From an uncultured Dehalococcoidales bacterium (GTDB taxonomy: Bacteria; Chloroflexota; Dehalococcoidia; GIF9; AB-539-J10): 41,113 nucleotides of DNA. The position numbers were made by a program, and so were the translations under genes. Positions 1-41,113 of this stretch are shown one piece after another. The notes under the pieces were generated by a model, which did not search any database, had not been told where the DNA came from, and saw only the letters and a list, made by a program, of their open reading frames with translations. Numbering within the stretch: position 1 is the stretch's first letter; every line of letters begins with the position of its first letter. The stretch covers positions 1 to 41,113 of the forward strand of contig CAZPDE010000002.1 in assembly GCA_964585315.1 (NCBI GenBank). Direction: 5' to 3'.

Positions 1-23
1 CAATCACGGTGGGGTGGAATTTG
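1..23. repeat. Edge copy of short dispersed element caatcNcggtggggtggaatttg
   Basis: 22/23 nt match to the reverse complement of 2994..3016, which heads the large intergenic repeat cluster. Confidence 0.5.
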
Positions 24-166
24 CAACCGATGTTGCATTGCAAGACCCGACCCCAAGAGTCTAATGAGTTAAAGTAGGGGACATTTCTAAAGAGTCTTGA
101 CATTGGAAGAGACTTCACCTTGACCTGTGGGAAATAACATGGTACCTTATCTTTACCGGATGAGTT

Positions 167-388
167 ATGTTTATCTATACCAGGCACGCCGAGCGGCGCA
201 TAGAGCAGCGGAGGCTTTTCAAGGCTCAAATTGAGTAGGCAGTGCTTCAACCTGGCAAGGTCTTGCCTGGCTTTAAGAAACGGAAGCTGGCGCAAAGGGG
301 GTTTTCGGGTAACATACTTGAGGTAGTCTACAGGCGGGAAGGGAATACCACGGTTATTCTTACCGCCTACTGGCTGGAGGAGGACTAA
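167..388 (+). pseudogene. DUF4258-family toxin-like gene interrupted by in-frame TAG at 236..238
   Basis: Hand translation gives MFIYTRHAERRIEQRRLFKAQIE*AVLQPGKVLPGFKKRKLAQRGFSGNILEVVYRREGNTTVILTAYWLEED. The N-terminal HAxxRxxxR and C-terminal VVY...TxY pattern fits DUF4258. The TAA stop sits 1 nt before the GTG of the DUF2283 gene. It is absent from the ORF track because the TAG splits it. Confidence 0.55.
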
Positions 389-389
389 G

Positions 390-602
390 GTGAATATCAG
401 CTTTGACGAAGAGGCAGATGCCCTGTATATCCAGTTCCAGGAGGGCAGTGTAGCCAGGACCCGTAAAATGCAGAACGGAATATTGATTGATGTTGATGAT
501 GCCGGCTGCCTCTTTGGTATAGAGATACTCGATGTCAGTGAGCGTATTCCTGCCGAGGCATTAGGCATGGTAAATACCGAGCTGCCCATCAAGTCAGTGT
601 AG
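390..602 (+). CDS. DUF2283-family protein (predicted antitoxin partner of DUF4258)
   Basis: 70-aa ORF. The stretch DEEADALYIQF...GILIDVDDAGCLFGIEILD fits the DUF2283 pattern, and it is tightly coupled to the upstream DUF4258 frame. Confidence 0.7.
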   Translation: MNISFDEEADALYIQFQEGSVARTRKMQNGILIDVDDAGCLFGIEILDVSERIPAEALGMVNTELPIKSV

Positions 603-699
603 TGTGCTGGCTGGCCACATGGGTAACACTGGGGGGGATGTTTCTTTTGCATAAACTCTGATTCAGGTACTGTAAAAAGTCTTATTGCAATGCATTTCC

Positions 700-1048
700 T
701 TATTGTGGTAACAACGCAGCCAACTTCTGGAGCACCTCCGAGATAGTCTCGGGCGGCAAGGCGCATATCAATTCTGCATTTCGAGCGCGCCAATCTAAAC
801 TTTTAACCTGGTCAGATAAGATTGCTCCCTCCACTGGCAACCCCGCAGGAATAAGAACCTCGAATGGATAGCCCTTGACCTGGCTGGTAATGGGACAAAG
901 GACAGCCAGCCCTATCTTGCCATTATAGTTTCCAGGTGAGAGCGCTACGGCAGGACGACGCACTGCTTGTTCATGTCCCGCTTGCAAGATTCAAGGTAAT
1001 CCACACCACATCCCCACTTTGAGGAACATAAGTCAGGGAACTTACCAT
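700..1048 (-). pseudogene. mazF: MazF/PemK-family toxin, frameshifted near 988
   Basis: The ATG at 1048 overlaps the mazE stop (ATGGTAA) and gives MVSSLTYVPQSGDVVWITLN, then LASGT*. The conserved continuation LQAGHEQAVRRPAVALSP...ITSQVKGYPFEV (ORF 700..987) is in another frame and is preceded by TGA. One extra nucleotide, or two missing, separates the frames. Confidence 0.6.
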
Positions 1049-1284
1049 GTTTCGTTCCCCATGGTGGGGCCGGTATCAACCTCGTGATGCAAATTTTCTT
1101 TGGTGACCTTTGCCATGAGTTGTTTAAGTGTCGGCTTTGGTTTGGCTACGGGCGTTATTACAAGTTTCCCGTTCGCCAGCGATACTTCAACAGGCGTTTC
1201 TCTCTGGAGGCCTACTTCGACAGCGAAAGACCTGGGGATACGCAAAGCAAGACTGTTCCCCCATTTCTGGACACGGGTTCTCAT
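1042..1284 (-). CDS. mazE: AbrB/MazE-family antitoxin
   Basis: MRTRVQKWGNSLALRIPRSFAVEVGL is the SpoVT/AbrB swapped-hairpin motif. The internal ATG at 1284 has a GAAGGGAGG Shine-Dalgarno sequence, so the longer 1353 start is unlikely. Confidence 0.7.
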   Translation of the reverse strand: MRTRVQKWGNSLALRIPRSFAVEVGLQRETPVEVSLANGKLVITPVAKPKPTLKQLMAKVTKENLHHEVDTGPTMGNETW

Positions 1285-1379
1285 AGCAAACCTCCCTTCA
1301 TAGTATCTACATTGAAGATACTCATTTTGCAGGTGTTTGTCAAGCTCGTGCAAGCGTCACTTTCTCAAGATACTGACTG

Positions 1380-2180
1380 CTAATTGCTGGTTACTGCCTG
1401 CTTATTCCGTCTCCGCCGCCAGGCAAAGCCTGCCAGCGCTGCCAGCCCCAAACTGCTCAGGATAATGGTGGGGAGCTCGGGGGTGGGGTATTCCGGGCAA
1501 GCGGTATCAGGGGCGGAGAGGTAGCTCCAGGCGCCGCCGACCTGGACGTTGCGAGCTAGCCACGCGTTTGTTATTTGAAGGGCGAGGTATTTTCCCGTAG
1601 GCACAGTGAAAGACTGAGAAGAGGTAGTGTAGGTAAAGGTTGTTCCCGTTCCCTCGAGGGTTGCCTGCGGTCCCCCAGAAGTAAAGCCAGTACCATCCGA
1701 GTTAGCATGACCTACATCAAGGGTGAAATTGCTTCCAGTCACAGACGAGGTAAACACCACCTGCCCCGTCCAAGTGTCATTGGGGAAGGTCACATCACAC
1801 TCCGCTGCCTCATCGGCAACCCACACCTTGGAGCCGCTACTAGGTATAGTAACCATTCCTGGTCCCTTGGTCATATCCGCCTTATACATCGGGAAGGCAG
1901 ACAGCCACCACGCCATAAGGGAGTAATTGTCGGAGGTTTGCATTATGGGATAGTTGTCTCCTGAGCCGTCAGTAGTATAAGGAATGTTCGTGTCTCCGAT
2001 GCCATCACCGGCGGTTCTGCCTTCGCTGCCGTCATCCAACCCGTCGTAGTCGCTGTAGTAGTTGCCCATGTAGTTCACATGGCTTGATTGGTAGAAATAG
2101 CAGAGCTTGGTGGGCGAGCACCAGGAGTTGGATGAGTCGGAGTAAACATTGGCTGTAGTGTTATTGCTGAAGTTATTCAA
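1380..2180 (-). CDS. C-terminal part of a secreted beta-helix surface protein with a PEP-CTERM-like tail
   Basis: Same reading frame as 2268..2951, separated only by one TAG. It ends ...PEYPTPELPTIILSSLGLAALAGFAWRRRRNKQAVTSN (hydrophobic helix plus Arg cluster). The TTG 'start' at 2180 is an internal Leu of the repeat. Confidence 0.55.
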   Translation of the reverse strand: MNNFSNNTTANVYSDSSNSWCSPTKLCYFYQSSHVNYMGNYYSDYDGLDDGSEGRTAGDGIGDTNIPYTTDGSGDNYPIMQTSDNYSLMAWWLSAFPMYKADMTKGPGMVTIPSSGSKVWVADEAAECDVTFPNDTWTGQVVFTSSVTGSNFTLDVGHANSDGTGFTSGGPQATLEGTGTTFTYTTSSQSFTVPTGKYLALQITNAWLARNVQVGGAWSYLSAPDTACPEYPTPELPTIILSSLGLAALAGFAWRRRRNKQAVTSN

Positions 2181-2267
2181 GTAGATGGTGTTGCTGCTCG
2201 AAGAATACAGGATGATGCCGTAGCTGTTCGAGCTGCAGGTGTTGCCCGAGCTGCTGGTGTTGCTCGA

Positions 2268-2951
2268 CTAATACACGAAGATGGCGGAAGTGTTCGAGCT
2301 GCAGGTATTGCACGAGACGGTGTTGCTGCTCGAAGTATACAGGTAGATGCCGTAGTAGGTGTTCGAGTCACAGGTATTGCCCGAGACGGTGTTGTTGTTG
2401 CTCGACAAATACAGGTAGATGCCGTCGTGGCTGTTCGAGTCGCAGGTATTGCCCGAGATGGTATTGTTGCTCGAAGACTCCAGGTAGATGCCGAGGTAGT
2501 TCTTGTGGGTTCCGTCCCAGCCGCAGCGGTTGTTCTGGATGGCGCAGCCGGTGCGCCCGTTAAGATATATCCCTGCTTTGCCGCTGTCGGTCGCCCCGTA
2601 GATGTCCAGCCCTTTTATGGTAACACCGTTGGCGGTTATGTTGAAGACATGACTACTTGAGCTTGCGGCCTTGACCTGCGGAGCGGTGCCATCGCTGTCA
2701 TATCTCTCAATGGTGAGGCTTTTATTCACGGTGATATTCTCGGTGTAATCATCGGTTGAGGCGTTATTATCGTCCATCACCTTGATGGTGTCGCCGCCGG
2801 TGGCTTGCCCCACTGCATAGCCGATGGTGTGCCAGGGGCTGCCAATAGACCCGTTACCAGAGTCATCATCCCCGCTGGGGCTGACATAATAGGTATCGGT
2901 AACCTCAATGGCGCTGACCGGCGCGGGCTGGACAAACAAGGCAAAAGCCAT
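2268..2951 (-). CDS. N-terminal part of a right-handed parallel beta-helix repeat protein (pectin-lyase-fold/NosD-like)
   Basis: Contains about 22-aa repeats such as ISGNTCDSNSHDGIYLYLSSNNNTVSGNTCDSNTYYGIYLY. An AGGAG Shine-Dalgarno sequence precedes the ATG. The ORF terminates at TAG 2268..2270 in the middle of a repeat unit. Confidence 0.6.
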   Translation of the reverse strand: MAFALFVQPAPVSAIEVTDTYYVSPSGDDDSGNGSIGSPWHTIGYAVGQATGGDTIKVMDDNNASTDDYTENITVNKSLTIERYDSDGTAPQVKAASSSSHVFNITANGVTIKGLDIYGATDSGKAGIYLNGRTGCAIQNNRCGWDGTHKNYLGIYLESSSNNTISGNTCDSNSHDGIYLYLSSNNNTVSGNTCDSNTYYGIYLYTSSSNTVSCNTCSSNTSAIFVY

Positions 2952-2993
2952 AACCAGCTCCTGTGGGTCAGGTCTTGCAATGCAACATCAATT

Positions 2994-3390
2994 CAAATTC
3001 CACCCCACCGAGATTGCTTCGTCCCCTTCATTTTATTCAGGGCTTCGGCTCACGTGCTCCTCGCAATGACGCCCTTCTTGTCATTACGAGCCAAAGGCGC
3101 GGCAACCTCAGGGAGGGGAAATTCACCCTCACCTTAGTTCCCTCCCCTTCACGGATAGATTCGCTTCGCTCAGAATGACAAGAAGCGAAGGGTTCAGGGC
3201 TTCGGCTCGCAACTTCGGCTCAGGGCTTTGGCTCACACGCTCAGGACTTCGCCTCACTTCCCATCGAGGGAGAGGAATTTTATACGATGCGGAAGACTAT
3301 AATGTGCCTGATGAATCAGGCAACTACAATCCTCTTCCATCGAGGGAGAGGAATTTTATACGAGATTATGCGGAAAACTATAAATGATTT
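2994..3390. repeat. Cluster of dispersed intergenic repeat modules
   Basis: Contains gagattgcttcg, ctcgcaatgac, gtcattacgag and ctcagaatgaca modules shared with six other loci. It also holds two copies of the hairpin unit ccatcgagggagaggaattttatacga (3261.., 3337..) and a partial tgcctgatgaatcaggcaactacaa hairpin (3305..3329). Confidence 0.8.
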
Positions 3391-3407
3391 GACATGGAGG
3401 TAGCTCC

Positions 3408-4673
3408 TTAAGCTTTTTTGTTCTCTTTAAGCGTTGTGGCTACTTCAGCTAAGGGAATAGCTTTCTGTTCTCCGCTCCTCATATCTCGCAATATTGCAGT
3501 TCGATTTTCAAGTTCTTGGTTGCCGATAATGATGGTGTAGATAGCGCCCAAGGCATTGGCTTGTCTTAGCTGTGCCTTCAAGCTTTTATCACCCACAGCT
3601 TGAATGACAGCAATCCCAGCCTTCCGCAGCTCGGAGGCAAGCTTTACTGCTGCAATTTTAGCTTCTTCCCCTAAACAGGCGATAAAAGCAGCAGGCGGAG
3701 GCAGAGAAGGGGCAGCTAAGTTTTGCCTTTTTAAGTTTAGTATCAGTCTCTCTATGCCAGCAGCGAAACCAACTGCGGGGGTAGGCTTTCCTCCTAACTC
3801 CTCGATGAGGTTGTCATAGCGACCGCCCCCGCCGAGTGCGCTCTGTTGTCCTCCTTCCTCTTGGGGTTCAATCTCGAATACAGTCCTGGTATAGTAATCC
3901 AAGCCACGCACCAATCTATGATTTAGTTGGAAAGGAATACCCAGCGCTCCTAAGTATTTCTGCACGCTTTGGAAATGCGATTGACATTCATGACACAGGT
4001 AATCTGTGGTTTTTGGCGCTGTCTCAGCTATCTTCTGGCACGAGGCTTTTTTGCAATCAAGCAGCCGTAAAGGGTTTTTGACTAACCTAACTTTACAGTC
4101 GGGGCAAAGCTGCTCGGTATAATCTGAATAATGCTGCTTCAGCGCTTCGACATACTCAGGTTGGCAAAGCTTACAACCGATGCTATTAAGTTTGATGGAG
4201 AATTGAGAAAGGCCTAAGGAAAAGAAGAATTGCTGCGCCATTTCTATTACCTCGGCATCGAGTGCGGGGTCGGCATCACCTATAGCTTCGAAGCCGAATT
4301 GGTGATGCTGGCGATAGCGTCCAGCCTGAGGACGTTCATACCTGAAAGCAGGACCAATATAGTAAAGCTTTACCGGTTGAGGTAAGTTAAACAATCCATG
4401 CTCAAGGTAAGCTCGGCAAACTGGCGCCGTTCCTTCCGCCCTTAGAGCCAGTTTTTGCCCTTTTCTATCTTCGAAGATATACATTTCCTTGTCAACAAGG
4501 TCTGTTCCTCCAGCCACAGCGTGGGCGAATAGCTGGAAGTCTTCAAATATCGGCGTAGTGAGAGGCTGATAGCCATAAAGCTGACATAGAGAAGCAACTT
4601 TGTCTTCCACATATTTCCAGTAGGTCTGCTCTTGCGGCAGAATGTCGAATGTGCCCCGAGGCGCTTTATACAA
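3408..4673 (-). CDS. hisS: Histidine--tRNA ligase
   Basis: 421 aa. It has the PRGTFDILP N-terminus, FRYERPQAGRYRQHHQFG (class II motif 2 region), GGGGRYDNL, and a C-terminal anticodon-binding-like domain. Confidence 0.92.
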   Translation of the reverse strand: MYKAPRGTFDILPQEQTYWKYVEDKVASLCQLYGYQPLTTPIFEDFQLFAHAVAGGTDLVDKEMYIFEDRKGQKLALRAEGTAPVCRAYLEHGLFNLPQPVKLYYIGPAFRYERPQAGRYRQHHQFGFEAIGDADPALDAEVIEMAQQFFFSLGLSQFSIKLNSIGCKLCQPEYVEALKQHYSDYTEQLCPDCKVRLVKNPLRLLDCKKASCQKIAETAPKTTDYLCHECQSHFQSVQKYLGALGIPFQLNHRLVRGLDYYTRTVFEIEPQEEGGQQSALGGGGRYDNLIEELGGKPTPAVGFAAGIERLILNLKRQNLAAPSLPPPAAFIACLGEEAKIAAVKLASELRKAGIAVIQAVGDKSLKAQLRQANALGAIYTIIIGNQELENRTAILRDMRSGEQKAIPLAEVATTLKENKKA

Positions 4674-4740
4674 GGAAAACCTCTCTTTCGTAGTTTTTAT
4701 TTAGTTTACCACATTTGTTAAGAAGTCGTTTAGCACCCCG

Positions 4741-4842
4741 ATTGTCATTCTGAGCGTGTGAGCCGAAGCCCTGAGCCCTTCGCTTGCCTCTTCAGTTCCT
4801 CTCAATCGTCAAGACTCAGAGCTGCGGCTCAGGGTGACATCA
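4741..4842. repeat. Copy of the gtcattctgagcg/ctcagggtgac repeat family
   Basis: Modules attgtcattctgagcg...gagccgaagccctgagcccttcgct...ctcagggtgac are shared with 3003-3260, 11226-11481, 16968-17058, 19320-19485 and 37691-37815. Confidence 0.75.
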
Positions 4843-4872
4843 AAATAAACAATCTTAAAGCCCCAGCGCAAT

Positions 4873-4900
4873 TGACAATTTTTGTCTACTTGTTTAATAT
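4873..4900 (+). promoter_or_regulatory. Candidate sigma70-type promoter for the Rrf2/Fe-S gene block
   Basis: TTGACA (4873..4878), a 16-nt spacer, then TAATAT (4895..4900), about 40 nt upstream of the ATG at 4940. Confidence 0.4.
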
Positions 4901-4939
4901 CACCATTGAGATAAACTTGGTAATAAAGGATGAATAGCT

Positions 4940-5395
4940 ATGAGAATCTCTACTAAAGGACGCTACGGAACAATGGCAATGCTTGATTTGGCTCTTCATT
5001 ATGGGGAGGGACCTATCATGGTAAAGGATATCGCCAGAAGGCAACATATTTCTGAGCGATATTTGGAGCACTTACTTATTTCACTCAAAGTGTCAGGGAT
5101 GGTAAGGAGCGCTCGTGGAACACATGGTGGATTTACTCTGGCTAAACCACCTTCCCAAATAAAGTTCAGCGAAATTATTCAGGTTACGGAAGGGTCTATG
5201 GCTCCAACGGAATGTGTCGATAATCCCGAGACATATCCACGAGCAGCCCTTTGCGCCGTTTATGATGTCTGGGTGGAGGTGAAAGCGGCGATAAACGGCA
5301 TACTAGAATCCACAACTCTACAGGATTTGCTTGAGCGGCAAAGTAGGAAGGAGGCAATTGCTGGTTATAAAGCCGAAGAGGCAGAATGCTGCTAA
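4940..5395 (+). CDS. Rrf2-family transcriptional regulator (IscR-like)
   Basis: MRISTKGRYGTMAMLDLALHYGEGPIMVKDIARRQHISERYLEHLL is the Rrf2 winged-helix signature. It sits in an Fe-S assembly context. Confidence 0.85.
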   Translation: MRISTKGRYGTMAMLDLALHYGEGPIMVKDIARRQHISERYLEHLLISLKVSGMVRSARGTHGGFTLAKPPSQIKFSEIIQVTEGSMAPTECVDNPETYPRAALCAVYDVWVEVKAAINGILESTTLQDLLERQSRKEAIAGYKAEEAECC

Positions 5396-5460
5396 GGTCA
5401 CCCCAAAAGGGGGGTTTTGCCGGAGATGAAATGGCATTAATAAAAAGAAGGAGGTAGAAC

Positions 5461-5679
5461 ATGCGAGAAAAGGTAGAAGCAGCCCTGGCTCAAATAAGAC
5501 CTGCTTTGATGGCAGACGGAGGTGGTGTTGAGTTAGTGGATGTGAATGAAGGTGTGGTCACAGTGAGACTGATAGGTGCTTGCGGCGGCTGCCCTATGGC
5601 AGCTATGACCTTGCAGCATGGAATCGAGCGGGTGCTTAAGGAACAGGTGCCTGAGGTTAAGGAAGTGATTGCTGTTTAG
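5461..5679 (+). CDS. NifU C-terminal-domain (Nfu-type) Fe-S cluster protein
   Basis: 72 aa with IRPALMADGGGVELVDV...GACGGCPMA (CxxC) as in Nfu/NifU-C. Confidence 0.8.
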   Translation: MREKVEAALAQIRPALMADGGGVELVDVNEGVVTVRLIGACGGCPMAAMTLQHGIERVLKEQVPEVKEVIAV

Positions 5680-5687
5680 GGGTTAAA

Positions 5688-5939
5688 ATGCAAAAGCCGA
5701 CCTTTATTTGCCACTCCTGTGGTAAAAGGCTGAAGTATGCCACAGGAGAGCGACCTTGCGAGATGCTCAGCGGCTGGCTCACGGTTTCTCAATGGAAAGG
5801 GCTTGGGACAGTTGAGCATTATAGTTTCTGCTCCTTCACTTGCCTTAAAGGATGGGCGGATGCCCAGGTTCCTAAAATCCCCGAACCATTCCTGAAAGCC
5901 TTTGAGGAAGGAAAGGGAGACAAAAATGCCTATTTATGA
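5688..5939 (+). CDS. Hypothetical Cys-rich small protein
   Basis: 83-aa ORF with a CHSC pair and further Cys residues. No family recognised. Its 3' end overlaps the next gene. Confidence 0.4.
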   Translation: MQKPTFICHSCGKRLKYATGERPCEMLSGWLTVSQWKGLGTVEHYSFCSFTCLKGWADAQVPKIPEPFLKAFEEGKGDKNAYL

Positions 5940-6162
5940 ATACTTTTGTCCTCAGTGTAATTTTAAGTTTGAATTGCTTCGCTCTTTAAGCCAGCCTAGC
6001 CAAAACGCTCCTTGTCCTCATTGCTATAATGACGCTGAACGAGTATTCTCTTCTTTTGCTTCTCCTTCTAACCACGCTGAAGAGGTATCTTCCCCAATTG
6101 GTGGAAGCTCCTCTTGCAGCACATGCTCCGCTATGAATTGTGCTGCTTGTAGGGGATTTTGA
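5926..6162 (+). CDS. FmdB-family zinc-ribbon protein
   Basis: MPIYEYFCPQCNFKFELL...CPHC is the FmdB regulatory zinc-ribbon signature. An AAGGGAG Shine-Dalgarno sequence precedes the ATG at 5926, so the upstream ATG at 5902 is less likely. Confidence 0.75.
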   Translation: MPIYEYFCPQCNFKFELLRSLSQPSQNAPCPHCYNDAERVFSSFASPSNHAEEVSSPIGGSSSCSTCSAMNCAACRGF

Positions 6163-6644
6163 TAATTATGAAACATTCGCTGAAAGTAGGATTTAGTTTT
6201 GGTCTAACCTCTGGAATAATCACAACGCTTGGGCTAATGATTGGCTTATATTCTGGCACCCACTCAAAACTCGCTGTTCTTGGCGGTATATTAACAATAG
6301 CTATAGCAGATGCAATTTCAGATGCATTGGGTATTCATATTTCTGAAGAATCTGAAAATAAACATACTGCAAAAGAAATATGGGAATCAACAATTTCTAC
6401 CTTTTTCTCTAAGTTTATTTTTGCATCAACATTTATTATTCCAGTCTTGTTATTTGAACTTTCAACAGCAATTGTGGTAAGCATAATTTGGGGCTTATCC
6501 CTGCTAAGTATCCTCAGTTTTAGTATCGCTAAGAAACAAAAAGGGAAACCTTGGAAAGCAGTTGCAGAGCACTTGATTATTGCAGTGGTAGTTATAGTTG
6601 TGACATATTATGTTGGTGATTGGGTCGGGGCAACTTTTGGTTAG
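6159..6644 (+). CDS. VIT1/CCC1-like membrane protein (short form)
   Basis: Multi-pass hydrophobic ORF. GLTSGIITTLGLMIG...GGILTIAIADAISDALGIHISEESE resembles the VIT-family core. It is adjacent to Fe-S genes. Confidence 0.5.
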   Translation: MIIMKHSLKVGFSFGLTSGIITTLGLMIGLYSGTHSKLAVLGGILTIAIADAISDALGIHISEESENKHTAKEIWESTISTFFSKFIFASTFIIPVLLFELSTAIVVSIIWGLSLLSILSFSIAKKQKGKPWKAVAEHLIIAVVVIVVTYYVGDWVGATFG

Positions 6645-6741
6645 GCGCCCCTTACACAACAGCAGATAAAAGGCAAGCTATGTCGGGAATGCTAGCTAAA
6701 CTTTAAAGCGCCGGCAGCAAACTTAAAGAGAGACGAGACAA

Positions 6742-7470
6742 ATGCTAGAAATAAAAAACCTCAAACTAACGCTTAATGGTAAGCCGGTAATCGATGATTT
6801 AAGTTTGGAAGTGAAGGGAGGGAAGATACACGGCTTGTTGGGGGTAAATGGAACCGGAAAGACAACCCTGGCTAGCTTAATAATGGGGATAAGTTACCCC
6901 GATGCGGGGAGCATAATAGTTGAGGGTCGAGATATCACACGGTGCACCATTTCAGAGAGAGCAAAAATGGGGATAACCCTGGCATGGCAGGAGCCAGCGA
7001 GGTTTGAAGGACTTAGCATAAAGGAGTATCTGAACTTAAATAGAGATTTGAGTTTAAGTGAGATTGAAAATTACCTCTGGATGGTTGGACTTCCTCCGAC
7101 GGAGTATCTAAATCGAGCCGTCGATGTAACTCTAAGCGGAGGGGAGAGGAAAAGGGTGGAACTTGCTTCTGTCCTGGCAATGAAGCCGAAAGTAGCTATT
7201 TTAGATGAGCCCGATTCCGGCATAGATGTAATCTCACTGCCCCATATCATAAATGGAATAACTGAAATGAGTAAACAAGGTTCGGGAGTGCTCTTAATCA
7301 CACATAGCGAGGAGGTAGTGAGTGTAGCCGATGAAGTGTCGGTAATGTGTGCCGGGAAAGTAATCAATACCGGACTACCTGAGGAAATGTGTCAGTGGTT
7401 TAAGAATAATTGTCAAACATGTAACCACATCGGCACGCCAGATTATAAAACAAGCACTGAATATGAATAA
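6742..7470 (+). CDS. sufC: SufC-like Fe-S assembly ATPase
   Basis: Walker A GVNGTGKTT, signature LSGGERKRVE, Walker B ILDEPDSGID, and ITHS. It directly precedes a SufB/D-like gene. The Cys-rich tail CQWFKNNCQTCNH is unusual. Confidence 0.8.
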   Translation: MLEIKNLKLTLNGKPVIDDLSLEVKGGKIHGLLGVNGTGKTTLASLIMGISYPDAGSIIVEGRDITRCTISERAKMGITLAWQEPARFEGLSIKEYLNLNRDLSLSEIENYLWMVGLPPTEYLNRAVDVTLSGGERKRVELASVLAMKPKVAILDEPDSGIDVISLPHIINGITEMSKQGSGVLLITHSEEVVSVADEVSVMCAGKVINTGLPEEMCQWFKNNCQTCNHIGTPDYKTSTEYE

Positions 7471-7487
7471 GCTCTAAACAAACCCGA

Positions 7488-7645
7488 AGATTAAAAATCA
7501 AAGATAAAACATCAAAATGACAAATCAAAACTCAAAAATTTTTACTTTTGCCTTGTATTTTTTCATTTTGCATTTTAATCTTTTATTTAGCTTGGCTCTG
7601 TCATTTTGCATTTTTATTTTTGCCTTTTGCATTTCAAAGAGGGGA
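7488..7645. repeat. AT-rich dispersed repeat (inverted partner at 18185..18320)
   Basis: Blocks caaaatgacaaatcaaaactcaaaa and gctctgtcattttgcattttt recur in reverse complement at 18185..18320. Confidence 0.65.
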
Positions 7646-7654
7646 GCTTAAGAA

Positions 7655-8602
7655 ATGGTTGTTGTCAAGGAATATGAAGCGATGCTTGAAGCCTACGGCA
7701 AGGCAGGTGGAAACCTGGATGCTTTAGGAAACAAGGATGTAGGCAATCTTGTTATCCATGAAAATAAAGTCTTCAGCGCTAACGAGGCTAAAGGGATAAG
7801 AATAGAGACGGAAGAGACAGAAACTGGCGTTAATATCTATTTTCTAGTGGAGGAAGGGGCGAAAATTAAACACCCGGTCCATTTGTGCTTCGGAGTTTTG
7901 CCTCAGGAGGGATTGCAAGAAATCACATTGAAAGTAGAGGCGCAAGCTGGCAGCGAGGTAAATGTTATTGCCCATTGTATTTTCCCCAACGCCGTCGCCG
8001 TAATACATAAGATGAACGCCGACATAAATATCGGGGATAATGCCAAGTTTAGTTATCATGAAACTCATTATCATGGAGAATTCGGTGGGGTTAAGGTAAT
8101 TCCCAAGGCAAAAATCAGGGTAGGCAAGAAAGGCGTTTGGGAGAGCGCCTTCGCCCTAATTGAAGGCTGCGTGGGCATGATGGACTACGATTTTGAGATT
8201 TTCGGCGAGGAAAAAAGCAATAGCGAGCTCATGGTGAAGGTCTCTGGCAAAAAGGAAGACGACATAAGTATAGTGGAGAAAATCCATCTGGATGGCGCCG
8301 AGGCTCGCGGTCTGGCAAAAAGCCGTCTGGTATTGAACGATAATGCCAGGGCAATAGTCAGGGGTGAAACATATGGTAACGCCCCCTTTGCCAGAGGTCA
8401 TGTCGACTGCCTCGAAATCGTGAATGGAGATGGAGTGGAAGCAAGGGCGATACCAATGGTTTATGTGAACGATAAACAGGCGAAGGTTACTCATGAGGCT
8501 GCTATAGGCAGCATAGATAAGAAGCAGATGCAAACATTGATGGCAAGGGGATTAAATGAGGAAGAAGCGGTTGATATTATTGTGAGAGGCATATTGAAAT
8601 AA
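7655..8602 (+). CDS. Short SufB/SufD-family Fe-S scaffold protein
   Basis: 315 aa. The C-terminal THEAAIGSIDKKQMQTLMARGLNEEEAVDIIVRG is the conserved SufB/SufD tail. Its short length fits the minimal two-gene SufCB (SMS-type) arrangement. Confidence 0.8.
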   Translation: MVVVKEYEAMLEAYGKAGGNLDALGNKDVGNLVIHENKVFSANEAKGIRIETEETETGVNIYFLVEEGAKIKHPVHLCFGVLPQEGLQEITLKVEAQAGSEVNVIAHCIFPNAVAVIHKMNADINIGDNAKFSYHETHYHGEFGGVKVIPKAKIRVGKKGVWESAFALIEGCVGMMDYDFEIFGEEKSNSELMVKVSGKKEDDISIVEKIHLDGAEARGLAKSRLVLNDNARAIVRGETYGNAPFARGHVDCLEIVNGDGVEARAIPMVYVNDKQAKVTHEAAIGSIDKKQMQTLMARGLNEEEAVDIIVRGILK

Positions 8603-8787
8603 GGGGAACTTAGCCTAAAGGGGGGCGCTCAGATGATTATAGATAGACCCGAGGCTCGGTTAATATTTATGTCAATGGCGATAATGTGCGCGCTCTCCAT
8701 GGCTTGGCTACCTCTCTAAAAGCGCGAGGGATGAGGTGCTTGTTCTGCCTGCTGCTGCTGGGTAAACTGACTTATAGGTGGTAATAG

Positions 8788-9540
8788 ATGATTACCTCGG
8801 AAGAAAGGGAAAGGTATGACAGGCAGATAAAGATTGAGGGTTGGGGGATAGAAGGGCAGCAGAGACTTAAGCAGGCAAAGGTTCTCATTGCCGGGGCAGG
8901 GGGATTAGGGTCAGCCATCTCTGTCTATCTGGGGGTAGCTGGAGTGGGGAGCCTTCGCATTATTGATAGGGATATGGTAAACCTAAGTAATCTCAATCGG
9001 CAGATTCTCCATTGCGCCCAGGACATAGGTAGGGAAAAAGTTCAATCAGCCTCGGAAACCCTCAGGAAACTGAATCCCGCTATTCAGATAGAGGCTATAG
9101 CTGAAACAATAACTCAAGATAATGCTTTCCTGCTCTCAGAGGGTTGTAACCTCATCCTGGATGCCATGGATAACTTCCCCGCCCGATACGCACTGAATAA
9201 GGCTGCCATCCAGAGGGGTATCCCCTTTCTCTACGGAGGCATCTACGGTATAGAAGGGATGACAACCACTATAATCCCAAAGGAAACAGCCTGCTTAAGG
9301 TGCATCTTCCCCGAGCCTCCCCCTACCACAGTTTCCCCCGCATCAGGGGTTGCTGCTGGGGTTATAGGTTGCCTTCAAGCTCTGGAGGCAATAAAATACA
9401 TCGTGGGGATAGGAGAATTGCTCACTAACCGACTGCTAATCTTCGATGGTCTTAGCTCAAAGTTTAGAGAGGTTAGGCTCACTCGCCGCTCTCAGTGCCC
9501 TGATTGCTCACCAGAAGTAGGGGATAATACCGATATATGA
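8788..9540 (+). CDS. ThiF/MoeB/HesA-family E1-like adenylyltransferase
   Basis: RYDRQIKIEGWG, the GAGGLGS loop, NLNRQ, and two CxxC pairs (CLRC, CPDC). Confidence 0.85.
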   Translation: MITSEERERYDRQIKIEGWGIEGQQRLKQAKVLIAGAGGLGSAISVYLGVAGVGSLRIIDRDMVNLSNLNRQILHCAQDIGREKVQSASETLRKLNPAIQIEAIAETITQDNAFLLSEGCNLILDAMDNFPARYALNKAAIQRGIPFLYGGIYGIEGMTTTIIPKETACLRCIFPEPPPTTVSPASGVAAGVIGCLQALEAIKYIVGIGELLTNRLLIFDGLSSKFREVRLTRRSQCPDCSPEVGDNTDI

Positions 9541-9617
9541 ATACTATTGCCCAAATTGTAAACATGAATTCGAATTGATAAAGCCGATAAGCAAGGCTTC
9601 GTAAGAGGCATATTGAA

Positions 9618-9986
9618 ATGATTGAGATAAGAAAAGGCGATTTTTCCGTCGATGAAATAGTTAAGAAAATGAGGAGCCCGAGAATAGGCGCGATATTGAC
9701 TTATGTGGGCACTGTGCGTGAATTTCCTCAAGGTAAAGGATTGGAATTCGAGGACAATGAGGACGCCATTCAGAAACTCCAAGAAATAGAAAAAAGAGCC
9801 CTTGATAGATTTGATATAGAGGATGTAGCAATAATACATCGAGTCGGTTTTCTATCAGTGTCAGAGGACATTTTGCTGGTAGCAGTTTCAGCGTCCCACA
9901 GATGGGCAGCCTTCGATGCCTGCAGGTGTATAATAGACGATATAAAGGATTTCCATAAATCGTGGAAAAAAGAAGTTCCGAAATAG
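9618..9986 (+). CDS. moaE: Molybdopterin synthase catalytic subunit MoaE (short form)
   Basis: Contains YVGTVREF, IIHRVGFLSVSEDILLVAVSASHRWAAFDACRCIIDDIK and SWKKE, matching MoaE motifs. Confidence 0.75.
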   Translation: MIEIRKGDFSVDEIVKKMRSPRIGAILTYVGTVREFPQGKGLEFEDNEDAIQKLQEIEKRALDRFDIEDVAIIHRVGFLSVSEDILLVAVSASHRWAAFDACRCIIDDIKDFHKSWKKEVPK

Positions 9987-10687
9987 AAATTTCTGTGGTC
10001 TCCAAGGATGATAAACCTATATCCGTAGGCGCGGGTTTGAAGACCCGTGCAGAGAAAAAGGCGGATGAAATCATCCGTGAACAAGAGGTTATTGTCAGGA
10101 TAGATAGGGAGATTCATAAATTCCACTGCATCCCCACCGATTTGGAAGAAATGATAATTGGCAACTTGAAATCAAGGGGCATAAATCCTTCCTTCTCTAA
10201 CATCAGGAAAATTGCCGATAATGAATTTAATGTCGAGCTTTCATTTGTTAAAGGGTTACTGAAGAATCTTCAACCATGTGAGTCCAATAAAAAATTAACC
10301 AGAGAAGAAGTTTTTAATTCAATAAAAACGCTCAATGAAAATAGCTTCTTGTTCCGAAAAACTGGATGTGCGCATGTTATCGGGATTTGTGGAGGCGGAG
10401 AGATTTTCGCAGAGGATACAAGCAGGCATTGCGCCATGGACAAAGCTATTGGTCTAGCAATTAGGAATGGAATCGATTTATCCAACAGCTTCTTGGTCGC
10501 CTCTTGCCGACAAACGGCTTCCACAATAAAGAAGGCAATTTTTTGCGGCATACCAATAGTTATAAGCATCGCTGCACCCACAGACTTAGCTGTAAAAGAA
10601 GCCAACAAATACGGGATAACGCTCGTAGGATTTGCTGATTCAAAAAGGTTCAACATATATTCTCATGGTTGGAGGATCGAAATTTGA
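9962..10687 (+). CDS. fdhD: FdhD-family sulfurtransferase (formate dehydrogenase accessory protein)
   Basis: The C-terminal VASCRQTASTIKKAIFCGIPIVISIAAPTDLAVKEANKYGITLVGFADSKRFNIYSH matches the FdhD fold signature. The true start may be downstream of 9962. Confidence 0.7.
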   Translation: MEKRSSEIEISVVSKDDKPISVGAGLKTRAEKKADEIIREQEVIVRIDREIHKFHCIPTDLEEMIIGNLKSRGINPSFSNIRKIADNEFNVELSFVKGLLKNLQPCESNKKLTREEVFNSIKTLNENSFLFRKTGCAHVIGICGGGEIFAEDTSRHCAMDKAIGLAIRNGIDLSNSFLVASCRQTASTIKKAIFCGIPIVISIAAPTDLAVKEANKYGITLVGFADSKRFNIYSHGWRIEI

Positions 10688-11205
10688 AACAAGAGTTAAA
10701 AAGCGGCTGGCAGAGAAACTTGGTAACCTTGGGACCAAGCATATTTTTGGGATTGACTTTATTGGTATCCGGCTCTGGCAAATTACTTTTCTTTGAAGAA
10801 TTACCCGGGCAACTGGAATTTATCGATGTCTTGTTGGGACCTTTCTATACTCCCACAATAGTTTACCTTATTATTCATTGCCTTCCTTGGGCGGAGATAG
10901 CTCTGGGTGTCCTTTTACTTCTGGGCGTGCTTCCCAGAATTGCCGCAGCCTTATGCCTTCCACTTACGATTGGGTTTATGGCTAGTAACTTCTATGCGCT
11001 GAGCCAGGGTATGGAACAATTTCCCTCGTGCTGCTGTTGCTTTGGTAAGTGGGAGGAATTGCTGGGAGCGATGTCGCCGCTGCAAGCTCTGTGTTTTGAT
11101 ATCGTGCTTTTTGGCTTAGCTTTGCTTATTCTGTTGTTTCATCCCAGCAGATTTCTAAATTTTCGCCCCTGGTTTATTAAGAGGAAAAAGGAGGAGTTCG
11201 AATGA
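10669..11205 (+). CDS. MauE/DoxX-family membrane protein
   Basis: About four TM segments, SGSGKLL, a PWAEIALGVLLLLG helix and a CCCCFG motif as in MauE-like proteins. Confidence 0.55.
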   Translation: MEDRNLKQELKSGWQRNLVTLGPSIFLGLTLLVSGSGKLLFFEELPGQLEFIDVLLGPFYTPTIVYLIIHCLPWAEIALGVLLLLGVLPRIAAALCLPLTIGFMASNFYALSQGMEQFPSCCCCFGKWEELLGAMSPLQALCFDIVLFGLALLILLFHPSRFLNFRPWFIKRKKEEFE

Positions 11206-11225
11206 AATCGGTTTTCTTTATTTTT

Positions 11226-11481
11226 CCGTCATTGCGAGCTCTTCGCCCCTGCCATTCTGAACCCTTCGCTTTGTGTCATTCTGAGGTAGCAAAGCGACCG
11301 AAGAATCTCGCTCAGGATAAACTCCGCGAAGAATCTCCCCGGTGCTCAGGACAGGCTCCGCGAAGCAATCTATGGCATCCTACCTTGAGATTGCGGAGCT
11401 TGTTCCGAGCGCAAGCGAGGAATCCCCGCTCCCAGTTTGCTTCGGCTACGCCTTGCAACCGCTATGGTCCTCGCAATGACA
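11226..11481. repeat. Composite copy of the gtcattgcgag/gtcattctgag repeat family
   Basis: gtcattgcgagc, gtcattctgaggtagcaaagcgaccgaagaatctcgctcaggataaactccgcgaagaatct (near-identical to 16968..17035), cgaagcaatct and ctcgcaatgac. It creates a spurious 94-codon N-terminal extension of ORF 11202..12404. Confidence 0.8.
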
Positions 11482-11483
11482 GG

Positions 11484-12404
11484 ATGGTTTGCTTTACTGT
11501 TTTGGCCATCACTATTTTTCTCATAGCTGGTTGTGCCCCAGCCCCAGCTAATCATCCCCCGAGTATCACTAGTCTCAAAGCTGAGCAAGACATAGTTCCG
11601 CCTTCGGGCAGTTGCCAGATTGAGTGTATTGTTTCGGACAATGGTGACGAATTAAGCTATGAGTGGCAGATTAGTGGGGGGGCTATCTCAGGTGAAGGTG
11701 CTACAGCTATTTGGATTGCTCCCGATGAGCCTGGTGAATACATCATCTCGGTCAATGTGACTGGCACGGATGGTAACAATACTACCCAGTCGATTACTAT
11801 CACGGTAGGAGAAAATCATCCACCGCAAATTAACTCTCTAAGGATTAGTGATGAGTGGGTTGTTCCTTTGGGCAACTGCACAATTACTTGCGAAGCCTCT
11901 GACCCCGATGGCGATAAGCTAAGCTATGAGTGGTCAGCTAACGGTGGCAATATTTCTGACACAGGTCCTGTAATTACATGGACTGCTCCCGAAGCAATAG
12001 GCATCTATACCATCACAGTTAAAGTGATAGATGGGATGGATGGTGAAAGCGCAAGCTCACTGCGTATCAATGTAGCGCCCAACAATCCGCCGACTATTGA
12101 GAACTTAATCGTCACCGCTGAACATAAATACCTGAAGGAGATAGATGGGGGATACAAAGTCGGGAAGGGCAAAAGTTATGAAATTGAGTGCGATGCCTCG
12201 GATGCAGATAACGATGAGTTACTGTATGAATGGTCAACTAGCAGAGGCGAAATCTCTGGAGAAGGCCCAGTGGTTACCTGGGTTGCCCCTAATCAAGGAG
12301 GCATAGATGTTACCATTGCTGTAACAGTGTCTGATAGCAACGGCGGTGCAACTACTGACAGTATAACTTTCACGGTTGTGAGCTGCACATCATGTTCGTT
12401 TTAG
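11484..12404 (+). CDS. Lipoprotein with three tandem PKD/Ig-like repeats
   Basis: MVCFTVLAITIFLIAGC is a lipobox signal. It is followed by three units of about 95 aa (HPPxIxSL...C.IxC.xSDxDGDxLSYEW...GG.ISG.GP...W.AP...G.Y.I.V.V.D..G). Confidence 0.7.
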   Translation: MVCFTVLAITIFLIAGCAPAPANHPPSITSLKAEQDIVPPSGSCQIECIVSDNGDELSYEWQISGGAISGEGATAIWIAPDEPGEYIISVNVTGTDGNNTTQSITITVGENHPPQINSLRISDEWVVPLGNCTITCEASDPDGDKLSYEWSANGGNISDTGPVITWTAPEAIGIYTITVKVIDGMDGESASSLRINVAPNNPPTIENLIVTAEHKYLKEIDGGYKVGKGKSYEIECDASDADNDELLYEWSTSRGEISGEGPVVTWVAPNQGGIDVTIAVTVSDSNGGATTDSITFTVVSCTSCSF

Positions 12405-12482
12405 GTAGGATAAGAAAGTACCTGGCAACCTTAGTTGGGAGTTTTGACGCTTGAAGCTTGCAATGCTAGACTTCCCTTATCC

Positions 12483-13376
12483 ATGAAGCGAGTTGGTATT
12501 CTGTATCACCCTCGACTAGAAAAAGCTCAGAACCTGGCTAACAAATTGGCAGGTTTATTAACGGCGCAAAAAGTCTCTTCCTGGCAATGCTCAGCCTGGG
12601 ATGAGGATAAAGCTAGACCTCAAGTAGCCAGCTCAGATTTAATCTTAAGCATTGGCGGAGATGGCACTATCCTTCACACCGCTCGGATTATAACCCCCTT
12701 GTCTGTGCCTATTGTTGGGATAAATTTTGGCAAGCTTGGCTTCATTACTGAATTGAGTGGTGAGGAAATATTAGCAAATTTGCCTGATTTGCTCGGAGGC
12801 AGTGGCTGGATTGAGGAAAGGGCTATGCTCGAAGCCCAGCTTTTGCCATGTCATTGCGAGCGCGTGAGTCAAAGCCCTGAACCAAAGTTGCGAGCCGAAG
12901 GCGTGGCAAGCAGTGAAGGGGAAGCAATCTCCCATCTCGCCTTAAACGATGTGGCGCTGTGCGGCGCCACTGTCCGCTTAGTCAACATAGAGGTGGAAGT
13001 AGATAGCGAAGTGATAACCACTTATCGAGCTGATGGGGTTATCATCGCCACGGCTACTGGCAGCACTGCTTATTCTCTAGCAGCCGGGGGGCCAATTCTC
13101 CATCCTCAGTCTAAGGAATTTATCCTTCAGCCGGTATCCTGCCACCTTGGTTTAACTCACTCTCTAGTATTACCCTCGCAGAGCATAGTTAACTTAAAGG
13201 TTGCTGGTGGAGATAAAGCTGTGCTTAGCCTCGATGGACAGGTTAATCTGCCTCTATCTGGCGAGCAAAGGGTCAGGGTAAAGCTCAGCCCTTATACAAC
13301 TCGCTTCCTAAGAACTCATCAGCCGACTTATTTCTATGGCTCACTATGGCAGAAACTGAGGGGGAAAGTAGCATGA
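12483..13376 (+). CDS. nadK: NAD kinase
   Basis: SIGGDGTILH (GGDGT motif), ALNDV and DGVIIATATGSTAYSLAAGGPILHP. The ATG at 12483 is preferred over the TTG at 12435. Confidence 0.88.
   Translation: MKRVGILYHPRLEKAQNLANKLAGLLTAQKVSSWQCSAWDEDKARPQVASSDLILSIGGDGTILHTARIITPLSVPIVGINFGKLGFITELSGEEILANLPDLLGGSGWIEERAMLEAQLLPCHCERVSQSPEPKLRAEGVASSEGEAISHLALNDVALCGATVRLVNIEVEVDSEVITTYRADGVIIATATGSTAYSLAAGGPILHPQSKEFILQPVSCHLGLTHSLVLPSQSIVNLKVAGGDKAVLSLDGQVNLPLSGEQRVRVKLSPYTTRFLRTHQPTYFYGSLWQKLRGKVA
12849..12932. repeat. Repeat-family copy embedded in frame inside nadK
   Basis: tgtcattgcgagcgcgtgagtcaaagccctgaacc...gcgagccgaagg...gaagcaatctcc carries the family's terminal modules. It is translated as CHCERVSQSPEPKLRAEGVASSEGEAIS. 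Confidence 0.65.
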
Positions 13377-13825
13377 CGGTTGATAAGGCAAAGATAAGAG
13401 ACGCTGCCTTGATGCACCCGCTAATCAATCACTTTGCCAATCAAGGTGAGATGCTGCCTCGCGCTTTAAGCGAGATATATGAGAATATCAGGGATTACTT
13501 TGTAGTCAGAGCCAATGGCAAAACTATTGCTTGCGTTGCTTTGCGCATTAGCTGGCTTGATTTAGCTGAAATCAGGTCTTTAGCTGTGGACGCGAGAAAC
13601 CAAAATCAGGGAATCGGCTTCTCTCTTGTCCAAGCCTGCCTTGATGAAGCTAAGGAGTTGGGCATACCTACCGTTTTTTGTCTCACCCGTAAGCCAGCTT
13701 TCTTCGAGAAGCACGGGTTTCATCTGGTTGACAAAATGGAATTGCCACGCAAGGTATGGGCGGAATGCTACCGCTGCCCCAAATTTCCTGACTGCGATGA
13801 AGTAGCCCTTATTCGTCACATTTAA
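13373..13825 (+). CDS. GNAT-family N-acetyltransferase (ArgA-like short form)
   Basis: SLAVDARNQNQGIGFSLV is an acetyl-CoA-binding Q/RxxGxG motif. The ATG overlaps the nadK stop (ATGA). Confidence 0.7.
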   Translation: MTVDKAKIRDAALMHPLINHFANQGEMLPRALSEIYENIRDYFVVRANGKTIACVALRISWLDLAEIRSLAVDARNQNQGIGFSLVQACLDEAKELGIPTVFCLTRKPAFFEKHGFHLVDKMELPRKVWAECYRCPKFPDCDEVALIRHI

Positions 13826-13828
13826 GTA

Positions 13829-13851
13829 GGGCGGCATTTTATATGCCGCCC
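13829..13851 (+). terminator. Stem-loop after the GNAT gene (possible intrinsic terminator)
   Basis: GGGCGGCAT-tttat-ATGCCGCCC is a perfect 9-bp stem 3 nt after the stop. The downstream T-tract is weak (tattct). Confidence 0.4.
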
Positions 13852-13978
13852 TATTCTGGTGGGGAATAAACCCCCACCCTACAAATCATATAATCCTCTC
13901 CCGTCAAGGGAGAGGAACTTTGTAAGAATTTAGGCGGGATATCATAAATCTGAAATACTAAACAAAGGAGTAGAGAAT

Positions 13979-14515
13979 ATGTTAACACCGGAAAAGAAGC
14001 TATCCAGCCAACAGATTTACCACGGTCGGGCAGTAAATTTACTTGTGGACCAGGTGGAGAAGCCCAGCGGCAGGGAAACTACCAGGGAAGTTGTGGAGCA
14101 CAGCGATTGTGTTGCTGTAGTGGTTCTCGATGACCAGGATAATGTCCTTTTGGTTTGCCAGTTTCGCCATGCCGTAGGCAAATTTCTTCTGGAAATACCT
14201 GCTGGCGGCATCGACCCCGGTGAAGAGCCTATTGATTGTGTTCGTCGTGAATTGCAGGAGGAAATTGGCTATCTGCCCCGGAAAATAGATAAACTGGGTG
14301 GGTTTTATGCTATTCCTGGCTACGGCACGGAATACTTACATTGCTATCTAGCTACCGACCTTGTGCCCAGCCGCCTTGTAGCTGAAGATACCGAAAGCAT
14401 CGAGCTGGTTCGAGTCCCTCGAAACGAGATACCTCAGCTCATTGCATCGGGGGAGATTTGTGATGCCAAAAGCATTGCTGCCTTGCTCACCTTCCTCTCC
14501 CTTCAGGGGAGGTGA
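13979..14515 (+). CDS. NUDIX hydrolase (ADP-ribose pyrophosphatase-like)
   Basis: Nudix box GGIDPGEEPIDCVRRELQEEIGY. Confidence 0.85.
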   Translation: MLTPEKKLSSQQIYHGRAVNLLVDQVEKPSGRETTREVVEHSDCVAVVVLDDQDNVLLVCQFRHAVGKFLLEIPAGGIDPGEEPIDCVRRELQEEIGYLPRKIDKLGGFYAIPGYGTEYLHCYLATDLVPSRLVAEDTESIELVRVPRNEIPQLIASGEICDAKSIAALLTFLSLQGR

Positions 14516-15296
14516 GGGATAAGTCAATGATTTTACAATCCAGGTTTTCTTCCTTTAAGCTTTGTATTAGTCCTGCGATACTGTCTTCAGCGCAAATTAT
14601 CAAGAAAGGCAAGCCGCAATAAGCAGCTTCTATAGCTGCTTCTTTAACGCCATAAGCATAATCAGGCTTTACTCTTGCTTGCTTCAGCGCTACCATAGCT
14701 TCGATGCTAATCGCGCCCACTAGCATTCCCTCGCCTATCTCCTCTTTCAATCGAGCAAGGTCAGTGTTTCGAAATCCCCCTTCTTGTACATTGGGCACTT
14801 TGCCTATAGTTATTTTACCCGTCTTTAGCTCTATCACTCCTTCCACATTGGAGACACCAACATCTTCGCCTTTATTAGCCTCGGATACAGCTATCCCTCT
14901 AGCCCCTCCATCACTTATATCGCTGGAGGCGAACAATAAGCCATTCTTCATATACAAAGATATTGGCTGGCCAATAGATAAGTTGGTATCGGCTATAGCA
15001 GTGGAAGTTGAAATGTCGCTTATTACCTTGTCCACAAATGAAGTATAGCTTCGCAACTGCCGCGCCATCCTCAAAATCCAATCTACGCCTTCTCGAGTTA
15101 CCCTGTATCTAGAGCGGCCTTGGGAACTAAGCCAACCATCCTTTATCAATTCCTTGACATATTCAGAGACCGCTTGAGAGGTAATATCCAGCTTTTTGGC
15201 AACCTCCTTTTGCTGTATATTCGGCTGATTTGCCGCTATTTCCAGCAATATCTGGAACTTAGTAGCCAGATTTTTGCTTCGTAATATTTGTGCCAT
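14487..15296 (-). CDS. Winged-helix DNA-binding protein with an uncharacterised C-terminal domain
   Basis: The N-terminal QKEVAKKLDITSQAVSEYVKELIKDGWL is HTH-like (MarR/Lrp style). The remaining ~190 aa were not recognised. Confidence 0.5.
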   Translation of the reverse strand: MAQILRSKNLATKFQILLEIAANQPNIQQKEVAKKLDITSQAVSEYVKELIKDGWLSSQGRSRYRVTREGVDWILRMARQLRSYTSFVDKVISDISTSTAIADTNLSIGQPISLYMKNGLLFASSDISDGGARGIAVSEANKGEDVGVSNVEGVIELKTGKITIGKVPNVQEGGFRNTDLARLKEEIGEGMLVGAISIEAMVALKQARVKPDYAYGVKEAAIEAAYCGLPFLIICAEDSIAGLIQSLKEENLDCKIIDLSLTSPEGRGR

Positions 15297-15324
15297 AATG
15301 GAAACATTATACCGCTATCAGCCC

Positions 15325-16029
15325 TCAGTTGTCAGTTATCAGTTTAATTCTGACTGCTTTTTGGGAAACAAGCGAGCCGGGACAGTCAGTTTTCAATACG
15401 CATTCACTACAGCGAGGCTGCCTAGCATGGCATACTCGCCTCCCATGCTCTATCAAGTGGAGATGAAATTGATATACCTTTGGGGGCGGGATTTGCCCTT
15501 GCAGCAAATTATGCGCCTCCTCAATGGAAACTTTGGAGTCAATCAATCCTAATCGTTTAGCTACTCGAAAAACATGGGTATCCACTGGTAAGCATGGCTT
15601 CCCTAATCCAAAAAGGAGCACACAGCTAGCTGTTTTTGGACCCACCCCAGGCAGTCGCATCAAGTAATCCTTGGCTTCTGACATATTCATCGAGTCGAGA
15701 AAATCAAGGCTAATGTAGCCCTGCTCCTTTTCAATTTGCTCAAGTATTTGCTTGATTCTCATCGCCTTAATTCGGAATAGCCCCCCAAGCTTAATAGCCT
15801 GAGCGATTTCCTCCACAGGGGCAGCCACCACATCTTCCCAGCTACTGAATGTAGATAGAAGCGAATCGAAAGCCCGTTTTGAGTTTACATCTGAGGTATT
15901 CTGGGAAAGGATTGTTCCTATAAGCACATCGATAAGCTCTTCGCCTGGCTGCCATTCCAGATCCCCATATTCTTGCTCCAATAGCTCGATAACTTCTTCG
16001 ATGGGCATTTTTGTGATAGTGTATCTCAT
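15325..16029 (-). CDS. nth: Endonuclease III (HhH-GPD base-excision glycosylase)
   Basis: TILSQNTSD, the HhH element LPGVGPKTASCVLLF, and the C-terminal 4Fe-4S loop CHARQPRCSECVLKTDC. Confidence 0.88.
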   Translation of the reverse strand: MRYTITKMPIEEVIELLEQEYGDLEWQPGEELIDVLIGTILSQNTSDVNSKRAFDSLLSTFSSWEDVVAAPVEEIAQAIKLGGLFRIKAMRIKQILEQIEKEQGYISLDFLDSMNMSEAKDYLMRLPGVGPKTASCVLLFGLGKPCLPVDTHVFRVAKRLGLIDSKVSIEEAHNLLQGQIPPPKVYQFHLHLIEHGRRVCHARQPRCSECVLKTDCPGSLVSQKAVRIKLITDN

Positions 16030-16037
16030 AAAACCCG

Positions 16038-18071
16038 ATGCAGAAAGTTATCTTAGATATGGACCCTGGCATCGATGATGCTTTAGCTTTGCTCTTGGCA
16101 TTAAAGTCGCCTGAAATTCAAATTCTGGGCATCAGCACTGTGTCGGGCAATGCCCCAGTGGAAATGACGAGCGCCAATGCCCGCCGAGTATTGGAATATA
16201 TGAATATAAGCATTCCTGTAGCCATGGGCGCAGCAAAGCCCTTAGAACATCCCCTAATCGATGCCCTGAACTACCACGGCTCGGATGGATTAGGACAATG
16301 TAACTTGCCACCTCCCAGGTCTCCACTACACCTAGCAAAAGCCTGGGACTTCATAGCTCAGTTAGTCTCAGATGCTCCCGGTGAGATTACATTGGTGGCA
16401 ACAGGACCTCTGACCAATGTAGCTCGTGCCTTTAAGCTTCATCCTCAACTGCCTAAACTTCTAGCCCGAATGGTTCTCATGGGAGGAGCTTACGGACTTA
16501 CGCCCTACGGCAAGGGAAATCAAACTCCCTTTGCCGAGTTTAACATCTGGCAGGACCCAGAGGCAGCCCACATAGCGCTTAATTCCGGCGCAGAGGTCTT
16601 TGCTGTAGGATTGGACATATCTATGGACCCTACAACCCATCTAAATAGCCAGCATTTAGAACAACTTAAAGCTGGACATACCCCTGCGGCGTGCCTGGCA
16701 GCGCAACTGGTAGAATATGGTGTAAAGCATCATGGACGATGTGAACTGCACGACCCTCTAGCTCTGGCAACCTTGCTTGATGCTTCGCTATTCGAGTTCA
16801 TATCAGCGCCAGTGGAGGTGGTTACGGGAGATGGCTGGGATAGGGGAATCACTCATGTTTTGCCTTCTGATAGCTCTCAGTTAATACATGTAGCCGCTGG
16901 CGTGGATGGCCCTCGCTTTCTGAAGTTGTTCTTATCACGTATATTGAGAACGATTAGCAATACTAGTTGTCATTCTGAGGGAGTGAAGCGACCGAAGAAT
17001 CTCGCTCAGGACAGGCTCCGCGAAGAATCTAGACCCTTCGCTATCGCTCAGGGTGACAAAAAACAACATCCAAATTGGAGGAATAATATGGTCAAATTAG
17101 TAGTATGCGGTGCCATAAATTGGGATACAAGCTGCTTCGTAGAATGGTTGCCGTCGCCGGGAGAAGAGGTTCGAGTAAAACATATCACACAGGTCTTCGG
17201 AGGGACAGGGGGCAATGTAGCAGTAGCTGCGGCACGGATTTTAGGAGCTAAGGAAGTTGCACTGATAGGCGCTCTGGGAGAGGATGACATTGCTCAGCAA
17301 CAAGTAGCCGCCCTAGCTATCGAAGGTGTCATTACTGAGGGAATCAACCACATACCGGGAGAAGAATCAGGACAAGCTTATATTTTGGTTGACCAAGAAG
17401 GGCAAAATGTCATCGCTAGTTGTCTCGGGGCGAATGCCAGGCTGCAGCCCGAACACTTAAGTAAGCCATCGGTCAAACGGCTGCTGCAAGAGTGCCAGTG
17501 CATAGTCCTCACCGATCCTCCTTTGGAAGTGGTAACAGAGCTAATAAATTTAGCAAAAAGGCGCAAAATCCCCCTATTGTGGGATCCAGGAATCCTGGTA
17601 AGCCATGGATGGGAAGTGTTGCAATTGCTTGCCAGCCAAGCAGATATTCTCTTCTTTAACGAAGCCGAGGCAACTACTCTTTGGGGAACCACAGAATTGA
17701 ATATGAGCTTGCAGTATTTGCAAGAACTGGGATTTAGCAATCACACGGTGCTCAAACTTGGCGCTCGAGGAGCAGTTTTGCTTGAGCCAGCCACTGGTGT
17801 GATAATGGAAATCCCCACCTTACCCCTCAAAGATTTAGGTTTAGAGGTAATCAACACAGTGGGTTGCGGAGACGCTTTTGTGGGGGCTTTTGCCTCCTAC
17901 CATGTTGTGGGCGCCAGCTTCCAAAAGTCGCTTATCATGGCTACTGCGGCGGCAAGTCTCAACGCCACTCGTCCTGAAACCCGAGGTGGTCCTGAAATGC
18001 TAACCTTAGAGGCAATAGCAGAAGCCAGCCGTAATTTTGGCTTTGCCTTGCGGGAGCGTAAACTTTCCTGA
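16038..18071 (+). CDS. Single ORF joining an inosine-uridine-preferring nucleoside hydrolase (N) and a PfkB/ribokinase-family kinase (C)
   Basis: N-terminal DMDPGIDDALALLLA Asp cluster. C-terminal GGTGGNVAV and NTVGCGDAFVGAF are PfkB signatures. The two halves are joined by about 40 codons derived from the dispersed repeat, with no stop between them. Confidence 0.7.
   Translation: MQKVILDMDPGIDDALALLLALKSPEIQILGISTVSGNAPVEMTSANARRVLEYMNISIPVAMGAAKPLEHPLIDALNYHGSDGLGQCNLPPPRSPLHLAKAWDFIAQLVSDAPGEITLVATGPLTNVARAFKLHPQLPKLLARMVLMGGAYGLTPYGKGNQTPFAEFNIWQDPEAAHIALNSGAEVFAVGLDISMDPTTHLNSQHLEQLKAGHTPAACLAAQLVEYGVKHHGRCELHDPLALATLLDASLFEFISAPVEVVTGDGWDRGITHVLPSDSSQLIHVAAGVDGPRFLKLFLSRILRTISNTSCHSEGVKRPKNLAQDRLREESRPFAIAQGDKKQHPNWRNNMVKLVVCGAINWDTSCFVEWLPSPGEEVRVKHITQVFGGTGGNVAVAAARILGAKEVALIGALGEDDIAQQQVAALAIEGVITEGINHIPGEESGQAYILVDQEGQNVIASCLGANARLQPEHLSKPSVKRLLQECQCIVLTDPPLEVVTELINLAKRRKIPLLWDPGILVSHGWEVLQLLASQADILFFNEAEATTLWGTTELNMSLQYLQELGFSNHTVLKLGARGAVLLEPATGVIMEIPTLPLKDLGLEVINTVGCGDAFVGAFASYHVVGASFQKSLIMATAAASLNATRPETRGGPEMLTLEAIAEASRNFGFALRERKLS
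16968..17058. repeat. Repeat-family copy forming the in-frame linker of the hydrolase-kinase ORF
   Basis: gtcattctgagggagtgaagcgaccgaagaatctcgctcaggacaggctccgcgaagaatct...ctcagggtgac is near-identical to the copy at 11275..11335. Confidence 0.75.
17088..18071 (+). CDS. Alternative model: stand-alone ribokinase/PfkB-family sugar kinase
   Basis: An internal ATG (MVKLVVCGAINWD) is preceded by a GGAGGAATAAT Shine-Dalgarno sequence. The complete PfkB domain lies downstream. Confidence 0.5.
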   Translation: MVKLVVCGAINWDTSCFVEWLPSPGEEVRVKHITQVFGGTGGNVAVAAARILGAKEVALIGALGEDDIAQQQVAALAIEGVITEGINHIPGEESGQAYILVDQEGQNVIASCLGANARLQPEHLSKPSVKRLLQECQCIVLTDPPLEVVTELINLAKRRKIPLLWDPGILVSHGWEVLQLLASQADILFFNEAEATTLWGTTELNMSLQYLQELGFSNHTVLKLGARGAVLLEPATGVIMEIPTLPLKDLGLEVINTVGCGDAFVGAFASYHVVGASFQKSLIMATAAASLNATRPETRGGPEMLTLEAIAEASRNFGFALRERKLS

Positions 18072-18133
18072 TTTTTGTAGTTGCCTGATTCACCAGGCAC
18101 AACTGTCCAATAAATTGGGCAGCTACATTTTTT
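18072..18133. repeat. About 62-nt hairpin element (copies at 20312..20372 and partial at 3305..3329)
   Basis: tttttGTAGTTGCCtgattcaccaggca...aataaattGGGCAGCTACatttttt has terminal inverted arms plus an inner palindrome. It sits directly after a stop codon, so a terminator role is possible. Confidence 0.65.
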
Positions 18134-18184
18134 GAACAGCCTCTTTTATGAAATCCTAATATCTAACCTCTGAATCCTAAACAA

Positions 18185-18320
18185 ATTCAAATATCAAAAT
18201 GCAAAAGGAAAAATGACAGAGCAAAATTCAAAAATGAGTAGCTGAGAGCGTCTAGAACCTTAATTTTGAACTTTGATTTGTAATTTTGATTTTTTATCTT
18301 TACTTTTTGATGTTGTTTAA
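18185..18320. repeat. AT-rich dispersed repeat, inverted partner of 7488..7645
   Basis: Its reverse complement contains caaaattacaaatcaaagttcaaaa and gctctgtcatttttccttttgcatttt, matching 7488..7645 blockwise. Confidence 0.65.
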
Positions 18321-18329
18321 GTTTCGTGC

Positions 18330-19289
18330 TTAGGGTTTACCCTCTTGTAGTTGCCGAACTCCTTGATAAGCCTTAGTATCTACCTCACCGCGAGCGTAAG
18401 CTTCATGCCACCCTTTAGGCACCGGCATTCTCCTGTACCAACTAACTCGTTCAGCCTCAAGCAAATTGCGAGGCAATCCCATGAAATCAGCAGCACAGAT
18501 AACCCTGTGATGTAGGCACGGGTCTTTAGACCCGTGCAGGGAAGAAACCCAATCCAGCCACTTCTCCCCTTCTTTGGAACGCATCAGATGATGGTCTAAG
18601 ATGAGCGTATCCACCTCCTTAGCTAATTCTAAAGTCCTCTTCAGTGCACCCTCCCGCTTTTCCCAAGTCAGGCTTGGCAAATAAATTGGTGGTCCCGATG
18701 CCAATACCACAGTTGGCTGCCATCTAAATATTTGCTCAATCGCCTCGTCATTGAGCATTTGAATATCCGAGGCGTGTACGAAAACTTCGCCTCCCTCTTC
18801 AATCCTGGTCATCATTACGGTGCCACCTCTGCCTCGTTCGCCATGAGGCACAGGAGGAGAAAAGCTCAAACACCCGTCGCTTAGCCCTTCCGAGGCTGGA
18901 AGGACCCGGTTGAGCCTCTGGGCTAAAACTCTAGCCCGATGAGCCTCAGTAAAAGAAAGCTCCTGCATCCCTTTCGTCCACAACCTGGGATACCTCAAAG
19001 ATTCAGCAACCCTGTTCGCCGAAAGCTGGTAAGGATTAGCATTGACCAAGGGATGGTGCTCACCATGATAATGGCTAATCACCACATCAGTTGCGTCTTC
19101 CAGTGCTTTTTCAATGGCATTTTTCACTTTTTCAGCCACGGCGACTTGAACTGGGTGGGGCAACAAGCCATGTCGCCTATACCCCAATGCCACCCCGGGG
19201 TCGATAGCAATTTTGCGATCTTTAGTTTCGACCAGGCAGCATAAGCCACGAACCCCCAACGATTCAGCCCCAATTATCTCTATCCGCAC
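18330..19289 (-). CDS. MBL-fold metallo-hydrolase-like protein
   Basis: 319 aa with a GTG start. It has an HYHGEHH histidine cluster after a beta-strand-rich N-terminus, then later HASD and DHH. The family call is tentative. Confidence 0.5.
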   Translation of the reverse strand: MRIEIIGAESLGVRGLCCLVETKDRKIAIDPGVALGYRRHGLLPHPVQVAVAEKVKNAIEKALEDATDVVISHYHGEHHPLVNANPYQLSANRVAESLRYPRLWTKGMQELSFTEAHRARVLAQRLNRVLPASEGLSDGCLSFSPPVPHGERGRGGTVMMTRIEEGGEVFVHASDIQMLNDEAIEQIFRWQPTVVLASGPPIYLPSLTWEKREGALKRTLELAKEVDTLILDHHLMRSKEGEKWLDWVSSLHGSKDPCLHHRVICAADFMGLPRNLLEAERVSWYRRMPVPKGWHEAYARGEVDTKAYQGVRQLQEGKP

Positions 19290-19319
19290 TCTTTATATTC
19301 CCCCCCTGTCTTTGCGGTG

Positions 19320-19485
19320 AGCCAAAACCCTGAAGAGCCCTTCGCTTCCTGTCATTCTGAGCGAAGCGAAGAATCTCATCTTGCTCAGGGTAAACTCCGC
19401 GAAGGGGAAGCGAAGCAATCTCGTAGTTATTTCCTTTCGTTTTGCTCTTGAGATTGCTTCGGCATTCCTTGCCCCGCAATGACAT
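19320..19485. repeat. Copy of the gtcattctgagcgaagcgaagaatctc repeat family
   Basis: Contains gtcattctgagcgaagcgaagaatctc, ctcagggtaaactccgcgaag, the inverted pair cgaagcaatctc...gagattgcttcg, and ccgcaatgac. Confidence 0.8.
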
Positions 19486-19572
19486 AAAAATATGGTAACT
19501 TCAGGATGGCAAGGTGTTTATATTTATAAGCATTTATGGGTTAACTACAGCTCATTTGACTTGCCATTAGAT

Positions 19573-19830
19573 TTAAGGTTTTCTTAAAATCTCGTGCTTG
19601 CCAACTTTTCTCAAGATATAGGTATCTCCCTCCATCTGGAAGGTGAAGCGATAGTTTCTTGAAATTCTTCCTTCCCAAATTCCTTCGAAACCCTGCATCT
19701 TCTTGATTTGTAGGGAGGGATGGCGGAGCTCTATCAGGAGAAATTGCAATTTTTCGTCTGTTCTTTTCCGAATAGGAGGAGTTAACTTCTCATACTGCCT
19801 AGTAAAATCTGGGGTAGGTCGGAGCTTCAC
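19573..19830 (-). CDS. RelE/ParE-family toxin
   Basis: 85 aa with ...HPSLQIKKMQGFEGIWEGRISRNYRFTFQMEGDTYILRKVGKHE, the typical RelE/ParE C-terminal pattern. It overlaps the upstream antitoxin by 4 nt. Confidence 0.65.
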   Translation of the reverse strand: MKLRPTPDFTRQYEKLTPPIRKRTDEKLQFLLIELRHPSLQIKKMQGFEGIWEGRISRNYRFTFQMEGDTYILRKVGKHEILRKP

Positions 19831-20258
19831 TTTTGGCTTTTAAGGGAAGCCTTGAATTCCTCGATGGTATTAAAAGGGCCTTGGAGCTTACCCTCTCTAA
19901 TTTCCCTTTCGGCTTCTCTTTCTCCCTCCTGCCACTCCTCAGTCCACCACCAAGCTTGCTCTGAGTTAATTAGACCTACCTTAATTGATACCGCTATTTC
20001 CTCTTGGTTTAGTCCCTCAGAGCGAATGAGGTCTTTCCTGATGAGATTAATCTTTTCTTTAGCCTCTAAAAGGGTTTCCTGTTCTTCTTCGCTTAAGGGA
20101 ATAGCCTCATCCTTCGCAGCTAACCTTTTAGGAATCATCACAATTTTGCCATCTTCAGCTACTGCCTCCATGAAATCACCAGTCTCCAAATGGAGTTGGT
20201 CAAAGAGTCTTCTGGGAATGGTAATCTGACGCTTGGGTCTGATTCTCACTATCGGCAT
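19827..20258 (-). CDS. AbrB/SpoVT-domain antitoxin
   Basis: MPIVRIRPKRQITIPRRLFDQLHLETGDFMEAV is a swapped-hairpin motif. The ATG at 20258 has an AGGAGG Shine-Dalgarno sequence. Confidence 0.65.
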   Translation of the reverse strand: MPIVRIRPKRQITIPRRLFDQLHLETGDFMEAVAEDGKIVMIPKRLAAKDEAIPLSEEEQETLLEAKEKINLIRKDLIRSEGLNQEEIAVSIKVGLINSEQAWWWTEEWQEGEREAEREIREGKLQGPFNTIEEFKASLKSQK

Positions 20259-20311
20259 TGTTTTCCTCCTAATCACGGATCAGGTTATTTAATTTTGATT
20301 CCTCATTCAAA

Positions 20312-20372
20312 TTTTTGTAGTTGCCTGATTCATCAGGCAGAAGCACACAATAAATTGGGCAACTACATTTTT
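20312..20372. repeat. About 62-nt hairpin element (second full copy)
   Basis: tttttGTAGTTGCCtgattcatcaggca...aataaattGGGCAACTACattttt has perfect 9-nt terminal arms and the inner palindrome tgcctgattcatcaggca. Confidence 0.65.
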
Positions 20373-20534
20373 AGATGCCTCATAAATACATGTATTAGTA
20401 TGATTTTCTTACATTACGATAAACATCAAAAACTGTCAAGGCGATGGCGGTTATTCCACCCCGATTATCTCTATTCGCACTCTAAGGTCAACATTACACT
20501 AATTACCCCTGATTGTGATAACTTTAGAAGAGCA

Positions 20535-20789
20535 ATGAGGACAGAAAAAAAAGAGAGCTATTGGATAAGAATTAAGAGAGTTGAAGCTGATTTGCTTAAG
20601 TTTGGCATTAGCGCTGGCTCGGCTAGAAAGCTTATTTATTGTTATCCCATTGGTGTCTTGGAAAGGCTTATCAAAGCCACTGAGAAGCGCCAACCTAGAG
20701 AGCCAGCTACCTACTTTCTAAATGGTCTCAAGAAATCTAGAATGAAACATATTCCTGAATATAGTCCAATCGAAGATGAAGATAGATAA
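20535..20789 (+). CDS. Hypothetical protein
   Basis: 84-aa ORF from an internal ATG (MRTEKKESYWIRIKRVEADLLKFGISAGSARKL...). The upstream part of ORF 20190..20789 runs through repeats and antisense to the antitoxin gene. No family recognised. Confidence 0.35.
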   Translation: MRTEKKESYWIRIKRVEADLLKFGISAGSARKLIYCYPIGVLERLIKATEKRQPREPATYFLNGLKKSRMKHIPEYSPIEDEDR

Positions 20790-20795
20790 ATTGAG

Positions 20796-21032
20796 ATGAT
20801 AGTAGTAAAGTGTTCTAAGTGTAGAGCTAAAGTCTTTAAATACTTGAAAATTGGGAAAGGGCGAATATTACACTGCTGGAAAGAGCGAATAATCGAGGAT
20901 TATAGTATTCGAGATGGGAATGAGATTAAATGTCAGTGTGGCAATTTAATTGGGATTGATGATGGAAAGTGGATAAGAATGAAACAACGCTCTTTCACTT
21001 ATTCAGGAACAAGAACGAATCAGTCCAGATAG
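20796..21032 (+). CDS. Hypothetical zinc-ribbon-like small protein
   Basis: 78 aa with CSKC ... CQC Cys pairs. No family recognised. Confidence 0.35.
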   Translation: MIVVKCSKCRAKVFKYLKIGKGRILHCWKERIIEDYSIRDGNEIKCQCGNLIGIDDGKWIRMKQRSFTYSGTRTNQSR

Positions 21033-21324
21033 TTCAGACTAGCATTCTTTACGACAAAAGCAAGAGGATGCGCTATGGGCTTCCTTCGAGGATGTCTAAA
21101 CATGCCAGGAAAATCTACGACATTTTAGAAGTCACGAGGCGCTGCACACCTTATATAATAGGGAAGCAGAGGGAAAGGATTCCATCAGTCCTCGAAGAGA
21201 AAATGTAGCGCCATGATTTTGGGAAGCCGTATCTAATTTCCATGAAAATGTAGGAAGCCGGGAGCTCCTTGTTCTTGGCAAGCCATCTTGATTCGCTACC
21301 ATTTACGTTCTAGAAGTCTCTGCC

Positions 21325-21715
21325 TCAGCGTTCAATCCCTTCCCGGGCTTCAACACCCTCCTGATAGTAATGCTTAAGCTCCACCATCTCCGTTGCCAGG
21401 CCTGCTGCAGCAATAACCTCAGGTGGTGCATATCGCCCAGTAAAGACCACCTCCACGCTATCTGGCTTACACGCTATTATCTCCAGCATGTCCTTCAGCG
21501 AGACAGGGTGAAAATAATGGGCAGTGGTGATTTTATCCAAGACGATAAGGTAATACTCATCAGAGAATATCGCCTCTTGAGCCCTGGCCAGCCCCTCCTG
21601 CACTATTTGGACATCCTCTTTTCCTGGGTTTTGGAACTGTGGTTTTGCCCTTGGAATTTCCCGTGTAAACTTGAATGTACCCTTTCCCTAGAGGGGGTGA
21701 CTCTGTTGTCCTCAT
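21325..21715 (-). pseudogene. cobO: Decayed paralog of cob(I)yrinic acid a,c-diamide adenosyltransferase (internal deletion plus frameshift)
   Basis: The N-terminal frame gives MRTTESPPLGKGYIQVYTGNSKGKTT. After about 21636..21640 the homologous sequence continues in another frame (FQNPGKEDVQIVQEGLARAQEAIF...[41 protein letters not shown]). About 52 codons present in the intact copy (24133..24681) are missing. Confidence 0.75.
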
Positions 21716-21720
21716 TATGA

Positions 21721-22398
21721 TTATCTCCTTTTTACAGTCAGTTTGTATTTGGAAATATCCAGGAACCAATATCGTTCTCTAGACACCGGTTTGCTATCAA
21801 GAATTTCTATCCGTTTTCTAAATATCGGGCCATCAATAACTAATGTATGGTACTCTCCCAGCTCACCACAGGGATGGATTTTTGAGCCAGTGCTATGATG
21901 CAATTCATCCATAAAATTATCGTCTATCTGTCGCCCTATCCATTTCTCATCAAGTGCCTCTGCCTTGACACAGACCACCAATGCCTCGAATCCTGCCTTA
22001 ATGAAGTCCTGCAATATTTGCTCCGGTTTGCTTTCCCACAAAGGCAATATAAGGTCAATTCCCAGTTCGGCACACATTTTCTCATCCCACTCCTTACCCT
22101 CTAGAAGATCAATATCCCCGGTTACAATAGCCTCTACCCCCTTCGGCTTCAATTCATTTATCGCTTCCTTGAATCCCTTTTCATAGGTATCCCAGGTAAC
22201 CCTCTTTTGGATTAGGGGAACCCCGATAGCCGCCGCCTGGCTAGCTATCAACTCAGGGGCAACCTCGTGAGACATAGACTTTTTGCCATCAGCACTGATC
22301 AAATTCAGCAAATGTGAAACTTGTACTCCGTTTGAGATTGCCTTATAGTAAGCTAGGCAACTATCTTTGCCTCCACTCCATGAACTTATTGCTTGCAT
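21721..22398 (-). CDS. PP-loop ATP pyrophosphatase of the Dph6/MJ0570-like family
   Basis: MQAISSWSGGKDSCLAYYKA carries the SGGKDS PP-loop. The ATG at 22398 is preferred over 22428. Confidence 0.65.
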   Translation of the reverse strand: MQAISSWSGGKDSCLAYYKAISNGVQVSHLLNLISADGKKSMSHEVAPELIASQAAAIGVPLIQKRVTWDTYEKGFKEAINELKPKGVEAIVTGDIDLLEGKEWDEKMCAELGIDLILPLWESKPEQILQDFIKAGFEALVVCVKAEALDEKWIGRQIDDNFMDELHHSTGSKIHPCGELGEYHTLVIDGPIFRKRIEILDSKPVSRERYWFLDISKYKLTVKRR

Positions 22399-22450
22399 GT
22401 TCTCGCTCCTTTCACCATGAAACTTCATTAATAATCCTTATAAGTGAGAC

Positions 22451-23197
22451 CTATATGCTTGCTCTCCTTAGCACAACCACGCATCCCAAAAAGAAGGCCA
22501 GCCCAAAGCCCACAATAGCCAGCAGAGACAGCCATGGGAAAGGCTGGCTTAGAGATGCTGCTCGGAGGCACAAGCTACAATGCGTTAGGGGAAGAATATA
22601 CAGGGCAAGCTTAAGTCCTCCGGGTAATTCGCTTAAGGGAAAGAAGGTGCCACAGAGAAAGGTCATTGGCAATAACACCAGGCTGCTGAAGATAGCCATG
22701 TCTTCATGTGACTTCGCCAAGAGCGCAGCAAAGACTCCCAAGAAGGCGAAGATGAAACAGGTGAACACCAGGGTTATAACAAAGAGAGGGCTAAGATGTA
22801 GTGTGGACGACATCAGGGAGGCTATTATCAGGAAAGCTATTGCACTAATGAGTCCCCGTATCACACCGACCGAAGCCTTGCCCAGAATTAGCGAAAGGTG
22901 ACTAACAGGAGATATCAAGCATTCATCAAAACTCTTGCAAAAAAGGCGATCTACATTGAGCTTCACTCCGGCACCGTTAAAACTAGCGGTCATCGCGGTG
23001 AGGGCAACTATCCCAGGTATCACGAACTCAAGGTAACTTGTGCCCACGATATTGATTCCCCGTCCCAACCCCCAGCCAAAAGCTACTAAGCAAAGTAAGG
23101 GACTGACTATAGTGGTGATAAGAAATCGCCACCACTGGCGCCTTAAAATCCTTAACTCTGGCCAAAGAATGGCGTAGAAATCCATCTTATTCATCAC
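22451..23197 (-). CDS. ABC-2-type transporter permease
   Basis: 248 aa with about six TM helices. It overlaps the upstream ATPase gene by 11 nt, a typical ABC-2 exporter arrangement. Confidence 0.7.
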   Translation of the reverse strand: MMNKMDFYAILWPELRILRRQWWRFLITTIVSPLLCLVAFGWGLGRGINIVGTSYLEFVIPGIVALTAMTASFNGAGVKLNVDRLFCKSFDECLISPVSHLSLILGKASVGVIRGLISAIAFLIIASLMSSTLHLSPLFVITLVFTCFIFAFLGVFAALLAKSHEDMAIFSSLVLLPMTFLCGTFFPLSELPGGLKLALYILPLTHCSLCLRAASLSQPFPWLSLLAIVGFGLAFFLGCVVVLRRASI

Positions 23198-24041
23198 CTA
23201 CCTTTTGTCCAGTCAGCTCCACAAAGACATCCTCCAGATTCGACTCTCGTATAATGATAGTCTTAACATCGGGAGGTAGCCTCTGAACATAATCCTTTGC
23301 TGCTGCTCTATCTGGGGAATAGTGATAGTGGGTCTCCTTATTGTTAGAGAGTGTTTCTACCGCGACTAGCCCCAGGCGCAGGCGAAGTTCCAGAGGTCTG
23401 CCTAGTGCAATTAGTTGTCCCTGGTGAATTATTCCTACTCGCTGACAGAGAGCTTCAGCCTCTTCAATGTAATGGGTAGTGAGAAAAATGGTGGCTCCAT
23501 CTGAGTTCATGTTGCGTATCATATCCCAGACATGGCGTCGACTCTGGGCATCTATTCCTGCCGTGGGCTCATCGAGGAAAAGTATTCTGGGGCGATGTAA
23601 GAGAGCACGAGCAATCATCACCCGCCTTTTCATCCCTTCCGAGAGCTTATTAACCAATTGGTCAGCCTGCTTAGTTAGTTCTACATAGTCAAGCAACTCG
23701 GCGATGCGCCTCTGTCGCTCATCCGACTTCAAGTGATGTAAGCGCGCGTGCAATTCCAAAATCTCCCACACGGTCAACTCCCAATCCAGGCTCAGGTGCT
23801 GCTGTACTACCCCAAACTCGTTTCTCACCCGCATTGGCTTCTTCACCACATCAAAGCCATTTATACTGGCATGTCCTGAAGTCGGCTTAGTCAAAGTGGT
23901 CAGGATGCGAATAGCCGTGGTCTTACCAGCACCGTTGGGCCCCAGAAATCCGAACATCTCTCCCTGATGCACTTCCAGGTTCAGGTTATTAACTGCCTTG
24001 ATTTCACCATATGTCTTGGTTAGCCTTTCCGTTACAATCAT
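23187..24041 (-). CDS. ABC transporter ATP-binding protein (DrrA/ABC-2 exporter type)
   Basis: Walker A GPNGAGKTT, signature LSEGMKRRVMIA, Walker B LFLDEPTAGID. Confidence 0.85.
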   Translation of the reverse strand: MIVTERLTKTYGEIKAVNNLNLEVHQGEMFGFLGPNGAGKTTAIRILTTLTKPTSGHASINGFDVVKKPMRVRNEFGVVQQHLSLDWELTVWEILELHARLHHLKSDERQRRIAELLDYVELTKQADQLVNKLSEGMKRRVMIARALLHRPRILFLDEPTAGIDAQSRRHVWDMIRNMNSDGATIFLTTHYIEEAEALCQRVGIIHQGQLIALGRPLELRLRLGLVAVETLSNNKETHYHYSPDRAAAKDYVQRLPPDVKTIIIRESNLEDVFVELTGQKVGDE

Positions 24042-24132
24042 CCTGATTATCTTACCATAGCCAAATCACCGAAGTGGGAATCTGCTCCAGCTAAGTTGCC
24101 CGTGGTGCTTTCCTGAAGTCCTCCTGCCGCTA

Positions 24133-24681
24133 TCAGCGTTCGATCCCATCCCGTGCTTGAACCCCTTTCTGAAAATAATGTTTGACCTCCACCATCTCTG
24201 TCACCAGGTCTGCTGCGGCAATAAGTTCTGGCGGCGCATACCGTCCAGTAAAGACCACCTCTACGCCGTTTGGCTTGGAATGTATTATCTCTAGCATTTC
24301 CTCCAGTGAGATCAAGTGAAAATAATGACTGGTAACAATCTCATCAAAGATAATGATGTCATATTTGCCGGAAAACATAGCCTCTTTTGCCTTCGCTAAA
24401 CCTTCTTGTGCCATCTGAACATCTTCTTCTCGGGGAGGATTCTGGACATGAATTAAAGTATCTTTTCCGTATTGCTCAATAGTGATATATGGCTGCACCA
24501 TTTTCGTTGCCTCCAGTTCACCATAACGCTGACCCTTCATGAATTGCCCAATGTATGTCTTTAGTCCTCGCCCTGTAGCTCGGAAGGCCAAACCCAAAGC
24601 AGCTGTAGTCTTACCTTTGGAGTTTCCGGTGTAGACTTGAACATAGCCCTTCCCCAACTCGCGCGATTCTTTTTGTATCAT
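24133..24681 (-). CDS. cobO: Cob(I)yrinic acid a,c-diamide / cob(I)alamin adenosyltransferase (CobO/BtuR type)
   Basis: 182 aa with GKGYVQVYTGNSKGKTTAALGLAFRA (P-loop), FDEI, and VVFTGRYAPPELIAAADLVTEMVEVKH. Confidence 0.85.
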   Translation of the reverse strand: MIQKESRELGKGYVQVYTGNSKGKTTAALGLAFRATGRGLKTYIGQFMKGQRYGELEATKMVQPYITIEQYGKDTLIHVQNPPREEDVQMAQEGLAKAKEAMFSGKYDIIIFDEIVTSHYFHLISLEEMLEIIHSKPNGVEVVFTGRYAPPELIAAADLVTEMVEVKHYFQKGVQARDGIER

Positions 24682-24774
24682 AACAACCCCCCTTTCGTTG
24701 AGTTTGCTTGCTAAATTCTGAGCAAATTGATTGCCTTCACTCGACCAAGCTAGCGCATAAATGTGCCTACTTGC

Positions 24775-25512
24775 TCACTTTGCCTCCTGTAATTCATAGC
24801 TCCAGAAAAATCGCTTCTTGAATCTCTCTAATATTGCTATTGTCTTTGTGCCGAAGAGCCTCAAGAAAATAACATTTGCCAGCGAATGGGAGGCATCCCA
24901 CCAGACAGCGTTGAGCAAAGTGAGCAGGTATGTCTTCATCGTAAGAGGATAGATAAAAGCTGCCCAGAACCAGATATTTATTATCAATCCATAAAGCATG
25001 CCCCATATAGCTCCGAATACTACCAGCAGCATAATCCTGGATCGGTCGGAATGTACAGGGATTCGCTTAAGATAGCCCGCCGAAACTCCTACCAGCCCCC
25101 AGGTGAAGATTTGGTATACTGTCCACGGGCCATGTCCCAGAAAGAGATTGGATATGAAAGTAGTTAAAGCAGCCACCATAAATCCGGCAACAGGCCCGAA
25201 GACATAGCCAGAGCAAATGATAAAGAAAGTGCATGGCTGAAAGTTCATTAAGGCAGCAAAAGGAAGCCTCGAGACTGCCGAGATGGTTCCCAGCATGGAA
25301 ACGAGAACTATTTGCTTGGCCCCGGTAGCAGCAGTCTCAAATTCAAAAAGGAAGGCAAGAATGGTCAGAGCAAAAAAGATGAGGACTATCAACCCCCAGT
25401 TCAGGATGCCCATATTGGGGTCAAGGAATCCCCCGCGAAATCGGAGCGGCGCTATATAGCAATAGACTCCGAGAAATAATATTAGCGCCAGAAAGATATA
25501 GCTTTTCCTCAT
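24775..25512 (-). CDS. Probable ECF-transporter S (substrate-capture) component
   Basis: 245-aa polytopic membrane protein with about six or seven TM segments. It lies immediately downstream of, and translationally overlaps, the fused EcfA gene. The family call rests on position and hydrophobicity. Confidence 0.55.
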   Translation of the reverse strand: MRKSYIFLALILFLGVYCYIAPLRFRGGFLDPNMGILNWGLIVLIFFALTILAFLFEFETAATGAKQIVLVSMLGTISAVSRLPFAALMNFQPCTFFIICSGYVFGPVAGFMVAALTTFISNLFLGHGPWTVYQIFTWGLVGVSAGYLKRIPVHSDRSRIMLLVVFGAIWGMLYGLIINIWFWAAFIYPLTMKTYLLTLLNAVWWDASHSLANVIFLRLFGTKTIAILERFKKRFFWSYELQEAK

Positions 25513-27185
25513 GGTAGTAAGTCTAGTGCTTCATCGACTGTTAACACATCTCCAGGAACACCATATTTTTCAAAAGCTTGAATGAGGCGGTTTATCTGAG
25601 GTGAAAACAGGAGAGCTTTAGAGAGGACCTCCTGTTTGTCGCCGTCCACTATAATTCTCCCCTCACTCATTAGTATCACCCTATCGGCATGTTCAGCCAC
25701 TGTCTCCACATCATGGGTTACCACGACCACGGCATTGCCCATAGCTCTATATTCGTTCAAGAAGGTCATCAACTGGCTCTTCAATCTATAATCCATTCCT
25801 CTGGTAGGTTCATCTAAAATTAGAATCTTCGGCTGAGTGACAATAACTGAGGCTAAAGCCACCCGTTGCTTCTCTCCTCCGCTCAAATAGCGAGGGTAGT
25901 GGCTCCGGTATTTGCTAAGCTTGAACCTTTCCAGCATTTCTTCAACCCTTGATGTTATCTCTACCCCATCAAGCCCCAAATTCTTCAGGGTAAAGGCGAT
26001 TTCTTCCTCAACTGTATCAGCAAAGAGGTGGTCATTGGGGTCCTGGAAAACAAAACCAACTTTCTTGGACAGTTCAGCAATGGTAACCTTTCGGGTATCA
26101 ACTCCATCTATATTCACAGACCCCTTCGCTGGCTTTAAAAGCCCGTTAAAATGCTTAACCAGAGTCGTTTTGCCCGAGGCATTACGGCCCATAATAGCAA
26201 CGAACTCACCCTCATGTACCTCCAGACTTACATCCTTTAGTGCGGTGACCTCCCTGGAGTAAGCGTACCAGAGCTTTTCTACTTCGACTATTATTGGTTT
26301 GCTATCACCTTTTTTATCGTGCCGGGGTACTTGCACTGAAGCCCCTTGGAAAACTGCATCAAGCGCAATTCTACCTTCTTTAACTGTCAGCGGAGTCTCA
26401 TCTATGCTGATGCCCTTGCGCCTTATTCCTTGAGTTAGCTTGATTATGGGAGGTATGCCTATGCCAATTTCTGCCGACTTTCCATCACTTAGGATATGTC
26501 TTGGGTCTCCATCAGCAACGATTTCTCCCTGGGATATTATTATCAGCCTGTCGACATACTGAGTTACTCTATCCAATCGGTGCTCAACCAGTATTACTGC
26601 TAGCCCCAACTCATCGTTCAAGCGTTCCACTATCGAAATCACCTCCTCAGCACCTTTGGGGTCTAGCTCAGAGGTTGGCTCATCCAGCACTAGAATGCCA
26701 GGATGCAGCGCCAGAACAGAGGCTATGGCGACCTTCTGCTTCTCCCCACCAGACAATTCATGCACTTGCCTGTGGCGTAGAGCAGAAATGCCCAGCGTAT
26801 CCAGAGACTCTTCCAGCCTCTTGGCAATGAGGCTTTTGGGGAAAGCCAGATTCTCCATGCCAAATGCGATTTCCCTTTCTACATCTATGGCAACGAGCTG
26901 GTTCTCCGGGTCTTGAAATACCATTCCCACCTTGGTAGCTAACTCCTTAGTAGAATGTCTTATTGCATCAATACCTTGAACCTCCACCTTGCCTGCTACT
27001 CTCCCCCCGTAGAAATGAGGTATCAGTCCATTGAGACAACGGCACAGGCTTGATTTTCCTCCACCTGATGGTCCAGTTACCAGCACGAACTCCCCGTCCC
27101 GAACTTGAAGGTTTATATTCTTCAGCGCTGGCTTTTCAGCATCGCCGTAGTAGAAAGTAAAATCCTCAATCTTAATCAAGGTCAA
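25509..27185 (-). CDS. ecfA: Fused double ECF-transporter ATPase (EcfA-EcfA', CbiO-like)
   Basis: Two ABC cassettes: GPSGGGKSS / LSGGEKQKVAIA / LVLDEPTSELD and GRNASGKTT / LSGGEKQRVALA / LILDEPTRGMD. Confidence 0.88.
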   Translation of the reverse strand: MTLIKIEDFTFYYGDAEKPALKNINLQVRDGEFVLVTGPSGGGKSSLCRCLNGLIPHFYGGRVAGKVEVQGIDAIRHSTKELATKVGMVFQDPENQLVAIDVEREIAFGMENLAFPKSLIAKRLEESLDTLGISALRHRQVHELSGGEKQKVAIASVLALHPGILVLDEPTSELDPKGAEEVISIVERLNDELGLAVILVEHRLDRVTQYVDRLIIISQGEIVADGDPRHILSDGKSAEIGIGIPPIIKLTQGIRRKGISIDETPLTVKEGRIALDAVFQGASVQVPRHDKKGDSKPIIVEVEKLWYAYSREVTALKDVSLEVHEGEFVAIMGRNASGKTTLVKHFNGLLKPAKGSVNIDGVDTRKVTIAELSKKVGFVFQDPNDHLFADTVEEEIAFTLKNLGLDGVEITSRVEEMLERFKLSKYRSHYPRYLSGGEKQRVALASVIVTQPKILILDEPTRGMDYRLKSQLMTFLNEYRAMGNAVVVVTHDVETVAEHADRVILMSEGRIIVDGDKQEVLSKALLFSPQINRLIQAFEKYGVPGDVLTVDEALDLLP

Positions 27186-28098
27186 TCCTCCTCTTTAAGA
27201 AAGCCATAGGCACCAATGTCACCATAAGAAGCAATAGCATAGCCAGCCAGAAGCTCTCCATGCCACCAAGGTTTATTGCCTCCAGCGAGGGGTAATATTG
27301 ATAGCTCCCATATCCAGAAGTACGTATGGCAATAGCGAGGACGAGAGGTAAAACTACGAAGGCTAAAGTGATGATGTCAAATTGGCTGAACCTTATTTCT
27401 TTGTAAAATGTTCTGGCATTCCCTTGCCCAAAAGCCCTTGATTCCATCGCCTCGGCAACCTGAACGGTGCGGTCTAAGCAGTTGGATAAAAGGGGGATCA
27501 AAATCGCAGCGCGCTTTTTAGCTTTCTGCAGCGCTCTCCCTTTATCCATTTCCACGCCTCGCGTTCTGTGCACATCAGTTAGACGCTCAATATCGGCGAT
27601 TAGGGTGGGAACAAATCGGGTGGAGAGCGAAGTTGCCAGCACCGATTTGTAAGGCAGCTTCATTCTTATCATCGCCAGCATTATATCATCGGGGTGGACA
27701 GTAAAATTGAGCATGGCGAAGGCAGATATGATAGTCAGCAACCGCAGCGCCATCATAGACCCAAAGAATATAGCCTCCAAGGTTACATTGAGTGGACCTA
27801 GTGCCGGAATTTCAAAGGGAGCTTCAAGCAAAACATGAGCGCCCTGGCTAACCACCAATGTATTTATAAAAACTATGAAGATTCCAAGGTAGAGTACTAA
27901 TTTTATGGAAGAAGCCCATTCCTTCCATATCTTTGCTATTGCTACCAGAGGCAGCGTCGAAAGAAAAAGGAGGAAAATATACAGGGGATTGTCAAAAATC
28001 AAGGCAAGAACCAAAATATTGGCAACCCATAGCAACTTACAAACGGGATTGAGTCGGTGAACCGGAGTGCCCTTGTCCTCGAACCTGAAACTTATCAT
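27172..28098 (-). CDS. ecfT: ECF-transporter T component (CbiQ family)
   Basis: 308 aa, multi-TM. The cytoplasmic coupling helices carry Arg motifs (LSTRFVPTL, VHRTRGVE). It overlaps both neighbours. Confidence 0.8.
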   Translation of the reverse strand: MISFRFEDKGTPVHRLNPVCKLLWVANILVLALIFDNPLYIFLLFLSTLPLVAIAKIWKEWASSIKLVLYLGIFIVFINTLVVSQGAHVLLEAPFEIPALGPLNVTLEAIFFGSMMALRLLTIISAFAMLNFTVHPDDIMLAMIRMKLPYKSVLATSLSTRFVPTLIADIERLTDVHRTRGVEMDKGRALQKAKKRAAILIPLLSNCLDRTVQVAEAMESRAFGQGNARTFYKEIRFSQFDIITLAFVVLPLVLAIAIRTSGYGSYQYYPSLEAINLGGMESFWLAMLLLLMVTLVPMAFLKRRIDLD

Positions 28099-29036
28099 AG
28101 AGGTATCCTGATTATCCCTCCATCCGCTATCACCACTGCAGAAGCATATTGAATCTGGGAATATTGGTTGACTAGAGCATCTGCGGCATTCTTTACTCCG
28201 GCCTCGTCTGTGCCAGACACCATCCAGACAACGGCCTCACAACTCCAGCTCCCTTTCGGATTCCAGATATTCTGAGTTGCTTGAATCACGCCACTCCCAG
28301 CTCCATATTCTGCCACAGCCTTACCCTTAGAGTTGAACGCCTGCAATTTACCATCCTTAAAGTGAGCAAATAAGCCAATCCGGTCATAGACCTCGTTGAG
28401 TTCTGCGATAAGCTCAAAATCCATGGTACACATAAGAATCAGGTTAGAATGCTCTTTCTCCTCATCTGATAGCTCGGCTGCATTAGTAACAGAAATCTCC
28501 TTCACTCCAAGTTCCTCGAGCTTGCTCTTAAGCCTTCCCGCTTCTCCTTCGAGGTTTCCGGAATAGACTACCACGGTAGGGGAGGCTTTCCCCCTATAAC
28601 CATGTAAGAATGGCTCAGGCAAATCACCTATGATGGCATTGCAGCCATGCATGATATAACTATAATCGTGGTAGTCCCAATGCTGCATATCACCAGACTG
28701 AAGTTTATAGCCTGAAGCGAATACATTGGCCATGATGCCATTGATGTAATAGAACCAATACTCTGTACTGGAACCGTAGAGGCCATCTATGCCCGCAACA
28801 TAGGTTCCTGCCTTCCTGAGTTCAGCCACCTGCCCCAGTGCTTTCTCAGCAGTAGTTCCTGCCATCACTGTGGCTGTTCTATCAAATATGAGCTCAGCGC
28901 CGAAGTCTCTGGTGGCTACCACTCTGACAGATATCTGCTCTGATGTTGGGGGAGGAGTGGTAGCACAGCCAGCCAACATGCCAGTAAGGACGAAAAGTAC
29001 AATAGCAACGGTTAGTATCTTCTTCATTTTTACCAT
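28095..29036 (-). CDS. Lipoprotein with a DUF4430 (transcobalamin-like C-terminal/beta) domain
   Basis: Lipobox LTGMLAGC. ISVRVVATRDFGAE...TEYWFYYINGIMANVFASGYKLQSGDMQHWDYHDY matches the DUF4430 pattern (W.Y.vNG....ga..Y.l..GD...W.Y). The C-terminal ~180 aa were not recognised. Confidence 0.7.
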   Translation of the reverse strand: MVKMKKILTVAIVLFVLTGMLAGCATTPPPTSEQISVRVVATRDFGAELIFDRTATVMAGTTAEKALGQVAELRKAGTYVAGIDGLYGSSTEYWFYYINGIMANVFASGYKLQSGDMQHWDYHDYSYIMHGCNAIIGDLPEPFLHGYRGKASPTVVVYSGNLEGEAGRLKSKLEELGVKEISVTNAAELSDEEKEHSNLILMCTMDFELIAELNEVYDRIGLFAHFKDGKLQAFNSKGKAVAEYGAGSGVIQATQNIWNPKGSWSCEAVVWMVSGTDEAGVKNAADALVNQYSQIQYASAVVIADGGIIRIPL

Positions 29037-29060
29037 TCTCCCTTTTTCTTTTCTGACAGC

Positions 29061-31595
29061 TTATGTTCTGCCACGACGCCGTCCCAGGATGAAAATTATG
29101 ATAGCTGTAATTGCTAAAATACCGGCCACAATGCTTCCAATGAACGCCCAGAATGCCCAATCAAGCGACCCCGTATCTTCAGGAGGAACCGTCTCCTCAA
29201 CGGTAAATTCAGCAGTTTGTCCATCTACTTCAACCTCATAACTCCCGGCGTTTTCCCTGCTGACAGTAAAGGTTACTAACCGTTCTTCACCGGGAGTAAG
29301 TATCAGTTCCTCTACCGTCTCGACACCACCGCCTATTTTCAGAGACAGGCTATAGCTTCCCTCAGTCTCACCGGTGTTAGCCACAAGTACTGTAACAGTG
29401 ACATCTTCCCCCGGTCTTACTACTTCAGGAGTGACATCCAGGCTCTTAACTGTGAATGCTGCCGACGATGAGCTTGTCGTCCCACCCAGAATAGTGAATT
29501 GGGTGAAGTGTCTTACTCTAGCAGTAACAGTATTTTCAGCAATATCCGCCACGCTGTTTTCCAGGATAGCCCATTCGTTCTTGCTGGTATCAAAATAGGC
29601 TATCTTAAAATCCTCCTCTGTCACACCTTTCCAATCCGGTGATGTTACCTTGACGATGTCCGCGACATTGACGCTTCCATCGCAGTTCACATCCCATGCC
29701 ATGCTATCAGCCACAGGGACTTCATCATAATGTAAAGTCAAGGTAATCGGAGGCTCGAAAGTGGCTTTCTCAGGACCAATGTCATAGGTCAGCCCGATGG
29801 GACAGACATCTGGTGATACCGAAGGTGATTCGGTAACAGCTTCAATAGTTATTTGCTCCGGCGGTGTGCCCGATACAGTGAGAGCAATAGTTCTTTCGGG
29901 CAGCTTCAAATCCACTTTTTTGTCCGCTGAGGCAAGCTCTACTAGCTCCAGAACCCTGCCGCTAGCGTCAATTTTCCCTGTCAGTTCAATCACTCCCGGA
30001 GGCAGTCCTGCCTCCACTCGGAATGACCAGGCTCGGCGCGCCTGATTTCCTTCTATGTCTCTTACCCTTACCTCGATGCGGTGCTCGCTATTGGCCAGGG
30101 GTATTGCCGGAGTATAACTTGCTCGCGTCCCGGTGATTATAGCCTCTACCAATGTGCTATCTATCTTGACACTGACTGACGCCGTATCAATACCTGAGCC
30201 AGTGTCAGAATAAGCAGCGCTGATTGTTGGTGTTCCTGTATCCACCGTTGCTCCTGAAGGTGGGCTCAGGTTGCTGATGGTGGGAGGTGTAGTATCCGAA
30301 GCGGTTTCGGTATCCACAATAAAGCTCCATGCTTTGTAAGCCTTGTTCCCAGCCTGGTCATAAACGGTGAGTTGAGCACTCCTGGTGCCATCTGACAGAG
30401 CAGTGGTCGGAATATAGCTTATTCCTGTCTCGGTGACCGTGGTTTCTGAAGTTACATCAGCGCCATCTACCCTTAATGTCACTGAAGAACTGTCAATACC
30501 TGACAGAGCATCAGAATAAGCAGCGCTTATCGTTGGCTTTCCTGTATCCACGGTTGCCCCTGAAGATGGCTCTAAATCGCTTATCTTTGGGGATGAATTA
30601 TCCTTGACTATCTTCGTCGGCCAGTATTTCCCGACCAGGGGCGGCAGGATGTAAGATGTCATCCACTCAGGATTGTTATCAACGCCTTCTATCCAGTTGA
30701 AGCCACCGTCAGCTCGCTGGAGGCTCAGGGCGTGCTCTACCGGGTTGTTCCCGTTCTTTGTCCAATGTTCACCTGTAGGGTCTTGCCCGCAGGCACGAAT
30801 GGCAGCAATAGCACGAGCATCTGAGGCTACATCCGACTTGTCAGACATTCCAGCACAGGGAAACCCTCCATCATCAAGCTGCTCAGATTTAATAAAGTCC
30901 AGCCCATCTTGAATTGCCCGTGAGGATGGGCTTTGCCCGGCAGCAATCAGAGCCATGATAGCGTTAGCTGTATCGCATACATCACCAGCTCCTGCCGTAG
31001 TGCAGCCCCAGCCGCCGGCATCACTCTGGTTGGCTAAAATATAATTCTTACTCGCTTGGATGATTTCTGAACTGCGGCTTTCCCCCGCTCCAATTAAAGC
31101 AATGATACCCCAGAAATCATCGTTGATGAGCCCGGGCTTGCCAATCTGCTCTCCGTCAAACATGGCTTTTAGCCCACCTACAAAGTTCACCCCCCCGAAA
31201 TCCCACGGGTTTTCCCCGGCGGCAACAATGGCAGAAAGGTAATACTCGTAAGGTAGAGCCTCTTTCGTTTCCGGCGGCTGCGCCTCAAATGTAGCCTTGC
31301 TGCGAATGTAATCAACCACGGAGTTTCCACCCTTGCTATAGCTGTGGGTGTCTCTCCCACCGGCGTCAATAGCTACTATGGCATAGCAGCACATCTCTAC
31401 ATTCGATCCAATACTGCCATCAACATTCTGGCAGTCCTCTAAGTAATCTAATGCAGCCATTATTCGAGCATCGTTTGTGCTCAGTGGGTAGCTTGCTGCC
31501 AGGACTGGCATCGCCGCTGGCATCAGCAGGGCACAGAGCACCAGGATAACGAGCGGAATCCCCAGTATGCCTTTTAGCTTAGTTAGTTTTTCCAA
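29061..31595 (-). CDS. 844-aa membrane-anchored surface protein: prenyltransferase/terpene-cyclase-like alpha/alpha toroid, 2 Ig-like repeats, single dockerin-like Ca loop, CARDB-like domain, C-terminal TM
   Basis: Signal peptide MEKLTKLKGILGIPLVILV.... Recurrent QxxDGS(I/W)G-type repeats (NVDGSIG, DAGGWG, DDGGFP, ADGGFNW). Two units of about 95 aa (P.IS.L.P.SGATVDTG.PTISAAYSD..SGID..SV...). Then WDVNCDGSVNVADIV, CARDB-like TPEVVRPGEDVTVTVLVANTGETEGSY, and the tail IVAGILAITAIIIFILGRRRGRT. TTG start with an AAGGGGG Shine-Dalgarno sequence. Confidence 0.7.
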   Translation of the reverse strand: MEKLTKLKGILGIPLVILVLCALLMPAAMPVLAASYPLSTNDARIMAALDYLEDCQNVDGSIGSNVEMCCYAIVAIDAGGRDTHSYSKGGNSVVDYIRSKATFEAQPPETKEALPYEYYLSAIVAAGENPWDFGGVNFVGGLKAMFDGEQIGKPGLINDDFWGIIALIGAGESRSSEIIQASKNYILANQSDAGGWGCTTAGAGDVCDTANAIMALIAAGQSPSSRAIQDGLDFIKSEQLDDGGFPCAGMSDKSDVASDARAIAAIRACGQDPTGEHWTKNGNNPVEHALSLQRADGGFNWIEGVDNNPEWMTSYILPPLVGKYWPTKIVKDNSSPKISDLEPSSGATVDTGKPTISAAYSDALSGIDSSSVTLRVDGADVTSETTVTETGISYIPTTALSDGTRSAQLTVYDQAGNKAYKAWSFIVDTETASDTTPPTISNLSPPSGATVDTGTPTISAAYSDTGSGIDTASVSVKIDSTLVEAIITGTRASYTPAIPLANSEHRIEVRVRDIEGNQARRAWSFRVEAGLPPGVIELTGKIDASGRVLELVELASADKKVDLKLPERTIALTVSGTPPEQITIEAVTESPSVSPDVCPIGLTYDIGPEKATFEPPITLTLHYDEVPVADSMAWDVNCDGSVNVADIVKVTSPDWKGVTEEDFKIAYFDTSKNEWAILENSVADIAENTVTARVRHFTQFTILGGTTSSSSAAFTVKSLDVTPEVVRPGEDVTVTVLVANTGETEGSYSLSLKIGGGVETVEELILTPGEERLVTFTVSRENAGSYEVEVDGQTAEFTVEETVPPEDTGSLDWAFWAFIGSIVAGILAITAIIIFILGRRRGRT

Positions 31596-31653
31596 TTTCT
31601 ATTCCCCCTTTTCTTAAGAGAAGGCATAAAGCTCATCAGGCACTTTTATAAGA

Positions 31654-31710
31654 GGCACAAAGTTTGCTTAGAGCCAGCCCCTTTGTGCCTCTGTGCCTCT
31701 GTATCTTTGC
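31654..31710 (-). promoter_or_regulatory. Conserved 57-nt leader/trailer element with hairpin (copy A)
   Basis: On the minus strand: gcaaagatacagaggcacagaggcacaaaggggctggctctaagcaaactttgtgcc. GGCACAAAG and CTTTGTGCC form a 9-bp stem. A second copy lies at 34989..35045. Confidence 0.5.
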
Positions 31711-31716
31711 CCATTC

Positions 31717-32073
31717 TTATTTAGACCTGACCTTGTTAATAAGGCTGCTGAGCATACGCTCAATCTCCCTGCTCGATTCGTATATTGCTTGAAAAGCTGC
31801 ATCAGGGATAAAGGCTAAGTTTTGAGCAATCGTAAGCTGGGTTTGCAATTCATAAAGTGCCCCCATAGATATTTGTAGAAAACGGACATAATCATTGGTA
31901 GATTTACGACCATATCCCTCAGCAATATTGCTTGGCACCGATACAGCGCTTCGCCTGATTTGAGAACTAAGACCATAAAGTTCGTCCTTTGGAAATTGCG
32001 CTGCCACCCTGTAAACCCCTGTCACCAGATCCATGGCTTTCTGCCAGACTACCAAGTCTCTATATGTTTTCAT
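31717..32073 (-). CDS. Four-helix-bundle protein (23S rRNA intervening-sequence protein / Avd-like family)
   Basis: 118 aa. YRDLVVWQKAMDLV...FPKDELYGLSSQIRRSAVSVPSNIAEGYGR...Y..FL.IS.GSL.EL.TQL is the family signature. Confidence 0.85.
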   Translation of the reverse strand: MKTYRDLVVWQKAMDLVTGVYRVAAQFPKDELYGLSSQIRRSAVSVPSNIAEGYGRKSTNDYVRFLQISMGALYELQTQLTIAQNLAFIPDAAFQAIYESSREIERMLSSLINKVRSK

Positions 32074-32076
32074 CTC

Positions 32077-32156
32077 TCTGTACTTTTGCTACTTTGTGCC
32101 TTTGTGCCTTTGTGCCTTTGTGCCTCTGTGCCTCTGTATCTTTGCTCCTTTGTGCC
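32077..32156. repeat. Ten-unit 8-nt tandem array (plus-strand TTTGTGCC/TCTGTGCC; minus-strand GGCACAAA/GGCACAGA)
   Basis: Read directly: tctgtact tttgctac tttgtgcc x4 tctgtgcc tctgtatc tttgctcc tttgtgcc. It fills the whole spacer between the stop at 32160 and the ATG at 32073. Shorter arrays occur at 31682..31713 and 35017..35056. Confidence 0.85.
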
Positions 32157-32159
32157 TCC

Positions 32160-32333
32160 CTATTCACCCCAGTGAATGCCGATTATCACTATGTCCTGGG
32201 TATCAATGGTCCCGTCATTGTTAACATCCTCCCGAATCCAGCCCTGCGTTCCTTCCTCACCCCAGTGCATACCCACCAGGACAATATCCTGAGTGTCAAT
32301 CTCACCATCACAGTTCACATCCCAGTCAGGGCA
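32160..32333 (-). repeat. Dockerin-coding dispersed repeat, copy 1
   Basis: About 175 nt collinear with 35060..35233. My hand alignment gives about 20 mismatches and no indels. Confidence 0.85.
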
Positions 32334-34964
32334 GGTTGTGGAGCCGAATGCCCAAACCTTCCCCTCCGCAAGGGTAAACACGCTGCCATCAGCAACCGCC
32401 GGGGAGGAACCTCCGTGGTCGTAGTGCCATATCTCGCTACCGGTGGCGGCATCCAGAGCATAAATGCCCTGGTAGTCAAAATTCTCGCCACCGGGTTTGC
32501 CTACGAACACCTTGCCATCGGCTACTGCCACCGAGAGCGTCCAGTTGCCCACACCAAGGCTTGTCTCTGTCCATATCGGAGAACCATCCGAGGCATCAAA
32601 ACAGTAGGTATCGCCACCACCACTCCAGCCGCCGCAGACATAGACCCTGCCATCGGCATAAGCCGGGGTAGTATCAGTAGCCAGAATGGCAACAGGCCCC
32701 CAGACGAGACTGCCATTGGAAGCATCCAGTGCAACTAATTCCCCGAAACCGCCGAAGTTATAGGTAGTGATAAATACCTTGCCATCGGCAATACAGGCAG
32801 AGCCGCAGGTGTCCCAACCATAAGTTCCATCGGCCAGGCCATCGGAATGCCATATCTCTTCACCTGTATCTATGTCCACGCAGTAGACATGCCCGCCGAC
32901 ATATTCCCAACTGGTGAGATAAACCTTGCCGGCGGCATAGGCAGGGGTGCCCTGGGCATAACCAGGCACATCGAAGAACCACTCCTGGTCACCTGTAGTC
33001 TCATTCACACAGTAATAGCAGCCAGGTTTATCCCAGACGCCGGCAACGACCTTGCCGTCAGCAACCATAGGACCGCCGTCAACCGCACCTAAAGGAAATG
33101 TCCACAATGAAGGACCGCCGTCCTCGCTGAAGCAGTATAGCTGTGCTCCTGAGATGAACACCCTGCCGTCGTGATATGCCGGGGATGCCCACGACCCCAA
33201 ACAAGCGCCGCCCACGATGGGCTCGCTCCACAGGGTCGTGCCATTGGACTGGCTCAGGCAGGTAAGCGCGTCCCCGCAGTTCACGAAAACCTTGCCGTTG
33301 GCAACAACTGGAGATGAGCTAATTGCTGCGCCGATATTATCGCTCTCCCAGGCTAACTCATTTGTATCCGGTGCACCCGATAAGGAGCATCCGATGTGTG
33401 CCACATCCCCATGAAACTGCTCCCAGTCAGCCATTATCCCAAAATTAGCGGTAACCTCTTCATCCGAGTTTATGAGTATAGTCTCAGGATTCTGCCCGCC
33501 GCTCACGGCGCCGCTCCAGCCACTAAAGGCATAACCGCCATTTTGGTAGGCGGTTAAAGTTACCGTAGTACCGGGCTCATACTGGTTATTCGGAGTTCCG
33601 GGGTCCTGGTCGGGGGGATCGAGTATGGCTATGCCACCGCCCGCCGGGGCGATATTCACGGTGAGCGTATAGTAAACCGTAGGTTCTTCTACACCTGTGC
33701 CGGTGAGAGGAACTTCAACCATACCTTCATCGGGGTCGTTCGATGGTATGGATAAAACAGCTGATTTGCCGCCGAGCGCTGTCGGGCTGAACACCACCTC
33801 AAGGGTGGCTGAGCTATCCGGGACTATGGTCTGCCCTGAGCAGCTATCATTCTGAATCGAGAACTGGTCGGTATCCGCACCGGTTATGGCTATGGTGCCG
33901 ATAACTAAATCACCCATGCCGTCATTGGCGACGGTTACCGTGACAGGCAAGCTCGATGAGCCGACCTCCACATCGGGGAATTCAATAGATGTTGGGGTAA
34001 CCGTGATGTTGGGGGGAGGCGGAGCGTAGCGGAGGATGAGGCTTGTTTCCATCGCAAAGTCTCCTACGGCGAAGACATCATCAGGGGCACTTCCCCAGAT
34101 GCCGGAAAGGTCCCACATTAGATTGTCGCCCCCCATAAGGCTCCAGACGCTGCCATCATAGTGCATGATGGTGCCATAGTTTTGCCCCGGAGCGAAGACA
34201 TCATCATGGGCGCTCCCCCAGACATCCCGAATGTGCTGTGTTGTGCCGCTGTCCATGGGAGTCCAGGTGCTACCATCGTAGTGCAGAATGGTGCCTGAGC
34301 ATCCTACGGCGAAGACATCACCATGAGCGCTCCCCCAGACATCATTAAGGTTATATGTTGTGCCGCTGTCCATGGTGCTCCAGGCACTGCCATCGTAGTG
34401 CAGAATGGTGCCATTATATCCCGGGGCGAAGACATCGTCAGAGGCACTTCCCCAGACACCGGAAAGGGACTGCGTTGTGCCACTGTCCATGGTGCTCCAG
34501 GCGCTGCCATCGTAATGGAGGATGGTGCCCCAGCCTCCCACAGCGAAGACATCATTGGGGGCGCTTCCACAGACACCACAAATCCACTCCGTTGTGCCGC
34601 TGTCCATGGGAGCCCATGTATTGCCATCGTAATGGAGAATGGTGCCGCAGCTTCCCACAGCGAAGACATCATTGGGAGTGCTCCCCCAGATGTCCTTAAG
34701 GTCCCGTGTTGTGCTGCTGTCCATCTCAGCCCAGGCACTACTGCCATCGTAGTGCAGAATGGTTCCCCTTTCTCCTACGGCGAAGACATCATCGTGGGTA
34801 CTCCCCCAGACACCTCGGAGCGCTTCATCTGTTGTGCCGCTGTCCATGGGAACCCAGACACAATCGTCTGCCTGGACCGGGCTTGCCATCGGCACCAACA
34901 GAGCAAACAGCATCAGAACGGTAAGCAAAACCCCCAGAATTCCTTTTCCTTTAAGTTTTTTCAT
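32160..34964 (-). CDS. 934-aa secreted multidomain protein: 41-aa-repeat propeller, choice-of-anchor-D/ASH-like Ig domain, InlB-B-repeat-like domain, PQQ/BamB-like beta-propeller, C-terminal dockerin
   Basis: Signal peptide MKKLKGKGILGVLLTVLMLFALLVPMASPVQA. About seven units of WGS...DVFAVG..GTILHYDGS.W..MDSGTT. Then ITVTPTSIEFPDVEVGSS..VTVTVANDG.GDLVI. The propeller has repeated DGKVF/DGRVY...G.LWS blades. It ends CPDWDVNCDGEIDTQDIVLVGMHWGEEGTQGWIREDVNNDGTIDTQDIVIIGIHWGE. Confidence 0.75.
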   Translation of the reverse strand: MKKLKGKGILGVLLTVLMLFALLVPMASPVQADDCVWVPMDSGTTDEALRGVWGSTHDDVFAVGERGTILHYDGSSAWAEMDSSTTRDLKDIWGSTPNDVFAVGSCGTILHYDGNTWAPMDSGTTEWICGVCGSAPNDVFAVGGWGTILHYDGSAWSTMDSGTTQSLSGVWGSASDDVFAPGYNGTILHYDGSAWSTMDSGTTYNLNDVWGSAHGDVFAVGCSGTILHYDGSTWTPMDSGTTQHIRDVWGSAHDDVFAPGQNYGTIMHYDGSVWSLMGGDNLMWDLSGIWGSAPDDVFAVGDFAMETSLILRYAPPPPNITVTPTSIEFPDVEVGSSSLPVTVTVANDGMGDLVIGTIAITGADTDQFSIQNDSCSGQTIVPDSSATLEVVFSPTALGGKSAVLSIPSNDPDEGMVEVPLTGTGVEEPTVYYTLTVNIAPAGGGIAILDPPDQDPGTPNNQYEPGTTVTLTAYQNGGYAFSGWSGAVSGGQNPETILINSDEEVTANFGIMADWEQFHGDVAHIGCSLSGAPDTNELAWESDNIGAAISSSPVVANGKVFVNCGDALTCLSQSNGTTLWSEPIVGGACLGSWASPAYHDGRVFISGAQLYCFSEDGGPSLWTFPLGAVDGGPMVADGKVVAGVWDKPGCYYCVNETTGDQEWFFDVPGYAQGTPAYAAGKVYLTSWEYVGGHVYCVDIDTGEEIWHSDGLADGTYGWDTCGSACIADGKVFITTYNFGGFGELVALDASNGSLVWGPVAILATDTTPAYADGRVYVCGGWSGGGDTYCFDASDGSPIWTETSLGVGNWTLSVAVADGKVFVGKPGGENFDYQGIYALDAATGSEIWHYDHGGSSPAVADGSVFTLAEGKVWAFGSTTCPDWDVNCDGEIDTQDIVLVGMHWGEEGTQGWIREDVNNDGTIDTQDIVIIGIHWGE
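34064..34862 (-). repeat. Tandem coding repeat of about 123 nt (41 aa) x ~7
   Basis: Recurrent ggcgaagacatcat...gctcccccagac...tgtgccgctgtccatgg...ccatcgtagtgcagaatggtgcc. It creates long stop-free shadow ORFs on both strands. Confidence 0.8.
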
Positions 34965-34988
34965 TCAGTTCCTCCTTTTTTAAGATAA

Positions 34989-35045
34989 GGCACAAAGTTT
35001 GCTTAGAGCCAACTCCTCTGTGCCTCTGTGCCTCTGTATCTTTGC
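34989..35045 (-). promoter_or_regulatory. Conserved 57-nt leader/trailer element with hairpin (copy B)
   Basis: On the minus strand: gcaaagatacagaggcacagaggcacagaggagttggctctaagcaaactttgtgcc, immediately upstream of the AAGGAGG Shine-Dalgarno sequence of gene 32160..34964. The stem keeps pairing only through a G-U wobble on the minus-strand transcript. Confidence 0.5.
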
Positions 35046-35059
35046 CCCTCTGTACCTCT

Positions 35060-35233
35060 CTACTCCCCCCAGTGAATGCCGATTATCACTATGTCCTGGG
35101 TATCAATGTTTCCGTCACTGTTAACATCCTCTCGAATCCAGCCCGGTGTTCCAGACTCATCCCAGCGCATACCCACCAGGACAATATCCTGGGTGTCAAT
35201 ATCACCATCCTCATTCACATCCCAATCAGGGCA
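35060..35233 (-). repeat. Dockerin-coding dispersed repeat, copy 2
   Basis: See copies 1 and 3. Hand alignment gives about 20 mismatches in ~175 nt to each, with no indels. Confidence 0.85.
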
Positions 35234-37675
35234 GGGTCCGAGGGCGTAGAGATAACCAGCGTCGTTACCAAAATAGACCTTGCCTCCAGCAATTGCCATT
35301 CCTTGAAGAATATATTCCGGGTGGTCGGGCACATACTCCCACATCATATTCCCACTTCTATTAAAGCAGTACGCCGCTCCATCGGCAGCATCCGTCGTGA
35401 TATAAATATACGGCTCGCCATTCTGAATTGACAGCGCTGGAGAAGCCTCGGAGCCATACCCGTCGAAGAGATGACTCCAGAGCTGGCTGCCGTTTGACTC
35501 ATCAAAGCAGTACAGGCCGCCTGCCTTGCAGAAGCTGCCGCTGCAGACATAGACCTTCCCATCGTAAACCACTGGCGTGGAGGCACTATAATCGTCAATA
35601 GAAGCAAACCAACCATCTGAGGGTTTGAATTCTCCTGTGGAGGCATCGAACCCGATAGCAAACAGATAGCCATTCTTTGAGCTAAGATAGATGCGGCTGT
35701 TTGCTTCGTTGGTAGTGATAGCAGAGCGAACCCACCCCGCACTGATGCCATACTGGGTAGATAGGTTTAGCTCATTCACAAGGATGCCACTATTCTTATC
35801 TACGCTGGTTATCACCGAGGCAGTGTCGCCGAAGAGGAGGAAATCGCCGATTACCGCTGCCCCTGACCACCAGCTATAGCTCTTACCCCCAACATCATAG
35901 ATCCACACTATATTGGGGTCGGTACCATCGCCGGCAGCGTCAAGGCAATAATACTTTCCTTCCCAGCTACCGATATAGACCTTGCCGCCAGCATAGACTA
36001 TCTGGGTGGAGAGTTCTTCATCCTGTCCTGTCCCCTCGGTCAGTCTGCCACTCCACAAAATGCTCCCATTAGATTCATTAAGGGCATAAATGTACCCGGT
36101 GTCGGTGGCAAAGAAGACCTTGCCCTCTCCATAGGCTGGTGTAGCCAGGCTAAACCTGGGACCGGTGACTAGCGGTGTGCTCCACAGCATGTCTCCATTT
36201 TCAGCATCAAACGCCCATGCATATTCATCAACATCGATGACAAAGACTTTCCCGTTAGCTACAATAGGCGTGACATCTATGCCGTGGGTGCTGGCATAAT
36301 GGGTAAAAACGCTCCAGGCAACCCCAGGGGAAGTTACCGGCGCTGCCTCCGTGGTTTTGCCGCTGTTTATCTCATCTTTCTGAAACTGTGGCCAACCCTG
36401 TATCTCAGCAGGATTCTCAAGAGAGTAAATGTAACCGCTGCAGGTTCCCAGAAAGACAGCCCCGCCCGAGATGGCAGCCCCTTGAAGAATATAGGCATCA
36501 TCCGGCGGGTTCCATTTCCAGGCTAGAGTTCCATCATCTTTCAGACAATATAGAAATCCATCATCCATGGAAGTAGGGAAGTAAATATATGCCCCCTCTT
36601 CATGGATAGACAAAGCGGGGGAGGACTTCACACCACCTTCCACCGGGTAAGTCCATATGATTTCACCGCTGGCGTCATCAAGACAAATAAGGTTACCGGG
36701 GCATCCGTGCTCCCCCTGCCCTACATAGACCTTCCCCTCATATATCACCGGAGTCGAGGTGCTGAACCCTATGGGAACACTCCATCCCTGATCAAAGAAT
36801 TCTCCTGTAACTGGATTAAAGCCGACTTTCCATATATATCCTGTATCCAGGGATGATTCAGATGTGGTATATACATATCCATTATGATAGGCTACCGAGG
36901 CTCGAATTCTGCCCGCGTCCGGCCTGGGAAATGATATCTCTGAACCGGTTAGAGCAAGCTCGTCAACCAATTCCCCCGTATTCTTGTTGACACAGGTAAG
37001 GACACTCTCGCTGTTACCAAAGACCAGATAATTTTCCACCACAGAGACACCACACCAGAGGTAGCCGGCAGTGGACGCAGAGTATTCCCAGAGAATGTTG
37101 CCATCGGTATCAAGGCAATAGTAGCTGTTGGTTTCACCACCTGTCCCTCCTCCGCCGATATAGATTTTGTGGTTCTGATAAGTTATGGGACATTGAAAGC
37201 CACGCTGGCTGACTTCCTTGCCCCAAAGTTCATTGCCCGTTAAGGCATCAAAAGCAAATAGAAAACCATCGAAAGTGGCTACAAAGAGTTTGCCATCGCC
37301 GTAGGCTGGTGTCGAGGTCTGAAGCCCACCATGACCAGTGATACTCTTTTGCCACTTGATTTCACCACTCTTCTTGTCGAACGCCCACAGCCCATCGCCG
37401 GCGTGTATATAAACCATATCACCGGCAATGATTGGCACTACCTCTATGCCGATGCCGCCGCTGTGGTAGGTAAATTGGCTCCAGGTCATTACTGGATAAT
37501 CCGTCGGCGCCCAATCGCTAGTCTTGCCGCTGTTAACCTCATCCTTCTGGAACTGAGGCCAGTCTGTAGTGGTTGGAGGTTCATCTGCCTGGACAATCGC
37601 ACCCAGGGCAGCCACCATAATAAACAGTGTCACCACCGCCGCAACCAATAACCTGTAGTTAAATGCATGAATCAT
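35060..37675 (-). CDS. 871-aa secreted protein with two tandem PQQ/BamB-like beta-propellers and a C-terminal dockerin
   Basis: Signal peptide ...MVAALGAIVQA. Each half opens with (D/G)WPQFQKDE(V/I)NSGKT. There are many blades of the type DG(K/D).(Y/F)(V/I)...G.(L/I)(Y/F)(A/C)(L/F)D...G...W. It ends CPDWDVNEDGDIDTQDIVLVGMRWDESGTPGWIREDVNSDGNIDTQDIVIIGIHWGE. Confidence 0.75.
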   Translation of the reverse strand: MIHAFNYRLLVAAVVTLFIMVAALGAIVQADEPPTTTDWPQFQKDEVNSGKTSDWAPTDYPVMTWSQFTYHSGGIGIEVVPIIAGDMVYIHAGDGLWAFDKKSGEIKWQKSITGHGGLQTSTPAYGDGKLFVATFDGFLFAFDALTGNELWGKEVSQRGFQCPITYQNHKIYIGGGGTGGETNSYYCLDTDGNILWEYSASTAGYLWCGVSVVENYLVFGNSESVLTCVNKNTGELVDELALTGSEISFPRPDAGRIRASVAYHNGYVYTTSESSLDTGYIWKVGFNPVTGEFFDQGWSVPIGFSTSTPVIYEGKVYVGQGEHGCPGNLICLDDASGEIIWTYPVEGGVKSSPALSIHEEGAYIYFPTSMDDGFLYCLKDDGTLAWKWNPPDDAYILQGAAISGGAVFLGTCSGYIYSLENPAEIQGWPQFQKDEINSGKTTEAAPVTSPGVAWSVFTHYASTHGIDVTPIVANGKVFVIDVDEYAWAFDAENGDMLWSTPLVTGPRFSLATPAYGEGKVFFATDTGYIYALNESNGSILWSGRLTEGTGQDEELSTQIVYAGGKVYIGSWEGKYYCLDAAGDGTDPNIVWIYDVGGKSYSWWSGAAVIGDFLLFGDTASVITSVDKNSGILVNELNLSTQYGISAGWVRSAITTNEANSRIYLSSKNGYLFAIGFDASTGEFKPSDGWFASIDDYSASTPVVYDGKVYVCSGSFCKAGGLYCFDESNGSQLWSHLFDGYGSEASPALSIQNGEPYIYITTDAADGAAYCFNRSGNMMWEYVPDHPEYILQGMAIAGGKVYFGNDAGYLYALGPCPDWDVNEDGDIDTQDIVLVGMRWDESGTPGWIREDVNSDGNIDTQDIVIIGIHWGE

Positions 37676-37690
37676 TGCGTAACTTCTCCT

Positions 37691-37815
37691 GTTATTGCGA
37701 GCCCTTCGACATCTGTCATTCTAGCGTAGCGGAGAATCTCATAATGCTCAGGGCAGCCTCTGTGAAGCAATCTCATCTTACAGATTGCTTCGTCGCACGC
37801 TCCTCGCAATGACAT
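37691..37815. repeat. Copy of the ttattgcgagc/gtcattcta repeat family
   Basis: ttattgcgagcccttcg, tgtcattctagcgtagcggagaatctc, ctcagggcagcctctgtgaagcaatct-catcttac-agattgcttc (hairpin), and ctcctcgcaatgac. Confidence 0.8.
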
Positions 37816-37874
37816 AACACGGTTACTTCACAAAATACTATTTATTTCGCGCTAAAAGGTCTACATCCTCTCTA

Positions 37875-38390
37875 TTAATACCTTGCCCTCCTTCGCCGCA
37901 AGACGAATACCAGAATTATCACTGCCACTATAGCCACCCCTATCGCCACTAGCAACATCAAGCTTGGCATACCTGATATGTGGATATAGGTTGGCACCTT
38001 TATTCCAGTGCCAATCGCCAGTCCCTCGCCCGGAGGCAAGGAAACTACACAAATGTGAGCCTCATGCTCTCCTGAAGCAATTAACGGTGGCTTAATGCTT
38101 ATCTCTATTGCCTCCTTCCCCTGGGCAGGCAGCACAAATTCCTCGGGTTCTATGGTAAACCAACCTTCATACTTTTCTTCCTCCACATATACCTTATAAT
38201 TGGATTCCTCATTTCCAGTATTGGTGATGCCTAACATGGCAGTGGCAGAACCTCCACGAGAAACCTCCATATTAAGCTTCTCAGGAGATACTCCCAATCC
38301 TATTGCCAGTGCTGGAGCTGTAACCAGGAACAAGGACAATGCAACGAGCAACAATAGAAAGTTACCGACTATCTTTCTCGACATTTTCAC
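37875..38390 (-). CDS. Small signal-peptide protein with a beta-sandwich-like ectodomain and a C-terminal TM anchor plus RRRR tail
   Basis: 171 aa: MKMSRKIVGNFLLLLVALSLFLVTAPALA, then GVSPEKLNMEVSRGGSATAMLGITNTGNEESNYKVYVE..., ending LMLLVAIGVAIVAVIILVFVLRRRRARY. The family is not firmly recognised. Confidence 0.5.
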   Translation of the reverse strand: MKMSRKIVGNFLLLLVALSLFLVTAPALAIGLGVSPEKLNMEVSRGGSATAMLGITNTGNEESNYKVYVEEEKYEGWFTIEPEEFVLPAQGKEAIEISIKPPLIASGEHEAHICVVSLPPGEGLAIGTGIKVPTYIHISGMPSLMLLVAIGVAIVAVIILVFVLRRRRARY

Positions 38391-38408
38391 TCCCTTCTAA
38401 AAGTGCTA

Positions 38409-38442
38409 ATATACGGAGGGGGAGGTAACCCCCTCCGTATAT
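38409..38442 (-). terminator. Perfect 14-bp stem-loop between the cohesin gene and the small anchored-protein gene
   Basis: AATATACGGAGGGGG-aggtaa-CCCCCTCCGTATAT. The stem spans 38409..38422 and 38429..38442. On the minus strand it is followed by ttagcacttttag. Confidence 0.45.
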
Positions 38443-38491
38443 ACACAGACTGCGCTGTGACTTTTTACATCTCTTCATTCATGGTGAAGAG

Positions 38492-39682
38492 CTATGGGGT
38501 TACCTCTGCCCAGAAGATCAGCGTACCTTCTACAGTGCCGAGGCCGGCATAGGTCGCTCCAACATGGAGAGCGGCATCGGTCGTTGTGTTGCCACCCTTG
38601 GCAATAGTTGCACCGTAGACATCCCACAGGGCAATATCCAGCCACAAGCCATCAACATACAGGCTATCAGCAGTTGCATCGGCGGTAACATCCACCGATT
38701 TACCACCCAGGTTGGTGATGGTTATGGTGTGCGGGTCACTGATGTCCCCCGCTACCAGCTCACCGAAGTCAATACTGGTGGGGTCAACGATGATGGAGAC
38801 TGCTGGCAGTATCGTCGCCGTCAGGATTGTTGAAGAAGGAGTCTCTCCTGTGGTAACGAAGGTCGTGTCGCTCCCATAGCTAGTGCCCTCGCCAACCGCC
38901 TTTGCCTTGAAGTGATAGGTGGTGCCAGGGATTAAGCCACTCAGGGCAGCGCTGAATGCTCCGGTAGATGTCATTGTCTCCGAAGTAGTCTCATCGCCGT
39001 AAGCGGTAGAGGTTCCCCATTCAAAGGAAACATCAACGCTCGATGCTGTGCCCAGGTTATCGAGAGTACCATTTAGGGTGGCTACTTCATCGCCTACACC
39101 AGTGGCAGCATTAGTGGTTACCGTTGGGGCTGTGCCACTAGCGCCTACCACCACCTCGCCGTTATTTATCACCAGGCCTGCTATTTCATTTCCCTGGTCA
39201 TCGATTACTTCCACGCCAAGCAAGGTGAGGGGAGATGCGCCACTCACTCCTGTCTTAGCTTGCATATGGATTACAGCAAACGAGCCTGTCCCGGTTGGTC
39301 CACCTGAGTCACCACCCAGGATGGAACAGCTTAAATCGCCTACCGTTCCCTGTCCCTGGTTATTAAAGTTATTAAAGAAGGTGGAGCCACTATGCGTGGT
39401 AGCCCAATCACTGTAGAAAGTTCCCTCATCTACACTCACAAACTCCACCAGGCCAGCATCGAAACTCATATAGCACTGTGCCCCTCGCGAAGCAACATCG
39501 GCGCTAACCATGATGGTAACATCAAAAGTATCTCCTGGATTTACCGTCTGAGTGTCTGGTGAGACGCTCATGCCCGAGTCCGGATTTGCCAATGCCGGCG
39601 TTACCGACACCAGCAGGGTGCAGACCATCAGGGCGGTGAGCAAAACTCCCAGAATCCCTTTTCCTTTAGTTAGTTTACCCAT
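38492..39682 (-). CDS. Secreted cohesin-domain protein (cohesin, Fn3-like module, C-terminal beta-sandwich)
   Basis: Signal peptide MGKLTKGKGILGVLLTALMVCTLLVSVTPALA. The cohesin-like module is MSVSPDTQTVNPGDTFDVTIMVSADVASRGAQCYMSFDAGLVEFVSVDEGTFYSDW...SFAVIHMQAKTGVSGASPLTLLGVEVIDDQGNEI. The Fn3-like module is PTVTTNAATGVGDEVATLNGTLDNLG...VSFEWGTSTAYG...GLIPGTTYHFKAKA. No TM or other anchor is visible. Confidence 0.7.
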   Translation of the reverse strand: MGKLTKGKGILGVLLTALMVCTLLVSVTPALANPDSGMSVSPDTQTVNPGDTFDVTIMVSADVASRGAQCYMSFDAGLVEFVSVDEGTFYSDWATTHSGSTFFNNFNNQGQGTVGDLSCSILGGDSGGPTGTGSFAVIHMQAKTGVSGASPLTLLGVEVIDDQGNEIAGLVINNGEVVVGASGTAPTVTTNAATGVGDEVATLNGTLDNLGTASSVDVSFEWGTSTAYGDETTSETMTSTGAFSAALSGLIPGTTYHFKAKAVGEGTSYGSDTTFVTTGETPSSTILTATILPAVSIIVDPTSIDFGELVAGDISDPHTITITNLGGKSVDVTADATADSLYVDGLWLDIALWDVYGATIAKGGNTTTDAALHVGATYAGLGTVEGTLIFWAEVTP

Positions 39683-39857
39683 TTAATTCCTCCTTATTTT
39701 GGATTACTTTGATAGAGTAACCTTTAAGGTTACCCCCGCGAGGTCAAAGCCTCGCACCGCATTTCCGGTGTCTTTTTTAATTGAGTTTCTCTTTATTATC
39801 ACCTCCTTTCAGTATTCCAGAATCAGCCGCGCGACCTGCGGCTTGAAACAAACAATG

Positions 39858-40031
39858 CTACTCACCCCAGTGCATGCCGATTATCACTATGTCCTGAGTA
39901 TCAATGTCTCCGTCATTGTTAACATCCTCTCTTATCCAGCCCTGTGCGCCACTCTCGCCCCAGTGCATACCCACCAGGACAATATCCTGGGTGTCAATAT
40001 CGCCATCCTCATTCACATCCCAATTGGGGTA
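39858..40031 (-). repeat. Dockerin-coding dispersed repeat, copy 3
   Basis: Collinear with 32160..32333 and 35060..35233. Hand alignment to copy 2 gives about 20 mismatches in ~173 nt with no indels. Confidence 0.85.
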
Positions 40032-41113
40032 AGCGCCGGCGCAGGTAAACTCAGGCGTCGGCCACTGATACATGCTGCTCCTGGTATCTATCTCAGCATA
40101 GGGGTAATATGTCCCTTCGTCGTTCCAGGTTACGGTCAAATCGCCGCCGCTGTTGGTGAAACCCTGGGATACGCCCGGGTCATACAAAATGGCGCTGACA
40201 AGCACCTCGGCGTTTTCCACATCTGTCGTGGTGCCGTTCCCATCGGTCCAGGTCACACTGAAGGTGATGTCCTCTCCCGGTATGATGCTCGTCTTATCAA
40301 CCGCCATCAGCAGTTGGTAATATCCCAGCGTATAATTGAACCAATGTACGCTGTCGTCGGATACTAGTGGATACTGGTCAGCACCTACTCCAGGCGTTAC
40401 TTCGTTAACCGCATACATCCAGCAATTCTCATCGGCGGTGCTATCTCCAATCTGAACCACATAGGGACCCCAGCCACCCTCAGTTACCTCGATATTGATA
40501 GTATTTTCCTGGCAGTAGCATATCAGGGCGCCCATCGCGGTTTGCGTGTCTACGGTAATACCGTCTTCGGTGATGGTGCCTCCGGGAACGCTGTAGCCGA
40601 TGACATCGAAGAGGTCTCCAGCAACACCCGTAGTCCGCAGGTCAACCAAGACTGCTGGTGCGCCGACTTCAATGACGCGGTCAACAGCCATATCAGTGAT
40701 CAGGGTATTGCCACCTTCCAGTCGCTCGGCATCAGCAGGCAAGTTGAGTCCGGTGCTGTATTCCCAGACTATGACGCCGGCAGAATCTATCTCGATGACG
40801 CGGTTACCGTCCATATCGGTAATCAGGGTATTGCCATCTGCCAGCCGCTCGGCATCGGCAGGGCCGACGAGACCAGTGCTGTATTCCCAGACTATGCTGC
40901 CGGCAGAGTTTACCTCAATTACTCGTTTGCTCTGCCAGTCGGTAATCAGCGTATTATCATTTGCCAGTCGCTCGGCATCCATTAGGCAACTGGACCCAGC
41001 GTTGTATTCCCAAGCTATGAGGCCGGCAGAGGTTACCTCAATGACACGATTGTTACTGCAGTCGGTAATCAGCGTATTATCATTTGCCAGTCGCTCGGCA
41101 TCCATTGGGTAAT
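39858..41113 (-). CDS. 5'-partial secreted protein: 41-aa beta-propeller repeats, DUF4430 (transcobalamin-like beta) module, Ig-like module, C-terminal dockerin
   Basis: The frame stays open to the window edge. It has four or more units of DAERL..(D/G)NTLITD....RVIE(V/I).SAG.I.WEY. DUF4430 pattern: ITVDTQTAMGALICYC...GGWGPYVVQIGD...NCWMYAVNEVTPGVGADQYPLVSDDSVHWFNY. It ends YPNWDVNEDGDIDTQDIVLVGMHWGESGAQGWIREDVNNDGDIDTQDIVIIGMHWGE. Confidence 0.75.
   Translation of the reverse strand, partial: YPMDAERLANDNTLITDCSNNRVIEVTSAGLIAWEYNAGSSCLMDAERLANDNTLITDWQSKRVIEVNSAGSIVWEYSTGLVGPADAERLADGNTLITDMDGNRVIEIDSAGVIVWEYSTGLNLPADAERLEGGNTLITDMAVDRVIEVGAPAVLVDLRTTGVAGDLFDVIGYSVPGGTITEDGITVDTQTAMGALICYCQENTINIEVTEGGWGPYVVQIGDSTADENCWMYAVNEVTPGVGADQYPLVSDDSVHWFNYTLGYYQLLMAVDKTSIIPGEDITFSVTWTDGNGTTTDVENAEVLVSAILYDPGVSQGFTNSGGDLTVTWNDEGTYYPYAEIDTRSSMYQWPTPEFTCAGAYPNWDVNEDGDIDTQDIVLVGMHWGESGAQGWIREDVNNDGDIDTQDIVIIGMHWGE

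Follow-up and report, generated by a model that had tools for sequence, protein, structure and literature searches.

Six tightly packed genes on the minus strand, at positions 24133-31595 of the window (the whole 41,113-nucleotide stretch analysed), probably encode a dedicated group-I ECF importer of corrinoids (cobalamin, cobinamide and related cobamides) together with an extracellular capture stage, a reading to which we assign a probability of about 0.7.

Organization of the operon

In the direction of transcription the genes encode an alpha/alpha-toroid surface protein, a DUF4430 lipoprotein, EcfT, a fused EcfA-A', an S component and CobO, with the following features:

29061..31595, minus strand: surface protein with an alpha/alpha toroid, 844 aa; ORF with a TTG start codon preceded by a Shine-Dalgarno-like AAGGGGG
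30591..31505, minus strand: the toroid domain itself, covering residues 31-335 of the 844-aa protein; AF2 model with pLDDT 95.7 and ~12-13 helices
28095..29036, minus strand: DUF4430 lipoprotein, 313 aa; LAGC lipobox; Pfam DUF4430 at aa 60-123, E 1.7e-12
27172..28098, minus strand: EcfT, the transmembrane coupling component, 308 aa; Pfam CbiQ, E 3e-27; 4-nt and 14-nt overlaps with the adjacent genes
25509..27185, minus strand: fused EcfA-EcfA' ATPase, 558 aa; two Pfam ABC_tran domains
24775..25512, minus strand: CbrT-type S component (substrate-binding membrane subunit), 245 aa; Pfam ECF_trnsprt; match to 6FNP_A
24133..24681, minus strand: CobA/CobO ATP:corrinoid adenosyltransferase, 182 aa; Pfam CobA_CobO_BtuR PF02572 over its full length, E 2e-61

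All six genes listed in the original prediction are found at the coordinates it gave, on the minus strand, and Pfam and NCBIfam bear out the domains it named. It spoke of seven genes, of which the co-directional arrangement and tight packing stand but the count does not, as it listed six and the interval contains six. The ORF coordinates agree with the tight or overlapping spacing it described, with a gap of 24 nt between the toroid and DUF4430 genes, then overlaps of 4, 14 and 4 nt, and a 93-nt gap ahead of cobO. The ECF parts are complete and translationally coupled; the fused EcfA-A' exceeds the cutoffs of both NCBIfam ECF_ATPase_1 (500 bits, aa 4-270) and ECF_ATPase_2 (472 bits, aa 301-554), and CobO scores 187.9 bits with PRK05986, for which the cutoff is 185. 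The co-directional block is wider than the six genes and extends on both sides, from 21325 to the end of the window at 41113.

The S component and its substrate

CbrT, from the solved ECF-CbrT complex, is the only significant solved relative of the S component, with E 8.6e-11 over aa 67-238 for the single sequence (against 6FNP_A) and E 2.1e-15 for the family profile, which covers nearly all 182 CbrT residues; the next solved S component lies at E ~0.07. The earlier proposal of a B12-type ECF transporter is supported by this comparison. ECF-CbrT of Lactobacillus delbrueckii (PDB 6FNP; Santos et al. 2018, PMC5997447) has been proven to import cobalamin and cobinamide in an ATP-dependent manner but does not transport hemin, and cbrT adjoins the adenosyltransferase gene pduO, just as the S-component gene of the window lies beside cobO. 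The two systems differ in that CbrT is a group-II S component sharing a general ECF module encoded elsewhere, whereas the T component and fused A-A' of the window are dedicated and lie in the same operon, and in that the L. delbrueckii transporter as characterised is without the toroid and DUF4430 surface proteins, both of which are present here. The window's S component also carries a conserved N-terminal extension of ~60 aa that is absent from CbrT, with two extra hydrophobic helices (TM scan) and residues P22, P32 and W39 invariant among homologs. To be set against the corrinoid reading, no B12-dependent enzymes are encoded within the 41-kb window.

A cobalt or nickel transporter of the CbiMNQO/NikMNQO kind might be suspected from the Pfam CbiQ match and from several NCBIfam 'cobalt transporter ATP-binding subunit' matches, but such CbiQ and cobalt family names are applied to ECF T and A components in general, and the cobalt-specific equivalogs fall under their cutoffs (e.g. 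ECF_T_CbiQ, 53 bits versus 112; PRK13652, 410 versus 476). The S component matches generic ECF S families and CbrT, with no metal-type S family among the matches listed, and this family assignment effectively refutes a metal transporter, to which we give almost no credence. The corrinoid reading of the system is supported.

Two putative halves of a corrinoid binder

In mammalian transcobalamin, intrinsic factor and haptocorrin an alpha6/alpha6 toroid and a beta-grasp domain sandwich one cobalamin. The 313-aa lipoprotein, which belongs to a family of ~500 representatives (50% identity level, E<=1e-10), contains a DUF4430/SLBB beta-grasp domain (aa ~35-125) with the fold of the transcobalamin beta domain, and a conserved alpha/beta domain at its C-terminus (aa ~150-313). 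The structure comparison suggested earlier for DUF4430 as a transcobalamin-like beta domain was run and agrees with that suggestion: transcobalamin, haptocorrin and intrinsic factor are the top PDB folds for the AF2 model (pLDDT 90.3), which superposes best on the transcobalamin beta domain in 5NO0 (Foldseek E 5e-6, TMt 0.73), with 2BB5, 4KKI, 2PMV and 3U7Z as other best matches.

The 844-aa protein consists of a signal-like N-terminal helix, the toroid (aa ~31-335), Ig-like Big_13 and Big_5 domains, a further region with one dockerin-like loop, then CARDB and, at the C-terminus, a membrane anchor (helix at aa 811-829 in a hydropathy scan). Pfam places Prenyltrans/SQHop_cyclase repeats at aa 160-303, ahead of the Big_13, Big_5 and CARDB domains, and the motifs DGSIG, GGWG, DGGFP and DGGFNW reported previously are present in the translation. 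Of the likeness to transcobalamin originally proposed for this protein, the alpha/alpha toroid is confirmed, but the link to the transcobalamin alpha domain specifically is weak. Foldseek ranks terpene cyclases and prenyltransferase beta subunits highest for the toroid model (E 3.5e-8, TMq <=0.69), transcobalamin is absent from its top 50 fold matches, direct alignment with the transcobalamin alpha domain by hhalign is weak (P 0.0035, probability 9%), and PF01122 matches only 4 of 40 toroid homologs; in sequence, too, the toroid is far closer to the cyclases and prenyltransferases. We regard it as a candidate 'alpha half' of a split transcobalamin-like corrinoid binder, whose halves, unlike those of mammalian transcobalamin, are separate and separately anchored.

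Conservation of the cassette and riboswitch control

Among 65 cassettes compared, 52 have a DUF4430 gene immediately ahead of EcfT. Of 45 informative loci, 31 have a toroid gene next to the DUF4430 gene on its upstream side, and four more have it one ORF further up. Natural toroid-DUF4430 fusions (P0127, P0157, P0162 and proteins of loci L024 and L083) have the N-to-C order of mammalian transcobalamin and transcobalamin-like spacing. Six loci from outside the Dehalococcoidia with the same gene order have an Rfam Cobalamin riboswitch immediately upstream of the first binder gene (94-121 bits): L001 (106 bits), L009 (99.5), L011 (109.8), L083 (116.5), L085 (94) and L086, which has a tandem pair (120 and 121 bits). 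The first gene after the riboswitch in L083 encodes a toroid+DUF4430+SLH protein, and the riboswitch of L085 stands directly before a DUF4430-toroid gene pair. S components of these six cassettes are 41-64% identical to that of the window, and the named loci among them are Firmicutes. The idea that toroid and DUF4430 act jointly gains support from the adjacency, the fusions and the riboswitch-controlled L085 pair.

An alternative is a corrinoid importer in which the DUF4430 lipoprotein is the sole corrinoid binder and the toroid is merely co-located or co-regulated, with a separate surface role, for instance as a structural component of the S-layer or envelope, in binding some other ligand or as an enzyme acting on isoprenoids. 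About a third of the cassettes with enough upstream sequence have no adjacent toroid gene (e.g. L001, L009, L054 and L061), which together with the cyclase and prenyltransferase kinship of the toroid and its weak specific similarity to transcobalamin would suit such a role. The recurrence of fusions in transcobalamin order and the position of toroid-containing genes directly under the riboswitch in L083 and L085 argue against it, as does the extracytoplasmic location of the protein. Further points against it are that a single toroid of ~300 aa is without the two-domain cyclase architecture and that conservation of the general-acid motif of cyclases is lacking; the position aligned with DxDD varies within the family, reading DVCD in the window and DxDD in only about a third of homologs. 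We consider a lone DUF4430 binder unlikely, and favour capture by both proteins.

No cobalamin riboswitch was found anywhere in the window at the Rfam gathering threshold, or within 24000-32400 in a permissive scan (E<=10), in keeping with the original prediction, which had recognised none and proposed such a search; Rfam scans of 14 Dehalococcoidia-type loci likewise gave none. A direct regulatory link to B12 is therefore absent for this lineage, and the assignment here rests on homology and on the adjacency of CobO. A cobO gene also adjoins the cassette in L013, L026 and L052, and CobT-, CobD/CbiB-, CobN- and BtuF-like genes are present in some downstream flanks.

We propose that the lipid-anchored DUF4430 protein and the membrane-anchored toroid protein would both be displayed at the cell surface, an Ig/CARDB stalk keeping the latter away from the membrane, and that a corrinoid may be bound between them much as between the alpha and beta domains of transcobalamin. 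The binders would hand it to the CbrT-type S component, whereas the mammalian carriers deliver to an endocytic receptor. From homology to the characterised ECF-CbrT, import would be powered by EcfT and the fused EcfA-A' ATPase, and the homology of CobO suggests that the imported corrinoid would then be adenosylated in the cytoplasm. The operon in this lineage would operate without cobalamin riboswitch control, unlike its relatives named as Firmicutes.

Relationship to known systems

The same five-part layout, compared by description, is seen in Lsa1836-1840 of Lactobacillus sakei (Verplaetse et al., bioRxiv 10.1101/864751), which comprises an ECF-S, a fused EcfA-A', EcfT, and secreted transcobalamin-beta-like and transcobalamin-alpha-like proteins, the last also geranylgeranyltransferase-like. 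Automatic annotation assigns this locus to cobalamin transport, but physiological evidence led the authors to assign it a role in heme uptake. They report deletion, complementation and reporter-based heme assays as confirming this role, and heme was docked in a modelled alpha/beta heterodimer (bioRxiv 10.1101/864751). This is the one five-gene system in this layout with an experimental study, and the phenotype reported was heme uptake. The window operon might likewise import heme or another non-corrinoid tetrapyrrole, with the two transcobalamin-like surface proteins capturing heme. Heme-specific ECF transporters are known (LhaSTA, PMC7299338), and the lack of a cobalamin riboswitch in the window would also be compatible with this view. 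We nonetheless judge heme to be a decidedly improbable substrate, given the cobalamin riboswitches of six same-order cassettes, the adjacency of cobO here and in three other loci, CbrT as the closest solved S component, and the failure of hemin to compete with B12 in ECF-CbrT (PMC5997447). Moreover, a scan of 128 flanking ORFs listed 25 families, which include CobT, CobD and CobN but no heme oxygenase or other heme-degrading family. Corrinoid import remains our preferred reading, and the window differs from L. sakei also in its architecture: the L. sakei surface proteins are small and secreted or lipoproteins, whereas in the window the toroid protein also carries Ig/CARDB domains and a membrane anchor of its own, the lipoprotein is extended by a further C-terminal domain, and cobO is attached.

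The window also matches point by point the description by Burroughs, Balaji, Iyer & Aravind (2007; PMC1796856) of a bacterial transcobalamin-like SLBB clade, in which SLBB proteins with signal peptides have alpha/alpha toroids, Ig domains and beta-propellers as fusion partners or companions, paralogous SLBB proteins occur within one operon, and CbiO-like ATPases and membrane proteins of the CbiQ type are linked to them; these SLBB proteins were predicted to be scavengers of B12 or its precursors. That study, which is earlier than the ECF/CbrT concept, did not define the S component, survey riboswitches or include examples from the Dehalococcoidia. The novelty implied in the original prediction was overstated, because the idea had already been published (PMC1796856; bioRxiv 10.1101/864751). 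This kind of system was already predicted in 2007-2009 and is named in databases, and the window operon is not new in kind; judged from its sequence, it would be a further member with a predicted function. CbrT itself was reportedly predicted by Rodionov et al. in 2009.

A probable upstream accessory block

The most novel lead is a cohesin-dockerin and beta-propeller block upstream, which is possibly linked to the operon and has these features:

32160..34964, minus strand: secreted PQQ_2-type beta-propeller protein, 934 aa, probable accessory (Pfam); double dockerin-like repeat at its end
35060..37675, minus strand: secreted double beta-propeller protein, 871 aa, probable accessory; Pfam PQQ_2, E 1.8e-62; dockerin-like repeat at the C-terminus
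37875..38390, minus strand: Ig-like protein, 171 aa, probable accessory; Pfam HYDIN/VesB-like Ig; signal peptide and C-terminal membrane anchor (TM scan)
38492..39682, minus strand: secreted cohesin-domain protein, 396 aa, probable accessory; Pfam Cohesin, E 8e-10; phmmer domain table
39858..41113, minus strand: second DUF4430 protein, probable accessory; Pfam DUF4430 at aa 189-255, E 7e-8; propeller-like repeats and a dockerin-like tail; 5' end beyond the window

In Bacteroides the cell-surface lipoproteins BtuG and BtuH capture corrinoids ahead of a membrane transporter, feeding the TonB-dependent outer-membrane transporter BtuB of a diderm cell and not an ECF transporter; their families are not known to be related to the window's binders. 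BtuG has a beta-propeller fold, and proteins of this fold are also seen repeatedly beside the cassette. Homologs of the 934-aa protein adjoin the cassette in L012, L013, L015 and L037, and strong homologs of the 871-aa protein lie directly upstream of toroid or DUF4430 genes in L012, L013, L015 and L005, with a further homolog in L011 inside a riboswitch-controlled propeller+DUF4430 protein. Homologs of the 171-aa Ig-like protein are situated between the toroid and DUF4430 genes in 14 loci.

Organization of the operon

Six co-directional genes occupy 24133-31595 on the minus strand, each placed as in the original prediction; the count of seven given there is incorrect, its own list also naming six. 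In transcription order the genes are separated by a 24-nt gap, then overlap by 4, 14 and 4 nt, with a 93-nt gap before the last gene. Promoter-like and terminator-like sites are no more numerous than in shuffled sequence, and the operon boundaries are therefore drawn from spacing only. Pfam and NCBIfam searches return the predicted domain assignment for every gene.

Genes of the operon at 24133-31595 (minus strand), in transcription order
844-aa toroid protein: prenyltransferase/squalene-cyclase-type repeats in the first third, then Big_13/Big_5 Ig-like and CARDB domains (domain search)
313-aa lipoprotein: LAGC lipobox and DUF4430 (Pfam, E 1.7e-12)
308-aa protein: EcfT (Pfam CbiQ, E 3e-27, aa 11-227)
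558-aa fusion protein, EcfA-A': ECF_ATPase_1, 500 bits (cutoff 315), and ECF_ATPase_2, 472 bits (cutoff 330) (NCBIfam)
245-aa protein (24775-25512): ECF S component (Pfam ECF_trnsprt, E 1.3e-13)
182-aa protein: CobA/CobO (PF02572, E 2e-61, 207.5 bits, 170 of 172 profile positions)

A hydropathy scan places a signal-like helix at the N-terminus of the 844-aa protein and a C-terminal anchor at aa 811-829. The CobO protein also scores 187.9 bits against NCBIfam PRK05986 (cutoff 185), and its translation contains the P-loop GNSKGKTT. Sharing 4 nt with the gene for A-A', the S-component gene lies in the same operon as T and A; with a T component, two A-type domains and an S component in a single operon, this is a group I (dedicated-module) ECF transporter.

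Substrate of the transporter

Among all solved structures, the S component matches significantly only 6FNP chain A, the 182-residue cobalamin/cobinamide S component CbrT of Lactobacillus delbrueckii ECF-CbrT (Santos et al.). The match has an E value of 8.6e-11 with the single sequence and 2.1e-15 with a family profile of 15 members, the latter extending over chain residues 11-181 of 182, and the next-best solved S component, 4HZU_S, reaches only E ~0.07. The B12-type ECF transporter originally proposed from context is thus supported by homology. ECF-CbrT, of which the CbrT component was predicted by Rodionov et al. 2009 (as cited in PMC5997447), is experimentally a cobalamin and cobinamide importer for which hemin does not compete (PMC5997447). 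The cbrT gene adjoins the adenosyltransferase gene pduO (PMC5997447), an arrangement mirrored here by the S-component gene lying beside cobO. Transport of cobalt or nickel, which the family name CbiQ might suggest, is rejected on the family of the S component and on cobalt equivalog scores that fall under their cutoffs.

We consider it very likely that the operon imports corrinoids. By homology, T and the fused A-A' would energise the CbrT-type S component for import of cobalamin, cobinamide or other cobamides, and CobO would adenosylate the imported corrinoid. For the overall explanation, in which corrinoid import by the ECF transporter is joined to extracellular capture, we estimate a probability of about 0.72.

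The S component (24775-25512) carries a ~60-residue N-terminal extension (aa 1-60), with two hydrophobic helices, that CbrT, at 182 aa, lacks. Residues P22, P32 and W39 of this extension are invariant across 15 homologs.

Distribution of related loci

Searching 185,579 species genomes with an S-component profile yields 80 loci, whose ORFs were translated and searched with HMMs built from the window proteins. Most of the loci are from Dehalococcoidia, and others are from Peptococcaceae, Syntrophomonadaceae, Desulfoscipio geothermicus DSM 3669, Thermoplasmatota and Methanofastidiosum; the closest (L007, 86% S-component identity) is in a MAG labelled Deltaproteobacteria CG03. The T-AA' cassette (EcfT and fused EcfA-A') is present in 65 loci, 52 of which have a DUF4430 gene immediately upstream of EcfT. 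A toroid gene lies immediately upstream of the DUF4430 gene in 31 of the 45 loci with enough upstream sequence, and one ORF further upstream in four more (L026, L030, L034 and L036).

The cobO gene adjoins the cassette in L013, L026 and L052. Locus L013, from Dehalococcoidia, repeats the order of the window (propeller-toroid-DUF4430-T-AA'-S), with cobO ~0.7 kb further downstream. Neighbours downstream of the S gene (128 ORFs across the loci) are heterogeneous and include CobT (DBI_PRT), CobD/CbiB, CobN and a BtuF-like Peripla_BP_2 protein; heme-degradation families are absent from those listed for these 128 ORFs.

Cobalamin riboswitches

The original prediction recognised no cobalamin riboswitch upstream of the operon, and covariance-model searches agree: there is none in the whole window at the Rfam gathering threshold, and under permissive settings the interval 24000-32400, which takes in the operon with its leader, gives chance-level matches only (E of at least 2). 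Six distinct related loci do have Rfam Cobalamin riboswitches (94-121 bits) directly upstream of the first binder gene, and their S components are 41-64% identical to that of the window.

Cobalamin riboswitches in loci homologous to the operon
L001: riboswitch 5273-5558; downstream DUF4430-T-AA'-S
L009: riboswitch 2645-2921; downstream genes in the order DUF4430-T-AA'-S
L011: riboswitch 3921-4110; downstream a 1138-aa propeller and DUF4430 protein, then S
L083: riboswitch 493-680; downstream a 1021-aa toroid, DUF4430 and SLH protein, then DUF4430-T-AA'-S
L085: riboswitch 8779-8946; downstream a DUF4430-toroid gene pair, located after T-AA'-S
L086: tandem riboswitch pair; downstream a 1204-aa DUF4430 protein, then T-AA'-S

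No Rfam Cobalamin match is present in 14 Dehalococcoidia-type loci (L004, L013, L015, L017, L018, L020-L023 and L025-L029). Profiles built for nhmmer from the riboswitches found recover every Rfam match together with a partial one in L014, and detect nothing in the remaining loci. The missing riboswitch is thus typical of the lineage of the window and need not count against the corrinoid assignment, which here therefore rests on homology and on linkage to cobO. Lineage-specific traits of the window are the self-anchored toroid with its Ig/CARDB stalk, the two-domain lipoprotein, the extended S component, the attached cobO and the lack of a riboswitch.

Locus L028 (Dehalococcoidaceae) contains a molybdenum/tungsten cofactor (Moco) riboswitch at 9999-10124 (71.7 bits), ~1.3 kb downstream of the S-component gene, that seems to have no connection with the cassette.

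The DUF4430 lipoprotein and the toroid protein

When the AF2 model of the lipoprotein (pLDDT 90.3) is compared with the PDB using Foldseek, the best match is 5NO0, the isolated human transcobalamin beta domain (E 5e-6, TMt 0.73). Next in rank are full transcobalamins, haptocorrin, intrinsic factor and 3U7Z, a DUF4430 structure from R. gnavus. The modelled fold agrees with the original prediction in treating DUF4430 as a transcobalamin-like domain. PDB searches with the lipoprotein by sequence or profile give nothing useful, and the link to transcobalamin comes from the fold search only. C-terminal to DUF4430 is a second, confidently modelled alpha/beta domain (aa ~150-313, 28095-28590) that is conserved in 54 of the 87 sources searched. 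An exhaustive search (E<=1e-10) places ~500 representatives at 50% identity in the lipoprotein family, and most of the best 150 of these match the full two-domain length. Fold matches of this second domain to BcsB, flavodoxin-like and GH N-terminal domains are of such low quality (rmsd 14-17 Å or E>0.01) that no function is assigned from them.

The toroid domain (aa 31-335) is modelled with ~12-13 helices at an AF2 pLDDT of 95.7, and every top fold match is an alpha/alpha toroid. In both sequence and fold it stands nearest to squalene-hopene cyclases, drimenyl-diphosphate synthase, MstE and the beta subunits of prenyltransferases, and transcobalamin is not in the top 50 Foldseek matches. Alignment by hhalign to a single human transcobalamin sequence (identical to 7QBF_A) is weak (E/P 0.0035, probability 9%) and colinear over transcobalamin residues 82-291; at this weak score the toroid motifs DVCDTA and QxxDGGF are paired with transcobalamin SVDTAA and QTPEGHF/LQDGAF. 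The eukaryotic model PF01122 (Cobalamin_bind) matches four of 40 toroid family members, with a best E of 1.2e-4, and leaves the window protein unmatched. These sequence comparisons are weak but congruent in pointing towards the transcobalamin alpha domain, and because the hhalign scores are weak we make no claim of specific alpha-domain homology.

At the position of the toroid family that corresponds to the DxDD motif of terpene cyclases, the window protein has DVCD, and DxDD itself occurs in only about one-third of the toroid homologs, the others having DxDN, DxDS, DxNT and similar sequences in a register blurred by internal repeats. The window toroid is also a single domain of ~305 aa behind a signal-like N-terminus, and not the two-domain (beta-gamma) architecture of cyclases. 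A conserved cyclase function is therefore unlikely, given the variable DxDD position, the single domain and the signal sequence in front, which predicts an extracytoplasmic location. No gene for a partner resembling a prenyltransferase alpha subunit is seen in the window.

A proposed split transcobalamin-like capture stage

In the window the toroid and DUF4430 are encoded by two genes, and elsewhere they are joined in a single polypeptide. Fusions with the toroid first and DUF4430 at about residue 330-390, which is the arrangement of transcobalamin, are seen in the homologous proteins P0157, P0127 (Bathyarchaeia) and P0162 (Paceibacterota), and in proteins of loci L024 and L083. The strongest argument for the joint action suggested in the original prediction is genetic: most loci have the toroid and DUF4430 genes side by side, toroid genes come under direct riboswitch control, and fusions recur. 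The pair would, on balance, form a two-protein corrinoid binder.

A plausible scenario is that the DUF4430 protein, held by its lipid anchor, and the toroid, on its membrane-anchored stalk, would act as a split transcobalamin that captures extracellular corrinoid, and that this surface pair would pass the corrinoid to the S component. Candidate parts for the hand-over are the two-helix N-terminal extension of the S component and the extra C-terminal domain of the lipoprotein.

An upstream block of surface proteins

The co-directional minus-strand block runs on upstream to the edge of the window, and occupies ~20 kb in all (21.3-41.1 kb).

Probable accessory genes upstream of the operon
32160-34964, minus strand: 934-aa secreted PQQ_2-type beta-propeller protein
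35060-37675, minus strand: 871-aa secreted PQQ_2-type beta-propeller protein
37875-38390, minus strand: 171-aa membrane-anchored Ig-like protein
38492-39682, minus strand: 396-aa cohesin protein (cohesin at aa 39-179)
39858-41113, minus strand: 415+-aa second DUF4430 protein with propeller-like repeats, running off the window

The 934-aa, 871-aa and 415+-aa proteins have near-identical terminal double dockerin-like repeats (DVNxDGxIDTQDIV..., twice), and DUF4430 is carried by one of these dockerin-tailed proteins of 32160-41113. Homologs of the 871-aa propeller lie directly upstream of toroid or DUF4430 genes in L012, L013, L015 and L005, and another is part of the riboswitch-controlled propeller and DUF4430 protein of L011. 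In 14 loci a homolog of the 171-aa Ig-like protein is encoded between the toroid gene and the DUF4430 gene. A link between the surface block and the cassette is supported by the recurrence of propeller and Ig-like homologs in other cassettes and by the riboswitch control of the L011 fusion.

A more speculative, and rather improbable, proposal is that the corrinoid ECF operon is the membrane-proximal end of a ~20-kb surface complex for cobamide scavenging assembled through cohesin and dockerin. The cohesin protein would be tethered by its C-terminal domain to the small membrane-anchored Ig-like protein and would display the three dockerin-tailed proteins, two PQQ-type beta-propellers and the DUF4430-propeller protein. 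Such a cellulosome-style complex would scavenge a cofactor (cobamides) and not degrade polysaccharide, and would supply both the toroid/DUF4430 pair and the ECF transporter.

Relation to previous work

Burroughs et al. (2007) defined a bacterial transcobalamin-like SLBB clade and predicted a role in B12 scavenging (PMC1796856). Features noted in this clade are signal peptides and fusions, with alpha/alpha toroids at the N- or C-terminus and also with Ig domains and beta-propellers; second SLBB paralogues occur in one operon, and there is linkage to CbiO-like and CbiQ-like genes (PMC1796856). The only wet-lab study of the architecture is that of Verplaetse et al., who described a five-gene layout in L. 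sakei (S, fused A-A', T, transcobalamin-beta-like and transcobalamin-alpha-like) and argued for heme uptake (bioRxiv 10.1101/864751). This layout matches that of the window when the two are compared by operon architecture as described in the text alone. In the literature searched, no paper shows that these bacterial proteins bind a corrinoid. The idea itself is thus already published and the window is one more case of a predicted system, of which the interest lies chiefly in the split-transcobalamin capture stage and in the question of heme or B12 as substrate. The well-defined soluble ectodomains (toroid aa 31-335, lipoprotein aa 25-313) are good candidates for settling that question.

ECF transporters are usually defined by the absence of an extracytoplasmic binding protein, a rule that would need qualifying for a widespread subfamily whose capture stage is transcobalamin-like and in two parts. 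Such a stage is also relevant to the proposed descent of animal B12 carriers from bacterial proteins combining a toroid with SLBB. Dehalococcoidia are noted scavengers of corrinoids, and their reductive dehalogenases depend on cobamides. The window belongs to a lineage with mostly Dehalococcoidia among its closest relatives, and the cassette may therefore be one of the chief means that such organisms have of competing for cobamides in sediments and aquifers.

Other features of the region

Among various other features we note a single dockerin-like calcium-loop motif, WDVNCDGSVNVADIV, in the stalk of the 844-aa protein (aa ~637-650, 29600-29700), which looks like one half of the double repeat at the end of the upstream propeller proteins. 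Further genes lie downstream of cobO and in the operon leader.

Additional genes near the operon
21325-21769, minus strand: second cobO-like gene, divided between two overlapping ORFs
21721-24041, minus strand: region downstream of cobO that contains a Dph6-like PP-loop ATPase gene (PF01902, 'diphthamide synthase')
22451-23197 and 23187-24041, minus strand: ABC-2 exporter pair
31717-32073, minus strand: 118-aa '23S rRNA intervening sequence protein' gene (PF05635, bAvd-like), between the propeller and toroid genes

The second cobO-like gene is either a frameshifted pseudogene or the product of a sequencing error. Its 92-aa ORF (21325-21603) corresponds to the C-terminal half of PF02572 (E 1e-25), and its 69-aa ORF (21560-21769), matched by the cobO HMM, is presumably the N-terminal part. 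Homologs of the Dph6-like gene lie a few kb from the S-component gene in L007, L023, L030, L036, L040 and L042, and the exporter pair recurs in L030. The PF05635 gene (region 31680-32150) has a ~31-nt direct repeat, GCAAAGATACAGAGGCACAGAGGCACAAAGG, on either side and additional GGCACAAA units upstream, and looks like a small cassette inserted in the operon leader. A PF05635-related gene also breaks into an RND operon in L001.

Follow-up and report, generated by a model that had tools for sequence, protein, structure and literature searches.

The cohesin-dockerin cluster described here lies in a 41,113-nucleotide stretch of DNA (the window) from an uncultured Dehalococcoidales bacterium, and its cargo and conserved neighbours suggest a specific function, capture of corrinoids or tetrapyrroles: the cluster would trap cofactors of the vitamin B12 type at the cell surface and would not be a machinery for degrading cellulose. 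The fuller reading, in which the locus is a capture layer for corrinoids, possibly for haem or another tetrapyrrole, that is tethered through cohesin and dockerin modules and feeds an ECF importer, has in our judgement about an even chance of being right. The initial annotation of this DNA had interpreted the locus as a self-contained surface scaffold-plus-clients assembly, an interpretation that is partly supported by our results. The non-cellulosomal cohesin-dockerin set with its non-carbohydrate cargo is genuine, but the locus is not self-contained, since it continues past the end of the window to a set of seven dockerin proteins and its gene order runs downstream into a toroid/DUF4430/ECF (CbrT-like) operon. 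The initial annotation had neither linked this operon to the cluster nor proposed a particular function.

The cohesin protein and its dockerin-tagged clients

All open reading frames of the cluster are present, and they lie on the minus strand, as do all other features given below. The cohesin protein (396 aa, 38492..39682) consists of a signal peptide, a cohesin, an FN3-like domain and a conserved C-terminal Ig-like domain. Its cohesin module (residues 39-179, 39146..39568) matches Pfam PF00963 at 39.5 bits (gathering score 24.1; E 7.9e-10), and a profile built from 10 orthologues of the protein matches the solved cohesins 1g1k, 2vn5 and 5n5p. The AlphaFold model, with block-mean pLDDT mostly 67-87 within the module, finds mainly cohesins as its best PDB matches by Foldseek, including 2w1n (cohesin plus FN3 of C. 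perfringens GH84C), and resembles the A. fulgidus non-cellulosomal cohesin 2xdh (TM 0.65) and 6kgc (TM 0.71). The protein ends in ...FWAEVTP and no C-terminal transmembrane segment was found in it, so the earlier description of a secreted cohesin protein with no membrane anchor holds. Because there is a single cohesin per protein, however, it is an adaptor or anchor for competing clients rather than a multi-site scaffold.

Two tethers had been suggested for this protein, and one of them survives. The small surface protein encoded at 37875..38390 (171 aa) has a signal peptide, a HYDIN/ASH-like Ig domain (Pfam) and a C-terminal transmembrane helix followed by RRRRARY, and it is a reasonable candidate for the membrane tether because in three related loci, L002, L007 and L023, the gene immediately after that of the cohesin protein encodes its orthologue (54-70% identity). 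In another, L010, this position is taken by a longer protein of 367 aa that is likewise anchored in the membrane at its C-terminus. The other suggested tether, an 844-aa protein discussed below, has only one dockerin-like Ca loop (about 29645-29696) and a toroid.

Three dockerin clients are encoded in the window, and a 99.7% identical contig, L001, carries four further dockerin genes upstream of these, giving seven in all and a count of at least seven dockerin proteins. The GC content of the cluster is 0.50-0.55, higher than the window average. The 5' end of client 1 (39858..41113; Pfam DUF4430, Dockerin_1 and Arylsulfotran_2-like repeats) is cut by the window edge, but its full length of 548 aa is seen in L001 (7126-8772) and in P0130, where a signal peptide is followed by a propeller (ASST/NHL-like) built from 123-nt (41-aa) repeats, a DUF4430 plus Ig-like module and the dockerin. 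Client 2 (871 aa, 35060..37675) has two PQQ_2 propellers, which match BamB in a PDB sequence search, and a dockerin; it is a two-gene fusion, each half being orthologous to a gene that stands by itself in the related loci L002, L007 and L010. Client 3 (934 aa, 32160..34964) begins with about seven copies of a 117-nt (39-aa) repeat, an array that adds to the cargo named before, and continues with a choice-of-anchor D Ig domain (76 bits against a cut-off of 45), Flg_new_2, one PQQ_2/BamB-like propeller and a dockerin. All of the cargo domains that had been named are present, together with Flg_new_2, and BamB-like propellers make up the bulk of the cargo.

The DUF4430 module is carried by two dockerin clients. 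In client 1 (40041..40658) its AlphaFold model, which includes the Ig-like part, has block-mean pLDDT of 89-98 over residues 1-200. In a Foldseek search it matched best the DUF4430 structure 3u7z, the beta domain of human transcobalamin (5no0/5np4, TM 0.70), haptocorrin (4kki), 2bb6 and 2pmv. The dockerin-tagged DUF4430 module is therefore predicted to share its fold with the beta domain of transcobalamin, haptocorrin and intrinsic factor.

Concerted evolution of the dockerin modules

The dockerin modules of clients 1, 2 and 3 (39861..40028, 35063..35230 and 32163..32330) share 85-89% protein identity with one another; that of client 1 is made of two 22-residue DVNxDGxIDTQDIV..G.HWGE segments. 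The shared module that the initial annotation had recognised is confirmed, although its length is 54-56 aa and not 57. Against the Pfam Dockerin_1 gathering score of 22.9 bits, two of the three clients lie above the threshold (24.6 bits in the 934-aa protein, 24.4 bits in the 415-aa fragment) and the 871-aa protein lies under it (16.5 bits). A profile of 17 such modules matches solved dockerins, first 2y3n_B (E 7e-11) and then 2b59_B, 1ohz_B and 2ccl_B. In the single-chain model of client 1 the dockerin part is of low confidence, with pLDDT of 40-60.

The dockerins evolve in concert. Aligned at the DNA level over 165-167 nt, with no gaps or only a few, the modules of the three window genes are 86-92% identical; the similarity ends abruptly upstream of the module, which bears out the earlier observation that this DNA is better conserved than the rest of the genes. 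The seven paralogous dockerins show a synonymous divergence of 0.2-0.56 from one another (0.21 at the lower end), whereas that of the alignable propeller domains in the same genes runs from 1.3 to saturation; therefore the conservation exceeds protein-level constraint. Positions 10, 11, 13, 14 and 18 of the module vary between genomes (e.g. TQ.IV, IL.VV, IA.VG and VL.LS) but within any one genome they agree to 78-91% among the paralogues and between the two segments of each dockerin. In type I dockerins the cohesin-contact positions are 10, 11, 17 and 18. The propellers, in contrast, follow orthology, with 55-81% identity to their orthologues in other genomes versus 29-67% to paralogues in the same genome.

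The downstream operon and what the locus may capture

Downstream of the cluster lies the 844-aa membrane-anchored protein (29061..31595), in which Pfam finds a prenyltransferase/SQHop-type alpha/alpha toroid, two Big_13 domains and CARDB between a signal peptide and a C-terminal transmembrane helix. By analogy it resembles one half, the alpha-like one, of a split transcobalamin-type binder more than it does a tether, its relation to the transcobalamin alpha domain being one of fold class only; Pfam Cobalamin_bind has no match in the protein and one weak match (E 0.009) in an archaeal relative. The proposed beta-like half is a DUF4430 lipoprotein (28095..29036; lipobox LAGC, Pfam DUF4430 48 bits), whose gene adjoins those of the ECF transporter: the T component of the CbiQ family (27172..28098), the fused ATPases EcfA-EcfA' (25509..27185; TIGR04520 and TIGR04521 above cut-offs) and a CbrT-like S component (24775..25512; Pfam ECF_trnsprt). 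In this genome, 93 nt downstream of the S-component gene, follows a gene for the ATP:corrinoid adenosyltransferase CobA/BtuR (24133..24681; PF02572, E 2e-61), and about 3 kb further downstream lies a decayed second copy with 73% nucleotide identity to it (21325..21769), left as N-terminal and C-terminal fragments in different frames.

In the window, L002 and L010, which are all three of the related loci with downstream DNA, the cohesin cluster is followed in the same order by the genes for the toroid protein, the DUF4430 lipoprotein, EcfT and EcfAA', with EcfS next where the DNA reaches that far. The cohesins of L002 and of L010, a Dehalococcoidia MAG, are 65% and 45% identical to that of the window, and their toroid proteins, in the same position, 71% and 41%. 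The L002 contig stops after a Dph6-like gene that comes next to the gene for its S component.

This conservation bears on the strongest competing explanation, to which we assign a smaller but real share of probability, namely that the envelope is decorated with propeller and Ig-rich adhesins for particles or partner cells, and that the ECF genes are neighbours in a shared surface-protein island with no shared function. Cohesin/dockerin proteins of ANME archaea and their sulfate-reducing partners in syntrophic consortia have been read as adhesins, highly expressed and horizontally exchanged; the wider cohesin family (30-40% identity) is found in many unrelated contexts, in MAGs of Dehalococcoidia, 'Deltaproteobacteria', Methanosarcinales, Hadarchaeota and Thermoplasmata. 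The cargo has adhesin-like domains (choice-of-anchor D, Flg_new_2, CARDB-type), BamB-like propellers are protein-interaction scaffolds, and the GC content of the cluster is raised. General display, however, does not readily account for a specific cargo set (propeller A, propeller B, DUF4430-Ig) that is orthologous across lineages and whose order with the operon is maintained down to 45% cohesin identity. Neither does it account for the recurrence of propeller, toroid and DUF4430 beside importers of the B12/haem class where cohesin and dockerin are absent. This is seen in two loci of archaea, one of them ANME-1, where CARDB repeats, toroid and PQQ_2 propeller are joined in one protein of 2124 or 2284 aa that adjoins separate DUF4430 proteins, a PQQ_2 protein and ExbB-like genes; these loci also hold a BtuF-class Peripla_BP_2 protein, of the kind that binds the substrate in B12/haem/siderophore transporters, and an ArsR-DUF4430 regulator, so that DUF4430, a small-ligand-binding fold, is even fused to a regulator. 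Fusion proteins of propeller and DUF4430 are encoded in L010 (795 aa) and L020 (1261 aa), and in L017 the same cargo occurs together with a FecCD/Peripla_BP_2 importer.

It is unlikely, although less so than an enzymatic role, that the same architecture serves haem or another metallo-tetrapyrrole or metallophore instead of a corrinoid. The only experimentally studied bacterial toroid/DUF4430/ECF operon, lsa1836-1840 of L. sakei, is tied to haem uptake and not to B12, with the same gene order and accessory proteins, and its S component lacks cobalamin-binding residues, as its authors note. The alternative FecCD/Peripla_BP_2 importers carry B12, haem or siderophores alike, and a search for a cobalamin riboswitch or any other Rfam family gave no match in the operon region at E values as high as 1 or, at the gathering threshold, in four related loci. 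Against haem, the corrinoid-specific CobA adjoins the S-component gene, with its decayed copy nearby, and cultured members of the Dehalococcoidia are auxotrophic for corrinoids and make little use of haem. The sole significant PDB sequence match of the S component is 6FNP chain A (E 8.6e-11), taken to be CbrT by its 182-aa length and its 'Membrane protein' label; 6FNP is the vitamin B12 importer ECF-CbrT, which binds cobalamin or cobinamide with an affinity in the nanomolar range and does not bind haem (PMC5997447).

An extracellular multi-enzyme complex, with the propellers acting on an external substrate as PQQ-dependent dehydrogenases or arylsulfotransferase-like enzymes, would fit the cellulosome paradigm of enzymes borne on dockerins, the Pfam names PQQ, PQQ_2 and Arylsulfotran_2 and weak matches to methanol dehydrogenase and tetrathionate hydrolase, but it is very improbable, since all quinoprotein/BamB equivalog models score far under their cut-offs (e.g. 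PQQ_enz_alc_DH 97 bits versus 480), the propellers are BamB-like units of about 370 aa versus about 600 aa in quinoproteins, the ASST match spans just 33 residues of a repeat, and none of the seven clients was found to contain a catalytic domain of any kind.

Proposed model and comparison with known systems

In the corrinoid-capture model that we prefer, the clients would be ligand-capture modules on the cell surface, not enzymes, that work with the importer encoded directly downstream. The small Ig-like protein with its C-terminal anchor would tether the secreted, anchorless cohesin protein to the membrane. From the identity of the modules and their signature of co-evolution, the single cohesin of the latter is predicted to engage one dockerin-tagged protein at a time, out of a set of at least seven, and to depend on Ca for this. 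Gene conversion may keep the dockerins matched to one cohesin, and new cargo could therefore be plugged in by module shuffling. The clients would comprise the BamB-like beta-propellers, whose capture role is a guess on our part, and the two DUF4430 proteins with a predicted transcobalamin-type beta-domain fold. Below them the toroid protein and the DUF4430 lipoprotein may jointly resemble a split transcobalamin, followed by the ECF transporter with its CbrT-like S component and, in this genome, by the adenosyltransferase, both by homology. We speculate that scarce corrinoids, or perhaps haem or a different tetrapyrrole, are caught by the tethered outer modules, passed on to the toroid/DUF4430 pair and from there delivered to the S component, to be imported at the expense of ATP, after which CobA would adenosylate the salvaged corrinoid.

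Dockerin-tagged transporter binding proteins have been reported in ANME archaea (PMC9012536). The order of the window operon (alpha-like, beta-like, T, AA', S) is that of lsa1840-1836 in L. sakei, which encode an ECF-like system whose accessory proteins resemble transcobalamin and in which Lsa1840 would be the analogue of the 844-aa toroid protein.

The cohesin protein and its dockerin clients

The gene at 38492..39682 (minus strand) encodes a 396-aa protein with a signal peptide, a cohesin module, an FN3-like domain and a conserved C-terminal Ig-like domain. The cohesin module, residues 39-179, matches Pfam PF00963 with an E-value of 7.9e-10 and 39.5 bits against a gathering score of 24.1, and a ten-orthologue cohesin profile matches the solved cohesins 1g1k, 2vn5 and 5n5p. 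An AlphaFold model of the module, a jelly-roll beta-sandwich, has block-mean pLDDT values mostly of 67-87. Cohesins predominate among its best Foldseek matches (TM up to 0.71 relative to the target), which include 2w1n, the cohesin-FN3 structure of C. perfringens GH84C, and 2xdh, a non-cellulosomal cohesin of Archaeoglobus fulgidus. Since both the profile and the structural matches are to cohesins, the gene neither misses the cohesin models nor shows another fold, and the initial annotation, which had called it a cohesin, is upheld, as are the coordinates of the locus genes, all of which are on the minus strand. No transmembrane or wall anchor is present in the 396-aa protein, and its anchor is probably a separate transmembrane protein, not an SLH or sortase-dependent one. 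No sequence similarity was found between its C-terminal Ig-like domain and the small transmembrane protein of 171 aa (37875..38390). A cellulosome can be dismissed, because there is a single cohesin per protein and no GH or CBM family was found in the scanned proteins of the locus.

The window truncates this locus. A metagenome contig, L001, which is 99.7% identical over 12.6 kb, extends it upstream, gives the full length of the window-edge client (548 aa) and adds four further dockerin genes, encoding three single-propeller proteins and a second DUF4430 protein. This brings the locus to one cohesin with no fewer than seven dockerin clients. The proposal of a self-contained locus with three dockerin clients in view has to be abandoned on both sides, as L001 extends it upstream and an ECF operon follows downstream.

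All three dockerin-tagged neighbours in the window end in a module built of two segments of about 22 residues (DVNxDGxIDTQDIV..G.HWGE). This two-segment build agrees with the first description of the module, whose length is 54-56 aa and not 57 aa. The EF-hand-like loop (D-x-N-x-D-G-x-I-D-x-x-D) followed by a helix, in tandem, was read in the three window genes and in seven L001 genes. Two of the window genes exceed the Dockerin_1 (PF00404) threshold of 22.9 with 24.6 and 24.4 bits; the third stays below it with 16.5 bits but is 85-87% identical to the other two. Furthermore, a profile of 17 dockerin modules from several genomes matches solved dockerins (E 7e-11), which bears out the claim that the three neighbours carry C-terminal dockerins. 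Two helices are predicted in the dockerin part of the model, where pLDDT is just 40-60. We consider it very probable that the locus encodes a real cohesin-dockerin system.

The dockerins and the domains that they tag have evolved in different ways. Between pairs of the seven dockerins, synonymous divergence amounts to 0.21-0.56; in these genes, the propeller domains that can be aligned range from 1.3 to saturation. Comparison of five genomes reveals that each has its own dockerin flavour: segment positions 10, 11, 13, 14 and 18 differ between genomes and are 78-91% uniform within a genome, across all paralogues and both segments, while positions 4, 7, 15 and 16 vary freely. In type I dockerins, the cohesin contacts lie at positions 10, 11, 17 and 18. 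The propellers, by contrast, track orthology, with 55-81% identity to orthologues elsewhere versus 29-67% to paralogues at home. Such a pattern is to be expected if every dockerin has to fit one co-evolving cohesin. The genome-specific contact residues are the best indirect evidence in the sequences and suggest that the dockerins bind the co-encoded cohesin; a dual binding mode would agree with the matching of the two segments. Seven dockerins evolving with one cohesin offer a clean natural case in which specificity stays matched while the cargo is shuffled.

Sequence sharing is also found outside the dockerins. Genes that are unrelated in other respects, among them the cohesin gene, have signal-peptide DNA with up to 91% identity, and leaders of about 180 nt are common to four L001 genes, again including the cohesin gene. 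Neither these leaders nor a further leader class with GGCACARA repeats is conserved upstream of the orthologues in three related loci on other contigs (L002, L007 and L010), which reflects duplication or conversion within the genome and not to a conserved RNA element. The signal peptides of the cohesin, the clients and the toroid protein have the common sequence MGKLTKGKGILGVLLTALMVCALLVP (window 39608-39684, 34893-34969 and 31521-31597; L001 gene starts), and the Cys in their hydrophobic core, which does not form a canonical lipobox, is nearly invariant across orthologues. Spacers after dockerin genes (window 32092-32157 and 35015-35059; L001 intergenic regions) contain about eight copies of a tandem 8-mer, CTTTGTGC on the plus strand and GGCACARA on the gene strand, followed by a common motif, CTCTAAGCAAACTTTGTGCCTTA.

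A four-helix-bundle protein of the 23S rRNA IVP family, weakly bAvd-like, is encoded inside the cluster (31717-32073, minus strand), and a 75-aa version occurs in L002 (3243-3470). A diversity-generating retroelement was considered and rejected: the Avd model scores 26 bits against a cut-off of 80, the repeat search found no template/variable repeat pair, and no reverse transcriptase is present among the scanned window ORFs of at least 100 aa. Elsewhere in the window, three dispersed pairs of 60-65-nt repeats with 77-90% identity (18071-18135/20311-20375, 11274-11336/16968-17030 and 3325-3385/13889-13949) may be small mobile or regulatory elements.

Propellers, DUF4430 modules and the toroid protein

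The cargo described in the initial annotation, namely PQQ_2 propellers, a choice-of-anchor D domain, DUF4430 and a 41-aa-repeat propeller, is confirmed by our searches, which add Flg_new_2 and a 39-aa-repeat array. The propellers do not qualify as PQQ-dependent dehydrogenases: they fall far under the cut-offs of quinoprotein models (TIGR03075, 97 bits versus 480), and among solved structures BamB scaffold proteins are nearest to them in sequence. These BamB-like propellers are probably binders, and their role is the weakest step of our model. The 871-aa client (35060-37675, minus strand) is a double propeller, a fusion of two propeller genes. Its halves are 55-81% identical to separate genes, each with its own dockerin, in three related loci: L002 (1888-3054 and 6046-7224), L007 (7952-9187 and 9468-10577) and L010 (12479-13630 and 13918-15084). 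The two genes are fused as in the window in a further locus, L020 (8314-10902). Propellers A and B thus appear to be a conserved pair, which may work as a heterodimer. The GC content of the client genes (window 32001-36000) is 0.535-0.548, well over the window mean of about 0.47, which could reflect horizontal acquisition or the Gly/Ala/Asp/Trp-rich composition of propellers.

Pfam DUF4430 is present both in a lipoprotein and in clients, and the fold match rests on the client module. The DUF4430-Ig module of the window-edge client (40041..40658) is modelled with block-mean pLDDT values of 89-98 over the first 200 residues. Its Foldseek matches include 3u7z, a bacterial DUF4430 structure, and the beta domain of human transcobalamin (TM 0.70), as well as haptocorrin, rat and bovine transcobalamin and intrinsic factor. 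A PDB sequence search with the DUF4430 lipoprotein gave no matches. The second DUF4430-dockerin client (L001 5305-6948) carries near its N terminus a domain of some 240 aa (residues ~30-270), which is without Pfam or NCBIfam match and is also found in P0135, a protein of L007.

The 844-aa toroid protein (29061..31595, minus strand) combines an alpha/alpha toroid from the prenyltransferase/SQHop class with Ig domains, CARDB and a transmembrane helix at the C terminus. It has no match to Cobalamin_bind, and the analysis suggests a relationship to the transcobalamin alpha domain by fold class only. Between its Ig domains and CARDB lies a half-dockerin, one EF-hand loop and helix (WDVNCDGSVNVADIVKV...EEDFKIAYFD; window 29645-29696), which is conserved in L002 (~9317) and L010 (~17262). 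Some Foldseek matches to MG domains and, separately, a weak TED match would fit an alpha2-macroglobulin/complement-like system with the toroid as thioester domain and DUF4430-Ig as MG domains. We reject this reading: the 844-aa protein has no thioester CGEQ motif in its sequence, and DUF4430 finds its best matches among beta domains of the transcobalamin family.

The downstream operon and related loci

Directly downstream of the cluster and on the same strand lie genes for the toroid protein, the DUF4430 lipoprotein, EcfT, a fused EcfA-A', an ECF S component and CobA/BtuR. The ECF components are recognized by a CbiQ match, by TIGR04520 and TIGR04521 above their cut-offs, and by ECF_trnsprt. 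The sole significant solved relative of the S component is 6FNP chain A (E 8.6e-11), the next S component being at E 0.08; we take this chain to be CbrT from its length and label. The original prediction of CbrT rested on cobalamin riboswitch control. In the operon region here, no cobalamin riboswitch or other Rfam match was found, either at the gathering score or at E-values up to 1. A scan for promoters and terminators performed no better than on shuffled sequence. The 6FNP structure is that of ECF-CbrT, through which L. delbrueckii imports vitamin B12 and cobinamide (PMC5997447).

A decayed second CobA/BtuR is located at 21325-21769 (minus strand), just past a Dph6-like gene and about 3 kb beyond the intact CobA (24133-24681), to which it has 73% nucleotide identity; its N- and C-terminal fragments are in different frames. 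Between the ECF S and Dph6-like genes, the intact CobA together with a pair of ABC-2 transporter genes (22451-24041) resembles a later insertion. A DUF7839 winged-helix regulator heads the cohesin cluster in L007 (two copies, 1115-2861) and L010 (4853-5635). The window homologue (14487-15296, minus strand), with 45-52% identity and more than 20 kb from the cluster, is a candidate regulator.

The order of cohesin/propeller cluster, toroid, DUF4430 and ECF genes is also found in L002, whose cohesin is 65% identical, and in L010, from a MAG labelled Dehalococcoidia, whose cohesin is 45% identical. It is conserved in all three loci that have downstream DNA (the window, L002 and L010), the contigs of L007 and L023, another related locus, ending too early. 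A scan of metagenome contigs yielded 46 more cohesin loci, mostly 30-40% identical and in other contexts. The importer link thus belongs to this cohesin subfamily and not to the whole family. Some relatives come from MAGs with the label Deltaproteobacteria, but L010 and one named homologue, P0038, make it probable that the source organism of the window is Dehalococcoidia-like.

The same modules recur in other arrangements. L010 and L020 each encode a protein in which propeller and DUF4430 are joined. In L020, from a MAG labelled Deltaproteobacteria, the cohesin protein (3810-6242) carries the 39-aa repeats of the window's 934-aa client together with an SLH anchor, and a 1261-aa protein (10922-14707) consists of a PQQ_2 propeller, CARDB, two DUF4430 and three SLH; in both proteins the SLH wall anchor is at the end. 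These modules have clearly been shuffled between lineages. In L017, the same cargo adjoins a FecCD/Peripla_BP_2 importer. Two archaeal loci, one of them in an ANME-1 genome, have DUF4430-Ig homologues. In each, a PQQ_2 propeller, an alpha/alpha toroid and CARDB repeats are joined in a single protein of 2124 or 2284 aa, whose neighbours are an ArsR-DUF4430 regulator, a Peripla_BP_2 binding protein, ExbB-like genes and stand-alone DUF4430 and PQQ_2 proteins. Comparison of these loci therefore reveals a recurrent triad of propeller, toroid and DUF4430 with an importer of the B12/haem/siderophore class, held together in three ways: by cohesin-dockerin pairing, by SLH anchoring or by covalent fusion. 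In the ANME-1 locus L070 (767-1270), the ArsR-type HTH is fused to DUF4430 and adjoins propeller, toroid and DUF4430 genes, a fusion which suggests that DUF4430 can act as a small-ligand sensor.

Possible function and comparison with known systems

The module identities, the concerted evolution of the dockerins, the gene order, the DUF4430 fold and the CbrT-like S component are direct results of this study. The mechanism that we propose goes further. The cohesin protein would be held by the small transmembrane protein that consistently follows it and would bind the clients one at a time; a corrinoid or some other tetrapyrrole caught by the clients would move on to the toroid/DUF4430 pair and from there to the ECF importer, and CobA would adenosylate the imported product. 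Whether the cluster serves tetrapyrrole capture with the adjacent importer is, in our judgement, an evenly balanced question. The fullest version, a 'corrinoid-some' in which a cohesin adaptor with exchangeable capture modules, its propellers being a new tetrapyrrole-binding or cofactor-stripping class, works with a split transcobalamin that feeds an ECF importer, is speculative and we regard it as rather unlikely.

One alternative is that the ligand is haem rather than a corrinoid. The sole studied homologous operon, L. sakei lsa1836-1840, is ECF-like with transcobalamin alpha/beta-like accessories and has been experimentally linked to haem (bioRxiv 10.1101/864751); the missing riboswitch and a toroid-alpha relation by fold class only also count against the corrinoid model. 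On the corrinoid side stand the CbrT-type importer and the corrinoid adenosyltransferase of this genome. An adhesive role is a further alternative, since the literature reads related cohesin/dockerin proteins as adhesins, including those of sediment consortia; against it can be set the conserved order of cluster and importer.

What cohesin-dockerin pairs do outside cellulosomes has been asked ever since bacterial and archaeal examples were catalogued. The present locus offers a concrete, testable function because four lines converge: a client set that is defined and conserved, a link at the level of fold to vitamin B12 carrier proteins, a gene order kept with a CbrT-type importer plus the adenosyltransferase, and archaeal propeller-toroid fusions beside DUF4430 genes together with bacterial propeller-DUF4430 fusions. 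If tetrapyrrole capture holds for corrinoids, it would be a new scavenging route for cofactor-dependent anaerobes, including Dehalococcoidia, which matter in bioremediation, and ANME archaea, and would assign a role to three very common modules listed as unknown, PQQ_2-like propellers, DUF4430 and secreted prenyltransferase-like toroids. Should the 'corrinoid-some' prove true, it would be the first defined physiological role for non-cellulosomal cohesin-dockerin systems and would show how wall-less, corrinoid-dependent anaerobes compete for B12.

Like the pairs of A. fulgidus, C. perfringens GH84C and toxin, and ANME and their sulfate-reducing partners, this system has single cohesins, type I-like duplicated dockerins and secreted non-cellulolytic proteins, and dockerin-tagged transporter binding proteins are present in ANME genomes (PMC9012536). 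Unlike those pairs, it has a defined client set of BamB-like propellers and DUF4430 proteins, orthologous across lineages and tied in order to an importer operon; searches of the accessible literature turned up no account of such a client set tied to such an importer. As with SdbA and OlpA/OlpC of C. thermocellum, one cohesin on a surface-attached protein would receive dockerin partners, although the multi-cohesin scaffoldin, CAZymes and CBM of cellulosome anchoring are absent. ECF systems are normally without extracytoplasmic accessory proteins. The window resembles ECF-CbrT of L. delbrueckii (6FNP; PMC5997447) in its EcfT, EcfA/A' and homologous S component, and differs in having a dedicated instead of a shared ECF module, fused ATPases, extracytoplasmic toroid and DUF4430 accessories and a substrate that is predicted. 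With L. sakei lsa1840-1836 it shares the five-gene order of alpha-like toroid, beta-like DUF4430, T, AA' and S, although that system lacks the cohesin-dockerin layer, the propellers and the extra DUF4430 clients. Mammalian transcobalamin, intrinsic factor and haptocorrin have the DUF4430 beta-domain fold, and here an alpha/alpha-toroid protein is encoded adjacent; unlike in those carriers, the halves are separate proteins, sequence identity is 10-16%, the toroid-alpha link is one of fold class and the ligand is putative. BtuG and BtuH of Bacteroides are propeller-based, high-affinity surface lipoproteins that capture B12 and feed a dedicated importer; the likeness drawn to them is one of concept, and envelope and transporter type differ. 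The parts, that is, non-cellulosomal pairs, ECF-CbrT and the toroid/DUF4430 pair, are known separately, and their combination is new.
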